Part shown: one piece after another, positions 1 through 64,000 of the stretch
Numbering within the stretch: position 1 is the stretch's first letter
Layout: each line of letters starts with the position of its first letter
NCBI GenBank assembly: GCA_964355175.1
Contig: CAYHBZ010000001.1
Span: 439,400-503,399 of the forward strand
Source of the DNA: an uncultured Gammaproteobacteria bacterium
Lineage (GTDB): Bacteria > Patescibacteriota > Patescibacteriia > Magasanikbacterales > GWA2-37-8
Reading direction: 5' to 3'
DNA: 64,000 nucleotides
The notes under the pieces: model-generated
The model's input: the letters and a program-made list of their open reading frames with translations, nothing else
Told to the model about the DNA's origin: nothing
The model's database searches: none
Made by a program: the position numbers and the translations under genes

Positions 1-679
1 TGACTTCTTTCACCATTTCTTTTTTGGCAAATTTGTCGCGGCGACTAAAGGCTTCACCTTTATAGATCCAAACTTTGACACCGATTTTACCATAAATAGT
101 CATTGCTTCATTCAAAGCATAATCTACATCACTGCGCAAAGTAATCAAAGACATTTTACCGGAAGCCATTTTTTCACGACGAGCAATTTCAGCACCGTTG
201 AGACGACCGGAGATACTGAATTTCACACCCTGAGCACCGGCGGACATTACTTTTTCAATAGCTTGTTTCATTACGCGTCTAAAAGGAATACGACGTTCGA
301 TTTCGGAAGCCATACTCTGACCAACAATCTGAGCGGACATCGCTGGGTTGACCACAGCCTGGATGTTCAATTTTACTTTAATTTTAAATTGCAAAATTTT
401 CTTTTCGATTTCCTTGCGGATTTCTTCCAGACCAGCGCCATTGCGACCGATGATTACACCAGGTTTAGCGGCCAAAATAGTAATACTTACTTCTTTTGGA
501 GTACGCTCAATACTGATGGCATCGATACCAGCTTCTTTTAATTTGGTATTTAAAAATTTACGAATTTTTACTTCTTGTTCTAAAACACCAGAAAATTTAT
601 CCTTGCTGGCATACCATTTGGAATCCCAAGCAAAGATGAAAGGGGTGCGATGAATTCGTGGATGTACTTTATGTCCCAT
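1..679 (-). CDS. rpsC: 30S ribosomal protein S3, 3' end cut by window edge
   Basis: Minus-strand translation from ATG at about 677-679 reads MGHKVHPRIHRTPFIFAWDSKWYASK, an S3 N-terminus. Sits after rplV in conserved S10-cluster order. Confidence 0.85.
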   Translation of the reverse strand, partial: MGHKVHPRIHRTPFIFAWDSKWYASKDKFSGVLEQEVKIRKFLNTKLKEAGIDAISIERTPKEVSITILAAKPGVIIGRNGAGLEEIRKEIEKKILQFKIKVKLNIQAVVNPAMSAQIVGQSMASEIERRIPFRRVMKQAIEKVMSAGAQGVKFSISGRLNGAEIARREKMASGKMSLITLRSDVDYALNEAMTIYGKIGVKVWIYKGEAFSRRDKFAKKEMVKEV

Positions 680-691
680 AGTATTTCAAAA

Positions 692-1060
692 TTATTTGGA
701 TAATTTCTTTTTAGGTTTTACTGTCAATTCGCCAAGTCCCAAAGTAATATGAGAAGTGCGTTCGCGAATTGGAGTAGCACGACCATGGGCTTTTGGCATC
801 CAGCGTTTCAACATCGGACCACCGTCTACCATTATGGTTTTCACACACAAATCAGCCGCCATCAAATTGTTATTGTGTTTGGCGTTGGCTACAGCGGAAT
901 TGAGTAATTTCAAAATCGGACGCGCAGCCGCTTTTTTGCTCAAAACCAAAATTTCTAAGGCTTTGGAAATCTTGCGACCACGAATCATATCGGCCACTAA
1001 ACGCACTTTGCGAGGGCCCATTCTTAGATAGCTAAGTTTTGCGGTTACTACCTGGCTCAT
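692..1060 (-). CDS. rplV: 50S ribosomal protein L22
   Basis: 122-aa ORF with an L22-like sequence (MSQVVTAKLSYLRMGPRKVRLVADMIRGRKISKALEIL). Conserved operon position. Confidence 0.9.
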   Translation of the reverse strand: MSQVVTAKLSYLRMGPRKVRLVADMIRGRKISKALEILVLSKKAAARPILKLLNSAVANAKHNNNLMAADLCVKTIMVDGGPMLKRWMPKAHGRATPIRERTSHITLGLGELTVKPKKKLSK

Positions 1061-1091
1061 ACTTAAAAGTTATTTGAAAAATTATTTAGGT

Positions 1092-1433
1092 TTATTTTTT
1101 GCCGGCTGGAGCTTTCGGCGCAGCAGCTTTTGGAGCGGCTGAAGCAGCCACTGCAGCTTCTTGTTCTTTGGCCATCTTACCACCATGGCGAATGAATTTG
1201 CGGGTTAGAGCAAATTCACCAAGACGGTGACCTACCATATTTTCATCCACATACACGGTGATAAAATCTTTACCGTTGTGTACTTGGAAAGTGACACCTA
1301 CCATTTCAGGAGAAATGACGCAGGCGCGTGACCAAGTTTTGATAGGAGTTTTTTTACCGCTGGCTTTGACTGCTTCTACTTTGCTCAATACGCGCGGATC
1401 AATGTAGAGGCCTTTTTTTAAACTTCTGGACAT
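1092..1433 (-). CDS. rpsS: 30S ribosomal protein S19 with Ala/Lys-rich C-terminal extension
   Basis: S19 core ([24 protein letters not shown]) plus a C-terminal tail [21 protein letters not shown]. Confidence 0.9.
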
Positions 1434-1438
1434 AATGT

Positions 1439-2284
1439 TTATGCGTTATTTTTCTTACGAGGAGTGACAATAAACTTGTTGCTCCATTTTTGTGGTTTGC
1501 GAGTCAATACACCGCGAGCAGCTTTACCGTAAACAGTGCGAGGACCACGTTTCTGACCAATCGGAGAGTGACCTTCACCACCACCATGCGGGTGATCTAC
1601 TGGGTTCATGTTCTTACCTTTCACGCGTGGGCGGATACCGCGCAAGCGCATACGGCCGGCTTTACCATAACGGATCAAACGATGATCGGCATTTCCAAGC
1701 ATACCAATACTGGCCATACAAGTCTTGCGGATCTTGCGAGTTTCACCGGATGGCAAACGTACCAAAGCGTATTCACCTTCGATACCGATAAACTGAGCGG
1801 ACAAACCAGCGCCGCGCACCAGCTGACCACCTTTACCAGGAGTCAATTCAAGATTGTAAACAAATAAACCAACTGGAATGTCTTGCAAAGGCATGCGATT
1901 GCCATTTTTGGCTTCGATTGCTTTGTTACTAGACATTACCATATCACCAACATTTATACCTTGAGGAGCCAAAATATAAGCTTTGGTTTTATCGGCATAT
2001 TCCACTAGGGCCAAGCGAGGACCGCGGCTTGGATCGTATTCAATAGCGGTAATTTTACCTGGAGCATCAAATTTAAACTGTTTGAAATCAACAATACGGT
2101 AATATTGTTTCACACCGCCGCCCTGATGACGAACAGTAATTTTACCTTGGTTGTTGCGACCGGCATTCTTTTTGAGAATGGTGATCAGCGCTTTCTCCGG
2201 TTCAAATTTGGTGATATCGGCAAAAGCGTCTACGCTGCTTTTGCGGCGACCCGGAGTCGTTGGTTTGTAAATTTTAATAGGCAT
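1439..2284 (-). CDS. rplB: 50S ribosomal protein L2
   Basis: 281 aa. Typical L2 motifs ([25 protein letters not shown]). Confidence 0.95.
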
Positions 2285-2304
2285 AATTTTAGGTGTTGTG
2301 AGTA

Positions 2305-2802
2305 TTAGACGCCTTCGTGAATCACGATAGTTTTGCCTTTTGGCAAGGTCACTACCGCTTTTTTGTAATCACTGCGTTTGCCGTAATGATTACCGAAACG
2401 AATTGGCTTGCCCTGAACATTGATCATATTCACGGATAGTGGCTTCACGCCATAAACTTCGAAAACAGCTTGGCGCACAGCACCTTTGTTAGCACCGTTG
2501 GCTACTACAAAAATATATTGGTTTTCACTTTGTTTTACAGCACTTTTTTCAGTTACCAAAGCGCGCACCAAAATGTTGTTTTTAATTTTAGCCGCTTTTT
2601 TATCAGCTGGCGCCACTACTTCACCAGTAGCTGTTTCAGCTTTAGCGGTTTTGGTAGTTTTTTTGGCCGCAGTTTTAGCGGAAGTCTTTTTGGCAGGAGC
2701 AGTCTTTTCATCTTTTACCGATTTTTCTTCGGCTTTAGGAGCAGACTGTTTTTCCAAAACTTCTTCTTGCTTCTTTTTGGACCATCTATCAAGTAAACCC
2801 AT
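2305..2802 (-). CDS. rplW: 50S ribosomal protein L23 with about 70-aa Lys/Ala-rich N-terminal extension
   Basis: C-terminal about 95 aa is L23-like (NNILVRALVTEKS...KAVVTLPKG). N-terminal low-complexity K/A/T-rich region. The ORF abuts the rplD stop, which supports the long start. Confidence 0.8.
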   Translation of the reverse strand: MGLLDRWSKKKQEEVLEKQSAPKAEEKSVKDEKTAPAKKTSAKTAAKKTTKTAKAETATGEVVAPADKKAAKIKNNILVRALVTEKSAVKQSENQYIFVVANGANKGAVRQAVFEVYGVKPLSVNMINVQGKPIRFGNHYGKRSDYKKAVVTLPKGKTIVIHEGV

Positions 2803-2827
2803 ATTATTAAAACTCTAAGTGATTAAA

Positions 2828-3457
2828 TTATTTTCCAAAAACTTCTTCCAGTTTTTTCACACCGTCTTTGGAAGTCAAAACTACGCCTTTTTTTAGCAAG
2901 TCCATCACATTGGCATCGCCAGCGCGTAAAGTTTTAACTGATTTCAAATTCTTGGTCATGCGCAAAACTGCTTCATCTTTGCCAGAGGTCAACACCAAAA
3001 AGTTTTTCAACTTGGTTGGCATCGCGGCGAGCACGCCCGCAAACATTTTTGTTTTTGGTTTATCAAAATTGAAATCTTCAAGCACCAAAAGATTGCCAGA
3101 TTGAGCTTTGTCGGAAAGACACATTTTGATCACGGACTGACGAGTTTTTTTGTTGATCTTGGTCTTGTAGTTGCGATCGGTCAAAGGACCAAAAGCGACA
3201 CCGCCGCCCTTCCAGATAGGAGAACGAATAGAACCGTGACGAGCACGACCAGTACCTTTTTGTTGCCATGGTTTTTTACCACCACCGCTTACTTCACCGC
3301 GATTCTTGGTATCAGCCCAAGGTTCACGTTGATTGTTGGTCTGCTGTACAAATACTTGGTGCACTACTTCCGGTTTAATTTTTACGCCGAAAACTTTGTC
3401 GGATAATTCCATTTCACCTGTTTCTTTGCCGGCTAAATTGTAAACTTTAATTTTCAT
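2828..3457 (-). CDS. rplD: 50S ribosomal protein L4
   Basis: 209-aa L4/L1e family sequence in the conserved position between rplC and rplW. Confidence 0.9.
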   Translation of the reverse strand: MKIKVYNLAGKETGEMELSDKVFGVKIKPEVVHQVFVQQTNNQREPWADTKNRGEVSGGGKKPWQQKGTGRARHGSIRSPIWKGGGVAFGPLTDRNYKTKINKKTRQSVIKMCLSDKAQSGNLLVLEDFNFDKPKTKMFAGVLAAMPTKLKNFLVLTSGKDEAVLRMTKNLKSVKTLRAGDANVMDLLKKGVVLTSKDGVKKLEEVFGK

Positions 3458-3480
3458 ATAATAAATTCTTCTGTTTCAAA

Positions 3481-4221
3481 TTAAGCGTTAGAAACTTCAG
3501 TGACTGGAGCTTCAACTACAGTAGATTCCTCTACTACAGGTGCTACAGGAGTTTGTTCCACTACAGGAGCGGATTTTTCTTCGGCCTTTGAATTTTTTGT
3601 AATTTTTAGTTCACCAGGTCCTTGGATAATAATCAAAGCATTGCGACCGCCTGGGACAGCGCCTTTGACATAAATTTCATTTGTTTCAGGATGCACTTCT
3701 ACTACTTCCAAATTCTTTACAGTTACCTGATCGCCACCCATACGACCAGCCATGCGCATACCTTTGAAAACGCGTTGTACACCACCGGCACCAATGGAAC
3801 CAGGAGCACGCAAGTTGTCTTTATGACCGTGAGATGCAGGACCACCACGGAAATGATGACGCTTCACAACACCGGCAAAACCTTTACCTTTACTAACACC
3901 AGTAACTTCAATTTCGTCACCAGCAGTAAACGTATCTACCAAAACCAAATCACCGCGGGTGAGACCCTCGGTTTTTTCTGTACTAAATTCTTTTAAAAAC
4001 TCACTGTTAGCCAAGTCTTTCAAATGACCAGCTTGAGGTTTGCTCAAACGCCATTCTTTCTTTTCACCAAAACCAAGTTGCACAGCGTCCTTCTTTACCA
4101 ATACCACGGTACAAGGTCCGGCCAAAACACGAGTTACTGGCACTACTTCACCGGTAGGTAAAAATACCTGTGTCATTGCGATTTTCTTTCCTAAAATGAA
4201 TTTCATAGTATTTTTTGTCAT
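3481..4221 (-). CDS. rplC: 50S ribosomal protein L3 with acidic/Val-rich C-terminal extension
   Basis: L3 core (MKFILGKKIAMTQVF...) plus a C-terminal tail of about 35 aa. An alternative start at the MKF codon near 4206. Confidence 0.9.
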   Translation of the reverse strand: MTKNTMKFILGKKIAMTQVFLPTGEVVPVTRVLAGPCTVVLVKKDAVQLGFGEKKEWRLSKPQAGHLKDLANSEFLKEFSTEKTEGLTRGDLVLVDTFTAGDEIEVTGVSKGKGFAGVVKRHHFRGGPASHGHKDNLRAPGSIGAGGVQRVFKGMRMAGRMGGDQVTVKNLEVVEVHPETNEIYVKGAVPGGRNALIIIQGPGELKITKNSKAEEKSAPVVEQTPVAPVVEESTVVEAPVTEVSNA

Positions 4222-4281
4222 TGCTTCCCAGACTAAAGGAAGGTAACTTAATTAAATTTCTAATCTTTTTTTAACAAAAAA

Positions 4282-4337
4282 CTAGAAGCAACAACACTGA
4301 TTAAAACCCCTTTGGTTTACAGTACTTTTGCTTCTAG
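4282..4337 (-). terminator. Attenuator-like intrinsic terminator in the rpsJ-rplC spacer
   Basis: Inverted repeat CTAGAAGCA...TGCTTCTAG (9-bp stem) with a nested AAACC/GGGTTT helix. On the minus strand it is followed by TTTTTTGTT. It lies about 60 nt upstream of the rplC start. Confidence 0.45.
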
Positions 4338-4548
4338 CCTTCTTTGCTTTCCAAAAAATTTGGTAGGCGGTATCTACTGTCACAAGACAGCAGATGAAAT
4401 AAGAATGGCTTTTAGTTTTTTATTGGTAAATATCTTTTTTTCTCCTGAGCTAAACCTGCCTGTGTAAATGTTTTTTGTTTTTTCTCCACGACTGAGTCGG
4501 GAGACAAATCTTATTTACTTAGACCTTTTAGCTAACTACTTGGTCCTT

Positions 4549-4577
4549 ATAATAGCACAATTCTTACGGTTTGTCAA
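4549..4577 (-). promoter_or_regulatory. Sigma70-like promoter immediately downstream of the rpsJ stop
   Basis: Minus strand reads TTGACA-17 nt-TATTAT. It would drive rplC and downstream genes through a leader of about 330 nt. Confidence 0.45.
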
Positions 4578-4591
4578 GGGTTTTACCCCTC

Positions 4592-4957
4592 TTACATTTT
4601 GATTTCTACATCTACACCAGCTGGCAAATTCAAACTCATCAAAGCATCTACACATTTTGGACCGGCATTGATGATATCGATCAAACGTTTGTGTACGCGC
4701 ATTTCGTACTGTTCGCGAGCGTCTTTGTGGACAAAGGTAGAGCGCAAAACAGTGAATTTGGTCTTTTCTGTAGGTAAAGGTACTGGGCCAATTACTTTGG
4801 CATCGTTGCGAGCAGCGGTGTCAATAATAGTCTTGGTGGCCTGGTCAATAATACGGTTGTCGTAAGCGCGGATTTTGATGCGGATACGAGTACCAACTTC
4901 TTCTTTTGCCTTTGGAGCTACTTTTTCAGCTTTAGTTGTAGGATTTGTAGTTGTCAT
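4592..4957 (-). CDS. rpsJ: 30S ribosomal protein S10 with about 20-aa N-terminal extension
   Basis: S10 core [17 protein letters not shown]... Confidence 0.9.
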
Positions 4958-4996
4958 GTTTTTAATTAAATAAAGGAACTAATTAAAGAACTATTT

Positions 4997-5036
4997 GAAA
5001 AAATCATAAGGGGGGGGTGTTTTTCAACACCTCCCC
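4997..5036 (-). terminator. tuf terminator
   Basis: GC hairpin GGGGGGGTGTT/AACACCTCCCC. A U-run follows on the minus strand. Confidence 0.45.
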
Positions 5037-5043
5037 AAATAAT

Positions 5044-6234
5044 TTATTTATTGATTTTTGTTACTACACCAGCGCCGACGGTACGACCACCTTCGCGGAT
5101 AGTGAATTTCATTTTGTCTTCCATAGCTACTGGAGTGATCAATTTGATTTTCAAATTGACGGTATCACCAGGCATAACCATTTCTACACCAGCTGGCAAT
5201 TCAAGTACATCACCAGTTACATCGGTAGTACGGATATAGAACTGTGGTTTATAGCCTTTGAAGAATGGCTTATGACGACCACCTTCTTCTTTGGACAAAA
5301 TATAAACTTCTGCATCAAATTCAGTATGAGGAGTGATAGAACCGATTTTGGCCAAAACCATACCGCGTTCTACTTCTTCTTTTTTGGTGCCGCGCAACAA
5401 GATACCAGCGTTATCACCGGCCTGACCTTCTTTCAAAGATTTGTTAAACATTTCAATACCAGTAACGATAGTCTTCATTGGTTCTTCACGTAGACCAACG
5501 ATAGCAATTTCATCACCGATTTTGATCATACCACTTTCAATACGGCCAGTTACTACTGTACCACGACCTTCGATGGAGAATACATCTTCAACAGGCATCA
5601 AGAATGGTTTGTCAGTAGCGCGCTGTGGCTCTGGGATATATTCATCCAAAGTCTTGATCAAGTCCATTACTGGCTTGGAAGCAACTTCGTCGGTTGGGCT
5701 TTCCAAAGCTTTCAAAGCGGAACCGCGGATAATAGGAGTGGTGTCGCCAGGGAAACCATATTTGTTCAAAAGATCGCGAACTTCAACTTCTACCAATTCA
5801 ACCAAATCTGGATCGGCCATGTCGATCTTGTTCAAAAATACTACGATGTAAGGCACACCTACCTGACGAGCAAGCAAGATATGTTCACGAGTCTGAGGCA
5901 TCGGACCATCAGCGGCAGATACTACCAAAATAGCACCATCCATCTGAGCAGCACCGGTGATCATATTTTTCACATAGTCAGCGTGACCTGGACAGTCAAC
6001 GTGAGCATAGTGACGTTTTTCGGATTCGTATTCAACGTGAGCGGTAGAAATGGTAATACCACGAGCTTTTGACTCAGGAGCTTTATCCAAATCGCCTACG
6101 CCCTTATTCTGGGCAATACCGCCATGAGCGGCCAACACCTGCAAAATAGCAGCTGTCAAAGTTGTCTTACCGTGGTCAACGTGACCAATTGTACCTACGT
6201 TCAAATGGGGCTTGGTTCTTGAAAACTCAGCCAT
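5044..6234 (-). CDS. tuf: Elongation factor Tu
   Basis: 396 aa. [22 protein letters not shown] motifs. Confidence 0.97.
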
Positions 6235-6355
6235 AGGATTAAATCTTCACGGCTCTACACCCGAGTGGTCGGGGCAGATTTTTGTCCAGCCGTTGTTTTT
6301 GTATATATATATTAATAAAAGAAACACGCTAACCAAATAGTTGATTAGCGTGGGC

Positions 6356-6384
6356 ATTATATCAGGGTTTATTGGTTTTGGCAA
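6356..6384 (-). promoter_or_regulatory. Putative tuf promoter
   Basis: Minus strand reads TTGCCA-17 nt-TATAAT. A stem-loop CACGCTAA/TTAGCGTG sits at the predicted transcript start. Confidence 0.4.
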
Positions 6385-6427
6385 GGGCCAAAGGGGTGTG
6401 GATAAATATTTGACATGAACACATTTT

Positions 6428-7000
6428 TTACTCAACAGGCTCAAGGTAGAATTTTTCCTCTTCTCCTTCGGGTAAATCAGACAAATCTTCCTCGGCAAAA
6501 TTGGTATTTGGGGTCGCTTCCGAAGCGGGCGATATTGGAGCAATATATTTGACTGGTTCAGCAGGTGGCTCTGGAATAGGCTCGGACATTGGGGCAAATT
6601 CAATCTCGTCTTCTAACTCTGAATCTTCTATTTCTTGGCTAAATTTAGCCAAATTTTCTGGTTCTTGGAGTTTTTCCGGTAAATCTTGCTCTTTTTCTTC
6701 TTCTTTGTCCATTTCCTCTTCTTCCAAATCCGGCTCTATTTCCGGCTCTTCATATTGAATTTGAGGCAAAGGGCTCTTTTTTTCATGTTGCTCCTGCCAG
6801 CGGTTGATGTCGTGATTCAGACGGCTGAGCATCTCTTCTTCGGCCAAATTTTCTACTTCGGTAGTAGTATTGAGCAAATCCTCGTACTCATCCAAATTCA
6901 TCACTACCATCGCTTCATCGGTATCTCTATCTAGTACCACAAATCTATCGCCAGTGCGTTTGACCAATCGGATTATTCTGTCCAGTTGTTTCTGTTTCAT
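6428..7000 (-). CDS. Phd/YefM-like N-terminal domain protein with long acidic C-terminal tail
   Basis: The start is placed at MKQKQLDRIIRLV because a TTGACT-17-TAGAAT promoter ends about 15 nt upstream. The N-terminal 45 aa (GDRFVVLDRDTDEAMVVMNLDEYEDLL) resemble the YefM antitoxin fold. The remaining about 140 aa are E/D/P-rich. Confidence 0.5.
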   Translation of the reverse strand: MKQKQLDRIIRLVKRTGDRFVVLDRDTDEAMVVMNLDEYEDLLNTTTEVENLAEEEMLSRLNHDINRWQEQHEKKSPLPQIQYEEPEIEPDLEEEEMDKEEEKEQDLPEKLQEPENLAKFSQEIEDSELEDEIEFAPMSEPIPEPPAEPVKYIAPISPASEATPNTNFAEEDLSDLPEGEEEKFYLEPVE

Positions 7001-7021
7001 AAAAACTAGGTTATATATTTT

Positions 7022-7050
7022 TATTCTATATAAGCAGGGACAAATAGTCA
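7022..7050 (-). promoter_or_regulatory. Promoter for the YefM-like gene
   Basis: Minus strand reads TTGACT-17 nt-TAGAAT. Confidence 0.45.
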
Positions 7051-7171
7051 ACTCAGAAAAATATTTTTCTTCGTACTCCTACATTCTATCTGGCTTTATC
7101 TTTTATGTCTAGATTTGTAAAACGAATTACGGCTCTTAATAAGACGAAAATAACTAAACCAAAGCCTCAGC

Positions 7172-7210
7172 AAATAAAAAATCCAAAGCTCTAGACTCTG
7201 GATTTTTTAT
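7172..7210. terminator. Bidirectional hairpin terminator
   Basis: AATCCAAAG...CTCTGGATT stem with a T-run on one side and an A-run on the other. It lies downstream of the minus-strand gene 7303-7644. Confidence 0.45.
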
Positions 7211-7302
7211 TGGCTCTGACTACAAAATTTATAATCAAAGTGTGGCGCGCCGGATCCTACTCCTTTTTAAGTTAGGGGGCGCGCGGGGTGGGAATGAAAT
7301 GC

Positions 7303-7644
7303 CTAGTGATGGGGCACCTCCTTCAGCTGCGGAGCGGCCAGTCGAGCCGTCTCGACTCGACGACGCCGGCTTGGATCGCGGACGTAGGCCGGAAGATGTT
7401 CTCCGGGACTGATCGAGCTGAACGCCGTCGGCAGTGGCTTGGGCTCGGTGTTGCGGCTGGTCGGCTGGCGCTGGCGCAAAGCAGCCCAGAACCAGGACAG
7501 CAGCTCCCCAGGTTCGGTGAACAACAGTCCGCCGACAATGGCTACCGTGCCGATCACAGGCAACAACGACTCAACGAAGTACGCCACGACGAGCAATGCC
7601 GCCGCGAGGTACTCCATGTAATCACGAAAGGTCCACTTTCGCAT
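7303..7644 (-). CDS. Small membrane protein in a GC-rich islet, two predicted TM helices plus Pro/Arg-rich tail
   Basis: 113-aa ORF with two hydrophobic helices (YLAAALLVVAYFVESLLPVI, GTVAIVGGLLF...SWFWAAL). GC is about 65% against a background of about 40%. The terminator lies downstream on the minus strand. Confidence 0.4.
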   Translation of the reverse strand: MRKWTFRDYMEYLAAALLVVAYFVESLLPVIGTVAIVGGLLFTEPGELLSWFWAALRQRQPTSRNTEPKPLPTAFSSISPGEHLPAYVRDPSRRRRVETARLAAPQLKEVPHH

Positions 7645-7750
7645 TTCTCCCCTTTGCCGGTAGGCAAGGCCGAATTTGGCCCTATACCGGACACAGCTTA
7701 ACTATCATAATTATAACAGAAAGTCAAGGGTAAAGATATAATTATTCAAT

Positions 7751-7790
7751 AAAAAAACCTCCCGAACAATCGAGAGGTTTTTTATTTTAT
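7751..7790. terminator. Terminator of the secreted-protein gene
   Basis: AACCTC...GAGGTT hairpin flanked by an A-run and a T-run. Confidence 0.5.
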
Positions 7791-7801
7791 TTACTTTATT
7801 T

Positions 7802-9550
7802 TTATGGTGTAACCAAATTTACTTTTACTTTTGCCCCACCCTTACCACTGTTACCTTGGTAAGTGAGCTCTACATACCCACCATTTTGTTTGAGCGCATA
7901 TTTTTTCTTGGCATTTACTTTGAGCACTACATTGGTGCTCTTGGCGCCATTTAATTTGAGCCAAACATAAGTGTTATTAAATTTCACTACTTGAAATTTG
8001 AAAACACTACCGTCAAATTTAAACCAGTTATTTTTACAAATAGTATAGATACCGTTGCCGCCCTGTTCATTGGTACAACTATCGCCGGTAGCATCCAGCA
8101 TAGTAGTATTGGAATCTACTTTGATCAGAGCGCGACCTTCGTCTCCTACACCCAAGTAAGTCAACATTACATATTTACCAGGTTTGTTGGTGACATAAAA
8201 AGTTTCTGGCTCATTGATCACCAGATCAGCATCATCTTCACTAAGATTGCTCAATAACACACTGGCGGTTTCACCATCATGATCCACTACTTTAACTTTT
8301 ACACCACTCCAGTAATGATCCACGGCATAGCCGGTACAAACAATGAAATTTACATTGCCGCCGGTGATATCCGAACAAGCTGGCAGAGATGAAGCGGAAT
8401 TGCCTGCGGTACTAGTAGCACTGCCGGCAGTATTAAATTTGAAGTAAGTATAATCAGACCACTGACCGGTAGAGCCGTTTGGAAAGACTGGCAACACACG
8501 AGTGCGGAATTGATTATCTCCGGCCAAAGGCGAAGTAGTGAAACTACTGGAATATGTTTTCCATTTAAAACTATCGGACCAATCGGCACCAACACCACAA
8601 TGATCACAAGCTACTTCCACCATGTAATTGTTGGCATTTTTTACTTCCAACCAATTGATAGTGGCAATACGAGGAAAATTGGTAAAAACAGAATTATTTA
8701 AAGGCGAAGTAATCGTAGTCTTGGATGACAAATCATAGCTTGAAATTGTTTCGGCTTTTTTGGCCTGACAAGCACCGGCTACACAGCCATTTTCACATTT
8801 ATACCACTGAGTATGTACATAATTTTTGCCATTGCCGGAGCTACAGTGAGTTTCGGCGATATAGTCACCGGAAGTTTTATTTTTATCGCCAATATAGGCA
8901 CCACAGCTATCACCATAAGTACCAGCAATACCGCTCACTTCATCATTACCGGTAGCAGTACCATAAACATAGTTATTGAAATTATCGCTTTCAGAACAAG
9001 TAGCGGCTGGAGCTACAGCCGGCTTGCCTTTACAAGCACCGGCCGAGCAACCATATTCACATTTATACCATTGAGTATGAACATATGGATTGGAGCTAGA
9101 ACCACTACAATATTTTTCAGCGATGAAATCGCCAGAAACTTGCCCTTGGTCACCCACATAATTTCCACAAGAATCTTGATAAGAACCAGCCACCTGACTG
9201 ACTTCATCTTTTCCGGTAGCGACACCAACAACATTATAATTCAAGCCACTTTCAGAATCACTGCAAGTAACTACCGGTGCGGCCGTACCAGTACAAGGTT
9301 TCCAATCTACGCGATATTGGGTAGCGGAAAGACAAGCCATAGTGTAATCTTTCAAACCATTACCGGCATCACGACATTCCGAAGTCAAAAAAGCGCTATA
9401 TGATCCATTCACTATCTGAATATCCTTGCCTACCTGAGTACATTTATCTACATTTACCGGATTCCAACCCACTTCCGGCAAAGCTGCTGACGCCATCTTT
9501 GGCGCCAAAGCTACCAGCAGTGCGGCCAGGAGCCAAACACTTTTTTTCAT
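7802..9550 (-). CDS. Secreted cysteine-rich protein with two tandem about 80-aa repeats
   Basis: Signal peptide MKKSVWLLAALLVALAPKMASA. Tandem repeats at aa 96-176 and 185-264 share CS(D/E)S...GDSCG...YVHTQWYKCE(N/Y)GC.AGAC. Native-like composition. Confidence 0.6.
   Translation of the reverse strand: MKKSVWLLAALLVALAPKMASAALPEVGWNPVNVDKCTQVGKDIQIVNGSYSAFLTSECRDAGNGLKDYTMACLSATQYRVDWKPCTGTAAPVVTCSDSESGLNYNVVGVATGKDEVSQVAGSYQDSCGNYVGDQGQVSGDFIAEKYCSGSSSNPYVHTQWYKCEYGCSAGACKGKPAVAPAATCSESDNFNNYVYGTATGNDEVSGIAGTYGDSCGAYIGDKNKTSGDYIAETHCSSGNGKNYVHTQWYKCENGCVAGACQAKKAETISSYDLSSKTTITSPLNNSVFTNFPRIATINWLEVKNANNYMVEVACDHCGVGADWSDSFKWKTYSSSFTTSPLAGDNQFRTRVLPVFPNGSTGQWSDYTYFKFNTAGSATSTAGNSASSLPACSDITGGNVNFIVCTGYAVDHYWSGVKVKVVDHDGETASVLLSNLSEDDADLVINEPETFYVTNKPGKYVMLTYLGVGDEGRALIKVDSNTTMLDATGDSCTNEQGGNGIYTICKNNWFKFDGSVFKFQVVKFNNTYVWLKLNGAKSTNVVLKVNAKKKYALKQNGGYVELTYQGNSGKGGAKVKVNLVTP
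8759..9265 (-). repeat. Tandem intragenic repeat, 2 x about 240 nt, encoding the Cys-rich modules
   Basis: Protein-level repeat mapped back to DNA coordinates. Confidence 0.5.
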
Positions 9551-9620
9551 ATTAATTTAAATTACTCTGCTAATGCAGATTAATAATATCTTTTATTATA
9601 GCAAAAATACAATAAACTTA

Positions 9621-9685
9621 CAAACAAAAACCGCCCGTCACTTAAAACTATAAATAAATTATAATCTTAAGTGAGTGCGGGCGGT
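9621..9685 (-). terminator. Imperfect hairpin terminator downstream of the cytidine deaminase gene
   Basis: CCGCCCGTCACTTAA ... TTAAGTGAGTGCGGGCGG, with a U-run on the minus strand. Confidence 0.35.
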
Positions 9686-9801
9686 CGAAGTGTTGGACCA
9701 TTTTTCCCTCCCCACTTGGCCTAATGACCAAGACATCCTTACGGACGGAGCGATTTGAAATTGCTCTACCCACCATATTTTGGAAGATGGGTTCATGCGG
9801 T

Positions 9802-10311
9802 TTACAACTCGAAACCACAAGGAAAGAAGTCGGCCATGGTACCGATGACGATCTGGCCGTTATCCTGAAGACAGAGAAAACGGATATTTCCGCCACCATA
9901 CTGGCTGAGCAGGCCGCGACAATGTCCACACGGCGTGTATCGAACGTCCGAGAGACTGACGATCGGCACCATGGTGTATTGAGGCGGACTGACAATACGC
10001 TTACTGCTCGGTCCAAGAGCGATAGCAACGGTATCGCAGAGCGCCCTGGGACCAAGAGCGCCGATCATCGCGGCCAGCGTGGCCGCTTCGGCGTGAATGG
10101 TGCTCGTCTGAGCATGATCTTCTACATTACAGCCATAGAACATGCGATCAACCCCGACAGGACGCAACGCCGCTCCCACCATGAACTGCGACACCGGCAC
10201 ACTCGCATGCTCACGCGCACGAATGGCTCGAGCCAGAAGCACACGATCAGCTTCGGACATTTCATCCCAGACACACACCCGCACACTACCTGTAATCTCA
10301 ATCGTCCGCAT
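9802..10311 (-). CDS. cdd: Cytidine deaminase (CDA-fold zinc deaminase), GC-rich
   Basis: HAE and PCGHCRGLL zinc-binding motifs. About 62% GC, but an AT-rich upstream region with TTGCAT-16-TAGTAT and a GGGAG Shine-Dalgarno. Confidence 0.7.
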   Translation of the reverse strand: MRTIEITGSVRVCVWDEMSEADRVLLARAIRAREHASVPVSQFMVGAALRPVGVDRMFYGCNVEDHAQTSTIHAEAATLAAMIGALGPRALCDTVAIALGPSSKRIVSPPQYTMVPIVSLSDVRYTPCGHCRGLLSQYGGGNIRFLCLQDNGQIVIGTMADFFPCGFEL

Positions 10312-10445
10312 TGCTATACTCCCAACCAGCCAGTTGATTGCTGATTTGCGGGCATACTAACATATATTTTAAAAAATGCAATGATTATACATTGGACAAT
10401 AAAAATCATAATTGATAGAATATGGCTATATAAATTCTAAAAAAT

Positions 10446-10775
10446 ATGGCTAAACAATATTTTGAATTAAAAAAAGATCAATATCGAAAAAATCGTGGAG
10501 GTTATTCACGCTTTCTAAATATTTTTTGTGACAGTTGTAGCGCGCATTTGGCTCTATATCAAAAAGATGGTCCAGGTGAACTAAAAAGAATGTACCTCGA
10601 CAGAATTTTGGCGCCAAAAATTAAAAAAAATAAAACTATGGACTTCAAATGCTCCGCTTGTCAAAAAGTTGTCGGAACTTTCTATAATTATAAAAAAGAA
10701 GATCGACCGGCAATCCGTTTGTACCAAGGATCGGTAATAAAAAAAGTCGGAATTGGAATTTATCCTTTAAAATAA
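10446..10775 (+). CDS. Zn-ribbon protein (CxxC...CxxC), AT-rich paralog
   Basis: 109 aa. RGGYSRFLNIFCDSCSAHLALYQKDGPGELKRMYLDRI...CSACQ. About 50% identical to the GC-rich ORF at 13157-13522. A TTGGAC-18-TAGAAT promoter lies upstream. Confidence 0.55.
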   Translation: MAKQYFELKKDQYRKNRGGYSRFLNIFCDSCSAHLALYQKDGPGELKRMYLDRILAPKIKKNKTMDFKCSACQKVVGTFYNYKKEDRPAIRLYQGSVIKKVGIGIYPLK

Positions 10776-10787
10776 ATAGCGTAAAAA

Positions 10788-10822
10788 AACAATGCCTACT
10801 GAATTGGCATTGTTTTTTATTT
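10788..10822. terminator. Bidirectional terminator
   Basis: AACAATGCC-tactgaatt-GGCATTGTT with an A-run on one side and a T-run on the other. It ends both the plus Zn-ribbon gene and the minus GC-rich operon. Confidence 0.6.
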
Positions 10823-10922
10823 TAAAGACACAATACAAATATTATGTTCTTAATACGGGGTCTGCAGATGCGGCTACAGATTATCCCCTCCCTTTTCCTT
10901 TTGTGAAATGACCGCATTCAAA

Positions 10923-11486
10923 TTAGAACGACTGGATGTAGTTGGTGAAAATCGCTTGCGCGATTCGACTGATCTGACCCTCTTGCGAGACGATCTCATA
11001 GTCGTAATCACCGACATACCCCAAAGCCCAGAAACGCTCCAGCTCCTTTTGCGCGCTAGCGAAACGCGCACCGTCGGCATCCCGACCGTCTTTTCCCAAA
11101 CGCTGACGAAGCACGTCGAGCGAAGGCGGAGAAACGTAGATCGAGAACAGTTGACCAGGGAATGCCTGCTTCATGATCGACAGTCGATCGATCGGCCAGT
11201 CCAGCACCGGGAATTTCTCGGCGGACAGAGCCGCTTCAATCGGCAACCTCGGCGTCCCGTAAAGGATTCCGCCGAAGAGTTCGTTGACCACGAGCAGTTC
11301 GCCACGTTGCGACATTGCATCCATCTGGCTACGGCTCACCGAAACCTTATTCCTCTCTCCTTCCCGAAGCGGACGAGTCATGTAGGGACAGATGTAGACG
11401 AAGCGGTCGTCGAGTTTCGACAACTCGTCGATGACAGCACTCTTGCCCACGCCCGACGGACCCAGCAACAGCATGAACCTGCTCAT
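10923..11486 (-). CDS. Guanylate kinase-like NMP kinase, GC-rich
   Basis: P-loop LLLGPSGVGKS, Gmk-like TRPLREGE, and PPSLDVLRQRL / DYDYEIV segments. The start ATG overlaps the upstream stop (TGATG). AGGAGG lies 6 nt upstream. Confidence 0.6.
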   Translation of the reverse strand: MSRFMLLLGPSGVGKSAVIDELSKLDDRFVYICPYMTRPLREGERNKVSVSRSQMDAMSQRGELLVVNELFGGILYGTPRLPIEAALSAEKFPVLDWPIDRLSIMKQAFPGQLFSIYVSPPSLDVLRQRLGKDGRDADGARFASAQKELERFWALGYVGDYDYEIVSQEGQISRIAQAIFTNYIQSF

Positions 11487-12322
11487 CACTTCCTCCTTTC
11501 CAGGTTGAGAGCTTCTTTCGTCGTGACCGTAGCCATTTGAACGGCTGTTTGCCACGACTCAGAAGCGCCTGGATAGAGCAGGCCGCGAGAAGAGTTCACG
11601 AAGACGCCGAGACCTTCCGAGTTGAGCAGTTTGCCCAGATCCTGGTAGCTTCCACCTTGAGCACCGACACCGGCGAGCAGGATCGGCATGTTGTTCGGGA
11701 TGAGCGGGCGGATATTGTTCATATCCAACCCTGCCGTCGAGGACAACACGGGGATCATGTTACCGTTGCGATTCCAACGATTCACCACCAGGTCCAGCAT
11801 GTACTGCCAGAGCATGCGACCGTCATGGAGACGGACATCCTGAACAACACCGCCGGAGATGTTGCTCGTCTTGACGAGTACAACGACAGACTTGTCTTTG
11901 AGCTCCATGAGCGGTTCGATGACATCGTCCCCCATGTAGGGGTTCACGACGACACCGTCCGCCTGGATCTCTCCAAACAGGTTGTCGATGTAGGCCGCCA
12001 TAGTGTTCTCGATATCGCCGATCTTGCAATCGACAATCACGGGAACTCCCGGCAAAGTGCGATGGACGTAGTGGACGATCTCCTTGAGTACATCATGTCC
12101 ACCGGACATGAGATCGAAGAACGCCTTCTGCGCCTTGAACGCACAGACATGTGGACCAGTAGCATCCACGGCTCCCTGCAGAAACGCCAGAACCTTTTCT
12201 TCCTTGCTCCCGGGCTGTTCCAGCACTGCGCGCGGCAGTTTGGAAAAATCCGGATCAAGGCCGGCGCACAATAGAGTGCCCTGCTCGCGCATACGCGCGA
12301 AGAGTTGCTGATTCGCAATCAT
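11486..12322 (-). CDS. Orotidine-5'-phosphate decarboxylase-like (type 2 ODCase family), GC-rich second copy
   Basis: AGLDPD and VIVDCKIGDIENT preserve the DxKxxD catalytic motif. Paralogous to native pyrF at 41352-42170. AGGAGG SD. Confidence 0.65.
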   Translation of the reverse strand: MIANQQLFARMREQGTLLCAGLDPDFSKLPRAVLEQPGSKEEKVLAFLQGAVDATGPHVCAFKAQKAFFDLMSGGHDVLKEIVHYVHRTLPGVPVIVDCKIGDIENTMAAYIDNLFGEIQADGVVVNPYMGDDVIEPLMELKDKSVVVLVKTSNISGGVVQDVRLHDGRMLWQYMLDLVVNRWNRNGNMIPVLSSTAGLDMNNIRPLIPNNMPILLAGVGAQGGSYQDLGKLLNSEGLGVFVNSSRGLLYPGASESWQTAVQMATVTTKEALNLERRK

Positions 12323-13132
12323 TTACCCCTCCTGGATGTGAAGGCCTTGATGGTTGAGGTGTTGGCCCTTGGCGGCCAAATGGCGAGCGGTATGCTCGGT
12401 GGCCGGCACGATCACCGGCACGAGCTGGTCGCTAACCTTGTAGCCGTTTTCGCCAAAGACTGTAGCCTTGTAGGGGTTGTTGGTCGCCAGATCAATAGCA
12501 CACGAAGACGGCACCTCGAAGAATTTGAGGATGCAGACGACGCCGGAGTAGGTCCGGACATCGATGACGCCACCAGGTGCCAAGAGGCTGGCCGACTCGA
12601 CCGTGTTCACCTTGAGCTGTTCTTGAAGCCAGAGGGTAGCGAGCTTGAAGGTCAAGCCCATCCCCCGGCCATCTTGACGCGGGATGTTCACGATCATACC
12701 TTCCCCGACCTCGGCGAGCGTCTGCATAGCCAGCTTGAGTTGCTGACAGCATTCGCACGTCCGATCGCCGAAGACCTGGCCGGTTTCGCATCCCGAATCG
12801 GTACGCAAAACCAACCGTTCCTTCCGCTTGAAGACGGGGTTGAGGGTATTGAGGTCGATCTCGCCCCGAAGCAGCACGGAGTATTTCTCCCACTGGTCGT
12901 CGATGGCGAAATTGTACTGCCAAAACGACCCGAACTCGGTGTTGAGAACGCCGAGACCACGACGCTCCACGAAGTAGAAACGCCTGTCTCCAGCCTCCAC
13001 GACATCGATGCGCTTCTGCACCGGCTGCATAGAGCTCTGGACGAGAGCGATGAACTTCTCAACTTCCTGAGGGGACATGCCCGACTTGGCAATGATCTTG
13101 ATCATGTCGGGCGGGGGAACGCTGATAGCCAT
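12323..13132 (-). CDS. GTP cyclohydrolase II-like protein, GC-rich, with a non-canonical residue at the ring-opening Tyr position
   Basis: LRTDSGCETGQVFGDRTCECCQQL matches RVHSECLTGD..CDCGxQL (zinc Cys). NIPRQDGRGMGL matches YHRQEGRNIGL with Tyr replaced by Ile/Pro. LATNNPYK matches LLTNNPKK. AGGAGG SD. Confidence 0.65.
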   Translation of the reverse strand: MAISVPPPDMIKIIAKSGMSPQEVEKFIALVQSSMQPVQKRIDVVEAGDRRFYFVERRGLGVLNTEFGSFWQYNFAIDDQWEKYSVLLRGEIDLNTLNPVFKRKERLVLRTDSGCETGQVFGDRTCECCQQLKLAMQTLAEVGEGMIVNIPRQDGRGMGLTFKLATLWLQEQLKVNTVESASLLAPGGVIDVRTYSGVVCILKFFEVPSSCAIDLATNNPYKATVFGENGYKVSDQLVPVIVPATEHTARHLAAKGQHLNHQGLHIQEG

Positions 13133-13156
13133 GGCTATCCTCCTGATGCTTGATGG

Positions 13157-13522
13157 TTACAGATTGGTCGGCGGGTACATCCCGTCGCTCTTCTTCTTGC
13201 CGAAGGAGCCGGGCACCATACGGAAAGCCAGACGATTTTCCGGTTCGTACACCATGGGGGTGGCGATGAGCACATTGCACTGAGGGCAGAGCAGGTTGGG
13301 CAGCGCCTTCTTGTCGAGGGCCTTGCCCTTCAACTCGGCCAAAGTCGGCGGAGCGAAGATGCGATCGACATACATGCGCAAGAGCGCGCCAGGGCCGTCC
13401 TTTTGGTAAAGGGCGACATGGGCGTGGCAAGCGCAGCAGACGATGTTGAGGAAGCGAGAATCGCCTCCACGAGCCCGCGAGTAGCTGTCCCGCTTGGCCT
13501 GAAACTTGATTGGTTCGGTCAT
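13157..13522 (-). CDS. Zn-ribbon protein, GC-rich paralog, first gene of the operon
   Basis: 121 aa. RGGDSRFLNIVCCACHAHVALYQKDGPGALLRMYVDRI...CPQC. 24 nt upstream of the GCHII-like gene. Confidence 0.5.
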   Translation of the reverse strand: MTEPIKFQAKRDSYSRARGGDSRFLNIVCCACHAHVALYQKDGPGALLRMYVDRIFAPPTLAELKGKALDKKALPNLLCPQCNVLIATPMVYEPENRLAFRMVPGSFGKKKSDGMYPPTNL

Positions 13523-13648
13523 GGTTCCTCTGTTAGGTGAGAGTGGATGGTTGTTTGAGCTTTTGGTTAATCATTCATTATCAAAGAACCGGCCCTAGAC
13601 TACCACAATTTTTTGTTTTAAGCAAGGGTACGAGCTATTAATAAATTT

Positions 13649-15406
13649 CTAAAATTTTTGTTTATTCCATAATTCAAAAAATCTACCTTTCTCTTCCATC
13701 AAACTTTTAAAATAACCAGTCTCAATTAATTCTCCATTTTCGAGCAATAAAATTTTATCCATTTCTTGGATAGTGGTGAGGCGATGCGCAATCACTATTG
13801 CCGTCACTTCTTGAAAAAATTTATGCAGTGAATCTTTTATTTTTTCTTCGGATTCCAGATCCAAATGAGAAGTAGCTTCATCCAAAAATAAAATATCCGG
13901 CTTTTTAAAAATCGCTCGGGCAATACCGACTCTCTGCTTTTCTCCACCAGACAACTTTACACCCTTTTCCCCTATCAAAGTATCTAGACCTTCTGGCAAT
14001 TTCGACATGAAATCCGTAATATGAGCCACACCCACAGCCATTTGCAAACGCTCTTTGGACTCTATATTACCGCCGGCCATAATAATATTTTCTTTAAGAG
14101 AAAAATTTAAAACTTCTGTATCCTGCAAAACCACGGCCGTATTTTGGTAAAACGAACTCTTTTTAATTTTGCGGATGGAAATATTGTCGAGCAAAATATC
14201 GCCGGTAAAATTTTCGTACTCCTTGAGCAATAATTTAAACAAGGTGGATTTGCCGGCTCCAGATAATCCCACTATTCCAACTCTTTGCCCGCGTTTGATC
14301 TCAAAGGAAATATTCTTTAACACCGCGCGATCACCGTAAGAAAAAGAAACATTTTTAAATTGAATAGTCTGCCAATTGATTGGAAAATTTATTTTGTTGG
14401 CATCGTTGTCGATCAAAACTTTTTCGTTTAAAACATCTTTTAGACGGCTGACATGATATCTGGCTACTACCAATTCCTGAGAAACGTGGGAGAGCTCCTC
14501 TGCCGAAGTGCGCAGGTTGATAAAATAAAGATTAAACAGCAACAAAAATCCCAAATCATAACGCCCCGCCGCAATACCAAAAGCTATTAAAACCATGGCG
14601 CCGACGCGAAAAAAATGTGACCAATTGCTTTGGATAAAAATTTTGACGGCAAAAATATTAATACGTCTGGCTGTGCTTTTATAAACCTTATCAGCGTAGT
14701 TTCCCAACTTAGGAAAAAGCTGACCAAACATACCCATTACTTTGATACTGCGAATATTGTTGAGAATTTCAAAAGACAGACCATGCAAATCTTCTTCTTG
14801 GCGACTTACTTCCTTAGCTGCGGCCACCACCCGTCTACTTATCGGCATTACCGCCGTGAGATAGGTGACTAAAAATACAAGCACAATCAAAGCCACGCGC
14901 CAATCGATAAAATACAAAATAATTATCATGCCGACAAAGTTGACCCCAATTTCAATCAAATTGTTTATCCAAATTCGCAAAGAGGTTTCTATGCCAAGCC
15001 CGCCACTCTCGATGCATTTGAGGCGATTGCCGGTATTTTCTTTTTCATGCCAAGCAATATCTAGCAGACTGATATGACGAAACGCGTTTACCTGAGTTTC
15101 CAAATTTACTTTTTTGCCAACCTTACTACAAAGAAATTTGCCGGCTTGACGAACATTGTTGGAATAGATATAGGCCAGAGTCCAGATAATAAGTATATAC
15201 CAAAAAGGCTTCAAAGAATCGCCGGGATTATAGTGATTGAAAAAAGAAATAACTTTGGCCAAAGCCAAAGAGGTGTATAGGTAAATGCCGTCGGCGCTCA
15301 AACGCAACAAAGTGGCTAACCAAAATTTACCCTTTTGATTACCCAGAGAGCTATAAACATCGGAAGCAAGAGAGAAATAGGAGTAGTCGGTTTTTGAATT
15401 CTTCAT
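13649..15406 (-). CDS. ABC exporter, fused permease + ATPase (MsbA/MdlB-like)
   Basis: Six predicted TM helices followed by Walker A GLSGAGKST, signature LSGGEKQR and Walker B ILFLDE. Start chosen at MKNSKTD. The ORF track extends to 15466, but the repeat/terminator abuts it. Confidence 0.75.
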   Translation of the reverse strand: MKNSKTDYSYFSLASDVYSSLGNQKGKFWLATLLRLSADGIYLYTSLALAKVISFFNHYNPGDSLKPFWYILIIWTLAYIYSNNVRQAGKFLCSKVGKKVNLETQVNAFRHISLLDIAWHEKENTGNRLKCIESGGLGIETSLRIWINNLIEIGVNFVGMIIILYFIDWRVALIVLVFLVTYLTAVMPISRRVVAAAKEVSRQEEDLHGLSFEILNNIRSIKVMGMFGQLFPKLGNYADKVYKSTARRINIFAVKIFIQSNWSHFFRVGAMVLIAFGIAAGRYDLGFLLLFNLYFINLRTSAEELSHVSQELVVARYHVSRLKDVLNEKVLIDNDANKINFPINWQTIQFKNVSFSYGDRAVLKNISFEIKRGQRVGIVGLSGAGKSTLFKLLLKEYENFTGDILLDNISIRKIKKSSFYQNTAVVLQDTEVLNFSLKENIIMAGGNIESKERLQMAVGVAHITDFMSKLPEGLDTLIGEKGVKLSGGEKQRVGIARAIFKKPDILFLDEATSHLDLESEEKIKDSLHKFFQEVTAIVIAHRLTTIQEMDKILLLENGELIETGYFKSLMEEKGRFFELWNKQKF

Positions 15407-15466
15407 ATATGCAAATATGCAAATTACTATAACATAATAAAATTCAAAAAACAAAGCTGAAAACAA

Positions 15467-15503
15467 AAGACGCCTTTTGATGAAGGCGTCTTACAATGTG
15501 CAG
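15467..15503. repeat. 37-bp direct repeat, left copy
   Basis: AAAGACGCCTTTTGATGAAGGCGTCTTACAATGTGCA matches 16607-16643 at 35 of 37 positions. Contains the hairpin GACGCCTT/AAGGCGTC. Confidence 0.6.
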
Positions 15504-15561
15504 AAGAACGGGTAAGGTGACAAATTATTTTAGATAATTTAAAATAAATTATTTTCTAAAT

Positions 15562-16491
15562 CTAGATATCTTTACGTTCCAGGATATTAAACCCATCCAA
15601 CACCGCATCACACAAAAAATTTTCTAATTGGCTATTATCTTTTTTAGTTTGGGCTTTATATAAAAAAGTATAATATAATCGTTTCTGTTGTTGGTGAATA
15701 ATGGCGGGGGCAAAATTATGTCGCAATAACATTGCCGTCATAAGCAAACGACCAACGCGCCCATTACCATCGGAAAAAGGATGCACCTGTTCAAACTGTC
15801 TGTGGATATCAGCCGATAATGAAATAATATCGCTATTTGATTTTGCGGCCAAAATAACTATCTCGTCAATCAATTTTGGCACACTCATAAAATTGGCAGT
15901 GGCTAAATTTACTCCCAAAATTCTCACGCCATGCCGACGATACAATCCGGCGTCAGATTGAATACCGTTCATCAAAATACTATGTAATTTTAAAATAAAA
16001 TTTTCGTCAATCTTTTTCTTTTTGAGGACATGCTCAAATAAATAATTCAAAGCAGTCTGGTGATTTTTTGCCTCCATTTGTTCGGCCAAACTTTTGTTGG
16101 GCAAGGCCACATTATCAAAAATAATAGCCGCGGTATCCGGCTCTGTCAAGGTACTCCCCTCGATACTATTACTATGGTAGGTCAACTTTAAAATAAACTG
16201 ATCACGGATATCCGGATTATCCAAAATTTCCTTCACAATATTTTTGTGTTCAGATGACTTTTTACTTAAAAATTGTTTTTTGGCAATTAATTGGGTGGCC
16301 GGAATAATTTTTTGACCGGTCATTTCTAAAAACAATTCATCTATGGCTATCTGCATTTTTACTCTTGGTACAGATTTTTCATTCCACCAATTATTGAAGG
16401 CCACAAAAGATACCCCCAGTTTATAGGCTATTTTAGTCTGAGTAAGACCAGACATTTTCTGAATTGTTTCAAGTTTTTGCTTGATTGTCAT
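15562..16491 (-). CDS. HTH-Fic fusion protein (Fic/Doc family, N-terminal XRE-like HTH)
   Basis: Fic motif HPFSDGNGRVGRLL. Inhibitory-helix-like SNSIEG. N-terminal HTH MSGLTQTKIAYKLGVS. Confidence 0.85.
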   Translation of the reverse strand: MTIKQKLETIQKMSGLTQTKIAYKLGVSFVAFNNWWNEKSVPRVKMQIAIDELFLEMTGQKIIPATQLIAKKQFLSKKSSEHKNIVKEILDNPDIRDQFILKLTYHSNSIEGSTLTEPDTAAIIFDNVALPNKSLAEQMEAKNHQTALNYLFEHVLKKKKIDENFILKLHSILMNGIQSDAGLYRRHGVRILGVNLATANFMSVPKLIDEIVILAAKSNSDIISLSADIHRQFEQVHPFSDGNGRVGRLLMTAMLLRHNFAPAIIHQQQKRLYYTFLYKAQTKKDNSQLENFLCDAVLDGFNILERKDI

Positions 16492-16500
16492 AATATAACC

Positions 16501-16529
16501 ATATTAGCAAACTTTATAAAGTTTGTCAA
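16501..16529 (-). promoter_or_regulatory. Fic promoter with palindromic operator in the spacer
   Basis: Minus strand reads TTGACA-17-TAATAT about 10 nt before the ATG. An 18-bp perfect palindrome CAAACTTTATAAAGTTTG fills the spacer. The half-site CTTTATAAAG recurs near 16548. Confidence 0.45.
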
Positions 16530-16606
16530 ATACTCTGATTCTTTATAAAGTTATAAATAGTACGCCTGGAGTGGCAAACTCCATTTCTTCAGTTAGTTGA
16601 GATAAA

Positions 16607-16643
16607 AAAGACGCCTTTTGATGAAGGCGTCCTACATTGTGCA
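16607..16643. repeat. 37-bp direct repeat, right copy, overlapping the tRNA-Arg 3' end and its terminator
   Basis: See the left copy. The last 4 nt overlap the tRNA 3' terminus. Confidence 0.6.
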
Positions 16644-16711
16644 CTCATTAGGAGTCGAACCTAAATTTTCGGCTTCGCAGGCCAATGTCCTATCCATTGA
16701 ACGATGAGTGC
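16640..16711 (-). tRNA. tRNA-Arg (anticodon GCG)
   Basis: Manual cloverleaf. Acceptor stem GCACTCA/TGAGTGC. D-loop AATGGATA. Anticodon stem TTGGC/GCCGA with loop CTGCGAA. T-arm TTAGG-TTCGACT-CCTAA. Discriminator A. 72 nt. Confidence 0.8.
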
Positions 16712-16770
16712 AAATTTAGCTTCAATACTGTACTAAAAAAAGTTGATTTTGTCAACTTTCTTAGTATTTT

Positions 16771-17274
16771 TTAAATTTTCATGATTCGGCCCATTCTGTC
16801 GCTGAGCGGCTCCTCCTCTTGTTCCAAATCCTCTTGCAAAAATTGATTCAAATAATCGCGAATCGGACGCGGATCAAAATCGTACAGAGGCACCTGAATG
16901 CGGTGATGCAACAGGCTATCCTGACTAAAATATAAATTTTTGGTAAAGGGCGGATTATAAATTATCCAAAAATTGTTTAATTCACTGTAGCGATAATACT
17001 TTTTGCCCACCACTATGCCGGTATTGGTAAGAGCGAAATACACTTCCATCGGCTCTACCATATCCTGCATAAATAAAATGATACCAAAAAGGACAGTGAT
17101 AAGCGCGAACAAATAATTGCCCGACACTACACCGTAGGCGACCATCGCGGCGCCAAGCAGTCCCATGGCTACGTACCAACCTTTTCCGCGTTCGTGCCGT
17201 TCGTATTCTTTCACACTCCATTCGTATTGCACGTTTCCGATATTGACGTCGGAATTTAAAATATTTTGCGACAT
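16771..17274 (-). CDS. Hypothetical membrane protein, 2 TM
   Basis: 167-aa ORF between two tRNAs. Hydrophobic segments with an acidic C-terminus. Confidence 0.45.
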   Translation of the reverse strand: MSQNILNSDVNIGNVQYEWSVKEYERHERGKGWYVAMGLLGAAMVAYGVVSGNYLFALITVLFGIILFMQDMVEPMEVYFALTNTGIVVGKKYYRYSELNNFWIIYNPPFTKNLYFSQDSLLHHRIQVPLYDFDPRPIRDYLNQFLQEDLEQEEEPLSDRMGRIMKI

Positions 17275-17291
17275 ATTGAAAATTTGACCAG

Positions 17292-17365
17292 TGGATGATA
17301 CTGGATTTGAACCAGTGACCTTTGCAATGTGAATGCAACGCTCTAACCAACTGAGCTAATCATCC
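17292..17365 (-). tRNA. tRNA-Val (anticodon CAC)
   Basis: Manual cloverleaf. Acceptor stem GGATGAT/ATCATCC. D-arm GCTC-AGTTGGTTA-GAGC. Anticodon stem TTGCA/TGCAA with loop TTCACAT. T-arm ACTGG-TTCAAAT-CCAGT. Discriminator A. Confidence 0.75.
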
Positions 17366-17432
17366 TAAAAAAGGATTACAAAGGGTTGTTTTCATATTAT
17401 CACATGGTAATAAAAAAATCAACTGAAAAAGG

Positions 17433-17461
17433 TTGCCAAATCACATTTTTTGTGCTATAAT
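17433..17461 (+). promoter_or_regulatory. Consensus promoter of the LCP gene
   Basis: TTGCCA-17 nt-TATAAT. The ATG at 17474 is about 5-6 nt after the predicted transcription start, so the mRNA is near-leaderless. Confidence 0.5.
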
Positions 17462-17473
17462 TTTTTTACTTCT

Positions 17474-18958
17474 ATGATTGAAAAAGAACCGATAAACTTA
17501 TTACAGCCCCAAACATTGGAGCAAGAAGAGCCAAAGCCAAAAAAGAAAAAATTCCTTTGGCTATTTTTAATTATTGCCGTTTTATTGGTCGTGGGCTGTA
17601 AAGTACAGCGCACTCTCACCCTTTCGGCCTGGCCCAACGACGCCACCAATTACGACTTGAAGACTTTGAAACCCAAAAATGTGGGTGTGCTTGAGACCGT
17701 AAAAAACTTTATTTTGCATTCTGATAATATCTTGGACGGCCAAAAAGATGACCGTATCAATATTTTATTGCTAGGAATTGGCGGTCCTGGACATGATGGC
17801 GCCTATTTATCCGATACCAACATTATTTTGAGCATTAAGCCAAGCACTCAGGAAGTCGCTTTGATTTCTATACCGCGTGATTTGGGTGTGCCTATTGCCG
17901 GACACGGTGTGCGCAAAATAAACTCGGCCGATGCTTTTGGCGAAGCTGAAAACCCAAGATTTGGTGGTGAATATGCGCGTCAAGTTTTTGAAAAAAACTT
18001 TGGCTTGGATATCCCCTACTATGTACGCGTAGATTTCAAAGCTTTCCAGGAAATAGTAGACGAAGTGGGTGGTGTGACTGTAAATGTGCCACGCACTTTT
18101 TCCGATTCGGAATTCCCGGGTGAAAATTTTTCTTATCGCACCATTAGTTTTACTGCCGGAATACAGACCCTGAACGGCGCCAAGGCGCTAGATTTTGCCC
18201 GCAGTCGCCATGGTAATAATGGCGAGGGCTCTGATTTTGCCCGCAGTCGCCGCCAACAAATTATTTTATCGGCCCTGAAAGAAAAACTTTTATCTTTTGG
18301 CACTTATACCAATCCGGTGCATGTGCAAAATATTCTCACTTCCCTTTCCAACCACATTACTACCAATTTAAATTTTGGTCAGATGATGTATTTGGCTAGC
18401 ATGGCCAAGGAGGCGAATAACGAAATTAAAAATTTAGTGATTGATAATGGCAATAATGGTTTTCTCAAATCCTATATCGCCGACAGTGGTGCTTTTATGC
18501 TGGGGCCGACTACCGGAAACTTTGATCAGATAAATTTGGCAATGAAAAATGTCTTTGAAGAAAACCTCGCCAAACCGGGCCAAAATCTGGTCGAACAAAA
18601 CAAAACCATCTTCCCAAGTGGCAGAGTGCAGGTACTCAATGGTACCTGGCGCGCCGGACTGGCGGCCAAATATCAGCATGATTTGGAAAATGTTGGGCTC
18701 TCTACTCTCTCCTCTGGTAATAGCCCACGCCGTCCGATAGATGTTACTTCCATATATGTAATTAATCCAAAAGTTTCACCAGATGTTATCAAGGCTGTTC
18801 AAGCCGCCGTCCCTGGCCAGCTCAAAGTGGGCGCACCGGACTGGCTATTGGCGTCGAGCACTACCGCTGTTTACGGTAGCGCCTCTTCTACCGCCAATTT
18901 GAATTTTAACCCGGAAGCCGATATACTGTTAATATTAGGAACTGATATAAAAAATTAA
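17474..18958 (+). CDS. LytR-CpsA-Psr (LCP) family cell-envelope phosphotransferase
   Basis: N-terminal TM. RINILLLGIG...DTNIILS...IPRD core. LytR_C-like C-terminus. Start moved from the track's 17450 to ATG 17474. Confidence 0.8.
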   Translation: MIEKEPINLLQPQTLEQEEPKPKKKKFLWLFLIIAVLLVVGCKVQRTLTLSAWPNDATNYDLKTLKPKNVGVLETVKNFILHSDNILDGQKDDRINILLLGIGGPGHDGAYLSDTNIILSIKPSTQEVALISIPRDLGVPIAGHGVRKINSADAFGEAENPRFGGEYARQVFEKNFGLDIPYYVRVDFKAFQEIVDEVGGVTVNVPRTFSDSEFPGENFSYRTISFTAGIQTLNGAKALDFARSRHGNNGEGSDFARSRRQQIILSALKEKLLSFGTYTNPVHVQNILTSLSNHITTNLNFGQMMYLASMAKEANNEIKNLVIDNGNNGFLKSYIADSGAFMLGPTTGNFDQINLAMKNVFEENLAKPGQNLVEQNKTIFPSGRVQVLNGTWRAGLAAKYQHDLENVGLSTLSSGNSPRRPIDVTSIYVINPKVSPDVIKAVQAAVPGQLKVGAPDWLLASSTTAVYGSASSTANLNFNPEADILLILGTDIKN

Positions 18959-18961
18959 AAT

Positions 18962-20335
18962 ATGTCTACACCCGCAAAAATAGTTGATTGGAATCTGCCG
19001 ACAGTCGCACTCGTAGGACGCGTGAACGTAGGCAAGTCTACTTTATTTAATCGTCTCACTGAAAGCACCCAAGCTTTAGTTTCCGATATTCCCGGCACCA
19101 CTCGTACTCGCAATTCCGCGCAGGCTATTTGGCGTGGTAAACAAATCCGCATCGTGGATACCGGTGGTCTTACTTTTTCCGATGAAGTATTGCTAGAAAA
19201 AGATATTATCAAACAAACCGAAGCTGCTCTCAAAGAAGCCAATGTCATAGTTTTTGTCACCGATATTCGCGATGGCTTATTGCCTCAAGAAAAAGAATTG
19301 GCCAAATTGTTATTGCAAAAGAAAAAGAATTGTCCGATTATTTTTGTGGCCAACAAAGCGGATAATCCTCTGGACCAATCCCTAAAATACGAACGCGCTT
19401 GGCTCAAACTTGGCTTTGGCGCGCCCATGGCCATATCCGCGCAAAATGGTTCAGGTCTCGGTGAACTGATGGAAGAAATTTTCAAACATTTGAAAAAAAA
19501 TCCAAAGAAACCAAAAGTTGTTCCAGATATAAATCCAATCAAAGTAGCCTTAATCGGCAAACCAAACGTCGGTAAATCCGCGCTATTTAATAAATTAATT
19601 GGCGAGGATAGAGTAATTGTCAGCGACATGGCCCATACTACTCGTGAACCACACGACACTCTAGTAGAAGTTGATGGTGATCATATTTTATTTATCGACA
19701 CCGCCGGTATTCGTCGCAAAGCCAAAGTTGGCGGCCACTTAGAGCGCCAGGGTATTGGCAAAAGTATTGAAGCGATGAAACGCGCCGACATTGTTTTGTT
19801 TTTACTCGACACCACTTCCCCGATTACGGATCAGGACCAACAGCTTGGCGGTTTGCTACGCGAGAGCACCAAGAGTGTAATCATCGTGGTAAATAAATGG
19901 GATCTCAGCGATGAAAATACCGATGATTTCCGCAACGAGGTCAAAAAAGATATCCTTAAACAATTCCCGCATATTAGTTACGCGCCGATTGTGTTTGTCA
20001 GCGCGGCTACAAACTACCGCATCCACCAAATCTTCCCACTGATCAAACGCGCCTACGCCGAACGCCAGACAGTGATTGATGAAGAAACTATCGAAGCCTT
20101 CATAAAAGGCATGGTCAAAAAACACCTCCCATCGCGCGGCAAAGGTGTGCGCCATCCGCAAATAAAAGGCTTTCACCAGATCAATGCCGGCCCACCAATT
20201 TTTGAATTGTTTATCAAATACAAAACTTCGCTCAATATCTCTTACGTCCACTTTTTGGAAAATCGTTTGCGTGAACAATTTAGTTTTTTTGCCGCGCCGA
20301 TTATTATCAAATTGACCAAAACTAAGAGAACTTAA
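18962..20335 (+). CDS. der: Ribosome biogenesis GTPase Der (EngA)
   Basis: Two G domains (GRVNVGKST and GKPNVGKSA) plus a KH-like C-terminus. Confidence 0.9.
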   Translation: MSTPAKIVDWNLPTVALVGRVNVGKSTLFNRLTESTQALVSDIPGTTRTRNSAQAIWRGKQIRIVDTGGLTFSDEVLLEKDIIKQTEAALKEANVIVFVTDIRDGLLPQEKELAKLLLQKKKNCPIIFVANKADNPLDQSLKYERAWLKLGFGAPMAISAQNGSGLGELMEEIFKHLKKNPKKPKVVPDINPIKVALIGKPNVGKSALFNKLIGEDRVIVSDMAHTTREPHDTLVEVDGDHILFIDTAGIRRKAKVGGHLERQGIGKSIEAMKRADIVLFLLDTTSPITDQDQQLGGLLRESTKSVIIVVNKWDLSDENTDDFRNEVKKDILKQFPHISYAPIVFVSAATNYRIHQIFPLIKRAYAERQTVIDEETIEAFIKGMVKKHLPSRGKGVRHPQIKGFHQINAGPPIFELFIKYKTSLNISYVHFLENRLREQFSFFAAPIIIKLTKTKRT

Positions 20336-20336
20336 A

Positions 20337-20882
20337 ATGAACATGAAATTAATTATTGCTTTGGGCAACCCTGGCCGAGAATATGAAATGACCCGACATA
20401 ATGCCGGTTGGTTGGCTTTGGATAAATTAATCAAAGAAGAAAATTTGATCGGCAAAAAATTACCAAAAGCTCACTCGGAAGTTTTTGATTTGAAGATTGA
20501 ACGCGAAAAAATATTATTGGCCAAACCGCAAACTTTCATGAATGATTCCGGCTTGGCGGTAATGGAACTGATGAAATTTTATAAATTGACCAACAAAGAT
20601 ATTATCGTGATTCACGATGATAAAGACATTCCTGCTGGTGATATTCGTGTCCAGACCGATCGCGGCGCCGCCGGACACAATGGCATCAAATCCGTGATAG
20701 AGCGTTTGGGCACCAAAGATTTTACCCGCATCCGCATCGGTGTTGGCCCAATCGGCGAAGAAAAAATTCAAGTTATTAGCAACTTTGTTTTAAATAAATT
20801 CACTAAGGAGGAATTTAAAGTATTACAAACCGGGCTTGATAGTACCATAAAGGAAATCAAGCGACTCTCCTTGGTGGCGTAA
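20337..20882 (+). CDS. pth: Peptidyl-tRNA hydrolase
   Basis: LIIALGNPGREYEMTRHNAGW motif. Confidence 0.9.
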   Translation: MNMKLIIALGNPGREYEMTRHNAGWLALDKLIKEENLIGKKLPKAHSEVFDLKIEREKILLAKPQTFMNDSGLAVMELMKFYKLTNKDIIVIHDDKDIPAGDIRVQTDRGAAGHNGIKSVIERLGTKDFTRIRIGVGPIGEEKIQVISNFVLNKFTKEEFKVLQTGLDSTIKEIKRLSLVA

Positions 20883-20891
20883 TTTTAAATT

Positions 20892-21992
20892 GTGAATTAT
20901 CAAGCTTGGTTGGCCCACTTCCCCAAGATCACTTATATTCGATACGCCCGACTCCGGGCGTATTTTGGCGATCTAAAAAATTTGTATGCCGCCGAGCTGG
21001 ATGAAGTAGTGAAAGCAGGTATCGAAGAAAATATCGCTGTGGAATTTTTGACTTGGCGTGATAAAAATCCAATAGAAAAAATTTTGGAGCGTATGGAAAA
21101 AGAAAACATCCGCGCGGTTTCTTTGGGCGAGCCTGATTATCCTCCCCTACTTTCTCAAATCAATGATCCGCCTCACACTTTATTTGTACGCGGCACTCTG
21201 CCCTCTTGCGACCAGCCAACTTTGGGCGTGGTAGGTACGCGTCGTTTTACTACTTACGGCAAAGTAGCTTGCGAAGATATGGTCACACCGCTAGCGGCAC
21301 AGGGCATAGTGATTGTGAGCGGCCTGGCTCTAGGTATCGACGGTATTGCTCACAGTGCCACCCTGGAAGCGGGCGGTACCACTATTGCCGTACTAGGATC
21401 GGGAATAAATAAATCTCATGTTTTCCCATCGACTCACAAACTCTTGGCCGAAAAAATTATTGCCACTGGCGGGGCCGTAATATCAGAATATCCGGTAGAT
21501 TTTTTACCAACTCAATATTCTTTTCCGGCGCGCAATCGAATTATTGCCGGGCTATCTTTGGGCACTTTAGTCATCGAAGCACCACTCAAATCCGGCGCAC
21601 TCATCACTGCCCGCTGTGCTCTAGATTACAATCGCGAAGTCATGTGTGTGCCCCACGCAATCACCTCGCCTACCGGAGCCGGACCAAACAACCTGATAAA
21701 ATTCGGCGCCAAAATGGTCACCGAACCAAATGATATTTTGGAAACGCTGAATCTGCAAGAAATAAAACAAATTATTCCGGTAAAAAAAGAAAAAATAGAT
21801 ATAAATACTCCTGAAGGAAAAATATTAAACTGCCTGACCAAAGAGCCTAAAAATATAAACGAGATAATTCTGAAAACAAAAATAGATAGTGCCACCATGA
21901 GTGCCACACTGACCATCATGGAAATAAAAGGGCAAATAAAAAATCTAGGTGGTAGGTGGAATGAATTATATAAAAAAATAATCCCGACTTAG
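20892..21992 (+). CDS. dprA: DNA processing protein DprA/Smf
   Basis: Rossmann core LGVVGTRR..GLALGIDGIAH..VLGSG plus a winged-helix C-terminus. GTG start. Confidence 0.85.
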   Translation: MNYQAWLAHFPKITYIRYARLRAYFGDLKNLYAAELDEVVKAGIEENIAVEFLTWRDKNPIEKILERMEKENIRAVSLGEPDYPPLLSQINDPPHTLFVRGTLPSCDQPTLGVVGTRRFTTYGKVACEDMVTPLAAQGIVIVSGLALGIDGIAHSATLEAGGTTIAVLGSGINKSHVFPSTHKLLAEKIIATGGAVISEYPVDFLPTQYSFPARNRIIAGLSLGTLVIEAPLKSGALITARCALDYNREVMCVPHAITSPTGAGPNNLIKFGAKMVTEPNDILETLNLQEIKQIIPVKKEKIDINTPEGKILNCLTKEPKNINEIILKTKIDSATMSATLTIMEIKGQIKNLGGRWNELYKKIIPT

Positions 21993-22003
21993 TCGGGATT
22001 ATT
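21977..22003. terminator. Bidirectional terminator, AATCCCGAC/GTCGGGATT family
   Basis: 12-bp stem AATAATCCCGAC-tta-GTCGGGATTATT followed by a T-run. Confidence 0.55.
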
Positions 22004-22009
22004 TTAATT

Positions 22010-22816
22010 TTATTTATTTTCAGGATTTTTTCTGGTCATCCGAAACCATCCTGTCGCTTTCTTCCATAAACCAGGATCGGCCTCTACCGCTCTCTCTTCA
22101 GCGACCAGATCAATCTTTGAACTTGGCGCCTGCATTCTAACTTCACCTACTTTAGTAATATTTTGACCTTTTCTCAGACCCTGGCCTTTCATATTTATTA
22201 AATCAACTTCTACTACTGGCCTACTTTCGCCAATTTGAGCTCTTAATTCCACAGTCAGCGTTGCCAACGGCGCAAGATCTTCCATTTTCCAAGCACCAAC
22301 CGGATCATTTTCTCCTCCAAATAATTCTTTTACAAATTCTTTAAATTCTTTAACATCCTCAAATTTTTTATTACCCATCCAACGCTTAATAAAACCCACC
22401 ACCTCAGCTTCACGGTTACTTTTTACATCATCAAATACATGACTTAATTCAACCGGATCAACCACAACTTCTTTTTGTTTACCTTTAGATGTATCTGATT
22501 TAGTTTGCACCAAACGGTCGCGCAAATCTCCTAAGTCAAATTCGGTAACAGTATCTACTTTAGGATTTATAGGCTTTGTGACTACACGAGACACAACCGG
22601 AGTTTTTTCATCATCGTCCAATGGTTCTATTGGTTCTATACTTGGATCTTGAGGAACATCAAAAAATTTAACTGGCCCAGACACTTGATCGTCGATTAAC
22701 TCTGCACCGGTATCAGAACGTTTGATTGCCGGAATACTTACACGAGCGTCTCCAGAACACTCACCTGTGCGATGCGCTCCTTGGCAAACTCTACAGATTG
22801 ATTTTCCTTCATTCAT
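22010..22816 (-). CDS. Hypothetical protein with N-terminal CxxC Zn-ribbon-like motif
   Basis: Likely start MNEGKSICRVCQGAHRTGEC. The track ORF extends to 22849. No recognisable family. Confidence 0.4.
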   Translation of the reverse strand: MNEGKSICRVCQGAHRTGECSGDARVSIPAIKRSDTGAELIDDQVSGPVKFFDVPQDPSIEPIEPLDDDEKTPVVSRVVTKPINPKVDTVTEFDLGDLRDRLVQTKSDTSKGKQKEVVVDPVELSHVFDDVKSNREAEVVGFIKRWMGNKKFEDVKEFKEFVKELFGGENDPVGAWKMEDLAPLATLTVELRAQIGESRPVVEVDLINMKGQGLRKGQNITKVGEVRMQAPSSKIDLVAEERAVEADPGLWKKATGWFRMTRKNPENK

Positions 22817-22850
22817 ATAATAATATTTATACCAAAATTCTACCACCAAA

Positions 22851-22879
22851 TTGACATTTCTGTCAAAATGGATTATTGT
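22851..22879 (+). promoter_or_regulatory. Putative topA promoter inside the palindrome TTGACATTTCTGTCAA
   Basis: TTGACA-17-TATTGT. The -35 element is part of a 16-bp palindrome. Confidence 0.3.
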
Positions 22880-22900
22880 TGAGTCAAATAATTTTGTCTT

Positions 22901-24955
22901 ATGTCCAAACTTGTTATCGTAGAGTCACCAGCTAAAGCTAGAACTATTTCCAAATTTTTGGGAAGAAAATTCGTGGTCAAATCTTCTTTTGGCCATGTTC
23001 GCGATCTTCCAAAAAGTAAAATGGGGGTAGATGTAAACAATAATTTTGAACCTCATTATATTGTCAGCCGCGACAAAAGCAAAGTAGCCAAAGAACTCAA
23101 AGCCGACGCCAAAGGCACCGACGAAATCCTATTCGCTACCGATGAAGACCGTGAAGGAGAAGCTATTTCTTGGCATTTGGCGCAAATTTTGGGAGTAGAT
23201 CCAGCCAAAGCCAAACGTATTGTTTTCCACGAAATTACCAAAACCGCGATTGAAGAAGCAATAAAAAATCCCCGTCCGCTAGATCTCAAAATGGTAGATG
23301 CCCAACAAGCTCGCCGCGTACTAGATAGACTGGTGGGTTATGAACTCTCCCCATTCCTCTGGCGCAAAGTAGCCAAAGGATTGTCCGCCGGTCGTGTACA
23401 AAGTGTAGCCATGCGTCTCACCGTGGAGCGTGAACGCGAAATTTTGGCTTTCAAACCAGAAGAATATTGGACAGTGGAAGGTGTTTTTGCCAATACTCAA
23501 AAAATAAATTTCAACGCTAAATTATCAGCCACTCCAGAAAAAAAACTGGAAAAATTGGATATTGCCAATCAAGAAATGGCTGACAAAATCATGGCCGATC
23601 TCAAGGGCGCTTCCTATATAGTAAACGAAGTCGAAAAAAAGACCACTCACCGCAACCCACCACCTCCATTTACCACTTCTACTATTCAGCAAGATGCCAA
23701 CAATCGTCTAGGCTTTTCTGCCAAGCAAACAATGCGCCTGGCCCAACAACTATACGAAGGTATGGAAGTTGGCTCCGAAGGCTCGGTCGGTCTTATTACC
23801 TATATGCGTACCGATTCGGTAAACATGGCCCAGAAATTTTTGACCGACGCTCACGGTGTAATCAAAGCCGATTTTGGTGATAAATATTTGGTAGACAAAC
23901 CTCGTATTTATACCAATAAAAGTAAAAACGCTCAGGAAGCCCATGAAGCTATCCGTCCTACTGAAGCCGGCCGCACCCCAGATATTGTAAAACCATTTTT
24001 GGATAAAAATCAATTCAAACTTTATGAATTGATTTGGAACCGCGCGATGGCCACTCAGATGAATGCTGCCGAAATTTCCTCTACTGGCGCTAATATCGTT
24101 TCTCAAAATAAATATACTTTCCGTGCTACCGGACAATTTGTAGTGTTCGATGGTTATCTCAAATTATACCCAGATAAAAACAAAGACAACTCTTTGCCAA
24201 ATTTGGAAAATGGTCAAAAGGTAGAATGCCAAGAATTAAAGCCCGAGCAACATTTCACCGAACCGCCAGCACGCTATAATGACGCCGCTTTGGTAAAAGC
24301 ACTGGAAGAACACGGCATTGGCCGCCCTTCTACTTATGCGCCGACTATCGCCACCATCGAAGACCGTGGCTACGTAGAGCGTGATGAAAAAAAACGCCTG
24401 AAACCACGCGACATTGCTTTTACCGTGAATGATCTTTTGGTACAACATTTCCCAAATATTGTAGATTTAGAATTCACCGCCAAAATGGAAGAAAGTTTTG
24501 ATGAAATTGCTCGCGGTGAAAAAGAATGGCAACCAGTGATTGGTGAATTTTATTTCCCTTTCAAAGAAAATCTCAAAGTAAAAGAAACGGAAATTGCCGA
24601 AAAAGTAAAAATACCAGACGAAACCACCGACGAAGTCTGTGAAAAATGCGGCAAACCAATGGTCATAAAAAATGGCCGCTTTGGAAAATTCATGGCTTGC
24701 TCCGGCTATCCTGATTGTAAGACTACCAAAAATATTGCCAATCTTACCGGCGTAAAGTGTCCAAAATGCAATCAAGGCGAATTAGCCGGTCGCAAAAGTA
24801 AACGCGGTAAAATGTTTTATGGCTGCAACCGTTATCCAAATTGCGACTTCGCGCTTTGGGACAAACCAACCGGTGACAAATGCGAAAAATGTGGATCGCT
24901 AATCACCCAAACTTTCAAAGGCGAAGTAAAATGTTCCAACAAGGAGTGTAAATAA
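22901..24955 (+). CDS. topA: DNA topoisomerase I
   Basis: TOPRIM domain (IVESPAKA), active-site Tyr region, and three C-terminal C4 zinc ribbons. Confidence 0.95.
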   Translation: MSKLVIVESPAKARTISKFLGRKFVVKSSFGHVRDLPKSKMGVDVNNNFEPHYIVSRDKSKVAKELKADAKGTDEILFATDEDREGEAISWHLAQILGVDPAKAKRIVFHEITKTAIEEAIKNPRPLDLKMVDAQQARRVLDRLVGYELSPFLWRKVAKGLSAGRVQSVAMRLTVEREREILAFKPEEYWTVEGVFANTQKINFNAKLSATPEKKLEKLDIANQEMADKIMADLKGASYIVNEVEKKTTHRNPPPPFTTSTIQQDANNRLGFSAKQTMRLAQQLYEGMEVGSEGSVGLITYMRTDSVNMAQKFLTDAHGVIKADFGDKYLVDKPRIYTNKSKNAQEAHEAIRPTEAGRTPDIVKPFLDKNQFKLYELIWNRAMATQMNAAEISSTGANIVSQNKYTFRATGQFVVFDGYLKLYPDKNKDNSLPNLENGQKVECQELKPEQHFTEPPARYNDAALVKALEEHGIGRPSTYAPTIATIEDRGYVERDEKKRLKPRDIAFTVNDLLVQHFPNIVDLEFTAKMEESFDEIARGEKEWQPVIGEFYFPFKENLKVKETEIAEKVKIPDETTDEVCEKCGKPMVIKNGRFGKFMACSGYPDCKTTKNIANLTGVKCPKCNQGELAGRKSKRGKMFYGCNRYPNCDFALWDKPTGDKCEKCGSLITQTFKGEVKCSNKECK

Positions 24956-24964
24956 TCGGCTAAT

Positions 24965-24993
24965 CTTGACAAAAACCCATATTTAGGCTAAGA
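24965..24993 (+). promoter_or_regulatory. rplA promoter
   Basis: TTGACA-17-TAAGAT. It precedes an about 70-nt leader holding a small hairpin TCCGATCTAATCGGGA. Confidence 0.45.
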
Positions 24994-25075
24994 TATAAAC
25001 AATTAATTAGGTGGGATCTCGACCACTCGAGAGTTTGTACCACTAAGTTCCGATCTAATCGGGATTAAAAAAATT

Positions 25076-25762
25076 ATGGCTAAATTAAATAAGCGCGCAG
25101 CCGCCAATGCTGCCAAGGTAGATAAAAACAAAGTCTACTCTATCGATGAAGCTATCAAGCTCATCAAAGAAACTTCCGGCGTTAAATTTGACGCTAGTGT
25201 AGAAGTGCACGCCAATTTGGGTATTGATCCAAAAAAAGGCGAACAGCAGATTCGCTCCACAGTAGTATTGCCTCACGGTATTGGCAAGACCAAGAAGATC
25301 GCTGTGTTCGTTTCTTCCGATAAAGAAAAAGAAGCCAAAGAATCCGGCGCTGACGTAATCTACATGGAAGAAGATATCAAAAAATTAAAAGATACCGGCA
25401 AAATCGACTTTGAAATTGCCGTGACTACTCCAGACATGATGCCAAAAATGGCCGCGGTGGCCAAAGTGCTTGGTCCAAAAGGTTTGATGCCAAACCCAAA
25501 GACTGAAACTGTCGGACCAAACTTGAAAAAAATGGTTGATGAATTAAAAAGAGGTAAAATCACTTTCAAAAATGATGACACTTCTAATATCCACCAATTA
25601 GTTGGCAAAGTAAGTTTTGATGAAGCGAAACTAAAAGAAAATATCACTATTTTCGTGGATGCTTTGAAAAAAGCCAAGCCAAGCTCTTCCAAAGGAACTT
25701 ACATAAAAAATCTCGTGCTCTGTTCCACTATGGGACCAGCAATACGATTGAGTGAGAACTAA
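25076..25762 (+). CDS. rplA: 50S ribosomal protein L1
   Basis: 228-aa L1 sequence (MAKLNKRAAANAAKVDKNKVYSIDEAIKLIKE). Confidence 0.9.
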   Translation: MAKLNKRAAANAAKVDKNKVYSIDEAIKLIKETSGVKFDASVEVHANLGIDPKKGEQQIRSTVVLPHGIGKTKKIAVFVSSDKEKEAKESGADVIYMEEDIKKLKDTGKIDFEIAVTTPDMMPKMAAVAKVLGPKGLMPNPKTETVGPNLKKMVDELKRGKITFKNDDTSNIHQLVGKVSFDEAKLKENITIFVDALKKAKPSSSKGTYIKNLVLCSTMGPAIRLSEN

Positions 25763-25770
25763 AATAATAC

Positions 25771-25799
25771 ACCCCTCAATTTTTGAGGGGTGTTTTTTC
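25771..25799 (+). terminator. rplA terminator
   Basis: CCCCTCAA-ttt-TTGAGGGG followed by TGTTTTTT. Confidence 0.6.
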
Positions 25800-25801
25800 G
25801 T

Positions 25802-26833
25802 ATGCTAATAATCGCCACTATTGTACCGAAGACCGAAGAGGCTATTATAAAAAAAATTATTCTCGCCGGAGCTGACGCTCTTAGGTTTAACTTTTTTTAC
25901 GATACAGTTGAAAAAAATATAGAACTAATACAAAGAGCAGACGGCATAATAGACGAACTCAATTCTAAAACCAGAATTTTTGTAGAACTACCATTAAATA
26001 AAATTGCTTTGGGAGATTTTGATCTAAAAATATTTGCTGTAAGAGAGCATGACGAGTTGATTTTTCAATCCGCCCCTTTTTCTCCAGATTGTCACGAATT
26101 TATTCCAGTGGATATTCCGTATTTAGGAGAACAGGTGAGAATTAATCAAACTATCAGTTTGGCCAATGGTAAAATTTCCATGCAGGTAATAGAGATAATT
26201 AATCGTAATACCATTAAAATCAAAATCCTAAACAACGGGGCTATCAAAGCTAAACAAACTTTCAACAACGGGGTCACTCTGCCGGATGAAGTAATGATCG
26301 AAAAATATAAAAAAATCATAAAAAGCATAGAAAATTTACCGATACGCTTTTTGGCTATCCCATATATCAACGAAAATTTCATCAACACCATCAAAAAAAC
26401 CGATTTACTAAGCAAATTGGATCCAAAAACAAAGATCGTCATAAACATAGAGAGGGAAATAAAGAACGCTGAAATAGAAGCATTATGCCAGGATGAAAGC
26501 TTCAACATTATTAATATTGATCGGGGCGAGCTTGGCGTAAATATGGCATTTGAAAGATACGGTATCTATCAGAAAAAAATAATCAACATAGCCAAAAAAT
26601 TTAATAAAAAACTATTTTTTTGTTCACACATTCTGCCGAGTATTATTGATAATTATATACCCGCCCGATCGGATATTGCCGATCTTACATATATAGCCTA
26701 TGAGGATGTCGCGGCTGGCATAATATTTAGTAAAGAGACTGGAGCCAGCAACCGACCGGCTTATGCCATCAGCGCCGCTCGTAAAATTATAAACGAAGTA
26801 GAAAAAGCAAAAAAAATTAATAGTGATTTTTAA
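25802..26833 (+). CDS. Pyruvate kinase-like TIM-barrel protein with no PK C-terminal domain
   Basis: IDRGELGVNM matches PK VARGDLGVE. IFSKETGAS matches PK MLSGETAKG. The N-terminal IATIVPKT..AGADALRFNFFYDT matches PK IVCTIGPAS..AGMNVARLNFSHG. Start moved past the rplA terminator. Confidence 0.5.
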   Translation: MLIIATIVPKTEEAIIKKIILAGADALRFNFFYDTVEKNIELIQRADGIIDELNSKTRIFVELPLNKIALGDFDLKIFAVREHDELIFQSAPFSPDCHEFIPVDIPYLGEQVRINQTISLANGKISMQVIEIINRNTIKIKILNNGAIKAKQTFNNGVTLPDEVMIEKYKKIIKSIENLPIRFLAIPYINENFINTIKKTDLLSKLDPKTKIVINIEREIKNAEIEALCQDESFNIINIDRGELGVNMAFERYGIYQKKIINIAKKFNKKLFFCSHILPSIIDNYIPARSDIADLTYIAYEDVAAGIIFSKETGASNRPAYAISAARKIINEVEKAKKINSDF

Positions 26834-26845
26834 AAATAGGCACCT

Positions 26846-27934
26846 ATGCCCAAAAAATCCGTTAAAAAAATCACTTATCCATCCATTACCGAATGGATCA
26901 AAAGAATTTCTTTACCAAATTCTGAACTTTTTATTAATGAAGACAGAACAAAATACGAACGTCTAAAAATTTTACACAAGGTTATCAATTTACCTTACTT
27001 ACCACCTACTGAATTTACTTCAAAAGAAATCTTGGAACAAAGCAAATCTTTTAAAAAATTTTTTAATAAAAAAAAGAATAATTTGTGCACTCTTCGGTTG
27101 ACCCCATTAATACCCGAACTTTCAAAAATTAGAAAAAGAGGCGGATCTCTGGCAGATAATATAAAATGGTATCTAAAACAAAAAATAGATCATAGCAGCT
27201 ATAAATTGGAGGTTGTCCCTAGAAGTAACAACGTACTCTGGTCAGGAATTTTTGTTGCTGATCACCATGGAATACTCGGAGAAATGAATAAGAGTGGGAT
27301 CACCCAAATGGTAAAAGGCGACCACACTCAAACACCGACTATATTTTCCTATAATTTTAAAGACTGGAAATTTTCAAAAAATAACAAGCGCATCCAAAAA
27401 ATAATTAAAAAAGTAATAAATAAAATACAAATAAAAAATCCAATAAAAAGAGAGAAAATAAAAAATGATCTACAGACTGAATTTACCAAAAATAATTTCA
27501 TGCGCGGTTACTTTGAGTTTACTATCTGGCCCAAATTAGGCCTGCGCTTTGTGGATTACAATCGCTTTCATATTAATATTCAAAAAGAAAAAGACGCTTG
27601 GGAAAAAAATAAAGAAAAGAAAATGATTGGTGTTTGCGCTGGCGTAGGCAAAGCAATTGGCAAAGCAAAAATAATTTTAAACCCAAACAAAAATAACAAA
27701 TTCAAAAAAGGAGACATCTTGGTCTGTAAAAATATTAATATCGATTACCTTCCAATCATCGGGCTAGCTTCCGGAATAATCACCGAAAAAGGCGCCTTAC
27801 TGTCTCACGCCGCTGTGATCTGTCGCGAATTAAAAAAACCTTATATCGTTTTGGTAAAAAACGCTACCACTAAAATTAAAAACAACGAGAAAATTAAAAT
27901 GGATGCCAATACCGGATCGATTCTGAAGATATAA
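26846..27934 (+). CDS. Protein with C-terminal PEP-utilising-enzyme mobile (phosphohistidine) domain, paralog 1
   Basis: C-terminus GIITEKGALLSHAAVICRELKKPYIVLV matches the GGxTSHAAIIARELGxP catalytic-His motif of PEP synthase / PPDK / Enzyme I. The N-terminal about 270 aa are unassigned. Confidence 0.5.
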   Translation: MPKKSVKKITYPSITEWIKRISLPNSELFINEDRTKYERLKILHKVINLPYLPPTEFTSKEILEQSKSFKKFFNKKKNNLCTLRLTPLIPELSKIRKRGGSLADNIKWYLKQKIDHSSYKLEVVPRSNNVLWSGIFVADHHGILGEMNKSGITQMVKGDHTQTPTIFSYNFKDWKFSKNNKRIQKIIKKVINKIQIKNPIKREKIKNDLQTEFTKNNFMRGYFEFTIWPKLGLRFVDYNRFHINIQKEKDAWEKNKEKKMIGVCAGVGKAIGKAKIILNPNKNNKFKKGDILVCKNINIDYLPIIGLASGIITEKGALLSHAAVICRELKKPYIVLVKNATTKIKNNEKIKMDANTGSILKI

Positions 27935-27953
27935 AAATACCTAACCGCTTGCT

Positions 27954-27980
27954 TAACAGGCGGTTTTTTAATACAATTAG
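27954..27980 (+). terminator. Hairpin between the two PEP-utiliser paralogs
   Basis: AACCGC-ttgcttaacag-GCGGTT followed by TTTTT. Confidence 0.45.
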
Positions 27981-27999
27981 TATTATAATTTATAAATTT

Positions 28000-29082
28000 A
28001 TGGCTATTTCTGAAATCATCGATAAACAGATGCCCTCCCTTACTGAGTGGCTAGAGCAGGCCGGATTTAAACAGTCTCAAGAATTCCGCCAAGAAGATAA
28101 TTCAAAGCGTGATCGTTTGGAAATTCTATTTCAAACTACCGGCTTGGCCTATGATCGACCAGCCAAATTTAGCGCACTGGAATTAAAGAATAGAGAACAA
28201 AAATTTACAGAGTTTTTTGATCAAGCCGGTGATAAATTGTGCGCATTAAGATTAATACCACTGACAGCAGAATTACCAAAACTACGCGTTCGTGGAAAAA
28301 CTTTAAAAGAAAATTTACACTGGTTTGACGAACAAAATATTGATGTGGAGAAATATAAAGTAGAGGTGGTTCCACACAGCGGCCATGACCAATTTTCTGC
28401 CACTTTTTTAATCAACGACCACGGCGTAGTAGGAGAAATTGTGCAAGGATTACACTGGCAACTCACCCAAGGCCTGCACGAAAACGAACCTACTTATTTC
28501 AATTTTGACTTTAATAACTGGAATTTTTCTAAAGAAGACAACGAAGCCATAAAATGGTTAAAACAGGCCGTGTCTTCTTTACAAATCACCAAGGATAAAC
28601 AAAATTTAATCCAACAGCAATTATCCGCCGAATTTACCTCTCAAAATTATTTAAAGGGATACTTTGAATTTGTTGTCTGGCCGGATAATAAAATTTATTT
28701 TATAGATTATAATCGAATAATCTATAAATCTTTAAAGGACTTAAAAAGTCATAATTTATCGCCACTCTCTTCTCTATCCGGGATATGCGCTAGCCCAGGA
28801 AAAGTTTCCGGTCTAGCAAAAATAATCTTGGATCCAAAAAATTCCAGCCTAAACGACGGGGATATTTTAATTTGTTCTATGACTATGATTGAATATGTGC
28901 CTCTCATGAAAAAATCCGGTGGGATCATCACAGCCCAAGGGAATATTTTATCCCATGCCGCGATTGTAGCGCGAGAATTAGGAAAGCCTTGTTTGGTAGG
29001 AGTTAAGGACATTTTAACAAAAATAAAAGATGGACAAAATATCACTTTGGATACCGACCAGGGACTGATAATTTTGAACTAA
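28000..29082 (+). CDS. Protein with C-terminal PEP-utilising-enzyme mobile domain, paralog 2
   Basis: GIITAQGNILSHAAIVARELGKPCLVGV. The N-terminal domain is homologous to paralog 1 (LRLIPL...KYKVEVVPHSG). Start moved to MAISEI after the hairpin. Confidence 0.5.
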   Translation: MAISEIIDKQMPSLTEWLEQAGFKQSQEFRQEDNSKRDRLEILFQTTGLAYDRPAKFSALELKNREQKFTEFFDQAGDKLCALRLIPLTAELPKLRVRGKTLKENLHWFDEQNIDVEKYKVEVVPHSGHDQFSATFLINDHGVVGEIVQGLHWQLTQGLHENEPTYFNFDFNNWNFSKEDNEAIKWLKQAVSSLQITKDKQNLIQQQLSAEFTSQNYLKGYFEFVVWPDNKIYFIDYNRIIYKSLKDLKSHNLSPLSSLSGICASPGKVSGLAKIILDPKNSSLNDGDILICSMTMIEYVPLMKKSGGIITAQGNILSHAAIVARELGKPCLVGVKDILTKIKDGQNITLDTDQGLIILN

Positions 29083-29106
29083 TTTTAGCCTAAAATCAAA
29101 GAAAAA

Positions 29107-29143
29107 ATAGCTATTGGCAATAATAGCTATTTTTGTTAAAATA
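29107..29143. terminator. Perfect 13-bp inverted repeat terminator
   Basis: AAAAATAGCTATT-ggcaat-AATAGCTATTTTT. Confidence 0.55.
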
Positions 29144-29168
29144 ACCACTATAATTAGCTATTAATTTT

Positions 29169-29660
29169 ATGACTGAAGCACAATACCGTCGTCCCACTTG
29201 GGATGAATATTTCATGGAGGTTTGCCGGGCTGTTGCCAAACGCGCCACTTGTGACCGCGGCCGTAGCGGATGTGTGATTGCCCGAAACAAACAAATCTTG
29301 GTCTCAGGCTACGTAGGCTCACCCAAAGGACTACCCCACTGTGACGAAGTCGGCCACCAGATGAAAACCATGACTCACGAAGACGGCCGCCAGACCCAAC
29401 ACTGCGTCCGCACGGCCCACGCCGAACAAAATGCCATTATCCAAGCCGCCAAAGTGGGTGTCGCGATTAGCGGCGCCACTCTTTATTGCAAAATGACCCC
29501 CTGTGCCGTCTGTGCCAAAATGATCATCAACTCCGGAGTAAAAAAAGTAATCTGCGAAAAACGCTATCATGCCGGCGAAGAAAGCGAAGAGATGTTCCGC
29601 AATGTAGATGTAGAATTGGTTTTTTTTGATGAGAGCGTAGAACAATATTCCAAACAATAA
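29169..29660 (+). CDS. Deoxycytidylate (dCMP) deaminase
   Basis: HAEQNAI and PCAVCAKMI zinc motifs. dCMP deaminase-like length with an N-terminal CDRGRSGCV. Confidence 0.8.
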   Translation: MTEAQYRRPTWDEYFMEVCRAVAKRATCDRGRSGCVIARNKQILVSGYVGSPKGLPHCDEVGHQMKTMTHEDGRQTQHCVRTAHAEQNAIIQAAKVGVAISGATLYCKMTPCAVCAKMIINSGVKKVICEKRYHAGEESEEMFRNVDVELVFFDESVEQYSKQ

Positions 29661-29661
29661 T

Positions 29662-30213
29662 ATGGCAAAATTGATTATCGGAATTATCGGCGAAAATGCT
29701 TCAGGCAAAACTACGGCTACCGAATATCTAAAAAATAAATTCAACGCCATTACTTTTCGTTTTTCCGATATGCTGGGCGATATTTTGAAAAGAATGTATA
29801 TCGAGCCGACCAGAGCCAACTTCCAACTATTATCTACGATATTACGTCAAAATTTTAGCGAAGACATAATGTCCACCGTCATTGCCCAGGATGCCAAAAA
29901 CGCCGCCGCCGATGTAATTATCACTGAAGGGGTGCGCCGTCCGAGCGATGTAATACACTTACGCGAGCTTTCCAATTTTATTTTGATCTATATTAAAACC
30001 GACGAACGCGTGCGCTTTGACCGCCTGGCTAATCGTGGCGAAAAACCCGATGATGCCACCAAAACCTGGGAAGAATTTCAGGCCGAAGGCCAACAAGAAT
30101 CCGAACAAAAAATATTGGAAATTGCCGCCGAAGCCAATTATATTGTCGATAATAACGCCAGTTTAAAGAACACCTATTCTCTACTGGATACTATCGTCGC
30201 CAAATATCTTTAA
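29662..30213 (+). CDS. P-loop nucleotide/nucleoside kinase family protein
   Basis: Walker A GENASGKTT. Small (183 aa) NMP-kinase-like fold. Specificity unknown. Confidence 0.5.
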   Translation: MAKLIIGIIGENASGKTTATEYLKNKFNAITFRFSDMLGDILKRMYIEPTRANFQLLSTILRQNFSEDIMSTVIAQDAKNAAADVIITEGVRRPSDVIHLRELSNFILIYIKTDERVRFDRLANRGEKPDDATKTWEEFQAEGQQESEQKILEIAAEANYIVDNNASLKNTYSLLDTIVAKYL

Positions 30214-30216
30214 ATT

Positions 30217-30648
30217 ATGCAAGTAAAAATCAAGCGCCTGGAAAAATCCCTTCCCCTACCAAAATACCACACCGATGGCTCGGCTGGTTTTGATTTTTAT
30301 GCCGCGCAAGATGTCACTATCACTCCCAAAGAAATCGCCCGCATCCCTACCGGCTTAATCATTGGCACGCCACCCGGATATTTTTTGGCAGTTATAAATC
30401 GCTCCAGTATGCCCCAAAAAAAGGGGCTATCTATGCCCAATGGTGTCGGCGTGATAGATAGCGATTATTGTGGAGAAACTGATGAAATAAAAGTACTAAT
30501 GTATAATTTTACCGAACAACCGGTAACTATTGAAAAAGGTGAACGCATCGCCCAAGGTTTATTTCTAAAGGTAGACCAAGGCGTATGGGAAGAAACGGAA
30601 ACAATGAACGAAGAATCGCGCGGCGGATTTGGGTCTACCGGTAACTAG
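30217..30648 (+). CDS. dut: dUTP diphosphatase
   Basis: GSAGFDFYA, RSSMPQKKGL, GVIDSDYCGE motifs. Confidence 0.9.
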   Translation: MQVKIKRLEKSLPLPKYHTDGSAGFDFYAAQDVTITPKEIARIPTGLIIGTPPGYFLAVINRSSMPQKKGLSMPNGVGVIDSDYCGETDEIKVLMYNFTEQPVTIEKGERIAQGLFLKVDQGVWEETETMNEESRGGFGSTGN

Positions 30649-30694
30649 CCATATATATAAGCTATCAAGGCTCATGCGGTAATTTTTTAAAAAT

Positions 30695-30865
30695 ATGAAA
30701 TTGGATTTTACAAAAAAGGCCAACGAACTAGCCTGGGCTTTGAAAAAATTTTTCAAAAAAGAAGAATCTATTCAAAAAGACAGTCGCGCACTAATAAAAG
30801 ATGCCTTGAATAAAAACAATACTAAAAAAATTGAAGATACAAAAAATAAAATAAAAGAATTATAA
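30695..30865 (+). CDS. Possible small Lys-rich ORF of 56 aa, below the track threshold
   Basis: MKLDFTKKANELAWALKKFFKKEESIQKDSRALIKDALNKNNTKKIEDTKNKIKEL, found in the 220-nt gap between dut and the His-rich gene. Confidence 0.2.
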   Translation: MKLDFTKKANELAWALKKFFKKEESIQKDSRALIKDALNKNNTKKIEDTKNKIKEL

Positions 30866-30869
30866 TAAT

Positions 30870-32558
30870 ATGTCTGAACACGGACACTCTCACGAACATC
30901 AGGCTCCCAAAAAACCCAAAACCGAATCATACTTGCCGATAAAAAAAGACACTCCCGTGCCTAGAAAAAAATTAGGGGACAAACTGCGCAATTTTTTTAG
31001 TTTTCACAAATCAGAAAATCCTCAGCTGGAAGAAATTAATTTTTTCAAACATGAATTATTGGACAACAAAGATGCTCTGCTATCCGAGATAAACAACACT
31101 ATTCATAATGAGGCGAGCGCGGTAGCCAATGATATAAAAAATCAAATAAAGATTGTTCATAAGATGTTGGAAAATGGAATGATAAACGGAAAACAAGCCC
31201 AGGAGCTGTCCGAGGCTCTTACCGTGAAACTTCAAGAGGCCAAGGAAGCCGAACAAGCCGTAATAAGCGAACTGACTAGAATAGATCCGGATTTTAACAG
31301 CCATACCGCTCCTCAAGTCAAAGAAAAAAAATCAGCTGAAAAAAGATACAAAAGAGCTTCTGAAATTTTTGCCGCTATCCAAAAAGGTGAAATTATGACC
31401 GCCGATATTTTGACCAAAGAAGAAAAACAGCTAATGATAAATACCCTCACCGAAAAATATAAGGATTTCTCAAATTCCTTTCGACCTCAAGGACAACAAC
31501 CTTACGATGCAGACAAAAGCTACAATAATATAAAAGACGATTCCGAACATGAATATGAATTTTATCTGGATTTGGCCAACCGTATTGGTTTTGATGGAAG
31601 ACTTGATATTTCCAAAAAAGAAAAACCGGCTACCTACACCATGATTATTACCGGACAAAAAAGAAAAAAGGTACCATCTGAAAACCAATCTGCTCCAGCA
31701 AAGCATGATAGCGATAGCCAACCTCACGGCCATGCCAAAGCGGCCGAAGCTCATACCACTCATCCAGCTCCTGTCCACGACAAACATAGCGCTCCAGCCA
31801 TTGTCACTGGTCCACATGAAAGCCATTCTGGCGGCGGTGTAGCTCATGACAAGCCCGATCATCCAGCCAAAGAAGAAAAACCAGAACACGCTCCTGCCCC
31901 AGCCGAAAAAACACCTGACCATACCCACACCGAACCTCCTAAACACGGTCATGGACATGAGACTGAACCGTCCAAACCGAAAACCGACCACCACGCTGAA
32001 AAAGTTGACCACAAACCCGAAACAAAAAAATCAGAACAACTACTTGCGGAAAAATTACGTACCGGTGATCATTTTGTAATCTTAAGAATCGTAAATGCCA
32101 TTTCAAATAAAGAGATTAACAAAGAAAATGTAAATTTTGTACTAAATGAATTGGTATTTAAAGATAAAGTTTTCCCTCAACCTGATAAAATTGTCAGATA
32201 CCTGGTATACAAATCTCTAAAATTAAAAGATTTTGAACTAGCCAAACAAATTGCCGAACTGGGCGACGATGAGGCTCAAAAAGAAATGAATAGAAGTTTG
32301 GTAAAAACAACCGAACTAATCAAAACCGGTCAACTCAATACACCTGAGCAAATCAGACAAAATATCGACGCTATTGCCGATGACAAATTGCGCGATGACA
32401 TTATCATCATAGCGCTCGACAGCATCGCCAAAGTTAATACTGATTTAGCCAAAGAATATTTTGGTAAAATTAGTAGCGAAAGTGCCAAAAATGAGGCTTT
32501 ACTGACATTGTCCGCCGAAAATTCCGATCTGGCAAAAGAATTACGAGCCAACAATTAA
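30870..32558 (+). CDS. Histidine-rich hypothetical protein
   Basis: N-terminus MSEHGHSHEHQ. Central region of about 110 aa carries repeated HxH/HGH motifs. Helical C-terminal domain. Confidence 0.5.
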   Translation: MSEHGHSHEHQAPKKPKTESYLPIKKDTPVPRKKLGDKLRNFFSFHKSENPQLEEINFFKHELLDNKDALLSEINNTIHNEASAVANDIKNQIKIVHKMLENGMINGKQAQELSEALTVKLQEAKEAEQAVISELTRIDPDFNSHTAPQVKEKKSAEKRYKRASEIFAAIQKGEIMTADILTKEEKQLMINTLTEKYKDFSNSFRPQGQQPYDADKSYNNIKDDSEHEYEFYLDLANRIGFDGRLDISKKEKPATYTMIITGQKRKKVPSENQSAPAKHDSDSQPHGHAKAAEAHTTHPAPVHDKHSAPAIVTGPHESHSGGGVAHDKPDHPAKEEKPEHAPAPAEKTPDHTHTEPPKHGHGHETEPSKPKTDHHAEKVDHKPETKKSEQLLAEKLRTGDHFVILRIVNAISNKEINKENVNFVLNELVFKDKVFPQPDKIVRYLVYKSLKLKDFELAKQIAELGDDEAQKEMNRSLVKTTELIKTGQLNTPEQIRQNIDAIADDKLRDDIIIIALDSIAKVNTDLAKEYFGKISSESAKNEALLTLSAENSDLAKELRANN

Positions 32559-32583
32559 AACTAAAAACGCGAATAATAACCAT

Positions 32584-33456
32584 ATGCAGAACTACCTAGA
32601 TATTGTACAAAAAGTTTTGGCTGAAGGAGTGCAAAAAAATAACCGCACCGGTACCGATGCCCTATCTATCGCCGGCGCTATCTTTGAACACGACATGAGT
32701 TTGGGCTTTCCCCTGCTCACTACCAAAAAAATGCCTCATAAAATAATCGCCTCCGAATTGGAATTTTTTATCAAAGGCATTACCGACAAAACTTGGCTCC
32801 AAGAAAGAAACAACCACATCTGGGATGAATGGGCCTATCCAAAAAAAGCACCCTACGGTCATGACGAAGCCGCCCAGAAAAAAATGAAAGAAGAAAGAGA
32901 CTTGGGCCCTATCTATGGCTTCCAATGGCGTCATTACAATGCTCCTTATTATAGTTTTAATGCCGACTACACCAACCAAGGCGTGGATCAATTCCAGCGT
33001 CTGGTAGACAAGCTCAAAAGCGACCCCAACGATCGCCGCATGATCGTAATGGCCTGGAATCCTTTGGCTTTGCAAGATATGGCCTTGCCTCCTTGCCATT
33101 ATGGCTTTCAGGTTACGGTAATAAAAAACAAATTAAATTTGCTTTGGAACCAACGCTCGGTGGACACTATGCTTGGTCTGCCTTTTAATATCGCCAGCTA
33201 CGCCACCTTACTACACCTCCTGGCCAAAGAAACTGGCTATGAAGAAGGAAAATTGGTAGGCTTTTTGGCCGATGTGCATATTTATATAAATCATCTCGAC
33301 GGCGCGCGCGAACAGCTCACTCGCGATCCAAACACCTATCCTTTGCCAAAAATTATTACTGAAAATTTCACTTCAATTTTTGATTGGCAATATACCGATA
33401 CCAAAATTGAAGGCTACCAAAGTTACCCTCGCATCGAATTACCAATTGCTGTCTAA
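32584..33456 (+). CDS. thyA: Thymidylate synthase
   Basis: PPCHYGFQV active-site Cys. DTMLGLPFNIASYATLLHL. Confidence 0.9.
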   Translation: MQNYLDIVQKVLAEGVQKNNRTGTDALSIAGAIFEHDMSLGFPLLTTKKMPHKIIASELEFFIKGITDKTWLQERNNHIWDEWAYPKKAPYGHDEAAQKKMKEERDLGPIYGFQWRHYNAPYYSFNADYTNQGVDQFQRLVDKLKSDPNDRRMIVMAWNPLALQDMALPPCHYGFQVTVIKNKLNLLWNQRSVDTMLGLPFNIASYATLLHLLAKETGYEEGKLVGFLADVHIYINHLDGAREQLTRDPNTYPLPKIITENFTSIFDWQYTDTKIEGYQSYPRIELPIAV

Positions 33457-33458
33457 AT

Positions 33459-33932
33459 ATGTTTTCTCTCATTGCCGCTATCGCCGAAAATAACTGTATC
33501 GGAAAAAATAATAAAATCCCCTGGAATATTCCGGAGGATTTTCAATATTTCAAAAGAATGACTCTGGGCAAAACCTGCGTCATGGGACAAGCGACTTTCG
33601 AATCCATCCTGGGCTACCTTGGTAAACCGTTGCCAGGACGCCAAAATGTAGTGGTAACTTCCAGAGCAGATTACTCCGCACCGGAAGGAGTATGGATTTT
33701 CCACTCTTTGGACGAAGTATTTGAAAAACTAAAAAACAAAGATGTTTTTATCTGCGGCGGGGCCAGTATTTATCACCAAACGATAGATAAAATGGATAAT
33801 TTATATATCACTCACATTCACCAGTCTTTTGACGGCGACACTTTTTTCCCGGAAATCAATAAAAATATTTGGAAAGAAACCAATCGTGATGACCGTGACG
33901 GTTTTTCTTTTGTCACTTACCAAAAAATTTAA
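33459..33932 (+). CDS. folA: Dihydrofolate reductase
   Basis: LIAAIAENNCIGKNNKIPW N-terminus. 157 aa. Confidence 0.85.
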   Translation: MFSLIAAIAENNCIGKNNKIPWNIPEDFQYFKRMTLGKTCVMGQATFESILGYLGKPLPGRQNVVVTSRADYSAPEGVWIFHSLDEVFEKLKNKDVFICGGASIYHQTIDKMDNLYITHIHQSFDGDTFFPEINKNIWKETNRDDRDGFSFVTYQKI

Positions 33933-33938
33933 ATCAAT

Positions 33939-34643
33939 ATGTTTATAATGATCGACGGTATAGATGGTGGCGGCAAAAGCACTATTATCGACGCTTGGAA
34001 AGAATATTTATCCAACCAAGGTAATGCTATTTTTGATTTAAAAAAATATTTTTTAGAAAATAACCGCTATCCGGAAATTTCCGAAATGGGTCATTATGAT
34101 TTTATTTTTTCAGCAGAGCCGACCCATACCGGAGTGGGCAAAATTTTACGCGACGAGTTGGCTAGCACCAAAAATAATTATCCGCCGGAAATTATTGCCG
34201 AAGCCCACTCGGTGGATCGCATGATTTTATACACCAAAGCAATTATTCCAGCCCTAAAAAATGACCGCATTGTGATTCAGGACCGTGGAATAAGCACTTC
34301 GCTAGCCTATCAACCTTGCCAGGATCCCGCTCTCACGGTGCAAAAAGTGTCTCAATATGCCGGCAATCGCCTGGCCACAGAATACCGACCGGATCATTTG
34401 GTAATCGTGGATATTGATCCACAAGTAGCCTATGACCGCCTCACCTCCCGACACGATAAACAGGATAATGCCGTTTTTGAAAAATTGGATTTCATGAAAA
34501 AATCTGTCGAAAAATTTAAAGACAATGAATTTAAAAACTTCTTTTTAGGATTAGGCACACAGCTTCATTATTTGTCGGGAGAGGAAAAAATTGATATAAT
34601 GAGAGGACAGGCTATAGACCTGCTAAAAACTATTTTAAAATGA
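33939..34643 (+). CDS. tmk: Thymidylate kinase-like P-loop kinase
   Basis: IDGIDGGGKST Walker A typical of dTMP kinase. The lid region is diverged. Confidence 0.6.
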   Translation: MFIMIDGIDGGGKSTIIDAWKEYLSNQGNAIFDLKKYFLENNRYPEISEMGHYDFIFSAEPTHTGVGKILRDELASTKNNYPPEIIAEAHSVDRMILYTKAIIPALKNDRIVIQDRGISTSLAYQPCQDPALTVQKVSQYAGNRLATEYRPDHLVIVDIDPQVAYDRLTSRHDKQDNAVFEKLDFMKKSVEKFKDNEFKNFFLGLGTQLHYLSGEEKIDIMRGQAIDLLKTILK

Positions 34644-34647
34644 CACT

Positions 34648-35397
34648 ATGTTAATCTCGCTCTCCGAATTATTCGTCCAGAGTCTGGAGAAATATTCCAA
34701 ACACTTTGGCAAGACTCTTCCGTATTTGGCCGTATTACTCACCGCCTTTTTATTGCGCTATGGCGCCGGATATTTTGGGGTCTACCTTACTTTCAATACC
34801 CGCTTATCCAACAACGCTTCCGACTTCGTCGTTTTAGTTCTGCTAATTGTATTATTTGTATTAGGTTTTTGGGGTACAGCCGCCTTTACTAAAGTTGCTC
34901 AAAATGTAGATCAAAATCAACCTCTATTACCTTTCAAACAACAATTTTTATCCGTAAAAAAATATTTAGCGCCAGTGTTCTTTATTATTTTGGTAAATGT
35001 ATTTCTCATTGCGCTGGGCGGAATTTTATTATTTATCCCGGCCGTAATATTTTTTGTCTGGTATTACTTTAGTAACTATATCGTAATTTTTGAAGACAAA
35101 AAAGGACTTGGCACCTTGGCTGAAAGTAAAAATCTGGTAGTGGGCCGCTGGTGGCCAATGGCTTGGAGAATTGCCGTACCAAAAGCGGTCTTTTCGCTTG
35201 TTTCAGGTTTTTTAGCCAAAGCCATAATTGCTCTGTTTGTAATAATTTTTAGTCCTTCGCCGATTGTCTATGATCTAGCTTTTGAATTCATCGTCGGCTT
35301 GGTGGCTTTACTAATGCTTCCTCTCTTTGTCTGGCAAGATATTACCCTGTACTACAGCGCCAAAAAAACACCGACAAACACTCCTATCACCCAGTAA
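34648..35397 (+). CDS. Hypothetical polytopic membrane protein
   Basis: Four or five hydrophobic helices. No family recognised. Confidence 0.45.
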   Translation: MLISLSELFVQSLEKYSKHFGKTLPYLAVLLTAFLLRYGAGYFGVYLTFNTRLSNNASDFVVLVLLIVLFVLGFWGTAAFTKVAQNVDQNQPLLPFKQQFLSVKKYLAPVFFIILVNVFLIALGGILLFIPAVIFFVWYYFSNYIVIFEDKKGLGTLAESKNLVVGRWWPMAWRIAVPKAVFSLVSGFLAKAIIALFVIIFSPSPIVYDLAFEFIVGLVALLMLPLFVWQDITLYYSAKKTPTNTPITQ

Positions 35398-35407
35398 ATA
35401 CTCACTA

Positions 35408-35436
35408 AATCCCGATCTTATCGGGATTTTTTTATT
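35408..35436 (+). terminator. Terminator, AATCCCGAT/ATCGGGATT family
   Basis: AATCCCGAT-ctt-ATCGGGATT followed by TTTTTT. Confidence 0.6.
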
Positions 35437-35437
35437 C

Positions 35438-35466
35438 TTGCTAAAAAGAAAAGAAAGTGATAATAT
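35438..35466 (+). promoter_or_regulatory. gatB promoter
   Basis: TTGCTA-17-TAATAT. The ATG at 35481 is about 8 nt after the predicted transcription start. Confidence 0.45.
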
Positions 35467-35480
35467 TGTCTAATAACAAT

Positions 35481-37031
35481 ATGCCTAAATATCTCCCTAT
35501 TATCGGTCTGGAAGTCCATGTAGAGCTCAAGACGAAGAGTAAAATGTTTTGTGCTTGCCCTAATTCTCCAGATTATGCCGCACCCAATACCAACATTTGT
35601 GAAATCTGCTTGGCTCATCCCGGGACTTTACCTTTACCCAACAAAGTGGCTATTGAAGCTACGGTAAAAATCGCCAAAGCTATCGGGTGCAGAGTAAATG
35701 AATTCTCCAAATTTGACCGTAAACATTATTTTTATCCGGACTTACCAAAAGCCTACCAGATCTCTCAGTATGACCTGCCTATTGGTGAGCACGGTGGCAT
35801 AAAACTAGAATTTTTACCTGGCAAAAATCACCGCGATACCGCTAAAGTCGGTATTACCCGTATCCATTTAGAAGAAGACACCGCCAAGCTCACTCACGGC
35901 AACGACGGCTCTACTTTGGTAGATTTCAACCGCGCCGGAGTACCGCTGGCTGAAATCGTATCCGACCCGGATGTGCAGAGCGCCTTGGAAGCCAAAACCT
36001 ACTGCCAAGAATTACAGACAATTTTGCGCTATTTGGAAGTGAGCGACGCCGACATGGAGCGCGGCCATATGCGCTGTGAAGTGAATATCTCTATCCAAGA
36101 AGAAGGTAAATTTGAAATCGTGGATGGCGTGATCAAACCAATCGGTAATTATCAACTAAATAATAAAATAGAAGTAAAAAATATCAATTCTTTTCGCGCG
36201 GTAGAAAAAGCGATTGACTACGAAACTATTCGCCAGACTGAAATGATCAAAAAAGGTGAAACCTGGGGACCAGAAACTCGTGGTTGGAACGACGAAAAAA
36301 GCCAAACCGTATTACAGCGCGTAAAAGAATCCGCCGCTGACTATCGTTATTTCCCCGAGCCAGATATTCCTCCTTTTCATCCTCTCAAAATTGCTTTGAG
36401 TACCAGCATGCCTGAATTACCTAGCGCCCGCCGTAGCCGTTTTCACAGTGAATATGGCTTTTCTTGGGCTGACGCTCAAATTCTGACTGCCGACAAAGAC
36501 TGGGCCAATTTTACCGAAGAAGTTTATAGCGAATTATTAAATTGGATAAATGATTTAAAGAATTCAAATTTAAAAAATACTCAAAACACGGTTGGCTCTT
36601 CTACCCAGCTGGCTAAACTAGCCGGCGGCTATCTAACCACCAAATTAGCCGGTGCCATGTCCGAAAGAAAAATTGATATTAAAATCCTAAAAATCAAACC
36701 AGAAAATTTTGCTGAATTAATCGCTTTGGTTTTCACCGATCGCCTCAATTCCACCAACGCCCAAAAGGTACTCGCTGATATGCTCGACAGCAATACGGAT
36801 ATTGACCCTACTCATATCATGGAAGAAAAAGGATATGGCCAGATTGCCGACGAAGGCCAACTCAGCGCAATAGTGGACGAAGTAATAAAAAATAATCCAG
36901 TCCAAGTAGAACAATTTAAAGCCGGCAAAGAGCCGCTAATGCAGTTCCTCAAAGGCATGGTAATGAAGGCCACCGAAGGCAGTGCCGATCCGGCGGTAGC
37001 GGAAAAATTACTCCGAGAAAAGCTCAAATAA
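35481..37031 (+). CDS. gatB: Asp/Glu-tRNA amidotransferase subunit B
   Basis: LPIIGLEVHVELKTKSKMFCAC N-terminus. C-terminal GatB/YqeY domain. Confidence 0.9.
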   Translation: MPKYLPIIGLEVHVELKTKSKMFCACPNSPDYAAPNTNICEICLAHPGTLPLPNKVAIEATVKIAKAIGCRVNEFSKFDRKHYFYPDLPKAYQISQYDLPIGEHGGIKLEFLPGKNHRDTAKVGITRIHLEEDTAKLTHGNDGSTLVDFNRAGVPLAEIVSDPDVQSALEAKTYCQELQTILRYLEVSDADMERGHMRCEVNISIQEEGKFEIVDGVIKPIGNYQLNNKIEVKNINSFRAVEKAIDYETIRQTEMIKKGETWGPETRGWNDEKSQTVLQRVKESAADYRYFPEPDIPPFHPLKIALSTSMPELPSARRSRFHSEYGFSWADAQILTADKDWANFTEEVYSELLNWINDLKNSNLKNTQNTVGSSTQLAKLAGGYLTTKLAGAMSERKIDIKILKIKPENFAELIALVFTDRLNSTNAQKVLADMLDSNTDIDPTHIMEEKGYGQIADEGQLSAIVDEVIKNNPVQVEQFKAGKEPLMQFLKGMVMKATEGSADPAVAEKLLREKLK

Positions 37032-37048
37032 TTATGCACAGCCGTCAG

Positions 37049-37077
37049 TTGTCAACCACTAGAAAGAATGTTAATAT
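37049..37077 (+). promoter_or_regulatory. pyr operon promoter
   Basis: TTGTCA-17-TAATAT. Confidence 0.45.
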
Positions 37078-37087
37078 GAGTGGAAAT

Positions 37088-37123
37088 ATGATCAAATTTT
37101 TTACCAAAATTTATTTTCATTAA
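37088..37123 (+). CDS. Putative pyr leader peptide of 11 aa
   Basis: MIKFFTKIYFH is encoded in a U-rich tract. Its stop codon lies 6 nt before the attenuator hairpin. Confidence 0.3.
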   Translation: MIKFFTKIYFH

Positions 37124-37128
37124 TAATC

Positions 37129-37157
37129 GGCCACCCGTAATTGGGTGGCTTTTTTTA
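37129..37157 (+). terminator. pyrBI attenuator (intrinsic terminator in the leader)
   Basis: GGCCACCC-gtaatt-GGGTGGC followed by TTTTTTT, about 15 nt before the pyrB ATG. Confidence 0.55.
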
Positions 37158-37171
37158 AACAATTTAAACCT

Positions 37172-38107
37172 ATGGCCACGAACCTCACAGGCAGAGACAT
37201 CATCTCGATAAAAGAAATAGGCAAAAACGAAATCTTGGCGGTTTTAAAAAATGCCAAACAATTAAAAAAGAACCCCCAACCACAACTCCTAAAAAATAAA
37301 GTAATGGCCAGTTGTTTTTTTGAGCCTTCTACTCGCACCCGCCTTTCCTTTGAGAGTGCCATGCAACATTTGGGCGGCTCCGTAATAGGATTTGCCGATC
37401 CGGGCGTCACCTCCACTAAAAAAGGTGAGACTTTGTACGACTCTATAAAAATCATCGGACAATACGCCGATGTCGTAGCTATGCGTCACCCAATGGAAGG
37501 TGCCGCCCGCCGCGCTTCCGATGCTACCGACAAACCAATCTTGAACGGCGGCGACGGTGCCAACCAACATCCAACCCAAACTCTGCTGGATTTATTTACT
37601 ATCCAAGAATGTCAAAAAAAATTAGAGGGGTTGGATATCGCCCTAGTCGGTGATCTAAAATATGGCCGTACTACTCACTCCCTAGCTCAAGCATTGATAC
37701 ATTTTGGCGCGCACTTATATTTTGTGGCGCCCGATTCATTACAAATGCCGGAATATATTTGTGAAGAATTAAAAGAAAATAAAGTGAAATTCTCCCTGCA
37801 TTCCAAAATTGAAGAAGTAATAAACAAAGTAGACATACTATATATGACACGCATTCAAGGCGAACGTTTTGCCGATCCAATGGAATATGAAAAAATAAAA
37901 AATGTCTTTGTGCTCAATGCTAAAATGCTAGAAAAATCTCGTTCTAATATGCGGGTCTTACACCCTCTACCAAGAGTAAACGAAATTACCACTGACGTAG
38001 ACAAAACCAAACATGCCTACTATTTTGAACAAGCGGAGAATGGCTTATATGTGCGCCAGGCCCTTTTAGCGATGGTGCTCGGCAAATTAACTAATACCCT
38101 TAGATAA
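37172..38107 (+). CDS. pyrB: Aspartate carbamoyltransferase catalytic subunit
   Basis: [13 protein letters not shown] and HPLPRVNEI motifs. Start placed at MATNL after the attenuator. The track start of 37145 lies inside the hairpin. Confidence 0.85.
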
Positions 38108-38113
38108 TTTTGT

Positions 38114-38590
38114 ATGAAAAATAAAGAACAAATTCGCGCTTTCAGAGTATTTGCCATCAAAGAAGGTACTGTCATTGATCATATCCCGGCCAAACAAGCT
38201 TTAAAAATTATTCAATTTTTAAAACTATATAACAACGAAAAAATAGTTACTGCTGGCTTTAATTTTCCAAGTAAAACCCTAAAATTAAAAGATATTATCA
38301 AAATAGAAGGACGAGAATTGACAGAAGAGGAGGCCAACCAGGTGGCAATTTTGGCACCTACCGCTACCATCAATATTATTAAAAACTTTGACCTGGTGAA
38401 AAAATTCCCCGTAATGATACCCGCTCAAGTGGAAAAAATAGTTATCTGTCCAAACCCAAAATGCATTACCAATAACGAAAATATGGAAACGATTTTTTAT
38501 ACCAAAGCTCGCGGAGCCAAGGTAGACCTACAGTGTCGTTACTGCGAAAAAACTTTTTCTCAAGATGACATCAAGCAATACCGAGTTTAA
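38114..38590 (+). CDS. pyrI: Aspartate carbamoyltransferase regulatory subunit
   Basis: C-terminal zinc domain CPNPKCITN...CRYCE. Confidence 0.85.
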   Translation: MKNKEQIRAFRVFAIKEGTVIDHIPAKQALKIIQFLKLYNNEKIVTAGFNFPSKTLKLKDIIKIEGRELTEEEANQVAILAPTATINIIKNFDLVKKFPVMIPAQVEKIVICPNPKCITNNENMETIFYTKARGAKVDLQCRYCEKTFSQDDIKQYRV

Positions 38591-38599
38591 TTTCCTGAC

Positions 38600-39787
38600 A
38601 TGAAAATAAAAACTTATAACAATTTAGAAATTGAATTGGATTTGCCTCCCAACTCGGACACTACCAATCTAATAGCTTTACCTGCCCTGATTGATACCCA
38701 CGTGCATTTTCGCACGCCTGGCGCGGAATACAAAGAAAATTGGGAAAGTGGTGCCAAAGCGGCCATTGCCGGCGGCGTGACCAGCGTACTGGATATGCCC
38801 AATAATACTCCGTCTATTACTACCGAGGCAATTTTGGATGAAAAAATAAAAATAGTAGAAGCACAATTAAAAAAGGTTGGCATTCCCCTGCATCCTTATT
38901 TTTATCTTGGCGCCACCTTGGATAATTTGGAAGAAATAGAAAAATGTAAAAATAAAATAATCGGAGTAAAAATATTTATGGGCGCCAGTACCGGTAATTT
39001 ATTGGTATCAGATTACGAAACGCAAAGAAATATTTTTAAAAAATGTGCCGAGCTAAATATAGTAGTGGCTGTACATGCTGAGGATGACGATATCATCAAC
39101 GCTCAAAAAAATAAATTTCCTAGCGCCACCGTAAACGACCACGGAAAAATTCGCCCCAATATTGCGGCCCTGACTGCCGTAAAAAAAGCGATAAATTTGG
39201 CACGCGAAACTGGCGCTATTTTGTATATTCTCCATAGTAGCACTACTGAGGAAATAGCGCTGATTCGCCAAGCCAAAAAAGAAGGACTCCGGGTATTTGC
39301 CGAGGTCACTCCTCACCACCTATTTCTCACTGAGGAGGCCTATGGCACACTTGGCGCCAAAGCGCAGATGAACCCGCCTTTACGCTCCAAAGATGACCAC
39401 AAAGCCCTCTGGGAGGCCATAAAAGACGGCACCGTGGACACCGTAGGTACCGATCATGCTCCCCATACTTTACAGGAAAAAACCTTACCTTATCCACAGT
39501 CACCATCAGGTGTGCCGGGCATTGAAACCTACTTACCACTATTGCTTGACGCCTATAATGCGGGTAAAATTACTTTGGAGAAAATTGTGGAATTAACCCA
39601 TACTAATCCCCAAAAAATCTTTGATATAAAAGAAACCGGTGACCTGGTTTTGGTGGATTTAAACCAAGTGAAAAAAATAAAAAATGAAGATCTAAAAACT
39701 AAATGTGGTTGGAGTCCTTTTGCCGGCAAGGAATTAAAAGGTACGCCAAAATTTACAATTTTAAATAATATAATTTATAAAATTTAA
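38600..39787 (+). CDS. pyrC: Dihydroorotase
   Basis: LIDTHVHFRTPG metal-binding motif. Amidohydrolase fold. Confidence 0.8.
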   Translation: MKIKTYNNLEIELDLPPNSDTTNLIALPALIDTHVHFRTPGAEYKENWESGAKAAIAGGVTSVLDMPNNTPSITTEAILDEKIKIVEAQLKKVGIPLHPYFYLGATLDNLEEIEKCKNKIIGVKIFMGASTGNLLVSDYETQRNIFKKCAELNIVVAVHAEDDDIINAQKNKFPSATVNDHGKIRPNIAALTAVKKAINLARETGAILYILHSSTTEEIALIRQAKKEGLRVFAEVTPHHLFLTEEAYGTLGAKAQMNPPLRSKDDHKALWEAIKDGTVDTVGTDHAPHTLQEKTLPYPQSPSGVPGIETYLPLLLDAYNAGKITLEKIVELTHTNPQKIFDIKETGDLVLVDLNQVKKIKNEDLKTKCGWSPFAGKELKGTPKFTILNNIIYKI

Positions 39788-39790
39788 TCT

Positions 39791-40738
39791 ATGCGTCATC
39801 TCATCTCACTCAAGGAGCAAAGCAAGGAAGATATTTTGAAAATGCTCGATATGGCAATCAAATTAAAAGCTAAACGCCAAGCCAGAGAGTTGACAAATAT
39901 TTTACCAAACCAGACATTGGTAATGCTATTTCAAAAAACTTCTACTCGCACTCGCCTATCATTTGAAGCCGGCATGACAGAGCTTGGCGGTCATGGTATA
40001 TTTTTGGACAGCCGCACCTCACAGCTTTCACTCACTGATTTTGGCGATGAAATTCAAGCTATCATGCGCTTTGGACAAGTGCTAATGTTCCGCGCGCTTA
40101 AAGCCGATGATGTAATCAAAGCCGCGTCATATAATCGCGTACCGGTAATCGATGCTTGTAGCGAAAAATATCATCCAGCTCAAGCCCTGAGTGATTTGCT
40201 CACTATGGCCGAAAAATCAAACGGCATTGAAAATGTAAAAAAAATAACTTGGCTTGGTGTAGAAAATAATGTATCCAACACTCTCATGCTCGCCTGCGCC
40301 AAACTTGGTATCCAAATAGCCATCTGCGCTCCGGAAGCCAACACCCAGAGTATTGATCCGGAATTAAACGCCGTGGCCGAAGCTACCGGCATGGTGACAC
40401 GCACTACCAACCTACAGGAAGCTCTCAAAGACACCAACTATGTACATACCGACACTTGGATGGATATGGAATTTTTTGAAAATGGCCAAGTGAAACCTAG
40501 TTTCCAGGCGGAATATGATCGCCGCAAAACTACGTTTATGCCTTTTCAACTCAACGCCAATTTAATAAATATTTACTCTCCTCAAGCAAAAATAATGCAC
40601 TGTATGCCATGTCACATCGGCTATGAAATTACTCGCGACGCTATTGATCATCCAAATTCCGTAATTTATGATCAGGCCGAAAATCGTATGCATATGCAAA
40701 AGGCGATGATTCTTTGGTTACTGAACAAAGAAGTTTAA
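39791..40738 (+). CDS. Ornithine carbamoyltransferase-like enzyme with non-canonical substrate loop
   Basis: STRTRLSFE carbamoyl-phosphate site. HCMPCH matches OTC HCLP. The OTC DxxxSMG loop is replaced by TDTWMDMEF. Confidence 0.55.
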   Translation: MRHLISLKEQSKEDILKMLDMAIKLKAKRQARELTNILPNQTLVMLFQKTSTRTRLSFEAGMTELGGHGIFLDSRTSQLSLTDFGDEIQAIMRFGQVLMFRALKADDVIKAASYNRVPVIDACSEKYHPAQALSDLLTMAEKSNGIENVKKITWLGVENNVSNTLMLACAKLGIQIAICAPEANTQSIDPELNAVAEATGMVTRTTNLQEALKDTNYVHTDTWMDMEFFENGQVKPSFQAEYDRRKTTFMPFQLNANLINIYSPQAKIMHCMPCHIGYEITRDAIDHPNSVIYDQAENRMHMQKAMILWLLNKEV

Positions 40739-40750
40739 AAAAATAAATTT

Positions 40751-41350
40751 ATGATCAGAGAAGAATTGGTAAATAAACTATTTGAAATCAACGCTGTAAA
40801 ATTTGGCGAGTTCAAACTCAAAAGCGGTATCATGTCGCCAGTATATATCGACCTACGCGTAATTGTTTCCTATCCGGAAGTACTCAAAGCGGTCGGCGAA
40901 GCCATGTGGGAAAAAGTAAAAAATCTAAAATTTGATCTACTCTGTGGCGTACCATATACGGCTCTGCCAATCGCCACGGCTATCTCTCTAAAGCATAATA
41001 TTCCGATGATTATGCGCCGTAAGGAAGTAAAAGATTATGGCACTAGAAAAGCCATTGAAGGCGCTTTCACTGCCGGTCAGCAAGTATTGGTGGTGGAAGA
41101 TTTAGTCACCAGCGGCAGCAGTGTTTTTGAAACCATCGAGCCACTTGAACTCGAAGGATTAAAAATCAACGATGTCATAGTAATGCTTGATCGCGAGCAA
41201 GGCGGCAAAAAACATATCTCTGAAAAAGGAAAGAATTTGCACTCGGTAATTACTATGAGCGAGCTGGTAGATACTCTAGAAAAAAATAATAAATTGGACA
41301 CGCAAACCGTACAAAAAGTGAAAGAATTTATCCAAAACAATCAGGTCTAA
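40751..41350 (+). CDS. pyrE: Orotate phosphoribosyltransferase
   Basis: PRPP-binding VLVVEDLVTSGSS. Confidence 0.85.
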   Translation: MIREELVNKLFEINAVKFGEFKLKSGIMSPVYIDLRVIVSYPEVLKAVGEAMWEKVKNLKFDLLCGVPYTALPIATAISLKHNIPMIMRRKEVKDYGTRKAIEGAFTAGQQVLVVEDLVTSGSSVFETIEPLELEGLKINDVIVMLDREQGGKKHISEKGKNLHSVITMSELVDTLEKNNKLDTQTVQKVKEFIQNNQV

Positions 41351-41351
41351 T

Positions 41352-42170
41352 ATGATAATGGAAAAAGTAAAAAATATTATCGCCAAAAATAATTCGCTGG
41401 TCTGTGTGGGATTAGATACGGAAATTTCCAAAATTCCCGCTCATTTAAAAAATGTAGAATTTCCTCAATTTGAATTCAACAAAGCCATTATTGACGCCAT
41501 TGCCGATTTAGTATGCGCCTTTAAACCCAACACTGCCTTTTACGAAGCTCAAGGCGAGCAAGGAATACACGAACTAAAAATGACCTGCAATTATTTGAAA
41601 GAAAAATATCCAGCAGTACTTTTAATCCTCGATGCCAAACGCGCCGACATTGGGAATACCAACAACGGCTATGTAAAATTTGCTTTTGATTATTTGCAGG
41701 CCGACATGATTACTCTTCACCCCTACTTGGGACAAGAAGCACTCGCGCCATTTCTAGACCGCGCCGATAAAGGCAGTGCCATTCTGTGTCGCACTTCCAA
41801 TATTGGCGCCGGAGAATTTCAAGATCTGAGAATAAACAACAAGAGTCTATTTGAAATAGTAGCCGAAAAAGTGGTAAAACTTTGGAATACAAATAATAAT
41901 TGTTTATTGGTAATAGGAGCCACTTATCCTGAAGAAATGGAACTGATCAGATCCAAAACCGACACTATGTTTTTCTTGGTTCCAGGCATTGGCGCTCAAG
42001 GCGGCGATCTGGAAAAAACTTTATTATCCGGATTAAATTCAGAAAAAAGTGGTTTGATAATTAGTTCTTCCCGTGGCATAATTTTTGCCGACAACACCGA
42101 AAATTTTGCCATCAAAGCGCGCGAGGAAGCGCTGAAATTAAAGGATGAAATTAATAAATACAGAATCTAA
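41352..42170 (+). CDS. pyrF: Orotidine-5'-phosphate decarboxylase, type 2
   Basis: VGLD and LILDAKRADIGNT motifs. Last gene of the pyr operon. Confidence 0.85.
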   Translation: MIMEKVKNIIAKNNSLVCVGLDTEISKIPAHLKNVEFPQFEFNKAIIDAIADLVCAFKPNTAFYEAQGEQGIHELKMTCNYLKEKYPAVLLILDAKRADIGNTNNGYVKFAFDYLQADMITLHPYLGQEALAPFLDRADKGSAILCRTSNIGAGEFQDLRINNKSLFEIVAEKVVKLWNTNNNCLLVIGATYPEEMELIRSKTDTMFFLVPGIGAQGGDLEKTLLSGLNSEKSGLIISSSRGIIFADNTENFAIKAREEALKLKDEINKYRI

Positions 42171-42182
42171 AAAAAATAAAAA

Positions 42183-42212
42183 AACTCCCGACACGCGAGA
42201 GTTTTTTTATTT
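42183..42212. terminator. Terminator between pyrF and ruvA
   Basis: AAACTC-ccgacacgcga-GAGTTT flanked by A and T runs. Confidence 0.4.
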
Positions 42213-42220
42213 TAAAATAT

Positions 42221-42808
42221 TTATTTTATAATCCTCAATGCTTCGCGCAATAATTGTTCGCTTGTCTTTCCATCCGTTTCAATCTTCTTGAGTGTTTCGC
42301 GCGCCTGTAATACAGTATACCCCAAAGTAATTAGACCTTCGAGCGCATCATTTACACTTCCACTTTCGTGTTCAGACAAAGTTACCTTACCATATTCAGT
42401 TTGCTGTTTCTGCATTTTTTCACGCAATTCTACCACTATTCTCTCCGCCGTCTTTTTTCCAATACCACTTACCTTAGTCAAAAAATCCATGTCCCCTCTG
42501 CCCACTGCCAAAGCAATTTCTTCTACACTGCCCAGTGAAAAAAGATGCATCGCGGTTTTTGGTCCAACCCCCGAAACCGATACAAAATTTTTAAATAATT
42601 TCTTTTCCGAAACATTAGCAAAACCGTACAAATCCAGAGCGTCTTCTTTTACCACCAAATGTGTTTCCAAATTTACTTCATTTCCTATCACACAAATCTG
42701 CGCGGCGCTTGGTGAAACCAAAAGACTATATCCAATTCCGCTATTGGTCATAATCACTGCCTCGGACCCTACACAACTGACTACTTTTCCTTGAATTAGA
42801 GCGATCAT
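42221..42808 (-). CDS. ruvA: Holliday junction branch migration protein RuvA
   Basis: 195 aa. OB domain plus HhH pairs (VSGVGPKTA, VSGIGKKTAERI). Confidence 0.9.
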   Translation of the reverse strand: MIALIQGKVVSCVGSEAVIMTNSGIGYSLLVSPSAAQICVIGNEVNLETHLVVKEDALDLYGFANVSEKKLFKNFVSVSGVGPKTAMHLFSLGSVEEIALAVGRGDMDFLTKVSGIGKKTAERIVVELREKMQKQQTEYGKVTLSEHESGSVNDALEGLITLGYTVLQARETLKKIETDGKTSEQLLREALRIIK

Positions 42809-42851
42809 ATTTTATTTATTACCCCCATATTTTAGCATAGTTTAAAAAATA

Positions 42852-42879
42852 AAAAAACCCCGATTTCTCAGGGTTTTAA
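42852..42879 (-). terminator. Terminator downstream of the Nif3-like gene
   Basis: AAACCCTGAGAAATCGGGGTTT hairpin with a U-run, read on the minus strand. Confidence 0.45.
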
Positions 42880-42883
42880 TAGC

Positions 42884-43852
42884 TTATTTTTTACCTTTCT
42901 TCACACGACTCACACGGATCAGACCACCGCAAACCAATACTTCAATTCCACGTTTTTCTAATTCATCAAGCCATAGATTCATTCCTAAAGAATCTGATGA
43001 CATGTGGCCAGCAATAATAATATTCATATGACCTTCATTGGAATTACGAATAGCGTCTTCTCTCATATGCATTCCCACTATAGTACTTATACCATATTGT
43101 GAAAAACGCTCATATACTTTAGGAGAAGGATTTGTGCCGCCCGTCATCTCTAACATCCATTTACCCACTCTATGATTGGGCCCGCCCGCAACAATCCTCG
43201 GACCAGCTCCCTGTTTTTGAGCGATTTGATATTCCGGCAACTCAAGTAAAACTTTTACTATTTCTCCTACTGTTTCCGGACCTTTTTTTATTAAGTATTC
43301 ACGAACAAATTTATCTACTAAATTATCAGTAATAGTATGAGTATTAATGAAATTAATATTTAGATGTTTAGCAATATCTATTGCTTGAAAATGATTAAGC
43401 GGATGGAACCCCCGCCCCACTTCCCTAATACGATCTTCGGTTAATTTTTCGGCCATATGTACTGGAATACCATACATAGGATAAACATCCGTATACATTT
43501 CCATCACTTCGTGTAAATTGGCCAAAGCTTTTCCCTCTGGATGGTGGGCAATTACCAGATCAATTTTTTTACCACGCTCATTTAGTTGACTAGCTAATAA
43601 AATTTCAGGACCATTTATATCAATTCCAGCCAATACTCTCTTTACTTTTGTTTTACCATCATCAACGTGTATAAAGCTGTCCGGAAAAGGAACGACTAAT
43701 TTTTCAGTATCAAACAATTTTTTATCTTCCAAATTTAAACTTTCATACTGTTTTTTAACCCTTTCCAAATATTTTTTTATTCCTTTTGGCCCTCTTGGAT
43801 CAGCCTCCACACCAATTTTATTAGCCAGATCAAAGACTTCTTTTACATTCAT
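42884..43852 (-). CDS. Nif3-like dinuclear metal centre protein (tentative)
   Basis: 322 aa. His-rich metal-site candidates (IAHHPEG, IIAGHMSSD). Family assignment is by overall pattern only. Confidence 0.4.
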   Translation of the reverse strand: MNVKEVFDLANKIGVEADPRGPKGIKKYLERVKKQYESLNLEDKKLFDTEKLVVPFPDSFIHVDDGKTKVKRVLAGIDINGPEILLASQLNERGKKIDLVIAHHPEGKALANLHEVMEMYTDVYPMYGIPVHMAEKLTEDRIREVGRGFHPLNHFQAIDIAKHLNINFINTHTITDNLVDKFVREYLIKKGPETVGEIVKVLLELPEYQIAQKQGAGPRIVAGGPNHRVGKWMLEMTGGTNPSPKVYERFSQYGISTIVGMHMREDAIRNSNEGHMNIIIAGHMSSDSLGMNLWLDELEKRGIEVLVCGGLIRVSRVKKGKK

Positions 43853-43892
43853 ATAGTTCTAAAATAATAATTACTAAATTTAGTTTAACTCA

Positions 43893-43921
43893 AAAAAATA
43901 GCATTGTCAATCGCTATTTTT
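43893..43921 (-). terminator. Terminator downstream of the FemAB-like gene
   Basis: AAAAATAGC-attgtcaatc-GCTATTTTT. Confidence 0.45.
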
Positions 43922-43939
43922 GTCCAGAATTACATTAAA

Positions 43940-44830
43940 TTATTGATAAAAAGTATACTGCGGAGACTTGTCTAAATGCCACAATTCTTTCCATCCACAG
44001 TCTCCACAAAAAGCATCAAAAGACTTGGCACCATTTACAATAGCCTGATCAATATTATAAATGGTTAAAAAAGTAGTAAAATTTTTAAATGCCTCTTCGC
44101 TAATCCCAAAATTTACAAACGCATAATCCTCTTGATACAGAATTGATAAAGAAACACCTTGCAAAGCATCATTTAAATAAAAAGAATTTAAAAATATTTT
44201 TAACGGTAGTTTTAAAATATCTCTAAAAATTTCTTTACGGTACGGCCAATTAAAGGTTGAAGACTCGCCAAATCTACCAATTTTAAATTGCATTAATTCT
44301 TCTATATTCAACAAATTATTACTTACAACTTCAACTTTTTCTTGTTGAATTTTTTTAAGCTTACGTTTCAATTTTCCTCTTGATTCAGAATCAAAATAAT
44401 TCTGTAAGTAATCCTCGCTACTTTTTAAAGTATCCAATTTTAAAAAATATTTTTGATCCAATACTTTTAAATTTTTAGTAAAATCATCCTCGCCAATGAC
44501 ATATTCCAACTTTGCTGGTCCTGGCAAATTTTCGTAAAAATTGGAAACATACTGTCGGGCTTCAAATTTTATTGAAACCCTATTATTTTCCATAAAATTA
44601 CCTCCAAAAAACTCTAAATAGCCGGCATCCGTATTTTTCTGTAGGGGCAACAATCCTACTGCAATATCATTAATAAAACCTACCTTAAAATAGATAGGGT
44701 AATTAAAATACTTATAAAAACAATACCTAAAATCCCAATTATCAAAAACTGATTTTTGTTCTACGAATAAATCCCAATAAAATTTAGCCTCAATTAAATT
44801 TTCGACTATTTTAAAATCAATTTTGCTCAT
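43940..44830 (-). CDS. Hypothetical protein, possibly a FemAB/CelD-like GNAT-fold acyltransferase
   Basis: 296 aa. Weak resemblance only. Confidence 0.3.
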   Translation of the reverse strand: MSKIDFKIVENLIEAKFYWDLFVEQKSVFDNWDFRYCFYKYFNYPIYFKVGFINDIAVGLLPLQKNTDAGYLEFFGGNFMENNRVSIKFEARQYVSNFYENLPGPAKLEYVIGEDDFTKNLKVLDQKYFLKLDTLKSSEDYLQNYFDSESRGKLKRKLKKIQQEKVEVVSNNLLNIEELMQFKIGRFGESSTFNWPYRKEIFRDILKLPLKIFLNSFYLNDALQGVSLSILYQEDYAFVNFGISEEAFKNFTTFLTIYNIDQAIVNGAKSFDAFCGDCGWKELWHLDKSPQYTFYQ

Positions 44831-44906
44831 ATTATGGTCTACTTAGCCAATAATATAGAATAAAACGACCTGTGTCAAATATAGATTAAATATAATTTAT
44901 AAAATA

Positions 44907-44935
44907 TTGACAAAAATAATAAAAAATGCTAATAT
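44907..44935 (+). promoter_or_regulatory. Promoter of the 44960 gene
   Basis: TTGACA-17-TAATAT. Confidence 0.45.
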
Positions 44936-44959
44936 TCTTAAGTTATTTTAACTTCTCGT

Positions 44960-46498
44960 ATGGAAGAGTATAATCAATTATTGGAGAATTTTCAGCTACT
45001 AAAACAAAAGGTTTTAGAAAAAAGACCGGTATTAAAACAACTTCTCAAAAAGAAGGGCACCAAGAACATCCTGGAATACGCCAACCAATACGTGGATGTA
45101 AACTTAAACCCAACCATACCTAAAAGACAGATAGAATTTTTAGACATAATCAACCAAACCGTTGAGGAAAGATTTGGCAAAAAAATTGCCGATTCAGTTG
45201 TAAGACAATTAAAGAAATACTACTTTGTCTCTACTTCCGACCATACCGGACCAATCACCCACCCTTTCTTTGTAAATTCAAATTTACTAATAGCCGCTTC
45301 AATCTTACAGCACGAGGATCCTGACTTACAAAACATTGTTGTTTTAAGCTGTTCTCGCGTATCCGTAGACAACTCTTCCTTCCCGAGGGGTCTTTTTTTT
45401 CATAATTATTTAGATGGTAAATTAGAAACTCACCGTTTTGCTTTCTTTTCTAGCAATACTAGACCTCCTCTTATTTATACCATGCGCCCATATGGCCGAG
45501 AAGAATTGGATCAAATTTATGGCACTTTAGATAAAAAACTAAAGAAAAAAGAGATCTCTCAAGAACAATACGAAAAAATTCTAAACGTTTTTAAAGAAGT
45601 ATACGATAGCCCCGAGATGCTTAATTTATCAACCTATACCGAACAAATAAGCAAAACTAATTTTTTGCTATGGCAAAAATTCTTTTCGGAAAGTAATATT
45701 AAAATGCCAAATTTAATATACTTAGAAATTGAAGATATCGTTACTAAGCTTATTATCAAATATCATTTAAACCAGGACACTATCATCAATCATGTTTTAT
45801 TTGATCCAGAATATGAGCCTTATATAAACAACTATTTTGAAAATATTTTTGGATCTTTCTCTAGACAAGATGACGCGGGTACATATCTATTTTGGGCTCT
45901 ACCAGAAGGAGCCAGATACAACCTTCAATTATGGAGAGAGGGCAATTATTTAGTATCCAAAGATGGTAGTTATAAAATCGAGCTAACACCAGAAGCAATA
46001 AAGGAGGCCTTGCTTAAAAAGGAACTAATTCCTGGCTTATTGCTGGATTTCATGGTAGTTTCTTTTTATTATGGCTTAAAATGTTTAGGTGGATTTAACC
46101 AGATCAACTACCTAACACTAATGAAAAATAGCTATATTAAAATGAATGTTGATCTAGAAAACTATCGCAGTATTGAAATCTGCGCTCGCGCCCAAACTAA
46201 AGAAATCTGTGACGGCTTAACGGTAGCTTATGTTGGATATAATGGCGATAAACAAATGATACTTGCCAGCGGCTTGGATCTAATCCTATATCAAAATAAA
46301 GATAGTTGGAAAACTTTGATGAACCTGATCAATAATATTACTATTGAAAAAGCTCTCGAACCTTTATTGCCGGAAATTTATAAAATTACCTACGACCAAA
46401 AAGAGTGGGATGAAAAACTAACCAACATCACCGATAAAGACATCACCAATCTAAATGGTCTAAATCAAAAAATAGAACCATGTATTTTTATAAAATAA
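44960..46498 (+). CDS. Hypothetical protein of 512 aa
   Basis: Long ORF with native composition and no recognisable motifs. Confidence 0.4.
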   Translation: MEEYNQLLENFQLLKQKVLEKRPVLKQLLKKKGTKNILEYANQYVDVNLNPTIPKRQIEFLDIINQTVEERFGKKIADSVVRQLKKYYFVSTSDHTGPITHPFFVNSNLLIAASILQHEDPDLQNIVVLSCSRVSVDNSSFPRGLFFHNYLDGKLETHRFAFFSSNTRPPLIYTMRPYGREELDQIYGTLDKKLKKKEISQEQYEKILNVFKEVYDSPEMLNLSTYTEQISKTNFLLWQKFFSESNIKMPNLIYLEIEDIVTKLIIKYHLNQDTIINHVLFDPEYEPYINNYFENIFGSFSRQDDAGTYLFWALPEGARYNLQLWREGNYLVSKDGSYKIELTPEAIKEALLKKELIPGLLLDFMVVSFYYGLKCLGGFNQINYLTLMKNSYIKMNVDLENYRSIEICARAQTKEICDGLTVAYVGYNGDKQMILASGLDLILYQNKDSWKTLMNLINNITIEKALEPLLPEIYKITYDQKEWDEKLTNITDKDITNLNGLNQKIEPCIFIK

Positions 46499-46505
46499 TA
46501 ATCTT

Positions 46506-47834
46506 GTGAAAAAAGTTCTATTAATTGGAAGTAGCGCTTGTACGGTGGCCATTGGCCAAGTATACAAAAATAGTGGGGCTAAAATTTTTGTTTACGCCGA
46601 AATTTTGAATCCTGGCTTGGCAGATATTGCCCAAGACTACCAACTAGGAGCTTTTAAAGATTCTGAGAAATTAAAAAGATTCGCCAACAAAATAAAACCG
46701 GATTTTGCTTTTATAGGCCCACCAAAGGCACTTTTTTGTGGTGTGGTGGATGCTTTAAAAAAAATAAATATACCCTCAATCGGACCAACTCAAAAAAATT
46801 CTAAACTGGAATCATCCAAATCTTTTACTCGCAAACTTTTAAATAAGTATAAAGTGCCGGGTAGTATAAAATATAAAATTTTTACTTCTCCTAAAGGAAT
46901 TGAGAAATTTGTCGATAGACTCGGAGGAAACTTTGTGGTCAAGGCCGACGGACCAATGTCAGTAATGGGTGTTCAGGTTTCAGGTGACCATTTTAAAAAA
47001 AATTTTCAAGGTATAGCTTTCGCCAAAAAATGTATTAAATTGCACGGACGAGTTGTTATTGAAGAAAAATTGATTGGCGAAGAATTTAGCTTGATGAGTT
47101 TTTGTGATGGCAAATCCTTATCTCATATGCCGGCCGTCCAAGATTTTAAACGCGCTCTAATAAACGACAAGGGTCAAAATACCGGCGGAATGGGAGCTTA
47201 TACAGACAGAAATCATCTTTTGCCTTTTATAAGCAAAGAGGATTATCTACGGGCTGGCGAAATAAATAATTTAGCTATTCAAGCTCTACAAAAAGAAACT
47301 GGCATAAAATATAAAGGTGTTATATTTGGTGGTTTTATGATAACTGCAAAAGGCTTAAAGGTTTTAGAATTTAATGTACGCACAGGGGATCCAGAGGGCA
47401 TCGTAGCTTTCTCACTTTTAAAAACAAATTTAGTAGATATTTCCAACGCCATAATTGCTGGCAGACTCGGTCAATTGAATATAAAATTTGAAAATAAGGC
47501 TGGAGTTTGTAAATATGTTGTACCAAAAGGTTACCCTGAAAAAGGGCAAAAAAATAAAAAGATAAAAATCATGTCTCTGCCCAAAGGCGCTACACCATTT
47601 ACTGCTTGGGTCAAAAAAACCGACTCTGGTTTAGTTATAAATGGAGACACTGATATCGGCAGATCTATAGCCATCTTTGCCAAAGGTAAAACTTTAAAAG
47701 AGGCAGAAAATATATCTGAAGCTGGATGTAGACAAATCAAAGGCCCACTTTATCATCGTAGCGATATTGCAAAAACCGATATAATAAATAAAAAAATTAT
47801 TAGAATGAAAAAAATAAAAAATAAAGCCTTGTAA
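46506..47834 (+). CDS. purD: Phosphoribosylamine--glycine ligase-like ATP-grasp enzyme
   Basis: ATP-grasp core VVKADGPMSVMGVQV...NTGGMGAYT matches PurD NTGGMGAYSP. GTG start. Confidence 0.7.
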   Translation: MKKVLLIGSSACTVAIGQVYKNSGAKIFVYAEILNPGLADIAQDYQLGAFKDSEKLKRFANKIKPDFAFIGPPKALFCGVVDALKKINIPSIGPTQKNSKLESSKSFTRKLLNKYKVPGSIKYKIFTSPKGIEKFVDRLGGNFVVKADGPMSVMGVQVSGDHFKKNFQGIAFAKKCIKLHGRVVIEEKLIGEEFSLMSFCDGKSLSHMPAVQDFKRALINDKGQNTGGMGAYTDRNHLLPFISKEDYLRAGEINNLAIQALQKETGIKYKGVIFGGFMITAKGLKVLEFNVRTGDPEGIVAFSLLKTNLVDISNAIIAGRLGQLNIKFENKAGVCKYVVPKGYPEKGQKNKKIKIMSLPKGATPFTAWVKKTDSGLVINGDTDIGRSIAIFAKGKTLKEAENISEAGCRQIKGPLYHRSDIAKTDIINKKIIRMKKIKNKAL

Positions 47835-47850
47835 GGCTTTATTTTTTATT
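47822..47850. terminator. Bidirectional terminator between purD and ileS
   Basis: AAAGCCTT-gta-AGGCTTT followed by TTTTTT. Confidence 0.5.
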
Positions 47851-47853
47851 AAT

Positions 47854-50754
47854 CTATTTTTTTACTAACCAGACATTAAATATTTGTTCATCAACTAATT
47901 TACTTTCTTCAAAAATTAAAGCCGTGGCTAAAACTGACTTTTGAATTTCATCAGCACAATCTCTGAAAGCGGAAAGCACTGAAATGTCTGAAGAAAAATA
48001 CTTAACTTCCACCTCATCATTGATAGTCAACCCCTGTTCCTTGCGCATCTGATTGATAGTACGAATAATTTCACGCGCCAAACCTTCTTTTTTCAGCTGT
48101 TCGTCCACCACAGTATTGAGCCATACCTTATTTTTACCATCTTCTTTGGCCACCCATCCCCCATCTACTACCGCTTCGGCATAGCCTACTTTTTTTACAT
48201 TGAGTTCATCAGCCATCATTTCCAGAAGCTGAGCAGAAAAATGTTCATAGTTCATTCTCAGCTCGGCAAGCGGCTGGCGCACTTTTAATTTGTTTTCATT
48301 GCGCAAAGCTAGACCCATTTCTACAAATTGTCGGGCTTTGTCCATATGCTCAAGCACGGTGCTGTGATATTTTTCTTCTTTATAGTCTGGCCATATTTCC
48401 AAATGCACACTTTCCAATTTTCCACCCAATTGCAAATAGATTTTCTCCGCAATAAAAGGAGTAAATGGCGCCATCACTTTACTCAAAGTCAATAAAACCA
48501 TTTTCAAAGTAGCCGAAGCTTTGGCTTTATCTTCCGCGTCACTACCTTTGAAACGATCGCGACTGCGACGCACATACCATTGAGATAATTCAGTAATAAA
48601 TTCTACTATCGGTCGGCTGGCGCTAGCTAGATGATATTCTTCCATCCCCACAGTCACCGCTTTCACCAGTTCATTTAGCTTGGCCAAAACCCATTGATCA
48701 AGCACGTGGTCAGAAACCAAATTTTCCGTATTAGCCACCGGATACATTTGATAAAATTCCACTACATTCCAGAGAGTGTTTACCACTTTATTGTACATTT
48801 CACGCACACCGGTTTCAGAGAAATTCAATGCTTCTGATTCCATTACCGGTGAAGTGATCAGATAATAACGCATCGCATCCGCGCCGTATTTTTCGAGTAA
48901 TATATCCGGCTCTGGATAATTTTTCAGACGCTTACTCATTTTTTTACCATCTTCAGCTAGCACGATACCATTTACAATTACATTACGAAAAGCCGGCACA
49001 CTGGCTTCTTTTGGTATGGACGGTTTATCACCCAGAGTAAGGGCGGCGGCCAAAATATGCAAAGTATAAAACCAACCGCGAGTTTGATCTTGGCCTTCAG
49101 CAATAAATTCCGCTGGGAATCCAGCTTCAAATTTATTTTTATTTTCAAAAGGATAATGCATCTGACCGTAAGGCATCGAGCCGGATTCAAACCAACAATC
49201 CAAAACTTCCGGCACACGGTGATAAACCTTGCCATCTTTTTTTATTTCTATTTTATCGATAACATGTTTGTGCAGATCGCTTACTTTTACACCTGATAAT
49301 TCTTCAAGCTCCGCCACACTGCCTACACAGATAGTGTTTTCACCATCCTCGCTCTCCCATACCGGCAAAGGGTCGCCCCAATAGCGATTGCGTGATACCG
49401 CCCAATCGCGCGCGCCTTCAAGCCACAGACCAAAACGACCGTCTTTAATATGTTCTGGCACCCAATTTATCTGCTGATTATTTTTTAGTAACTGTTCTTT
49501 TATTTCCGTTACTTTTACAAACCAACTATTGGTGGCAAAACTCAAAAGCGGAGTATCACAACGCCAACAATGCGGATAACTATGTTCTACTTTCAATTTA
49601 GAAAACAAACTACCGTTGGCTGCCAGCCATTTGATAATCTCCACATCCGTAGCCGTTGGTTCGGTAGCTGGTTTCACTTCGTGGCCAGCAAAATCTTCCA
49701 CTTCTTCTATAAAGCGACCGTCCATAGTAATATGTTGAACCAATGGTACGCCTTCACGTTTAGCCACCTGATAATCTTCATCACCAAAGGCGGGAGCAAT
49801 ATGCACAACACCAGTACCTTCGGTAATAGTAACAAAATCCGCTTCTACTACCCGGAAAGAATTTGGATTGTTTTTGAAATATGAAAATAGCGGTGCATAA
49901 GTTAGGGCAACCAAATCTCCGCCTTTTAATTCTTTAATAATACTAAAATTTTTATCTTTCAAAACTGTTTCCACTCTGTCTTTGGCTAATATAAAATTTT
50001 CATTTTCTATTCTAGCCACCACATAATCCAATTCTTTATTTACAGCCAGCAAAACATTACCCGGCAAAGTCCAAGGTGTAGTGGTCCAAGCCAACACAAA
50101 CACATCACTATCTAGACCTAATTTTTCTTTAGCATTGGTTAATTTAAATTTAGCAGTCACTGTAAGATCCTTCACATCCTTATATCCCTGGGTCACTTCA
50201 AAGTTTGAAAGCGGAGTCACACAACGAGTACAGACATGCATTACTTTATGACCTTTGTAGAGCAAATCTTTTTTATATAATTCCTTGAACACCCACCACA
50301 CACTCTCCATGTATGACAAATCCATGGTTTTGTAATCATTTTCCATGTCCACCCAGCGACCCATGCGACGCACGGTCTTTTTCCACTCCTGCGCATATTT
50401 CAATACGGTAGCGCGACAGGCTTCATTAAATTTATCCACCCCAAACGCCTCAATATCTTTTTTACTATTGAGATTTAATTCTTTTTCAATAATATTTTCT
50501 ACTGGCAGACCATGACAGTCCCAACCCCATTTTCTATCTACGCGAAAACCGCGCATCGTCCAGTATCGCGGCACCGTATCTTTCATAAGCGAGGCCACGA
50601 TATGGCCATAATGTGGCAAGCCGGTAGCAAAAGGAGGGCCATCATAAAAAACATACGGCTTTTTCTCGTCACGCTGTGATATCGATTTTTCAAAAACTTT
50701 TTTATCGTCCCAATACTTGAGAATTTCTTGTTCGTTTTGTTCTGAATTATACAT
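47854..50754 (-). CDS. ileS: Isoleucyl-tRNA synthetase
   Basis: PPFATGLPHYGH (HIGH) and KMSKRLKNYP (KMSKS) motifs. 966 aa. Confidence 0.95.
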   Translation of the reverse strand: MYNSEQNEQEILKYWDDKKVFEKSISQRDEKKPYVFYDGPPFATGLPHYGHIVASLMKDTVPRYWTMRGFRVDRKWGWDCHGLPVENIIEKELNLNSKKDIEAFGVDKFNEACRATVLKYAQEWKKTVRRMGRWVDMENDYKTMDLSYMESVWWVFKELYKKDLLYKGHKVMHVCTRCVTPLSNFEVTQGYKDVKDLTVTAKFKLTNAKEKLGLDSDVFVLAWTTTPWTLPGNVLLAVNKELDYVVARIENENFILAKDRVETVLKDKNFSIIKELKGGDLVALTYAPLFSYFKNNPNSFRVVEADFVTITEGTGVVHIAPAFGDEDYQVAKREGVPLVQHITMDGRFIEEVEDFAGHEVKPATEPTATDVEIIKWLAANGSLFSKLKVEHSYPHCWRCDTPLLSFATNSWFVKVTEIKEQLLKNNQQINWVPEHIKDGRFGLWLEGARDWAVSRNRYWGDPLPVWESEDGENTICVGSVAELEELSGVKVSDLHKHVIDKIEIKKDGKVYHRVPEVLDCWFESGSMPYGQMHYPFENKNKFEAGFPAEFIAEGQDQTRGWFYTLHILAAALTLGDKPSIPKEASVPAFRNVIVNGIVLAEDGKKMSKRLKNYPEPDILLEKYGADAMRYYLITSPVMESEALNFSETGVREMYNKVVNTLWNVVEFYQMYPVANTENLVSDHVLDQWVLAKLNELVKAVTVGMEEYHLASASRPIVEFITELSQWYVRRSRDRFKGSDAEDKAKASATLKMVLLTLSKVMAPFTPFIAEKIYLQLGGKLESVHLEIWPDYKEEKYHSTVLEHMDKARQFVEMGLALRNENKLKVRQPLAELRMNYEHFSAQLLEMMADELNVKKVGYAEAVVDGGWVAKEDGKNKVWLNTVVDEQLKKEGLAREIIRTINQMRKEQGLTINDEVEVKYFSSDISVLSAFRDCADEIQKSVLATALIFEESKLVDEQIFNVWLVKK

Positions 50755-50940
50755 AACAAAGATTTAATAAAAAAAACACGAAAAATATTCGTGCCAAGAG
50801 CCCCGACGAAGTCGAGACGGTACCATCTTGAGCTTTTACTTAATTAAGGCGATAACGGGCCTGCCCGGAAAGGTCTACTTTTCTCTAAATTAGCGAATTT
50901 CTACTTTCAGCTCCCCGCTGATGACGGGTAAAATGCTTTA
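50755..50940 (-). promoter_or_regulatory. T-box-like leader of ileS with terminator
   Basis: Minus-strand leader contains AGAGA, then CAAGAUGGUACCGUCUCG (T-box core UGGUACCG), then terminator CACGAA-uauuuu-UUCGUG plus U7 ending about 12 nt before the ATG. Candidate promoter TTGACA-17-TAAGGT at about 50948-50976. Confidence 0.4.
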
Positions 50941-50985
50941 TGCCTTAACCTTAACAAAACCTAGCCTTTTTGTCAATTTTAATGT

Positions 50986-51015
50986 TTGCCAAGGCTAGCA
51001 AAAAAATGCTATAAT
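50986..51015 (+). promoter_or_regulatory. rpiB promoter
   Basis: TTGCCA-18-TATAAT. Confidence 0.45.
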
Positions 51016-51038
51016 TAAAGCACTAAAACCCATAAAAT

Positions 51039-51482
51039 ATGCTATACATCGGCTCGGACCACCGTGGCTATCAACTCAAAAAAAAGCTATCTACTTATAT
51101 CCAAACTCAACTTCGAAAGAAATTGGTAGATGTTGGCCCAAAAAAATACGACAAGGAAGATGATTTTACCAAATATTCTATCGCTCTTACCAAAAAGGTG
51201 GTCGCTAATAAATCCAACAAAGGAATTTTGCTCTGCGGCACCGCGCACGGTGTCTGCATGGTTGCTAACAAAATAAAAGGCGGGCGGGCGGTCGTAGGCT
51301 ACAGTATTGAAGGCGCTGAATTCGGACGCAAACATGAAGACGCGAATATTCTATGTTTGGCAGCTGACTATTTATCCTTTGAACATGCCAAAGCAATAGT
51401 AAAAAAATTCTTAGGAACTGATTTTGAAGCGCTCGACAGAAGAGTCCGCCGTATGGAAGTGATTTCCGATTTAGAAAAATAA
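51039..51482 (+). CDS. rpiB: Ribose-5-phosphate isomerase B
   Basis: RpiB/LacAB family (LLCGTAHGVCMVANK). Confidence 0.85.
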   Translation: MLYIGSDHRGYQLKKKLSTYIQTQLRKKLVDVGPKKYDKEDDFTKYSIALTKKVVANKSNKGILLCGTAHGVCMVANKIKGGRAVVGYSIEGAEFGRKHEDANILCLAADYLSFEHAKAIVKKFLGTDFEALDRRVRRMEVISDLEK

Positions 51483-51488
51483 AATAAT

Positions 51489-52127
51489 ATGATCATTCCC
51501 GCCATCTTGGTCAAAACTTTTGCCGAGTTTGAAGAACAGGCCAAAAAACTGTCCTTTTCTCCGATTATTCAGATTGATGTCATGGATGGAAAATTCGTTG
51601 CCAATAAATCTTTTGAAGATGCTGAAAAAATAAACGGCCTTAATCTCAAAAATGAATGGGAGCTACACCTAATGGTAGAACATCCTATCGCCGAATTGGA
51701 AAAATGGAAAAATGTAAAAAATATTTTACGCGTGATCTTTCATCTGGAATGCGCGGACAACACCGAACAAACAATTGAAACTATTAAAAAATACGGTTTT
51801 GAGGCGGGTATCGCCATCAATCCCGAAACCGACGTACAAAAAATTCATCCTTTTTTAAAAGATATTGAAATCGTGCTTTTCATGACTGTCCATCCTGGCA
51901 TGCAAGGGGCGCCGTTTGTGCCAACTGTAGAAAAACATGTTAAAAAATTAAATAAAATTTTGGCGGAAAGAAATTTCAGACCACAAATCGCGGTGGACGG
52001 GGCAATAAAACTAGAGAATATTGAAAGAGTGAAAAAATGGGGCGTAAATAATTTTTGCGTCGGTAGCGCTATCATCGGCTCGCCAGATCCGAAAGAAGCA
52101 TTTAATCAGTTAAACAACTTAATCTAG
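51489..52127 (+). CDS. rpe: Ribulose-phosphate 3-epimerase
   Basis: IQIDVMDGKFV and TVHPG motifs. Confidence 0.85.
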   Translation: MIIPAILVKTFAEFEEQAKKLSFSPIIQIDVMDGKFVANKSFEDAEKINGLNLKNEWELHLMVEHPIAELEKWKNVKNILRVIFHLECADNTEQTIETIKKYGFEAGIAINPETDVQKIHPFLKDIEIVLFMTVHPGMQGAPFVPTVEKHVKKLNKILAERNFRPQIAVDGAIKLENIERVKKWGVNNFCVGSAIIGSPDPKEAFNQLNNLI

Positions 52128-52129
52128 GT

Positions 52130-53068
52130 ATGTTCGATCTAATCATCATCGGGGGATCAGCGGCGGGAAGCAGTGCGGCCATCTATGCCGCCAGACGTAA
52201 TCTAAAATTTAAAATTGTTACCGTGGATGTCGGCGGTGAAGTAGCGTTATCAGGCGTGGTAAATAATTGGCCTGGTATTATTGAAATTCAAGGATATGAA
52301 TTGGCCAAAAAATTTAACGAGCATGTAAAATCCTACGGTGTGGAAATTGATATGGGATATAAAGTAGAAAAAATTACCTCCGAAAAAAATTATCATACCG
52401 TGGTGGCCAAAGACGGCTCCGGCATGGAAAAAGAATACCAGACCAAGACCATAATTATTGCCACCGGCATTCATCCGCGCCAATTGGGAGTACCGGGAGA
52501 AAAAGAATTCTCTCAAAAAGGCGTCACCTACTGCACGGTCTGCGACGGGCCATTGTTTAAAAATAAAATTACCACTACGGTCGGATCCGGCAACTCCGCC
52601 TTGGAGTCCGCTATTATGATGGCCGGCATTGCCAAAAAAGTTTACTTACTTAGCAAATTTTCCAACACTCAAGAAAATAATTTTGGTTTTCCTAAAGGGG
52701 AAAATATATTAATTGATAAACTTAAAACTTTCCCTAATGTAGAAATAATTTATAATGCGGCGACCACTGAAATTTTGGGTGAAAAATCCGTGACTGGCCT
52801 AAAATATATCACTGAGGGCGTAGAAAAAACTACCGAAACTCAAGGCATAATGATACACATCGGCCAAATTCCAAATTCTCAATTTATCGACAGTGTGAAA
52901 AAAAATAAAGTGAATGAAATTATGGTAGATTCCAAATGCCAAACCAACATACCGGGTATTTTCGCCGCCGGCGATGTCACAGATGTTGCTTACAAACAAA
53001 TTGGTATATCTGCCGGACAGGGTATTACCGCTGCTTTGGCGGCCATTGAATATATTAACAGAAATTAA
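52130..53068 (+). CDS. trxB: Thioredoxin-disulfide reductase
   Basis: FAD site IIGGSAAGSSAAIYAARR. Redox CTVCDG. Confidence 0.85.
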   Translation: MFDLIIIGGSAAGSSAAIYAARRNLKFKIVTVDVGGEVALSGVVNNWPGIIEIQGYELAKKFNEHVKSYGVEIDMGYKVEKITSEKNYHTVVAKDGSGMEKEYQTKTIIIATGIHPRQLGVPGEKEFSQKGVTYCTVCDGPLFKNKITTTVGSGNSALESAIMMAGIAKKVYLLSKFSNTQENNFGFPKGENILIDKLKTFPNVEIIYNAATTEILGEKSVTGLKYITEGVEKTTETQGIMIHIGQIPNSQFIDSVKKNKVNEIMVDSKCQTNIPGIFAAGDVTDVAYKQIGISAGQGITAALAAIEYINRN

Positions 53069-53076
53069 TAAAAAAT

Positions 53077-53688
53077 ATGAACCCAGACAAAAGAGGTGAA
53101 ATGCCTAGCGGTAAACAAAACTGTGAAAATCTAAAATTAGCCTTAAAGGGCGAGGAAATGGATTCTGACCATATCAATCATATCAAAGTAAATTTGGATT
53201 TACTAAATAAAGAAATTACTAGAGTAAAAGGTGATATTGCTAAGTTGGGTATCAGCCTGGATGATTTAAAATATATTGACCGAAAACTCACGACTAAAGC
53301 TACAAATTTGGGGGCTGATTTCCCAGCTGAACAGGTGGGAGCTTTTCAGGAAATCCTCAAACAGGCTGAGCAAGCGCCGGCTCCGGAAAAACTAGCCGAA
53401 GTAATCGATTTGGATGCGGTCAGGACAAGAAAAGAATTACAGAAAAAAGAAGCCACAAGTAAAGAACAAAGTTTGGTGAAATTAGTGGCAATCAAATTAA
53501 AAAATGATCTGGATTTTAATACCATGGATGCTAAATTTATCGAAACAAAAAAACAGGAACGCGGCTATCCACAAAATATATCTGAAAAACCATTAAACAC
53601 CGACGAATCCAATCGTTTATTTGACGAAGTAGAAGCGAAATTAAGAAAGTTTAAAGCGGAACAAAAACAGACAGGACAGGCCGCATAA
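53077..53688 (+). CDS. Hypothetical coiled-coil protein
   Basis: 203-aa ORF with native composition. Confidence 0.35.
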   Translation: MNPDKRGEMPSGKQNCENLKLALKGEEMDSDHINHIKVNLDLLNKEITRVKGDIAKLGISLDDLKYIDRKLTTKATNLGADFPAEQVGAFQEILKQAEQAPAPEKLAEVIDLDAVRTRKELQKKEATSKEQSLVKLVAIKLKNDLDFNTMDAKFIETKKQERGYPQNISEKPLNTDESNRLFDEVEAKLRKFKAEQKQTGQAA

Positions 53689-53723
53689 ATTTATCAACTT
53701 AATATTTTTTATTAATTAATTAT

Positions 53724-54035
53724 ATGAACTTTCTTTTCAAAATGTTCCCTGGCCTGCCTATGGACCCCACGGTAATTGTGATGAACATTATCGCTATGGC
53801 CGGTGCCACTTTGCATATTTATGGAGTTTTTTTGGAAACAGAAAAGCGTCGCGACTTGGTATTTATTTTAGGCGGTGTTTGTCTATTTATTTACGCGCTC
53901 TGGATTAACAATAAAATTTTTATGCTGGCCATGGCTGGTTTTACCATCGGTAGCTTAATTGAATTTATTGAAATTATGGCTGGCTACCACAAACATAGCC
54001 AATCTCAAGTAGAAGATTACGAAAAAAATAAATAA
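53724..54035 (+). CDS. Hypothetical small membrane protein
   Basis: 103 aa with 3 hydrophobic helices. Confidence 0.3.
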   Translation: MNFLFKMFPGLPMDPTVIVMNIIAMAGATLHIYGVFLETEKRRDLVFILGGVCLFIYALWINNKIFMLAMAGFTIGSLIEFIEIMAGYHKHSQSQVEDYEKNK

Positions 54036-54036
54036 T

Positions 54037-55014
54037 ATGAATCACATTGTCGCTATTGGTGATTTGGTTATAGATACTCATGTCAAAATTGATGATGCCT
54101 CGATAGAGTGTAATTTAGATGGTCATAATTGTAAACTTTGTCTGGACTACGCCGCCAAAGTACCAGTCACAGACAGCTTTCAAACTGTCGGTGGCAACGC
54201 CGCCAATCTAGCACTTGGTACCAACAAACTTGGTATCAACACCGCCATCATCAGCACTATCGGCGATGATTCCAACGGAAAAATCATCAATGCCGAATTG
54301 AAAAAAAATAAAATAAATACTGCGGCAATTATTAAAGATAAAAAAGAAAAAACTCGCTATTCAATTGTTTTGAATTTCAAAGGCGAACGCACCATTTTAT
54401 CTTATCACAACAAAAAGAAATACCACTGGCCAAAAAAGATGCCAAAATCTGACTGGATATACTACACCAGTATGAGCGATGGATTTGCTCCCCTGCAAAA
54501 AAATCTAATCAAATTTTTAAAACAAAATAAAAATATAAAATTGGCTTTTAATCCCGGCAGTTTCCAATTGAATCACAGCCTCAATCTATGCAAAGAAATA
54601 CTGCCTTTGACAGATTTATTAATTGTAAATTTGGAAGAGGCAAAAATAATTAGTGGGGTGAACCTGAACCAGTCTGCCAAGACTTTGGTTGGAGCGCTAC
54701 TAGGAATGGGTGTGAAAGAAGTAGTAATCACCGACGGTGCTCGCGGCGCCTTTGCCGGCAATGCCGACGGTATCTGGGAAATGACCCCCTACAATGTACC
54801 AATAGTATCCAAAACCGGTGCTGGAGATTCCTTCTCCGCCGGATTTATCTCTGCCAAAATATTTGGCCATGACCTACCCACCTGCTTAATCTGGGGCACA
54901 GCCAACAGCTGCTCAGTCCTAGGCCACTTCGGCGTAGAGCAAGGACAGCTAAACCAAAAAGGAATTAAAAAAATGATAGAAAAATATAAAGCAGTTCAAC
55001 CCGTCAGATTATAA
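54037..55014 (+). CDS. PfkB-family carbohydrate/nucleoside kinase
   Basis: Ribokinase-like signature TGAGDSFSAGFI near the C-terminus. Confidence 0.7.
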   Translation: MNHIVAIGDLVIDTHVKIDDASIECNLDGHNCKLCLDYAAKVPVTDSFQTVGGNAANLALGTNKLGINTAIISTIGDDSNGKIINAELKKNKINTAAIIKDKKEKTRYSIVLNFKGERTILSYHNKKKYHWPKKMPKSDWIYYTSMSDGFAPLQKNLIKFLKQNKNIKLAFNPGSFQLNHSLNLCKEILPLTDLLIVNLEEAKIISGVNLNQSAKTLVGALLGMGVKEVVITDGARGAFAGNADGIWEMTPYNVPIVSKTGAGDSFSAGFISAKIFGHDLPTCLIWGTANSCSVLGHFGVEQGQLNQKGIKKMIEKYKAVQPVRL

Positions 55015-55036
55015 ATTTAAATAAAATAAAAAAATT

Positions 55037-55066
55037 TACCGCTATCAGGTAAATTTTTTTGTTTTA
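55037..55066. terminator. Bidirectional terminator
   Basis: AAATTTACC-gctatca-GGTAAATTT flanked by A and T runs. Confidence 0.55.
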
Positions 55067-55073
55067 TTTAAAT

Positions 55074-55697
55074 TTATAATCCCGCTGTCTTAATCTTCAC
55101 CCATTTATTAATACTCAAATGCCAATCCGCCGCATCACAGGTCTGCAATAAATCCCATAGTTCTTTTGCGGAATTAGTATAGAGTTTTTCCTCACGAATC
55201 ATCTGTCTAAATTTAGCCCATTTTTTTGGCAACTGCGATCCCCTTTCTTCAAATTCTTTTAATTCTAAATCTACATCCAAATTATCTGCGTCTTTGACAA
55301 TCTTGGCTTCAATAGAATCACGATCTTCATAATTACAAAAAGTTTTATAAAAATCGTCGACTACAGTTCCTTCAAATATTTCTTTACACGCCACCTCTTC
55401 ATCGCCTTGGGCATACACCTTTTGGACATAGCTCAAATCGGACACCCTAGTTTCTGGTAGATCATGAACCAACGCCATCTTCATCACCTTTTCTTCATCC
55501 TTTACACCCTCGGCCCTGGCCAAAATAAGGGAAATCCAAATCACGCGATACGAATGTTCTAGCACCGTAAAACAATCCATGCCCAAATGTTGTCTCCAGC
55601 CGCGCTGGATATTGTGCATCGATCCCATTTCAAACAATAATTCCACATCTTTTTTGGAAATAGCCATATTATTCTTCGGTATAAAAATCAATTTCAA
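55074..55697 (-). CDS. HD-domain phosphohydrolase
   Basis: HD motif (VHDLPETRVSD). 207 aa. Confidence 0.65.
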   Translation of the reverse strand: MKLIFIPKNNMAISKKDVELLFEMGSMHNIQRGWRQHLGMDCFTVLEHSYRVIWISLILARAEGVKDEEKVMKMALVHDLPETRVSDLSYVQKVYAQGDEEVACKEIFEGTVVDDFYKTFCNYEDRDSIEAKIVKDADNLDVDLELKEFEERGSQLPKKWAKFRQMIREEKLYTNSAKELWDLLQTCDAADWHLSINKWVKIKTAGL

Positions 55698-56391
55698 TAG
55701 TCTCGTGAATTCCGCGCAAGCGATTTAACTCCTGTTTGCGCCCCACAAAAAATTCATGGGCCTGCACCACTTCCTCATGCTCAAACTCCGGAGCCAACAA
55801 GCATAAACCGTGTTCAAACGACTTTACTCTTTGAGCAATTTCATTGGCCAACATTGGATGATCCCCTTCGTTTCTGGCCAAATCACGCAATTTCTCCAAC
55901 CCGTCTTTAATTTTTAATAAAATCTTTTTAAATTCCTCAACTTTTTTTAAATAATTTTCTTTTCTTAGTCCCACTACTTCGCGCGTGGTAAAATCTTTTA
56001 CCGCTCTATGTGTGGCTACCAATGCTTCGGCCACGCTGACACGATCCTCGTCATTGAAATAATGAGCCGTACGACCGGTATGGATATCTTCCCAAGTCAT
56101 ACCTAGCTGACGATATTCATAATATTTTTTTTGCAAGTAAACATTTAAATGACCGGAAAAAAAATCATCACCCATCTTTTCTTCGGTTACACTCATAAAT
56201 TCACGAAAGGCTTGATTCCATGGCCAGATTTCATAACCAATTTGGATCATTTTTTCTTCCAACTTTTCCAAACTTATCGGCTCACTTTGAATATTCTTCA
56301 ATTCTTTTCTTATACGATACGACAAGTCATCCGACAAAAGCGGAGGCAAATTATCTACCAGCTGAGCAAAGAGTTGAATAGTGGATTCCAT
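55669..56391 (-). CDS. Hypothetical protein
   Basis: 240-aa ORF overlapping the downstream HD gene by 29 nt. Confidence 0.4.
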   Translation of the reverse strand: MESTIQLFAQLVDNLPPLLSDDLSYRIRKELKNIQSEPISLEKLEEKMIQIGYEIWPWNQAFREFMSVTEEKMGDDFFSGHLNVYLQKKYYEYRQLGMTWEDIHTGRTAHYFNDEDRVSVAEALVATHRAVKDFTTREVVGLRKENYLKKVEEFKKILLKIKDGLEKLRDLARNEGDHPMLANEIAQRVKSFEHGLCLLAPEFEHEEVVQAHEFFVGRKQELNRLRGIHETIEIDFYTEE

Positions 56392-56393
56392 AT

Positions 56394-56861
56394 TTAAAAT
56401 TTTGAAGAAATATAATACATCGTGATGCCGGCTGCCACACTGACATTGAGGCTTTTCTTTTTACCTTTCATATTCAGTTCAATCTCAGTATCGCAATATT
56501 TAAGCAAGCTTTTGGAAACTCCATCCACTTCATTTCCCACTACCAGGGCCAAAGGAAATTCCGGTTTCCATTGATATATATTAACACTTTTTGGCGTCTG
56601 CTCCAAGGCGACAATTTTATAGCCATTTTCCTTTAGTTTTTTAAGCAGGCGTCCGGTCTGTTTGGCATATTCCCAGGGTACCCATTTTTCCGCTCCCAAA
56701 GACACTTTATCCAGGCGTGGATGCGGCGGACAAGGCGTGTAACCAGTAAGATAAATTTTATCTACCCCAGCCCCATCAGCGGTACGAAACATCGCGCCGA
56801 CATTGTGGGCGCTACGAATATTGGGCAATATTAAAACAAATTTTTCTTTATTTTCCAACAT
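56394..56861 (-). CDS. trmL: SpoU/TrmL-family tRNA 2'-O-methyltransferase
   Basis: SPOUT motifs (ILPNIRSAHNVGAMFRTADGAG). Confidence 0.75.
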   Translation of the reverse strand: MLENKEKFVLILPNIRSAHNVGAMFRTADGAGVDKIYLTGYTPCPPHPRLDKVSLGAEKWVPWEYAKQTGRLLKKLKENGYKIVALEQTPKSVNIYQWKPEFPLALVVGNEVDGVSKSLLKYCDTEIELNMKGKKKSLNVSVAAGITMYYISSKF

Positions 56862-57573
56862 AAGTTATTTCATCTTCACTAAGACGGCGCAAACCAGCGT
56901 CATTTATTGTTTCTTCATAAATATGAGCTACTAATCCTGGCACGCGACCGGCAATGAATACACCTTTCATAATTTTTGGATCAAAACCCATATCAGCCAA
57001 AATAGCTCCCATTGCGCCATCAATATTTAATGGTAATGGTTTACTAGAAATTTTATTTAATTCTTTTTCTACCACTTCAGCCACTTTACAGCACTCTTTA
57101 TAAAATCCTAATTTTTTAGCCATTTTTAAAAGTTCGGTACTGCGCTCATCTTTGACCAAAACCGCATGACCAAAACCAGCCAAACGCACTTTTTTATCTT
57201 TTAATTCTTTTATTGTCTGTGCCAAATTTTTATTATCTTTATTTTCCACAAAAAATTTTGCTGCTGATTCAATAGCACTACCGTGACGCTCTCCCATTGC
57301 CAATATACCGGCCGCTAGCGAGGTGTGCAGACTATTTTTGGCGGAAGATACGATTCGAGCCGTCATTGCCGAGGCTGTGCCCGTGCCGTGGTCTATAGCC
57401 GATACCAACAAAGCATCCAACATTTTTATTTCTGCCGGTTTTGGCATTCTGCCCTGCCAAATTAAAAATATAGTTTCGGTAAAAGTATTGGCTTTAATTA
57501 AACCAGCTAATTTTTTACCTCGAATAATTTCTTGTCCATCATTTATATTTGTAATTGCGGTTTCCCATTTCAT
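56848..57573 (-). CDS. Citryl-CoA lyase-like protein (citrate synthase-fold small domain)
   Basis: GFGHAVLVKDERS matches citrate synthase GFGHRVYK. MGERHGSA matches the CS HGGANE loop. 241 aa. Overlaps trmL by 14 nt. Confidence 0.5.
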   Translation of the reverse strand: MKWETAITNINDGQEIIRGKKLAGLIKANTFTETIFLIWQGRMPKPAEIKMLDALLVSAIDHGTGTASAMTARIVSSAKNSLHTSLAAGILAMGERHGSAIESAAKFFVENKDNKNLAQTIKELKDKKVRLAGFGHAVLVKDERSTELLKMAKKLGFYKECCKVAEVVEKELNKISSKPLPLNIDGAMGAILADMGFDPKIMKGVFIAGRVPGLVAHIYEETINDAGLRRLSEDEITYVGK

Positions 57574-57721
57574 ATTTTTTATATTAAGTATTAAAGCCGA
57601 TTAGATATTAATTTTCGCCGCGAGAACTGTTTGAAGTAGCGAGAAACAATCTAACCATTTGCAGGAAGATCGATTCGCTACAAGTTTTCGAGCAAGAAAA
57701 TTCATATCTATGAGGCGTCCG

Positions 57722-58618
57722 CTATGCAAACGGCTGAATTTTAGAAACTAAATCTTCATAAGTATCCGCAATTAGCACACCCACAGATTTCAAAGCCGCT
57801 TCTTTTTCCGCCGCACTCTGTCCTCTACCAACAATTGCACCAGCGTGGCCAATATTCATACCCTCGGGAAATAGATTGGCAAATTTCCCACCAATATATA
57901 CAGCGAGCGGCTTAGTAAATTCTTTTTTATTTATCAAATCCACTATTTCAAATTCATATCCTCCACCATGTTCACCAAAAATTACTACGGCTTTGGTCTG
58001 TTCATCTTTTTCAAATAATTTTAATAGATCGGTATAGGTAGTACCCATAAGTAGGTCACCTCCCACATGTACCGCACTACTCTGACCAAGTCCGGCGCGA
58101 CGAATTTGCCAAGACAGCTCATTGGTCATACCACCCGAACGAGAAATTACACCAATACTGCCGGGCTGAAACACTTGGTCAGCCAAAGCTTTTGGACCAC
58201 CCACCACACCCACACGCGCTTGTCCTGGGCTAATATACCCCAGAGAGCTCGGACCAATAATGCGAATATTTTTTTCTTTGGCAGCAGCCAAACAATAGGC
58301 AGTGTCCTGAATTGGAATACGCTCTACAATGGTATTAATTATCGCTATATCATTTTGAATTGCTTCGAGAATTGCTTCTTTGGCCGCAAACGGCGGGACA
58401 TAGATTGTGGTGGTAGAAATATCCGGAAATGCGACCTTAGCTTCGGCCACCGAATTAAAAACCGGTACACCTTCCACCACTTCTCCACCTTTGCCTGGGC
58501 GCACACCGGCTACCACTTGGGTACCATATTCGCGCATCGCCGTGGCCGCTTTCTGACCTTCTTTGCCAGTGATGCCCTGCACCAACACTTTGGTATTTTT
58601 ATCTATTAGGATACTCAT
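57722..58618 (-). CDS. Succinyl-CoA synthetase alpha-like subunit (CoA-binding, phospho-His)
   Basis: VLVQGITGKEG and NIGHAGAIV phosphohistidine loop. Confidence 0.8.
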   Translation of the reverse strand: MSILIDKNTKVLVQGITGKEGQKAATAMREYGTQVVAGVRPGKGGEVVEGVPVFNSVAEAKVAFPDISTTTIYVPPFAAKEAILEAIQNDIAIINTIVERIPIQDTAYCLAAAKEKNIRIIGPSSLGYISPGQARVGVVGGPKALADQVFQPGSIGVISRSGGMTNELSWQIRRAGLGQSSAVHVGGDLLMGTTYTDLLKLFEKDEQTKAVVIFGEHGGGYEFEIVDLINKKEFTKPLAVYIGGKFANLFPEGMNIGHAGAIVGRGQSAAEKEAALKSVGVLIADTYEDLVSKIQPFA

Positions 58619-58619
58619 A

Positions 58620-59762
58620 TTATTTTAAAATCATTTCTGCCAAAACTTTGGCAGTTTCACCCATGGCGATTTCTTTACCAAAAATTTTCATATTCAAATT
58701 ATTGCGCTCTGCACATTCTTGCATCAATCTTTTCCCTTCAGCTTCATTTGGTCCGGCGCGGCGGATTACTATTGGATAAGACGGCTTTACTTCATCGAGC
58801 GCGTCAATAATTCCCTGAAAAGTAGCGGCGATATCCGTAAAATTGGCTACCCCACCGGCAATCCACAAACCTTTTAAACCTGGCTTGGATAAAACAATTT
58901 TAGCAAGCTGGGCCACTTTTTCGCGCGGTGGATTACCAGAGTATTCGGTATAGTTTGCTGGTTTCAAACCAGCTTTAATTAACTCATCCATATTGGCGAT
59001 ACTAGCCCCACCACCCGAAAACAATACCGCCACATCACCTTCCATCTCAATATATTTTCCAGCCGTACCACGATAATAGTTTTCACCTTCATCAATTTTT
59101 TTTACCTGCAATTCTCTATCGGTAGGCAAACGACCAAGCATGGTGCGTGGTTCAAATTCCCAATCTTTGTGACGATAAAAAGCATCTTCATCGATCGCGA
59201 TCTTAGAATCAGCCGCCACCCAACGACCGTCGTCAGTTTTTACCAACGGATTTATTTCCACTACACGCGCGTCGGTCTGCAAAAAACACCGCCACAGCTC
59301 ATCGGCATAAGGCACCGACAAACCGGTTTTTTCTTGGCGGATATCCAAATAATGTTTATTGATTTCGTTGTGCTCTACTTCTTCGATATCCATACCACCA
59401 CTTTCACTATAGATCAAAAGCGGTTGTTTTCTGTTTGTATCATAAGTGATAGACAAATAATGTTCTTCGGCAATGTTCAATTTTTCTTCCATAAAAACCG
59501 CGGCCACATATTGGCCGTTTAGATTGGAAGAAAAAATCTTCTCTGCTGCCGCTTTTGCTTCGTCAGCTGTAGAAGCAAATAAAATACCATTATTTTTGCC
59601 GCGTTTACCGGATAACACTTGGGCTTTGAGCACGACATCTTTTAGGCCAAATTGTTCATAGGCACTCACAACACCATCTTCGCGACGCAGCAAAACCGAC
59701 TTCGGTGTTTCGACACCAAATTTTGTAAAAATATTTTTTCCTTCAAATTCGTAGAGATTCAT
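58620..59762 (-). CDS. Succinyl-CoA synthetase beta-like ATP-grasp subunit
   Basis: MNLYEFEGKNIFTKFGV N-terminus. ATP-grasp plus ligase-CoA domains. Confidence 0.8.
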   Translation of the reverse strand: MNLYEFEGKNIFTKFGVETPKSVLLRREDGVVSAYEQFGLKDVVLKAQVLSGKRGKNNGILFASTADEAKAAAEKIFSSNLNGQYVAAVFMEEKLNIAEEHYLSITYDTNRKQPLLIYSESGGMDIEEVEHNEINKHYLDIRQEKTGLSVPYADELWRCFLQTDARVVEINPLVKTDDGRWVAADSKIAIDEDAFYRHKDWEFEPRTMLGRLPTDRELQVKKIDEGENYYRGTAGKYIEMEGDVAVLFSGGGASIANMDELIKAGLKPANYTEYSGNPPREKVAQLAKIVLSKPGLKGLWIAGGVANFTDIAATFQGIIDALDEVKPSYPIVIRRAGPNEAEGKRLMQECAERNNLNMKIFGKEIAMGETAKVLAEMILK

Positions 59763-59780
59763 ATCAAAAATTGATTCAAA

Positions 59781-60689
59781 TTATTTACTACTCCATCTAG
59801 CAAAAATACCACATGGCAACAAACGACCACTTTTACTTTCTTGCAAGGTTAATTCCCCTTTTTCTGTCTGACCGCCGTATTTTTTTAATAACATCTGCAA
59901 ATTATTTTCATAGGCGATTGCGGAGTATCCGGCAGCATAACCATTGATAAGAAAAAACAATGGAGTGTCAGATAAAATCTCACTGCACATATCCACCAGT
60001 CCCACAAAATCTTTTTCTACTTTCCACATTTCACCGTTTGGCCCATGTCCAAAAGCCGGTGGATCCATCAGAATACCATCGTATTTTTTACCGCGCTTTA
60101 CTTCGCGTTTTACAAATTCGACAGCGTCATCCAAAATCCAACGAATTGGTTTTTCTTTTAATCCAGACAATTCCGCATTGTCGCGTGCCCAACCAATTGC
60201 CACTTTGGATCCATCTACATGACACACCTGCGCTCCCGCTTGCGCGCAAGCCAGACTAGCACCACCAGTATATCCAAACAAATTCAAAACATGAATTTCT
60301 GGTTGTTTCGGCAAACGCTTTTTAATTACTTCGCGCATCCAATTCCAATTGCCTTCTTGCTCTGGAAAAAGCCCAGTGTGCTTGAAAGCCGTTGGACGAA
60401 TATTAAATTTCAATCCGCCAAAATTTATGGTCCATTTTTCTGGAGTACCAGGACGGATATCCCAATCCGCAGCGCGGCCATCACGAATAAACACAGCGTG
60501 GGCATTTCCCCAATCTTTATTAAGTGACAAATTTTTCTTCCAGAGCGCTTGAGGATCTGGGCGACGAAAAACCACTTTTCCATAGCGTTCCAATTTTTCC
60601 CCATCACCGCTATCGAGCAATTCGTAGTCGGCGCTAGGCAAAGTAGATAATATTGATAAAGTTTGCATGGACATAGAGTAGATTGACAT
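59781..60689 (-). CDS. Class I SAM-dependent RNA methyltransferase, RlmI-like
   Basis: LNLFGYTGGASL SAM motif. DPPAFGHG catalytic motif. Confidence 0.65.
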   Translation of the reverse strand: MSIYSMSMQTLSILSTLPSADYELLDSGDGEKLERYGKVVFRRPDPQALWKKNLSLNKDWGNAHAVFIRDGRAADWDIRPGTPEKWTINFGGLKFNIRPTAFKHTGLFPEQEGNWNWMREVIKKRLPKQPEIHVLNLFGYTGGASLACAQAGAQVCHVDGSKVAIGWARDNAELSGLKEKPIRWILDDAVEFVKREVKRGKKYDGILMDPPAFGHGPNGEMWKVEKDFVGLVDMCSEILSDTPLFFLINGYAAGYSAIAYENNLQMLLKKYGGQTEKGELTLQESKSGRLLPCGIFARWSSK

Positions 60690-60712
60690 TTTTAAATGAT
60701 TTATGATAGTAT
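60683..60712 (+). promoter_or_regulatory. Promoter of the candidate ncRNA
   Basis: TTGACA-18-TAGTAT. Confidence 0.4.
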
Positions 60713-60718
60713 AATATT

Positions 60719-60892
60719 AGTTGGAAAATTTATCTAGAGCGGTGCGAGGGATTCGGCCCGATGACCACCCAGCAACCCCCTAAACCGGGGTGCTAATTCC
60801 GACCCTATTTAGGGAAAGATTTGTCCGTTTTAAACGGAAACAGTTTGCTTGTAGTCTGTTATCTTTCTTTATTTAGATAACGGATTTTTTTG
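60719..60892 (+). ncRNA. Candidate structured ncRNA or riboswitch-like leader of about 170 nt, family not recognised
   Basis: Bounded by its own promoter and an intrinsic terminator (CTGTTATCT-ttctttattt-AGATAACGG plus T7). Internal hairpins CCCTA/TAGGG and TCCGTTT/AAACGGA. G/C-rich paired segments GGCCCGATGACCACCC...CCGGGGTGC. No ORF. Confidence 0.35.
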
Positions 60893-60990
60893 TTCTTTTC
60901 ATTGTGTTGAGTTATAGGACACACCTTTGCTTTCTTAAAAAATCAGAGGAGTGTTCTGTAGCTTCAACCGCTTATCCCGTGAGGTGCCCC

Positions 60991-61266
60991 ATGTCCCAGC
61001 CCATCTCCTTCTCCGACAGCCAAGTCACCGAGCTGGCCCGGCTGATCGTTCGCTTCATCAGCCAGAGCGAGCTCTCCACCTTCCAACGCGTGGTCAGCCG
61101 CGTCGAGTACGAGGCTCCCTGGTTTGTCTGGGTCGCTCTGGCCAATGACGGTACCGAACTGGGCCGCTCAGACGAGTTCCGCTTCGTGGCTGCCAACGTC
61201 CGGCCGGTCGTGACCGCCCAGACCGCCCGCGACATCATGAAAGGAATCGCTGATCACACGTCGTGA
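60991..61266 (+). CDS. GC-rich hypothetical protein of 91 aa
   Basis: ATG preceded by GAGGTG. About 62% GC in an AT-rich context. No family recognised. Confidence 0.4.
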   Translation: MSQPISFSDSQVTELARLIVRFISQSELSTFQRVVSRVEYEAPWFVWVALANDGTELGRSDEFRFVAANVRPVVTAQTARDIMKGIADHTS

Positions 61267-61289
61267 TCGCAAGTGGCCTCCGGGAACCG

Positions 61290-61328
61290 GCCGGCGTCGC
61301 ATTCATTGCGCGCCGGCCGGACACTCCC
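61290..61328 (+). repeat. GC-rich 14-bp inverted repeat
   Basis: CCGGCCGGCGTCGCA-ttcat-TGCGCGCCGGCCGG directly after the 91-aa ORF. Confidence 0.5.
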
Positions 61329-61338
61329 ACCTATCGCC

Positions 61339-61366
61339 CCCTCGCATAATTGAGGGTTTTTTATTT
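61339..61366 (+). terminator. Terminator
   Basis: CCCTC-gcataatt-GAGGG followed by TTTTTT. Confidence 0.55.
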
Positions 61367-61696
61367 TTAAAGATCCATTCTAAATTCCAATCCATAATCT
61401 TCAAACCCTAATTTTTTATACCACACATGCACATTTTCTCTGCTTTTCCGACTAGTACCAATTAATTTATAACACCCTCTTTTTTTTGCTTCTTCTATAG
61501 CGGATTTTAAAAGATCATTTCCAAATCCTTGTCCGCGTGCCGTTTCATTCACAAATACATCTTCGAGCAATCCGTACGGCTCTTGATGCAGGTCGTTATA
61601 TACCAAATACAGCCAAGCTCGTCCAAGCTCCACACCGTTTTCCTCTACTGATATTTTTATTCCCAAAGTTTGTTTTTCAGTTTTTTTAATATTCAT
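61367..61696 (-). CDS. GNAT family N-acetyltransferase
   Basis: Acetyl-CoA motif RGQGFGNDLLKSAIEEAKKRG. Confidence 0.7.
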   Translation of the reverse strand: MNIKKTEKQTLGIKISVEENGVELGRAWLYLVYNDLHQEPYGLLEDVFVNETARGQGFGNDLLKSAIEEAKKRGCYKLIGTSRKSRENVHVWYKKLGFEDYGLEFRMDL

Positions 61697-61742
61697 ATTA
61701 TCGTGATAAGATCCCTCGCTACGCTCGGGATGACAATCTCTA

Positions 61743-62696
61743 TTACTTTAAAACTTCTTTTAATTTCTTTCCTAATTTTATTGAGCACAATCCTCCACCA
61801 TCACGCTCATAATCAAAACTTATTACCTTATAATCTTTCAATTCTTTGGTATTGTCTAGTAACAAACCCCATTTTTTTTCTTTATATCTTTTATTTTCTG
61901 CCGCAGTTAACTTATGATTATTATACAACACTGTATCAATCTTGCGTGGCAAATACCGCTGAAGCTCCCTCACCGCGCCGGCCACATCTTCCGGACCAGT
62001 TTCACTATCGGTGCGATAAGCATTACCCGTAACAAAAATTATTTTAGCTTTGTTATTTTTTATAGCAACTTGTATGCCTACTGGCAATAAAGTTGCCACC
62101 ACGCTGGTATAGAGACTGCCGGGACTAAGAATAATATAATCCGCTGATTTGATAACTTTCAAGGATTCACTATAGGCCGAAACTTCCGGCTCTAAAAATA
62201 CTTTTTTTATTCTCAAACTACGATCGTACTCAGGACTATCAATTTTTGCTTCACTAAAAACTTTTTGTCCATTGCTCAGCTCTGCTACTAAATCACTACT
62301 ATGTAGGGTAGCTGGAAATACCTTACCTTGCACTTCCACACTCTGTCCAAGGGCTCGCACCGCCGACATCAATTCTCCGCTATATCGCGTAGCCAGGGTA
62401 AAAAATATATTACCTAGATTATGTTTATCTAGCTTATCCTTACTTTCAAAACGATTGGAATAAAAAATTTTCTTCAGCAATGGATAATCATATTTGGATA
62501 AGGCTAAAACCGCGCGCATAATATCTCCGGGTGGTAAGACTCCCAATTCTTTTCGTAGTCGGCCGGAAGATCCACCGGAATCGCTCATCGCCACAATACC
62601 GACAATATCAAATTTATCGACATTTTGTTTCAATGCCACCAGTGATACCGCACTACCATTTCCCCCTCCCAAAACTACAACTTTCTTTTTATTCAT
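61743..62696 (-). CDS. YvcK/CofD-family protein (gluconeogenesis factor-like, UPF0052)
   Basis: VVLGGGNGSAVSLVAL...AMSDSGGSSGRLR...GDIMRAVLAL pattern. Confidence 0.7.
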   Translation of the reverse strand: MNKKKVVVLGGGNGSAVSLVALKQNVDKFDIVGIVAMSDSGGSSGRLRKELGVLPPGDIMRAVLALSKYDYPLLKKIFYSNRFESKDKLDKHNLGNIFFTLATRYSGELMSAVRALGQSVEVQGKVFPATLHSSDLVAELSNGQKVFSEAKIDSPEYDRSLRIKKVFLEPEVSAYSESLKVIKSADYIILSPGSLYTSVVATLLPVGIQVAIKNNKAKIIFVTGNAYRTDSETGPEDVAGAVRELQRYLPRKIDTVLYNNHKLTAAENKRYKEKKWGLLLDNTKELKDYKVISFDYERDGGGLCSIKLGKKLKEVLK

Positions 62697-62697
62697 A

Positions 62698-63348
62698 TTA
62701 AAATAAAAATTTATTTATTCTCTCATCCCCGAAAGAATCAATTTGTAGATCAGCCAATGAATAATCGCCGCGTGTCCACTGTTGGTTCACCAAAGCAATA
62801 CAGCTCATACCGGCTTTCTTGGCCGACACCACACCATTTTGAGCATCTTCAAATACCAAACAATCTTCCGGACTAACACCGAGCGTTTTGGCGGCATGCA
62901 AATAAATAAATGGATCGGGCTTACCAATATGACCCACATCGTCGCTGGATATTAATTGTTTAAAATAGTTTCTCCAATTAAATTTATCCACCACTTCATT
63001 TATTAATTCATGGCGTGCACCCGACGCAATTGCCTGTGGATAGATCACACTAATTTTGGATAATAAATTTTCTACCAGCGGCAGTGGTTTGATACTGTCC
63101 TTATAAATTTTATCCGTAAAACTTCGTCTTTCTATTATCAACTCTTCCACTGTTCCCGGCAAATTAAATTTTTCTTTTAACCAAGAAACATTTTGAATTT
63201 CACTCCTGCCCGTAAATAATATGGTCATTTCTGGAGTGGTCGCCATATTATATTTTTTTAAAAATCCTTCTTCAGCAGCGCCCCAATATTGCTCACTGTC
63301 AATGAGCACTCCATCCATATCAAAAATTACCGCTTTGAATCTTTTCAT
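62698..63348 (-). CDS. HAD-superfamily hydrolase (subfamily IA, beta-phosphoglucomutase-like)
   Basis: Motif I FDMDGVLIDSE. C-terminal VFEDAQNGV. Confidence 0.75.
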   Translation of the reverse strand: MKRFKAVIFDMDGVLIDSEQYWGAAEEGFLKKYNMATTPEMTILFTGRSEIQNVSWLKEKFNLPGTVEELIIERRSFTDKIYKDSIKPLPLVENLLSKISVIYPQAIASGARHELINEVVDKFNWRNYFKQLISSDDVGHIGKPDPFIYLHAAKTLGVSPEDCLVFEDAQNGVVSAKKAGMSCIALVNQQWTRGDYSLADLQIDSFGDERINKFLF

Positions 63349-63350
63349 AA

Positions 63351-64000
63351 TCATTCTACTGTTACACTCTTGGCCAAATTTCTTGGTCTATCCACATCTT
63401 TGCCGAGCAACACTGCGGTGTGGTACGAAAAAAGTTGCAGAGCCAAAGTATTCACGAGCGGCTCGAGTAGCTCCATAGTTTGTGGTACATATATCACATC
63501 GTCAGCTATTTCCTTGGCTTCCACATCACCCTCAGTGGCAATCAAAATTACCGGTGCTTTGCGAGCCTTGGCTTCTTGGATATTGCTAATCATTTTTTCG
63601 TATAGTTGATTTTTGGTAGCAATCGCGATGATTGGAAAATTGTCCGCCAAAAGCGCGATTGGACCATGCTTCATCTCACCGCCCGGATAACCTTCGGCAT
63701 GAATATAGGAAATCTCTTTGAGCTTGAGAGCGCCTTCCAAAGCCACCGGATAATTTATACCGCGTCCCAAAAAGATACAATCCGTATAATCTTTATATTT
63801 TTGTGCGATCGCTTTTATCTTATTACTTTGGGCCAAAACCAATTTCATCTTTTCCGGAATCTCCAAAAGTGCGTGTAATAATCTTTCACCAGTGGCCACA
63901 CTCACACGATTCAGGCGACCAAACTGCAAAGCATATAAAATTAAAACCGCCACCATATTCGTATAAGCTTTGGTAGAGGCGACCGCCAACTCTGGTCCAG
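63351..64000 (-). CDS. glmS: Glutamine--fructose-6-phosphate aminotransferase, C-terminal SIS part; N-terminus lies beyond the window
   Basis: Ends with the canonical PRNLAKSVTVE. SIS-domain GYPGGEMKHGP. Confidence 0.85.
   Translation of the reverse strand, partial: GPELAVASTKAYTNMVAVLILYALQFGRLNRVSVATGERLLHALLEIPEKMKLVLAQSNKIKAIAQKYKDYTDCIFLGRGINYPVALEGALKLKEISYIHAEGYPGGEMKHGPIALLADNFPIIAIATKNQLYEKMISNIQEAKARKAPVILIATEGDVEAKEIADDVIYVPQTMELLEPLVNTLALQLFSYHTAVLLGKDVDRPRNLAKSVTVE

Follow-up and report, generated by a model that had tools for sequence, protein, structure and literature searches.

A predicted citryl-CoA synthetase and citryl-CoA lyase triad in a Candidatus Magasanikbacteria genome, a candidate stand-alone source of acetyl-CoA

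In Hydrogenobacter thermophilus, ATP-dependent citrate cleavage is divided between two enzymes, citryl-CoA synthetase (CCS; CcsA/CcsB, PDB 6hxq) and citryl-CoA lyase (CCL; Ccl, PDB 6hxp), which together make up three separate polypeptides. The genes ccsA, ccsB and ccl, and aclAB of ATP-citrate lyase (ACL), serve as markers of CO2 fixation by the reductive TCA (rTCA) cycle. We analysed a 64,000-nucleotide stretch of DNA (the window) from a Candidatus Magasanikbacteria bacterium, a member of the Candidate Phyla Radiation (CPR) with a tiny genome, in which three polypeptides with a domain set equal to that of Hydrogenobacter are encoded side by side. The triad itself is already known, being named in databases and noted in a 2022 preprint. 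What appears to be new is its genomic context of an acyltransferase and amino-sugar or glycan clusters.

An earlier, sequence-only reading had claimed three minus-strand open reading frames (ORFs) of 380, 298 and 241 aa; the ORF list contains them at exactly the coordinates given (Table 1), and the GFGHAVL, ERHGSA and phospho-His loop motifs named in that reading were all found in the predicted proteins. The three genes are co-directional, with 1 nt between beta and alpha and 148 nt between alpha and CCL. At the far end, the stop of CCL and the start of a SpoU/TrmH-family gene share 14 nt. An RlmK/RlmI-like methyltransferase gene lies on the same strand 18 nt upstream of beta and is probably co-transcribed with the triad; it stands between the GNAT acetyltransferase gene and beta in this sub-lineage only. 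Scans for promoters and terminators near the operon gave counts no better than chance (16 found against 11.8 expected, and 9 against 5.2), so we claim no transcript boundaries. About 45 further ORFs of the window encode ribosomal, tRNA-synthetase, pyrimidine/folate, sugar-phosphate and cell-envelope functions, with no TCA-cycle genes among the ORFs scanned. Scanning the 64-kb window and 10 kb beyond it revealed no other rTCA-cycle enzyme, aconitase or isocitrate dehydrogenase (IDH).

Table 1. Positions of the triad, its neighbouring genes and the predicted functional motifs, counted from the first nucleotide of the window.
Feature	Position	Strand	Remarks
SpoU/TrmH-family RNA 2'-O-methyltransferase	56394..56861	-	Context only; ORF list, Pfam, NCBIfam
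Citryl-CoA lyase (CCL), 241 aa, predicted	56848..57573	-	Citrate-synthase fold without N-terminal part; NCBIfam NF004869, PDB 6hxp_A
CCL motif GFGHAVL	57157-57177	-	
CCL motif ERHGSA	57274-57291	-	
Citryl-CoA synthetase small (alpha-like) subunit, 298 aa, predicted	57722..58618	-	Pfam CoA_binding + Ligase_CoA
Alpha motif GHAGA (H258)	57836-57850	-	Predicted phospho-histidine
Alpha motif SRSGGM	58127-58144	-	ACLY-type
Citryl-CoA synthetase large (beta-like) subunit, 380 aa, predicted	58620..59762	-	Pfam ATP-grasp_2 + Citrate_bind PF16114
Beta motif RR	58758-58763	-	
Beta motif ANFT	58836-58847	-	Citrate loop
Beta motif YSG	58935-58943	-	
Beta motif GGGAS	59001-59015	-	
SAM-dependent RNA methyltransferase (RlmK/RlmI-like)	59781..60689	-	Pfam Methyltrans_SAM, NCBIfam
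Minimal GNAT acetyltransferase, 109 aa	61367..61696	-	Pfam Acetyltransf_1; proposed acetyl-CoA consumer
YvcK/GlmR-type UDP-N-acetylglucosamine-binding protein (CofD-like)	61743..62696	-	TIGR01826 223 bits, cut-off 196; Pfam CofD
HAD hydrolase, beta-phosphoglucomutase family	62698..63354	-	Candidate sugar-phosphate mutase/phosphatase; below family cut-off
GlmS (glutamine--fructose-6-phosphate transaminase), C-terminal part	63351..63989	-	Listed ORF starts at internal TTG (63989)

The beta subunit matched the Pfam families ATP-grasp_2 (6e-40) and Citrate_bind (1e-30); in the Pfam scan its C-terminal half was assigned this ACL citrate-binding domain and not Ligase_CoA. Its best PDB match was 6hxq_B, the CCS large subunit (207 bits), and it scored below the NCBIfam SucC cut-off (238 against 375). 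Citrate is bound in human ACLY by residues 280-281, 307-310, 343-348 and 379, and by 664-665 in the alpha part (PMC11365397); the mapping extended the first of these to 280-283. All mappable contacts are identical or conservative in beta (G250-G252, S275, G276, N307, F308, T309 and R335), and the CPR loci have kept them; succinyl-CoA synthetase (SCS) sequences read FGGITR and RL.GTN at the corresponding sites, where beta reads ANFT and RRAGP. A neighbour-joining tree split a 140-sequence clade, comprising the window protein, Hydrogenobacter CCS-large and Chlorobium ACL-beta among others, from SCS-beta (bootstrap 91), with the RR.GP clade at bootstrap 73. Thus the phylogeny and the signature of the citrate-binding loop both group beta with CCS/ACL and not with bona fide SCS-beta. 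Deep branches within the ANFT clade (CPR, ACL and DPANN) had bootstrap values below 50, so we make no claim as to which group is ancestral. Adjoining the CCS/ACL clade are clades with altered loops (xNNT and IANQ), whose specificities may differ.

For alpha, the Pfam scan returned CoA_binding (4e-20) and also assigned Ligase_CoA. With a human ACLY fragment, verified against PDB, as the reference, H258 aligns with ACLY H760, and G162 and G163 are the counterparts of citrate contacts 664-665. Alpha scored below the NCBIfam SucD cut-off (286 against 336). Its best PDB match was an archaeal SCS-alpha (249 bits, compared with 200 bits for CCS-small), and in the neighbour-joining tree the SCS split had 129/200 support, too little to separate SCS from CCS/ACL. 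Indels were used for its placement in place of the tree: alpha, CCS-small and human ACLY have in common two insertions as well as the SGG motif, all of them absent from SCS-alpha.

The third protein matched Citrate_synt (1.6e-42) over profile positions 162-351 of 357 only. It passed the NCBIfam citryl-CoA lyase model NF004869 (256.3 bits, cut-off 212), and its best solved relative was Hydrogenobacter CCL (PDB 6hxp_A; 187 bits, E 3.6e-54), with 43% identity, which bears out its earlier assignment as a citryl-CoA lyase. The predicted catalytic residues, H62, H97 (ERHGSA), H136 (GFGHAVL), R144, D185 (NIDG) and R210, are all kept on alignment, and H97, H136, D185, R144 and R210 are invariant among 83 aligned CCL and citrate synthase (CS) sequences. 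The split between CS and CCL had 200/200 bootstrap support. Conservation of CCL extends to more than 130 loci.

Domains, residues, the beta tree and NF004869 support the Hydrogenobacter-like two-enzyme architecture that had been put forward for this locus. We put at about 60% the probability that the trio is a two-enzyme, ATP-dependent citrate cleavage system of this type, working as a stand-alone acetyl-CoA source for N-acetylation of envelope sugars; the substrate and direction of the predicted reaction are read from residues and gene context. In this scheme, ATP would phosphorylate His258 of alpha, the phosphate would pass to citrate bound in beta by Arg335 and the ANFT loop, and CoA would then displace the phosphate to give citryl-CoA. 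[quoted passage not shown] The system would operate outside any carbon-fixing cycle in this Magasanikbacteria genome, making acetyl-CoA from scavenged citrate much as the cytosolic ACL of eukaryotes does. The acetyl-CoA would supply the neighbouring acetyltransferase and thereby N-acetylation in the making of UDP-GlcNAc and cell-envelope glycans, with oxaloacetate as a by-product, possibly used for aspartate. Neither a citrate transporter nor an oxaloacetate-using route was found in the sequence scanned.

The local cluster comprises only the N-terminal half of GlmU (without the acetyltransferase half), GlmS, a HAD hydrolase, YvcK and GNAT; the complete GlmS has 607 aa (L001:4589-6412; TIGR01135 790, cut-off 418). 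GlmU in these genomes lacks the acetyltransferase half, a gap that the small acetyltransferase (GNAT or LbH) beside the trio may fill. The 109-aa GNAT is without the usual N-terminal third. It was not assignable as a GlcN-6-P acetyltransferase: a PDB search with the family profile listed several GlcN-6-P N-acetyltransferase entries by name, and the matches include GNA1 but also polyamine acetyltransferases.

In 22 related CPR loci, GNAT is the gene immediately upstream of beta. More broadly, 38 of 79 loci have an acyltransferase of the GNAT, LbH or MBOAT type at this position, and 11 of 32 lineages have an upstream acyltransferase in at least half of their loci. Counting one locus per lineage, acyltransferases made up 16 of the 119 genes no more than two positions from the triad and 10 of the 283 further away (OR 4.2, p 5e-4). 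Because the acyltransferase seeds were drawn from triad neighbours, detection is biased in these counts; an independent Pfam scan put the background at about 4-5%, and with a generous background (8/150) the enrichment falls to OR 2.8 (p 0.018). Neighbours in other loci include a GFO_IDH_MocA oxidoreductase with an LbH acetyltransferase and a DegT aminotransferase, NeuB, glycosyltransferases, epimerases and an MBOAT protein.

A TIGR00375-family protein, RluA, L19 and UvrA are unrelated to the triad, yet are equally syntenic with it, with equally small gaps. Since CPR genomes are dense and such genes are just as tightly linked, synteny within the CPR class ABY1 alone is weak evidence, and we do not take it as proof of an operon with glmS, yvcK and GNAT. 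Our argument for a role comes instead from different acyltransferase families recurring in different lineages. An acyltransferase upstream of beta, together with amino-sugar and glycan clusters, suggests a dedicated acetyl-CoA supply module. Eight CPR loci have a 2-oxoacid:ferredoxin oxidoreductase nearby, which is an alternative source of acetyl-CoA in those loci.

The best-surviving alternative, though an unlikely one, is that the same enzymes run in reverse: CCL would condense oxaloacetate with acetyl-CoA, and from the resulting citryl-CoA CCS would free citrate with formation of ATP, an energy-conserving citrate synthase serving substrate-level phosphorylation or a branch from citrate through isocitrate to 2-oxoglutarate. 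Desulfobacter postgatei, which runs ACL oxidatively and gains ATP, offers a precedent. Aconitase-family subunits directly follow CCL in one lineage (L119, L144, L148, L150 and L158), with an isocitrate/homoisocitrate-type dehydrogenase next in L144, and the 2-oxoacid:ferredoxin oxidoreductase upstream in some CPR loci fits the same direction, as does the rarity of acetate kinase in Patescibacteria (6% of MAGs, PMC8672522). Against this, the scan of the 64 kb and of the 10 kb beyond showed neither aconitase nor IDH in this organism, and the main conserved neighbours consume acetyl-CoA and are not producers of oxaloacetate or acetyl-CoA. Reversal would also require stoichiometric oxaloacetate, with no supply evident.

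It is less probable still that a CCS/CCL-like pair acts on another hydroxy-acid (malate/malyl-CoA, citramalate, 2-methylcitrate or homocitrate), yielding acetyl-CoA or another acyl-CoA and a different keto-acid. The neighbouring xNNT and IANQ clades lend this some colour, as does an overall identity to characterised enzymes of just 37-43%. However, the mapped ACLY citrate contacts are all kept, including Phe, Thr and Arg of ANFT/RR, and the 83-sequence alignment shows no variation at the His and Arg residues with which the citrate-synthase fold binds oxaloacetate/citrate. Beta scored 160.8 with the malate-CoA ligase model NF010647, far below the cut-off of 604. That the third protein might equally serve malyl-CoA or succinyl-CoA, as the sequence-only reading had allowed, now looks unlikely.

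An ordinary succinyl-CoA synthetase (SucCD) for substrate-level phosphorylation, accompanied by a degenerate citrate-synthase remnant, is largely refuted and very improbable. Older records and some recent DPANN surveys take such genes in this sense: 'succinyl-CoA synthetase beta subunit' is the label of homologues in some sources, and a DPANN survey of 2026 scores K01902 as SCS for genomes that lack citrate synthase. The best PDB match of alpha points the same way. Yet both subunits fall below the SucC and SucD cut-offs, beta has Citrate_bind in place of Ligase_CoA, is without the SCS motifs and is split from SCS in the tree, and the third protein has the full length of a CCL and intact catalytic residues. 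That the triad is the citrate-cleavage step of an rTCA cycle for CO2 fixation, as in Aquificae, is the least probable reading: Hydrogenobacter rTCA enzymes are its nearest characterised relatives and KEGG-style annotation puts ccsA, ccsB and ccl under carbon fixation, but the window and its 10-kb extension hold no other cycle gene, the TCA cycle is absent (81.8%) or incomplete in Patescibacteria MAGs (PMC8672522), and the contexts are glycan and amino-sugar clusters.

We return to stand-alone citrate cleavage as the preferred reading. The triad is widespread in ABY1 and in DPANN, occurring in dozens of CPR/DPANN lineages in the same order: of 57 CPR genome loci about 50 read beta, alpha, CCL, as do 2 DPANN loci and 53 metagenome loci (the metagenome scan used a five-sequence CCL alignment, a nine-sequence one being too diverse). 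The earlier statement that the window shows no TCA genes stands for the ORFs scanned. The triad, called unexpected in that reading, is not so in the sense of being rare. A tentative generalisation, in which we have less confidence than in the reading of this locus, is that in ultra-small bacteria without central carbon metabolism, and probably in DPANN archaea too, the unfused trio is dedicated to generating acetyl-CoA and is linked, both physically and in transcription, to sugar N-/O-acetyltransferases, and that UDP-GlcNAc and other acetylated envelope sugars depend on citrate from the host or environment. If true, citrate would be the source of acetyl groups for CPR cell-wall sugars, a concrete host dependency that could guide cultivation (citrate supplementation). 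As the trio is common in CPR/DPANN genomes that have no cycle, matches to these marker genes should not be read as autotrophy or as 'succinyl-CoA synthetase'.

Among known systems, Hydrogenobacter provides the best PDB matches for beta and CCL, and shares the two insertions of alpha and the His/His/Asp of CCL. Identity is about 37% for beta, 40% for alpha and 43% for CCL, and the trio's proteins are shorter (380 against 429, 298 against 353 and 241 against 268 aa). The citrate loop is ANFT here, as in ACL, and ANNT in Hydrogenobacter CCS. The trio forms one beta, alpha, CCL string, whereas 20 Aquificota loci had no CCS gene within 8 kb of CCL, and no rTCA cycle is visible in the trio's host across the window and the adjoining 10 kb. 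SucCD has the same fold family, phospho-histidine mechanism and similar subunit sizes, and alpha is 44-47% identical to SCS-alpha; the beta motifs, Citrate_bind, the separate beta clade and the equivalog cut-offs set the trio apart. CCL matches the C-terminal 190 Pfam positions of citrate synthase, with catalytic residues kept, but is missing the N-terminal ~160 residues. Citrate lyase, CitDEF, cleaves citrate in fermenting bacteria that have no TCA cycle; it is a functional analogue only, from an unrelated family, ATP-independent and yielding acetate rather than acetyl-CoA, and no CitDEF homologue was seen here. In overall chemistry the trio is predicted to resemble ACL (bacterial AclB/AclA, PDB 6hxj; human ACLY), with which it has identical motifs ((I/V)ANFT, RR(G/A)GPN and SRSGGM(S/T)NE), and its proposed stand-alone acetyl-CoA supply would parallel that by cytosolic ACLY. 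Unlike in ACL, alpha and the lyase module are unfused, in this locus (148-nt spacer) and in all related loci, and CCL scores far higher against Aquificae CCL (187 bits) than against the citrate-synthase-homology module of ACL (about 67 bits). The gene order is colinear with the domain order of ACLY and, with the ACL-type motifs, makes the trio a candidate unfused ancestor; it may represent the pre-fusion form of ATP-citrate lyase.

Three minus-strand genes encode a beta-like subunit, an alpha-like subunit and a small third protein (see table), which a sequence-only reading had likened to citryl-CoA synthetase (CCS) and citryl-CoA lyase (CCL). The coordinates it gave for the three ORFs match the ORF listing exactly, and all the motifs it cited were found in the window sequence. 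Beta and alpha are separated by 1 nt, and alpha and the third gene by 148 nt; upstream, 18 nt lie between beta and the end of an RNA methyltransferase gene, and the 3′ end of the third gene shares 14 nt with a SpoU-type methyltransferase gene. Judged by its homologues, the organism belongs to Candidatus Magasanikbacteria, in class ABY1 of the Candidate Phyla Radiation (CPR).

Coordinates of the trio and of other features of the window and its extension
Feature	Position	Strand	Detail
Beta, ORF	58620-59762	-	380 aa
Alpha, ORF	57722-58618	-	298 aa
Third protein (CCL-like), ORF	56848-57573	-	241 aa
GlmU-like protein	L001:3827-4576		249 aa
Self-contained module	60683-61360	+	set into minus-strand gene string
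Sigma70-like promoter and T-rich hairpin	within 60683-61360	+	
SAM-I riboswitch aptamer RF00162	60727-60825	+	57 bits
91-aa ORF	60991-61266	+	in 370-nt island, GC 63-67% vs about 40% genome
Strong terminator	61339-61356	+	
PEP/pyruvate gene set	25790-29082	+	347 aa, then two of ~370 aa
GC-rich stretch	10001-14000		GC 0.49-0.52 vs about 0.40 elsewhere
Mirror-image long ORFs (example)	10908-11540 / 10923-11555	+ / -	
Mirror-image long ORFs (example)	12305-13153 / 12323-13132	+ / -	

The third protein exceeded the cut-off of the NCBIfam citryl-CoA lyase subfamily (256 vs 212), while the Pfam citrate synthase model was matched over its C-terminal 190 positions only. Its nearest solved structure was Hydrogenobacter citryl-CoA lyase (E = 3.6e-54), with citrate synthases at 87 bits or less. 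Counterparts of citrate synthase His274, His320, Asp375, Arg329 and Arg401 (pig enzyme numbering) were invariant across 83 aligned sequences. A neighbour-joining tree of 83 sequences (Kimura distances, 200 bootstraps; a rough method) separated citrate synthases from all CCL in 200/200 replicates, with a CPR clade in 189 and an Aquificota clade in 155.

Beta matched Pfam ATP-grasp_2 and the ATP-citrate-lyase citrate-binding domain PF16114, without the Ligase_CoA domain that alpha has. It scored under the NCBIfam cut-off for SucC and far under that for malate-CoA ligase (MTK). The Hydrogenobacter CCS large subunit was its top solved structure (207 bits), with Thermus succinyl-CoA synthetase (SCS) beta (163 bits) and Chlorobium ATP-citrate lyase (ACL) beta (153 bits) lower. 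In a similarly rough neighbour-joining tree of 183 sequences (Kimura distances, 100 bootstraps), the window protein, CCS and ACL formed a clade of 140 apart from SCS-beta (support 91); an RR.GP clade had support 73 and a CPR clade 99, and the deeper order among CPR, ACL and DPANN sequences had support below 50. For alpha, archaeal SCS-alpha was the highest-scoring structure (249 bits) and CCS-small reached 200 bits; in a tree of the same rough kind (neighbour-joining, Kimura distances) the SCS split had low support (129/200). Alpha nevertheless fell under the NCBIfam SucD cut-off, and it has two insertions common to CCS-small and human ACL (ACLY) that SCS-alpha is without. Since the trees place beta apart from SCS-beta and CCL apart from citrate synthases, the CCS/CCL reading stands. 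Judged by sequence, the trio are members of the CCS and CCL families with intact predicted citrate-binding, phospho-histidine and lyase residues, which excludes neither subunit nor lyase from these families and sets the trio apart from SCS, from MTK and from a fused ACL.

Among species-representative genomes there were 261 CCL relatives, the best 80 of which belonged to CPR class ABY1 (Magasanik-, Uhr- and Kerfeldbacteria), followed at 42-47% identity by Aquificota, two DPANN archaea and one Nitrospirota genome. A metagenome scan gave 80 further loci, and the trio was present in 53 loci of the combined set (L085-L172). Approximately 50 of the 57 CPR loci, and both of those from DPANN, had the genes in the order beta, alpha, CCL; in Aquificota, CCS genes were sought within 8 kb of CCL and none was found. 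Approximately 20 CPR loci (including L010, L013, L014, L020, L029, L030, L033, L037, L044, L045, L048, L053 and L054) carried variable accessory genes between beta, alpha and CCL with the trio order unchanged, among them GIY-YIG-like proteins, secreted or membrane proteins and, repeatedly, a multi-pass membrane protein of 130-148 aa (cluster c28). Loci syntenic with, and 55-77% identical to, those of Magasanikbacteria were also present in many records from binchicken/SRP co-assemblies (including L009-L012, L014, L017, L018, L022 and L024) that bear the title 'uncultured Gammaproteobacteria bacterium'; the organism names of these records look like placeholders or errors.

Homologues of the trio are partly annotated already, many as 'citryl-CoA lyase' (NCBI) and, for beta, as 'citryl-CoA synthetase large subunit' (JGI). 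A 2022 preprint found CPR and DPANN sequences labelled SCS or CS to be monophyletic with CCS and CCL, and proposed no function (10.1101/2022.10.25.513756). In a 2026 DPANN survey, genes of this kind were still counted as succinyl-CoA synthetase where the genome has no citrate synthase. Our literature search found no paper on the role of the trio in CPR.

We read the gene string along the minus strand, in the direction of transcription, using a 10-kb extension of the same organism past the window end (L001). It runs from a class I aldolase through a phosphoribosyltransferase, TrmB, a HAD protein, a 249-aa GlmU-like protein and GlmS to a beta-phosphoglucomutase-family HAD, a YvcK/UDP-GlcNAc-binding protein (over its family cut-off) and a 109-aa GNAT acyltransferase, and then, past the inserted plus-strand module and the RNA methyltransferase, to beta, alpha and CCL. 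The GlmU-like protein has the uridylyltransferase half only (positions 2-237 of about 450), and short GlmU proteins (249-254 aa) without the LbH acetyltransferase half also form a cluster from 14 CPR loci (c12). The trio's neighbour is a small GNAT in this lineage and a 204-aa LbH protein with a weak GlmU-C match in others. A GNAT lay within 6 kb of beta in 26/32 CPR loci with enough upstream sequence, and immediately beside it in 22 CPR loci (median gap 5 nt); since unrelated downstream genes were as syntenic and as closely spaced, this synteny alone is no proof of a functional link. At or just upstream of glmS, eight CPR loci (L007, L008, L015, L019, L021, L024, L051 and L054) had a three-subunit 2-oxoacid:ferredoxin oxidoreductase, its alpha subunit observed in only 3/8, which is a second acetyl-CoA-related enzyme in the trio's neighbourhood.

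The 91-aa ORF of the plus-strand module had no Pfam match, and its sole match among 5.8 billion proteins was itself. Because the genes flanking the site are just 12 nt apart in a close relative (L007), the module looks like a genome-specific insertion. A further foreign island may be present in the GC-rich stretch with mirror-image ORFs, where Rfam detected neither rRNA nor any other RNA family. Elsewhere in the window, a protein with the pyruvate-kinase barrel domain only precedes two paralogues whose sole Pfam match is a C-terminal PEP-utilizers mobile domain, an unusual split arrangement around PEP/pyruvate.

Contiguous trios occurred again in representatives whose beta was 38-50% identical, in differing neighbourhoods. 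In one of these (L090), the trio overlaps the start and stop codons of its neighbours inside a cluster of a GFO_IDH_MocA oxidoreductase, an LbH acetyltransferase, a DegT aminotransferase, NeuB and glycosyltransferases, which we infer to be a diacetamido-sugar type pathway. Two others (L086 and L088) had epimerase/dehydratases and glycosyltransferases, L086 additionally a DegT aminotransferase and an LbH-like protein, and a further locus (L085) had an MBOAT O-acyltransferase and a teichoic-acid transferase. Of the 79 pooled loci assessed, 38 had an acyltransferase (GNAT, LbH or MBOAT) as the first gene upstream of beta, and in 11/32 lineages this was true of half or more of the loci. Taking one locus per lineage, acyltransferases were enriched within two positions of the triad (16/119 genes vs 10/283 further off; OR 4.2, P = 5e-4), with some bias left because the acyltransferase seeds were taken from triad neighbours. 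When 150 randomly chosen distant genes were scanned with Pfam, five were GNAT-family members and Hexapep did not rank among the 25 commonest families, which puts the background at about 4-5%; against a generous background of 8/150, the enrichment was 2.8-fold in odds (P = 0.018).

We propose that CCS and CCL split citrate into acetyl-CoA and oxaloacetate at the expense of ATP, the acetyl-CoA going to adjoining acetyltransferases for amino-sugar and glycan synthesis. In the window genome, such acetylation may stand in for the absent acetyltransferase half of GlmU. The recurring acetyltransferase pairing and the split GlmU give the trio a specific, testable role. The main rival is the same chemistry run backwards, with the trio as an ATP-yielding citrate synthase. 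In a separate lineage (L119, L144, L148, L150 and L158), the genes after CCL encode large and small subunits of the aconitase family, which in most of these loci come as two pairs and are preceded by an HD-domain protein; L144 next has a dehydrogenase with best PDB matches to NAD-isocitrate and homoisocitrate dehydrogenases, and L150 has a second beta-alpha pair. This lineage supports citrate as the metabolite and fits either reaction direction. A carbon-fixation role is very unlikely, since the TCA cycle is generally absent from Patescibacteria (PMC8672522) and our scan, in agreement with the sequence-only reading, found no cycle gene in the window.

The citrate-binding residues listed for human ACLY are 280-281, 307-310, 343-348, 379, 626 and 664-665 (PMC11365397). 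We checked the human stretches against PDB entries and aligned them to the window proteins. The mapped contacts were kept in beta (G281-283 as G250-252; S308 and G309 as S275 and G276; N346, F347 and T348 as N307, F308 and T309; R379 as R335) and in alpha (G664 and G665 as G162 and G163), and ACLY H760 corresponds to alpha H258. Alpha reads SRSGGMTNE, compared with SRSGGMSNE in ACLY and SRSGTLTYE in SCS. The beta loops are FGGITR and RL.GTN in SCS and ANNTR and RRNGPE in Hydrogenobacter CCS, whereas in Chlorobium ACL they are ANFTD and RRGGPN, as they are in the window protein.

Follow-up and report, generated by a model that had tools for sequence, protein, structure and literature searches.

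A SAM-I riboswitch with a terminator switch probably controls an orphan small protein in Candidatus Magasanikbacteria

A discrete structured RNA followed by a GC-rich reading frame raises the question of what the RNA is and whether it acts on its own or governs the gene behind it. The initial annotation of this locus offered two answers, a novel sRNA gene or a riboswitch with a terminator expression platform controlling a horizontally acquired small protein. The window, i.e. the whole 64-kb stretch of DNA that was analysed, derives from the genome of a member of Candidatus Magasanikbacteria (CPR/Patescibacteria), and all loci compared here belong to uncultured metagenome-assembled genomes, whose source environments include freshwater lakes and groundwater (for example ERZ4201065, SRR24858483 and SRR24750904-16). 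The cassette (60683-61362) occupies the plus strand and is oriented antisense within a run of minus-strand genes. Its neighbours, a divergent PF10672 SAM-dependent rRNA-methyltransferase-like gene and a convergent GNAT acetyltransferase gene, are both situated outside the transcription unit of the riboswitch. Since a 100% identical cassette is present in two other assemblies, it is not an assembly chimera, and the same architecture was observed in at least 11 independent related loci. We conclude, with a probability of roughly 0.8, that 60683-61362 represents a single transcription unit in which a SAM-I riboswitch with a terminator switch, presumably a transcriptional OFF switch for S-adenosylmethionine (SAM), controls an orphan small protein. 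The sequence features on which the initial annotation was built were all recovered, at or near the positions assigned to them (Table 1).

Table 1. Features of the cassette, with positions in the window.
Feature	Position	Strand	Remarks
Sigma-70-type promoter	TTGACA 60683-60688, 18-nt spacer, TAGTAT 60707-60712	+	TG just upstream (TG-extended)
SAM-I (S-box) aptamer, helices P1-P4	60727-60825	+	Rfam RF00162
P2	60739-60770	+	aptamer helix
P3	60771-60794	+	aptamer helix
P4	60798-60817	+	aptamer helix
Pseudoknot, P2 terminal loop with J3/4	UCGG 60753-56 with CCGA 60799-802	+	found in 8/9 loci
Antiterminator	60811-60870: AGGGAAAGAU 60811-60820 with AUCUUUCUUU 60861-60870	+	MFE fold, inverted-repeat search
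Intrinsic terminator	60856-60891: 60856-60864 with 60875-60883, T7 60885-60891	+	9-bp stem, 10-nt loop
Hairpin 2	60910-60963; core helix 60915-60929 with 60944-60958	+	stem-loop between terminator and ribosome binding site
Shine-Dalgarno GAGGTG	60981-60986	+	4 nt upstream of ATG
Small protein gene	60991-61266	+	91 aa, 63% GC, GC3 0.83
GC-rich 3'-UTR hairpin	61282-61328; inverted repeat 61287-61301 with 61307-61320	+	no U-tract
Final intrinsic terminator CCCTCG...TGAGGG with T-run	61339-61362; stem 61339-61356	+	-8.3 kcal/mol, z = -2.1

The -35 hexamer of the promoter shares sequence with the divergent methyltransferase ORF when the latter is read from its longest possible start, and the arrangement TTGACA...TAGTATAAT is kept in the related loci L008, L009, L010, L090 and L091. 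With a likely start at about position 60720 and a T-run ending at 60891, the structured RNA comprises about 172 nt. It had initially been described as matching no common riboswitch consensus, which proved wrong: the Rfam scan assigns the region to the SAM-I family RF00162 with 57.2 bits, compared with a gathering score of 44.4, and the match spans model positions 1-108 and thus the full length of the model (E = 1.9e-12, or 1.4e-10 across the whole 64-kb window). The comparative search revealed the same leader in L003-L011, L090 and L091, with scores of 48.9-59.7 bits. The E-value in combination with the recurrence in at least 11 loci places these features far beyond chance.

The G/C-rich paired segments noticed initially correspond to helices P2 and P3 of the aptamer. 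In nine loci, 98-100% of the cells in P2, P3 and P4 are paired, with one compensatory change in P2 from U-A to C-G, and the core strings agree with the RF00162 consensus in the cmscan alignment. P1, as drawn by Rfam, is weak and appears as a short helix. In the Rfam register, 54% of its cells are paired across the nine loci and several positions are marked as non-canonical by cmscan, while three Watson-Crick pairs (C-G, U-A and A-U) and one U-G pair are conserved. In L004, the outer U-A pair of the pseudoknot is gone from both sides together.

Behind the aptamer, two mutually exclusive helices compete for the same stretch of RNA. AGGGAAAGAU consists of the 3' strands of P4 and P1, and its partner AUCUUUCUUU shares sequence with the terminator's 5' arm. 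The MFE structure predicted for the leader without ligand contains the antiterminator formed by these two segments, whose pairing is 100% in 9/9 loci. The terminator, which the initial annotation had rightly called strong, has a free energy of -12.3 kcal/mol (z = -5.2) and was also recovered by the inverted-repeat search. It is 98.8% paired across the loci, with an invariant 5' arm and a 3' arm that drifts via G-U changes, a pattern to be expected when the 5' arm has to serve in two alternative helices. Covariation provides neither support nor a test for the antiterminator and most of the aptamer helices, which are invariant. The terminator is absent from the consensus terminator scan, presumably because its 10-nt loop exceeds the limit of 8 set in that scan.

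This arrangement suggests the following mode of action, which agrees with the riboswitch mechanism proposed initially. When SAM is abundant, the aptamer would close with AGGGAAAGAU held by P1 and P4, the 9-bp/U7 terminator would form and transcription would end at about 60891, yielding a transcript of about 170 nt. At low SAM, AGGGAAAGAU would pair with AUCUUUCUUU instead and, since the latter overlaps the 5' arm of the terminator, the terminator would be blocked once the antiterminator has formed. RNA polymerase would then pass hairpin 2 into the 91-aa ORF, and the message would end with the very stable GC hairpin and the final terminator. The protein would be made only under SAM limitation. 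No promoter-like site was detected between terminator and ORF in the promoter scan. The aptamer is missing from two loci that have kept the ORF, L012 and L019, so that SAM control is dispensable in some lineages.

Further structure is found on both sides of the ORF. Hairpin 2 is stable (-23.8 kcal/mol, z = -5.3), and its core helix is 96.7% paired across 12 loci, with compensatory double changes in 11 of the 15 pairs, a number reached by none of 500 shuffles. It is retained in the aptamer-less loci L012 and L019 and belongs to no family detected in the Rfam scan; it thus constitutes a small, covariation-supported RNA element missing from Rfam. A leader peptide starting from the ATG/GTG inside hairpin 2 was considered and rejected, since these bases covary with their pairing partners (CCAYRT/AYRTGG); moreover, the ATG of L019 is directly followed by TAG, and L011 has no start at this position. 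The GAGGTG Shine-Dalgarno sequence was confirmed, and a purine-rich element of this kind is located at about the same distance in 12/12 loci. MFE folds leave it open rather than buried in hairpin 2. Masking of the Shine-Dalgarno sequence by a hairpin 3 (GGTCGG/CCGACC) was likewise discarded, as this hairpin is absent from the MFE folds and, being invariant, gains no support from covariation.

Downstream of the ORF, the 14-bp GC inverted repeat of the initial annotation forms, with one bulge, the inner stem of a larger 3'-UTR hairpin, to which a 4-bp outer stem is added (-36.2 kcal/mol, z = -6.8; also found by the inverted-repeat search). A hairpin of similar type and different sequence is located 3' of the ORF in every related locus listed; it is clear in L003 and L004, and compensatory changes are seen between L090 and L019. 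The second terminator, also correctly recognised, abuts the stop codon of the GNAT gene at 61367. The most likely role of hairpin 2 and the 3' GC hairpin is stabilisation of the read-through mRNA.

The gene itself is situated in a sharp 400-nt island of 62-67% GC inside the 40.6% GC window, in which other GC-rich islands are also present. In line with the initial annotation, it has no recognisable family: searches of Pfam, NCBIfam, PADLOC, PHROGs and PDB sequences with the window ORF and eight relatives gave no match, and none of the Pfam, NCBIfam and PDB searches linked it to methionine, cysteine or SAM metabolism. No fold match was found for the 91-aa protein, including in BFVD. Matches to the giant proteins P0009-P0011 in phmmer were dismissed as compositional similarity to 'VVANVAPVVTA'-type repeat junctions. 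The AF2 model of the protein displays a confident alpha/beta fold (pLDDT 78.4, pTM 0.69), and the model of a second subfamily has a helix plus beta-sheet core in common with it. The protein is predicted to be small and soluble, with a helix, a three- to four-stranded antiparallel sheet and a second helix. Only one Trp and one Phe (W47/F63) are invariant across the family and lie in a hydrophobic core. This invariant pair, in combination with a fast-evolving surface, suggests a binding or modulator protein rather than an enzyme.

Among about 15 billion proteins, relatives of the 91-aa protein occur only at the same locus in one Candidatus Magasanikbacteria clade, where the rRNA-methyltransferase-like gene, the cassette and the GNAT gene follow each other in this order. 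The proteins of the family comprise 76-114 aa, and each member found is encoded directly downstream of the leader or a leader remnant at this locus. Within this data set the aptamer was never seen without the ORF, while the ORF was seen without the aptamer. Loss of the aptamer or of the entire cassette was seen in one sister lineage. Leader and ORF evolve at different rates. The leader shows a mean column identity of 93% (about 95% between the window and L010, at a flanking-gene dS of about 1-1.5), compared with ORF identities of 23-55% in most pairs and 71% in the closest, and the non-synonymous rate of the ORF is 20-30 times that of its neighbours.

The foreign look of the gene could reflect recent acquisition of a foreign or mobile cassette from a high-GC donor or phage, with the GC content being an un-ameliorated remnant and the variability a result of repeated cassette swapping. 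The GC3 of 0.83, compared with 0.23-0.47 in host genes, fits such an origin, as do the presence or absence of the cassette among close relatives, the further GC-rich islands, a synonymous divergence of the ORF amounting, in the closest pairs, to 1.3-3 times the flanking value and the sharp fall of identity at 60895 with its recovery at 61375. Since dS of the flanks is already about 1 between the window and L010, this drop alone is no proof of allelic replacement. Moreover, no homologue was detected outside the locus among 5.8 billion clusters or 1.84 billion representatives, nor in viral contigs, and in the methyltransferase tree all carriers group as a single clade, in which losses are confined to one sub-branch. 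Neither integrase or transposase genes nor target duplications were found at the cassette, and none of the hallmarks of a mobile cassette, i.e. occurrence at several sites or in several hosts, recombinase or att-type sites and mobile-element homologues, was observed. Throughout the clade, GC3 of the ORF stays at 0.64-0.83 in genomes of roughly 40% GC despite saturated synonymous sites, so that the high GC content must be maintained and is not the remnant of a recent transfer. Recent acquisition is therefore quite unlikely. Of the horizontal origin assumed in the initial annotation, the foreign-looking composition stands, whereas recent import is contradicted by vertical inheritance in one clade, the lack of relatives elsewhere and the persistence of GC3 despite synonymous turnover. 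The gene may have entered once, in an ancient transfer to the base of the clade, but such an event would not explain the present composition. GGTCGGAC-like repeats were considered as recombination sites bracketing the ORF and rejected: the motif is absent from the window, the family is restricted to a single locus with monophyletic carriers, and matches to the motif in viruses are chance hits in GC-rich coding DNA.

The GC island could also be read as a structured non-coding RNA extending over 60960-61330, with the ORF as a by-product of GC richness and the resulting scarcity of stop codons. The unexplained GC content of an island within a 40.6% GC window, long antisense ORFs in the same segment, an MFE per nucleotide about twice that of host genes and z-scores of about -3 against synonymous shuffles in 3 of 11 ORFs point in this direction. 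The GC content, however, peaks at the third codon position and has its minimum at the second (0.61/0.46/0.83 in frame), a pattern found in all cassettes analysed. The ORF is intact with a Shine-Dalgarno-like element in 11 of 12 loci, start codon and Shine-Dalgarno-like element are conserved, and dN/dS is below 1 (0.23-0.93, compared with 0.00-0.18 for neighbouring genes) with conservation of the W47/F63 core; the AF2 models are confident. In 8 of the 11 ORFs no excess structure is observed (z -1.4 to +0.6), and the segment has no Rfam match. The ORF is a real coding gene, and its origin as a by-product is very unlikely. A specific RNA fold within the ORF was also rejected, since synonymous-codon shuffles were mostly non-significant.

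Alternatively, the riboswitch may be real and yet act mainly in trans, the SAM-terminated short RNA serving as a regulatory sRNA and the ORF being incidental. The leader is indeed far better conserved than the ORF, and its conservation reaches linker sequences such as TTGCTTGTAGTCTGTTATCTTTC; the conserved linker is, however, explained by its double pairing duty in terminator and antiterminator, and the ORF is under purifying selection and kept even after loss of the aptamer, which makes a main role in trans highly improbable. That the terminated transcript is the functional product of a stand-alone sRNA gene of no known family, as a strong promoter, a strong terminator and a discrete unit of about 170 nt might suggest, is extremely improbable in view of the full-model RF00162 match above the gathering score and the same ORF family always following in cis. 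The initial annotation had itself made the novel sRNA conditional on the region matching no known RNA family, and the match to RF00162 refutes it.

In conclusion, the RNA is a further example of a known riboswitch class, SAM-I, and as such textbook, so that the claim of a novel sRNA is to be dropped. The remaining interest concerns hairpin 2, the CPR host and the regulated gene, which is an orphan and unusual. Riboswitches have been proposed as candidate gene-expression controls in the largely uncultivated Patescibacteria (PMC11665869). Our literature search found no paper linking SAM riboswitches with Patescibacteria, and with this cassette the group has a clear natural case of the SAM-I class. 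Moreover, the ligand of a riboswitch is a good clue to gene function and would place an orphan family in the SAM-limitation physiology of a reduced-genome organism. The ORF is an evolutionary oddity, in that fast non-synonymous change is combined with a persistently high GC3; as the latter has outlasted synonymous saturation, an explanation other than horizontal transfer is needed.

One such explanation, speculative and in our judgement unlikely, is that the small protein is a SAM-starvation effector in genetic conflict, inhibitor- or toxin-like and fast-evolving, whose message is kept GC-rich by selection. Low SAM could then be a sign of SAM degradation by a phage enzyme or of detachment from the host cell, and would de-repress the riboswitch, and a GC-rich message might be selected, for example, for stability or for avoidance of AU-directed RNases or Rho. 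If true, this would give CPR bacteria their first conflict or stress effector gated by a riboswitch and add a case of coding-gene composition maintained by selection.

The cassette can be compared with several known systems. In AT-rich genomes, an island of high GC content often marks an ncRNA, and the approach of Klein/Eddy and the Breaker lab finds structured ncRNAs in this way. The sharp GC island of the cassette resembles such cases but differs from them by its codon-position periodicity, its conservation at the protein level and the absence of a consistent excess of RNA structure beyond composition. With ORFan and fast-evolving accessory proteins, such as small phage or immunity inhibitors, the 91-aa protein shares its small size, the lack of detectable homologues beyond the locus, high dN/dS, patchy retention and loss, and an invariant part limited to the hydrophobic core. 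In contrast to these genes, it is inherited vertically at one chromosomal locus, is preceded by a metabolite riboswitch and has an anomalous composition.

Among riboswitches, the SAM-responsive SreA/SreB of Listeria reportedly act in trans, as Loh et al. are said to have described in 2009. Like these, the present leader should release a discrete RNA of about 170 nt by SAM-dependent termination from a strong promoter; unlike these, it is conserved in cis with its ORF. The closest counterparts are the SAM-I riboswitches of the S-box type, which include the yitJ, metE and metK leaders of Bacillus subtilis and the metF aptamer of Thermoanaerobacter tengcongensis. In common with these are the four-way junction, formed by P2, P3 and P4 with a putative P1, the pseudoknot between the P2 loop and J3/4, the core strings AUC.AGAG, GAGGGA, GGCCC.AUGA, GCAACC, GGUGCUAAUUCC and GAAAGAU, and a terminator/antiterminator platform that should switch the gene off at high SAM. 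The cassette departs from the usual S-box arrangement in its CPR host, in a P1 with only three Watson-Crick pairs and one G-U pair conserved, in its target, which is a single orphan protein rather than genes of methionine, cysteine or SAM biosynthesis or transport, and in the extra covarying stem-loop inserted between terminator and ribosome binding site.

The structured RNA upstream of the small ORF was identified in a Rfam 15 scan of the whole window as a SAM-I (S-box) riboswitch (RF00162; 57.2 bits with a gathering score of 44.4, E = 1.4e-10, model positions 1–108). The diagnostic core strings AUC.AGAG, GAGGGA, GGCCC.AUGA, GCAACC, GGUGCUAAUUCC and GAAAGAU are found in the RF00162 alignment, and the pseudoknot between the P2 loop and J3-4 pairs UCGG (60753–56) with CCGA (60799–802). 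P1 is short in the window's lineage, comprising 3 Watson-Crick pairs and one G-U. In the ligand-free MFE fold of 60720–60895 an antiterminator is formed by AGGGAAAGAU (60811–20) and AUCUUUCUUU (60861–70), which uses up the 5' arm of the riboswitch terminator; its arms were also recovered independently by an inverted-repeat search. Since the RNA belongs to a known riboswitch class, the novel sRNA considered in the initial annotation is refuted, while its other proposal, a riboswitch with a terminator expression platform controlling the small protein, proved right in mechanism. The promoter, both terminators, Shine-Dalgarno sequence, 91-aa ORF and GC inverted repeat described there are all present by sequence reading and consensus scans. 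A literature search found no paper connecting SAM riboswitches to Patescibacteria.

Features of the cassette and of a GC-rich nucleotide-metabolism block
Feature	Position	Strand	Evidence
Promoter TTGACA-18-TAGTAT	60683–60712	+	sequence reading of 59800–62200, consensus scans
SAM-I aptamer	60727–60825	+	Rfam RF00162
Riboswitch terminator	9-bp stem 60856–64 paired with 60875–83, T7 60885–91	+	-12.3 kcal/mol, z = -5.2
Hairpin 2	core 60915–29 paired with 60944–58	+	-23.8 kcal/mol, z = -5.3
Shine-Dalgarno GAGGTG	60981–86	+	sequence reading
Small ORF, 91 aa, 63% GC	60991–61266	+	
GC hairpin 3' of ORF, includes 14-bp inverted repeat	61282–61328	+	-36.2 kcal/mol, z = -6.8
Final terminator	61339–61356	+	-8.3 kcal/mol, z = -2.1
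Cytidine/dCMP-deaminase-like	9802–10311	-	
Guanylate-kinase-like	10923–11555	-	
OMP-decarboxylase-like	11486–12322	-	
GTP-cyclohydrolase-II-like	12323–13132	-	

Shuffled controls fold far worse than each of the four cassette hairpins. The GC island peaks at 62–67% GC (window average 40.6%), and a chimeric origin is dismissed because contigs from two other assemblies (ENA ERZ4201065 and Logan SRR24858483) match with 100% identity across both junctions. Two short contigs obtained independently from other samples (L001 and L002) both end at 61384–61395, at most 11 nt apart and just past the final terminator, which could be due to chance when coverage is low, or to strain variation at the junction between cassette and GNAT gene producing a branch in the assembly graph.

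Within the leader alignment A4 (9 loci; mean column identity 93%), the 5' arm of the riboswitch terminator is invariant and the 3' arm varies via G-U intermediates; this is consistent with a 5' arm that takes part in either of two alternative helices. A promoter-like site of the divergent methyltransferase gene (TAGATA-17-TATACT, 60708–60736, minus strand) lies within the DNA encoding the 5' end of the leader, so that the two divergent promoters overlap, lying back to back. At its longest, the methyltransferase ORF starts at 60689, in the -35 hexamer of the riboswitch promoter; alignment with relatives suggests M6 or M8 (60674 or 60668) as its true start.

The small ORF matches no Pfam, NCBIfam or PDB-sequence entry, and when 5.8 billion clusters were searched by word index the protein itself was the sole match. 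Exhaustive phmmer comparison with 1.84 billion representatives revealed two true relatives (P0007 and P0008; E ~3e-9, 42–47% identity), and profile search added P0012–P0016. All are encoded at one locus type, in the order PF10672 methyltransferase (-), SAM-I riboswitch (+), small ORF (+), GNAT (-) and CofD/YvcK (-); the cassette lies antisense inside a co-directional minus-strand gene string. Rfam finds the riboswitch also in the related loci L003–L011, L090 and L091, L008 and L009 having been added by a motif scan of metagenomes. In L008 (473–812) the small ORF seems frameshifted, its C-terminal half (…NGFRWAAVVKGG…SGKFKEGDIVPFMS) running on in another frame owing to either a sequencing error or pseudogene formation. 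Beside the methyltransferase, genes resembling ATP-citrate lyase or citryl-CoA synthetase (ATP-grasp plus citrate-binding; CoA-binding/ligase) are located in the window (57722–59762) and in L004 (3542–6315), followed in relatives by a short citrate-synthase-family gene; such a carbon-metabolism module is unexpected in a CPR genome.

Anchoring a scan of 185,579 species genomes on the methyltransferase gave 80 syntenic loci, most of which carry the label Candidatus Magasanikbacteria or that of other Patescibacteria. Many MAG records (L013, L017–L019, L021 and others) with clearly Magasanikbacteria-like methyltransferase, GNAT and CofD genes bear titles such as 'uncultured Gammaproteobacteria bacterium', 'Candidatus Saccharibacteria' or 'Chthoniobacteraceae'; in these source records the taxonomy is probably mislabelled. 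Among the 80 loci the full cassette is present in L010 and L011; L012 retains a terminator-like hairpin, hairpin 2 and the ORF without aptamer, and L019 only promoter, hairpin 2 and ORF, the promoter being fused directly to hairpin 2. In the other 76 the region upstream of the methyltransferase holds no trace of the cassette; in L013–L017 and L020, read directly, the methyltransferase immediately adjoins the GNAT gene. In a neighbour-joining tree of the methyltransferase all cassette carriers form one clade with L004 basal. Here the window, L010, L011, L090 and L091 carry the full cassette, and their sister group combines the aptamer-less L012 and L019 with their nearest relatives L013–L016, which have lost it entirely. 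The simplest history is a single gain followed by vertical inheritance, with decay later on in one of the branches. L012 and L019 represent natural deletion variants, in which the ORF would be free of SAM control because the aptamer is gone.

Hairpin 2, retained where the aptamer is lost, matches no Rfam family. Its pairing is 96.7%, with double compensatory changes in 11 of 15 pairs; none of 500 shuffles was as good and slid registers pair only 33–45%. The Shine-Dalgarno sequence stays accessible beside it in MFE folds, and we infer that hairpin 2 serves to stabilise or process the mRNA. In 10 of 12 loci (e.g. L003 855–864, L004 7425–7433) the loop displays Shine-Dalgarno-like AAGGAG or AAGGAA, absent in the window and L011, which could be a docking site for ribosome or protein, or a coincidence. 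The GC-rich 3' hairpin follows every ORF compared, conserved in shape and variable in sequence.

By Nei-Gojobori estimates, dN/dS over all pairs is 0.00–0.18 for flanking genes and 0.23–0.93 for the small ORF, which is therefore coding and constrained. Synonymous divergence between window and L010 is 1.0–1.5 in flanking genes and 1.58 in the ORF; between L090 and L091 the values are 0.26–0.49 and 0.87, with dN of 0.015–0.022 and 0.43, respectively. Non-synonymous evolution is thus 20–30 times faster than in neighbouring genes. Identity between window and L010 is ~88% in the flanks and ~95% in the riboswitch, and near random from ~60895 to 61375. GC in the ORF is strongly periodic by codon position, with GC1/2/3 of 0.61/0.46/0.83 (host genes: GC3 0.23–0.47). 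Because GC3 stays at 0.64–0.83 in all cassettes analysed despite synonymous sites saturated across the clade, the high GC appears to be kept up by selection or local bias rather than to be residual foreign DNA. Synonymous-codon shuffles of 11 ORFs gave no consistent specific RNA fold within the ORF (z mostly -0.2 to -1.4, three near -3).

Other GC-rich islands occur in the window. At 7226–7701 (up to 68% GC) an orphan 113-aa ORF (7303–7644, minus strand) with a hydrophobic N-terminal half is bordered on both sides by AT-rich terminator-like sequences; it has no Pfam match and may be another GC-rich orphan small gene of the same genome. The minus-strand nucleotide-metabolism genes at 9800–13600 (56–62% GC, GC3 up to 0.76) look like a foreign block of higher GC. 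A 121-aa ORF (13157–13522, minus strand) resembles an AT-rich ORF (10446–10775, plus strand) in the common motif ...SRFLNI.C..C.AH.ALYQKDGPG..., neither matching Pfam.

An AlphaFold2 model of the small protein built with 8 sequences (pLDDT 78.4, pTM 0.69) predicts H10–22, E28–39, E42–51, E56–59, E73–75 and H76–89; the divergent subfamily, modelled with P0015 (pLDDT 71.7), keeps the helix and three-stranded sheet core. Structural searches gave no significant neighbour, defence and phage family searches gave no match, and no viral relatives were found. Across the family only M1, W47 and F63 are invariant, and pI varies between 5.2 and 9.5. With no polar residues conserved, an enzymatic role is disfavoured; the protein is presumably a binding or modulator protein.

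In S-box leaders of the classical type, a design well established for the family, P1 and P4 are stabilised by SAM, which lets the terminator form and shuts the gene off. The leader described here shares this terminator/antiterminator design, and by analogy SAM would stabilise P1/P4, favour the terminator and turn the small ORF off, placing an orphan gene in the response to SAM limitation. The riboswitch itself is of a known class; what is unusual is the gene under its control, a clade-restricted, locus-bound, fast-evolving and compositionally anomalous orphan.
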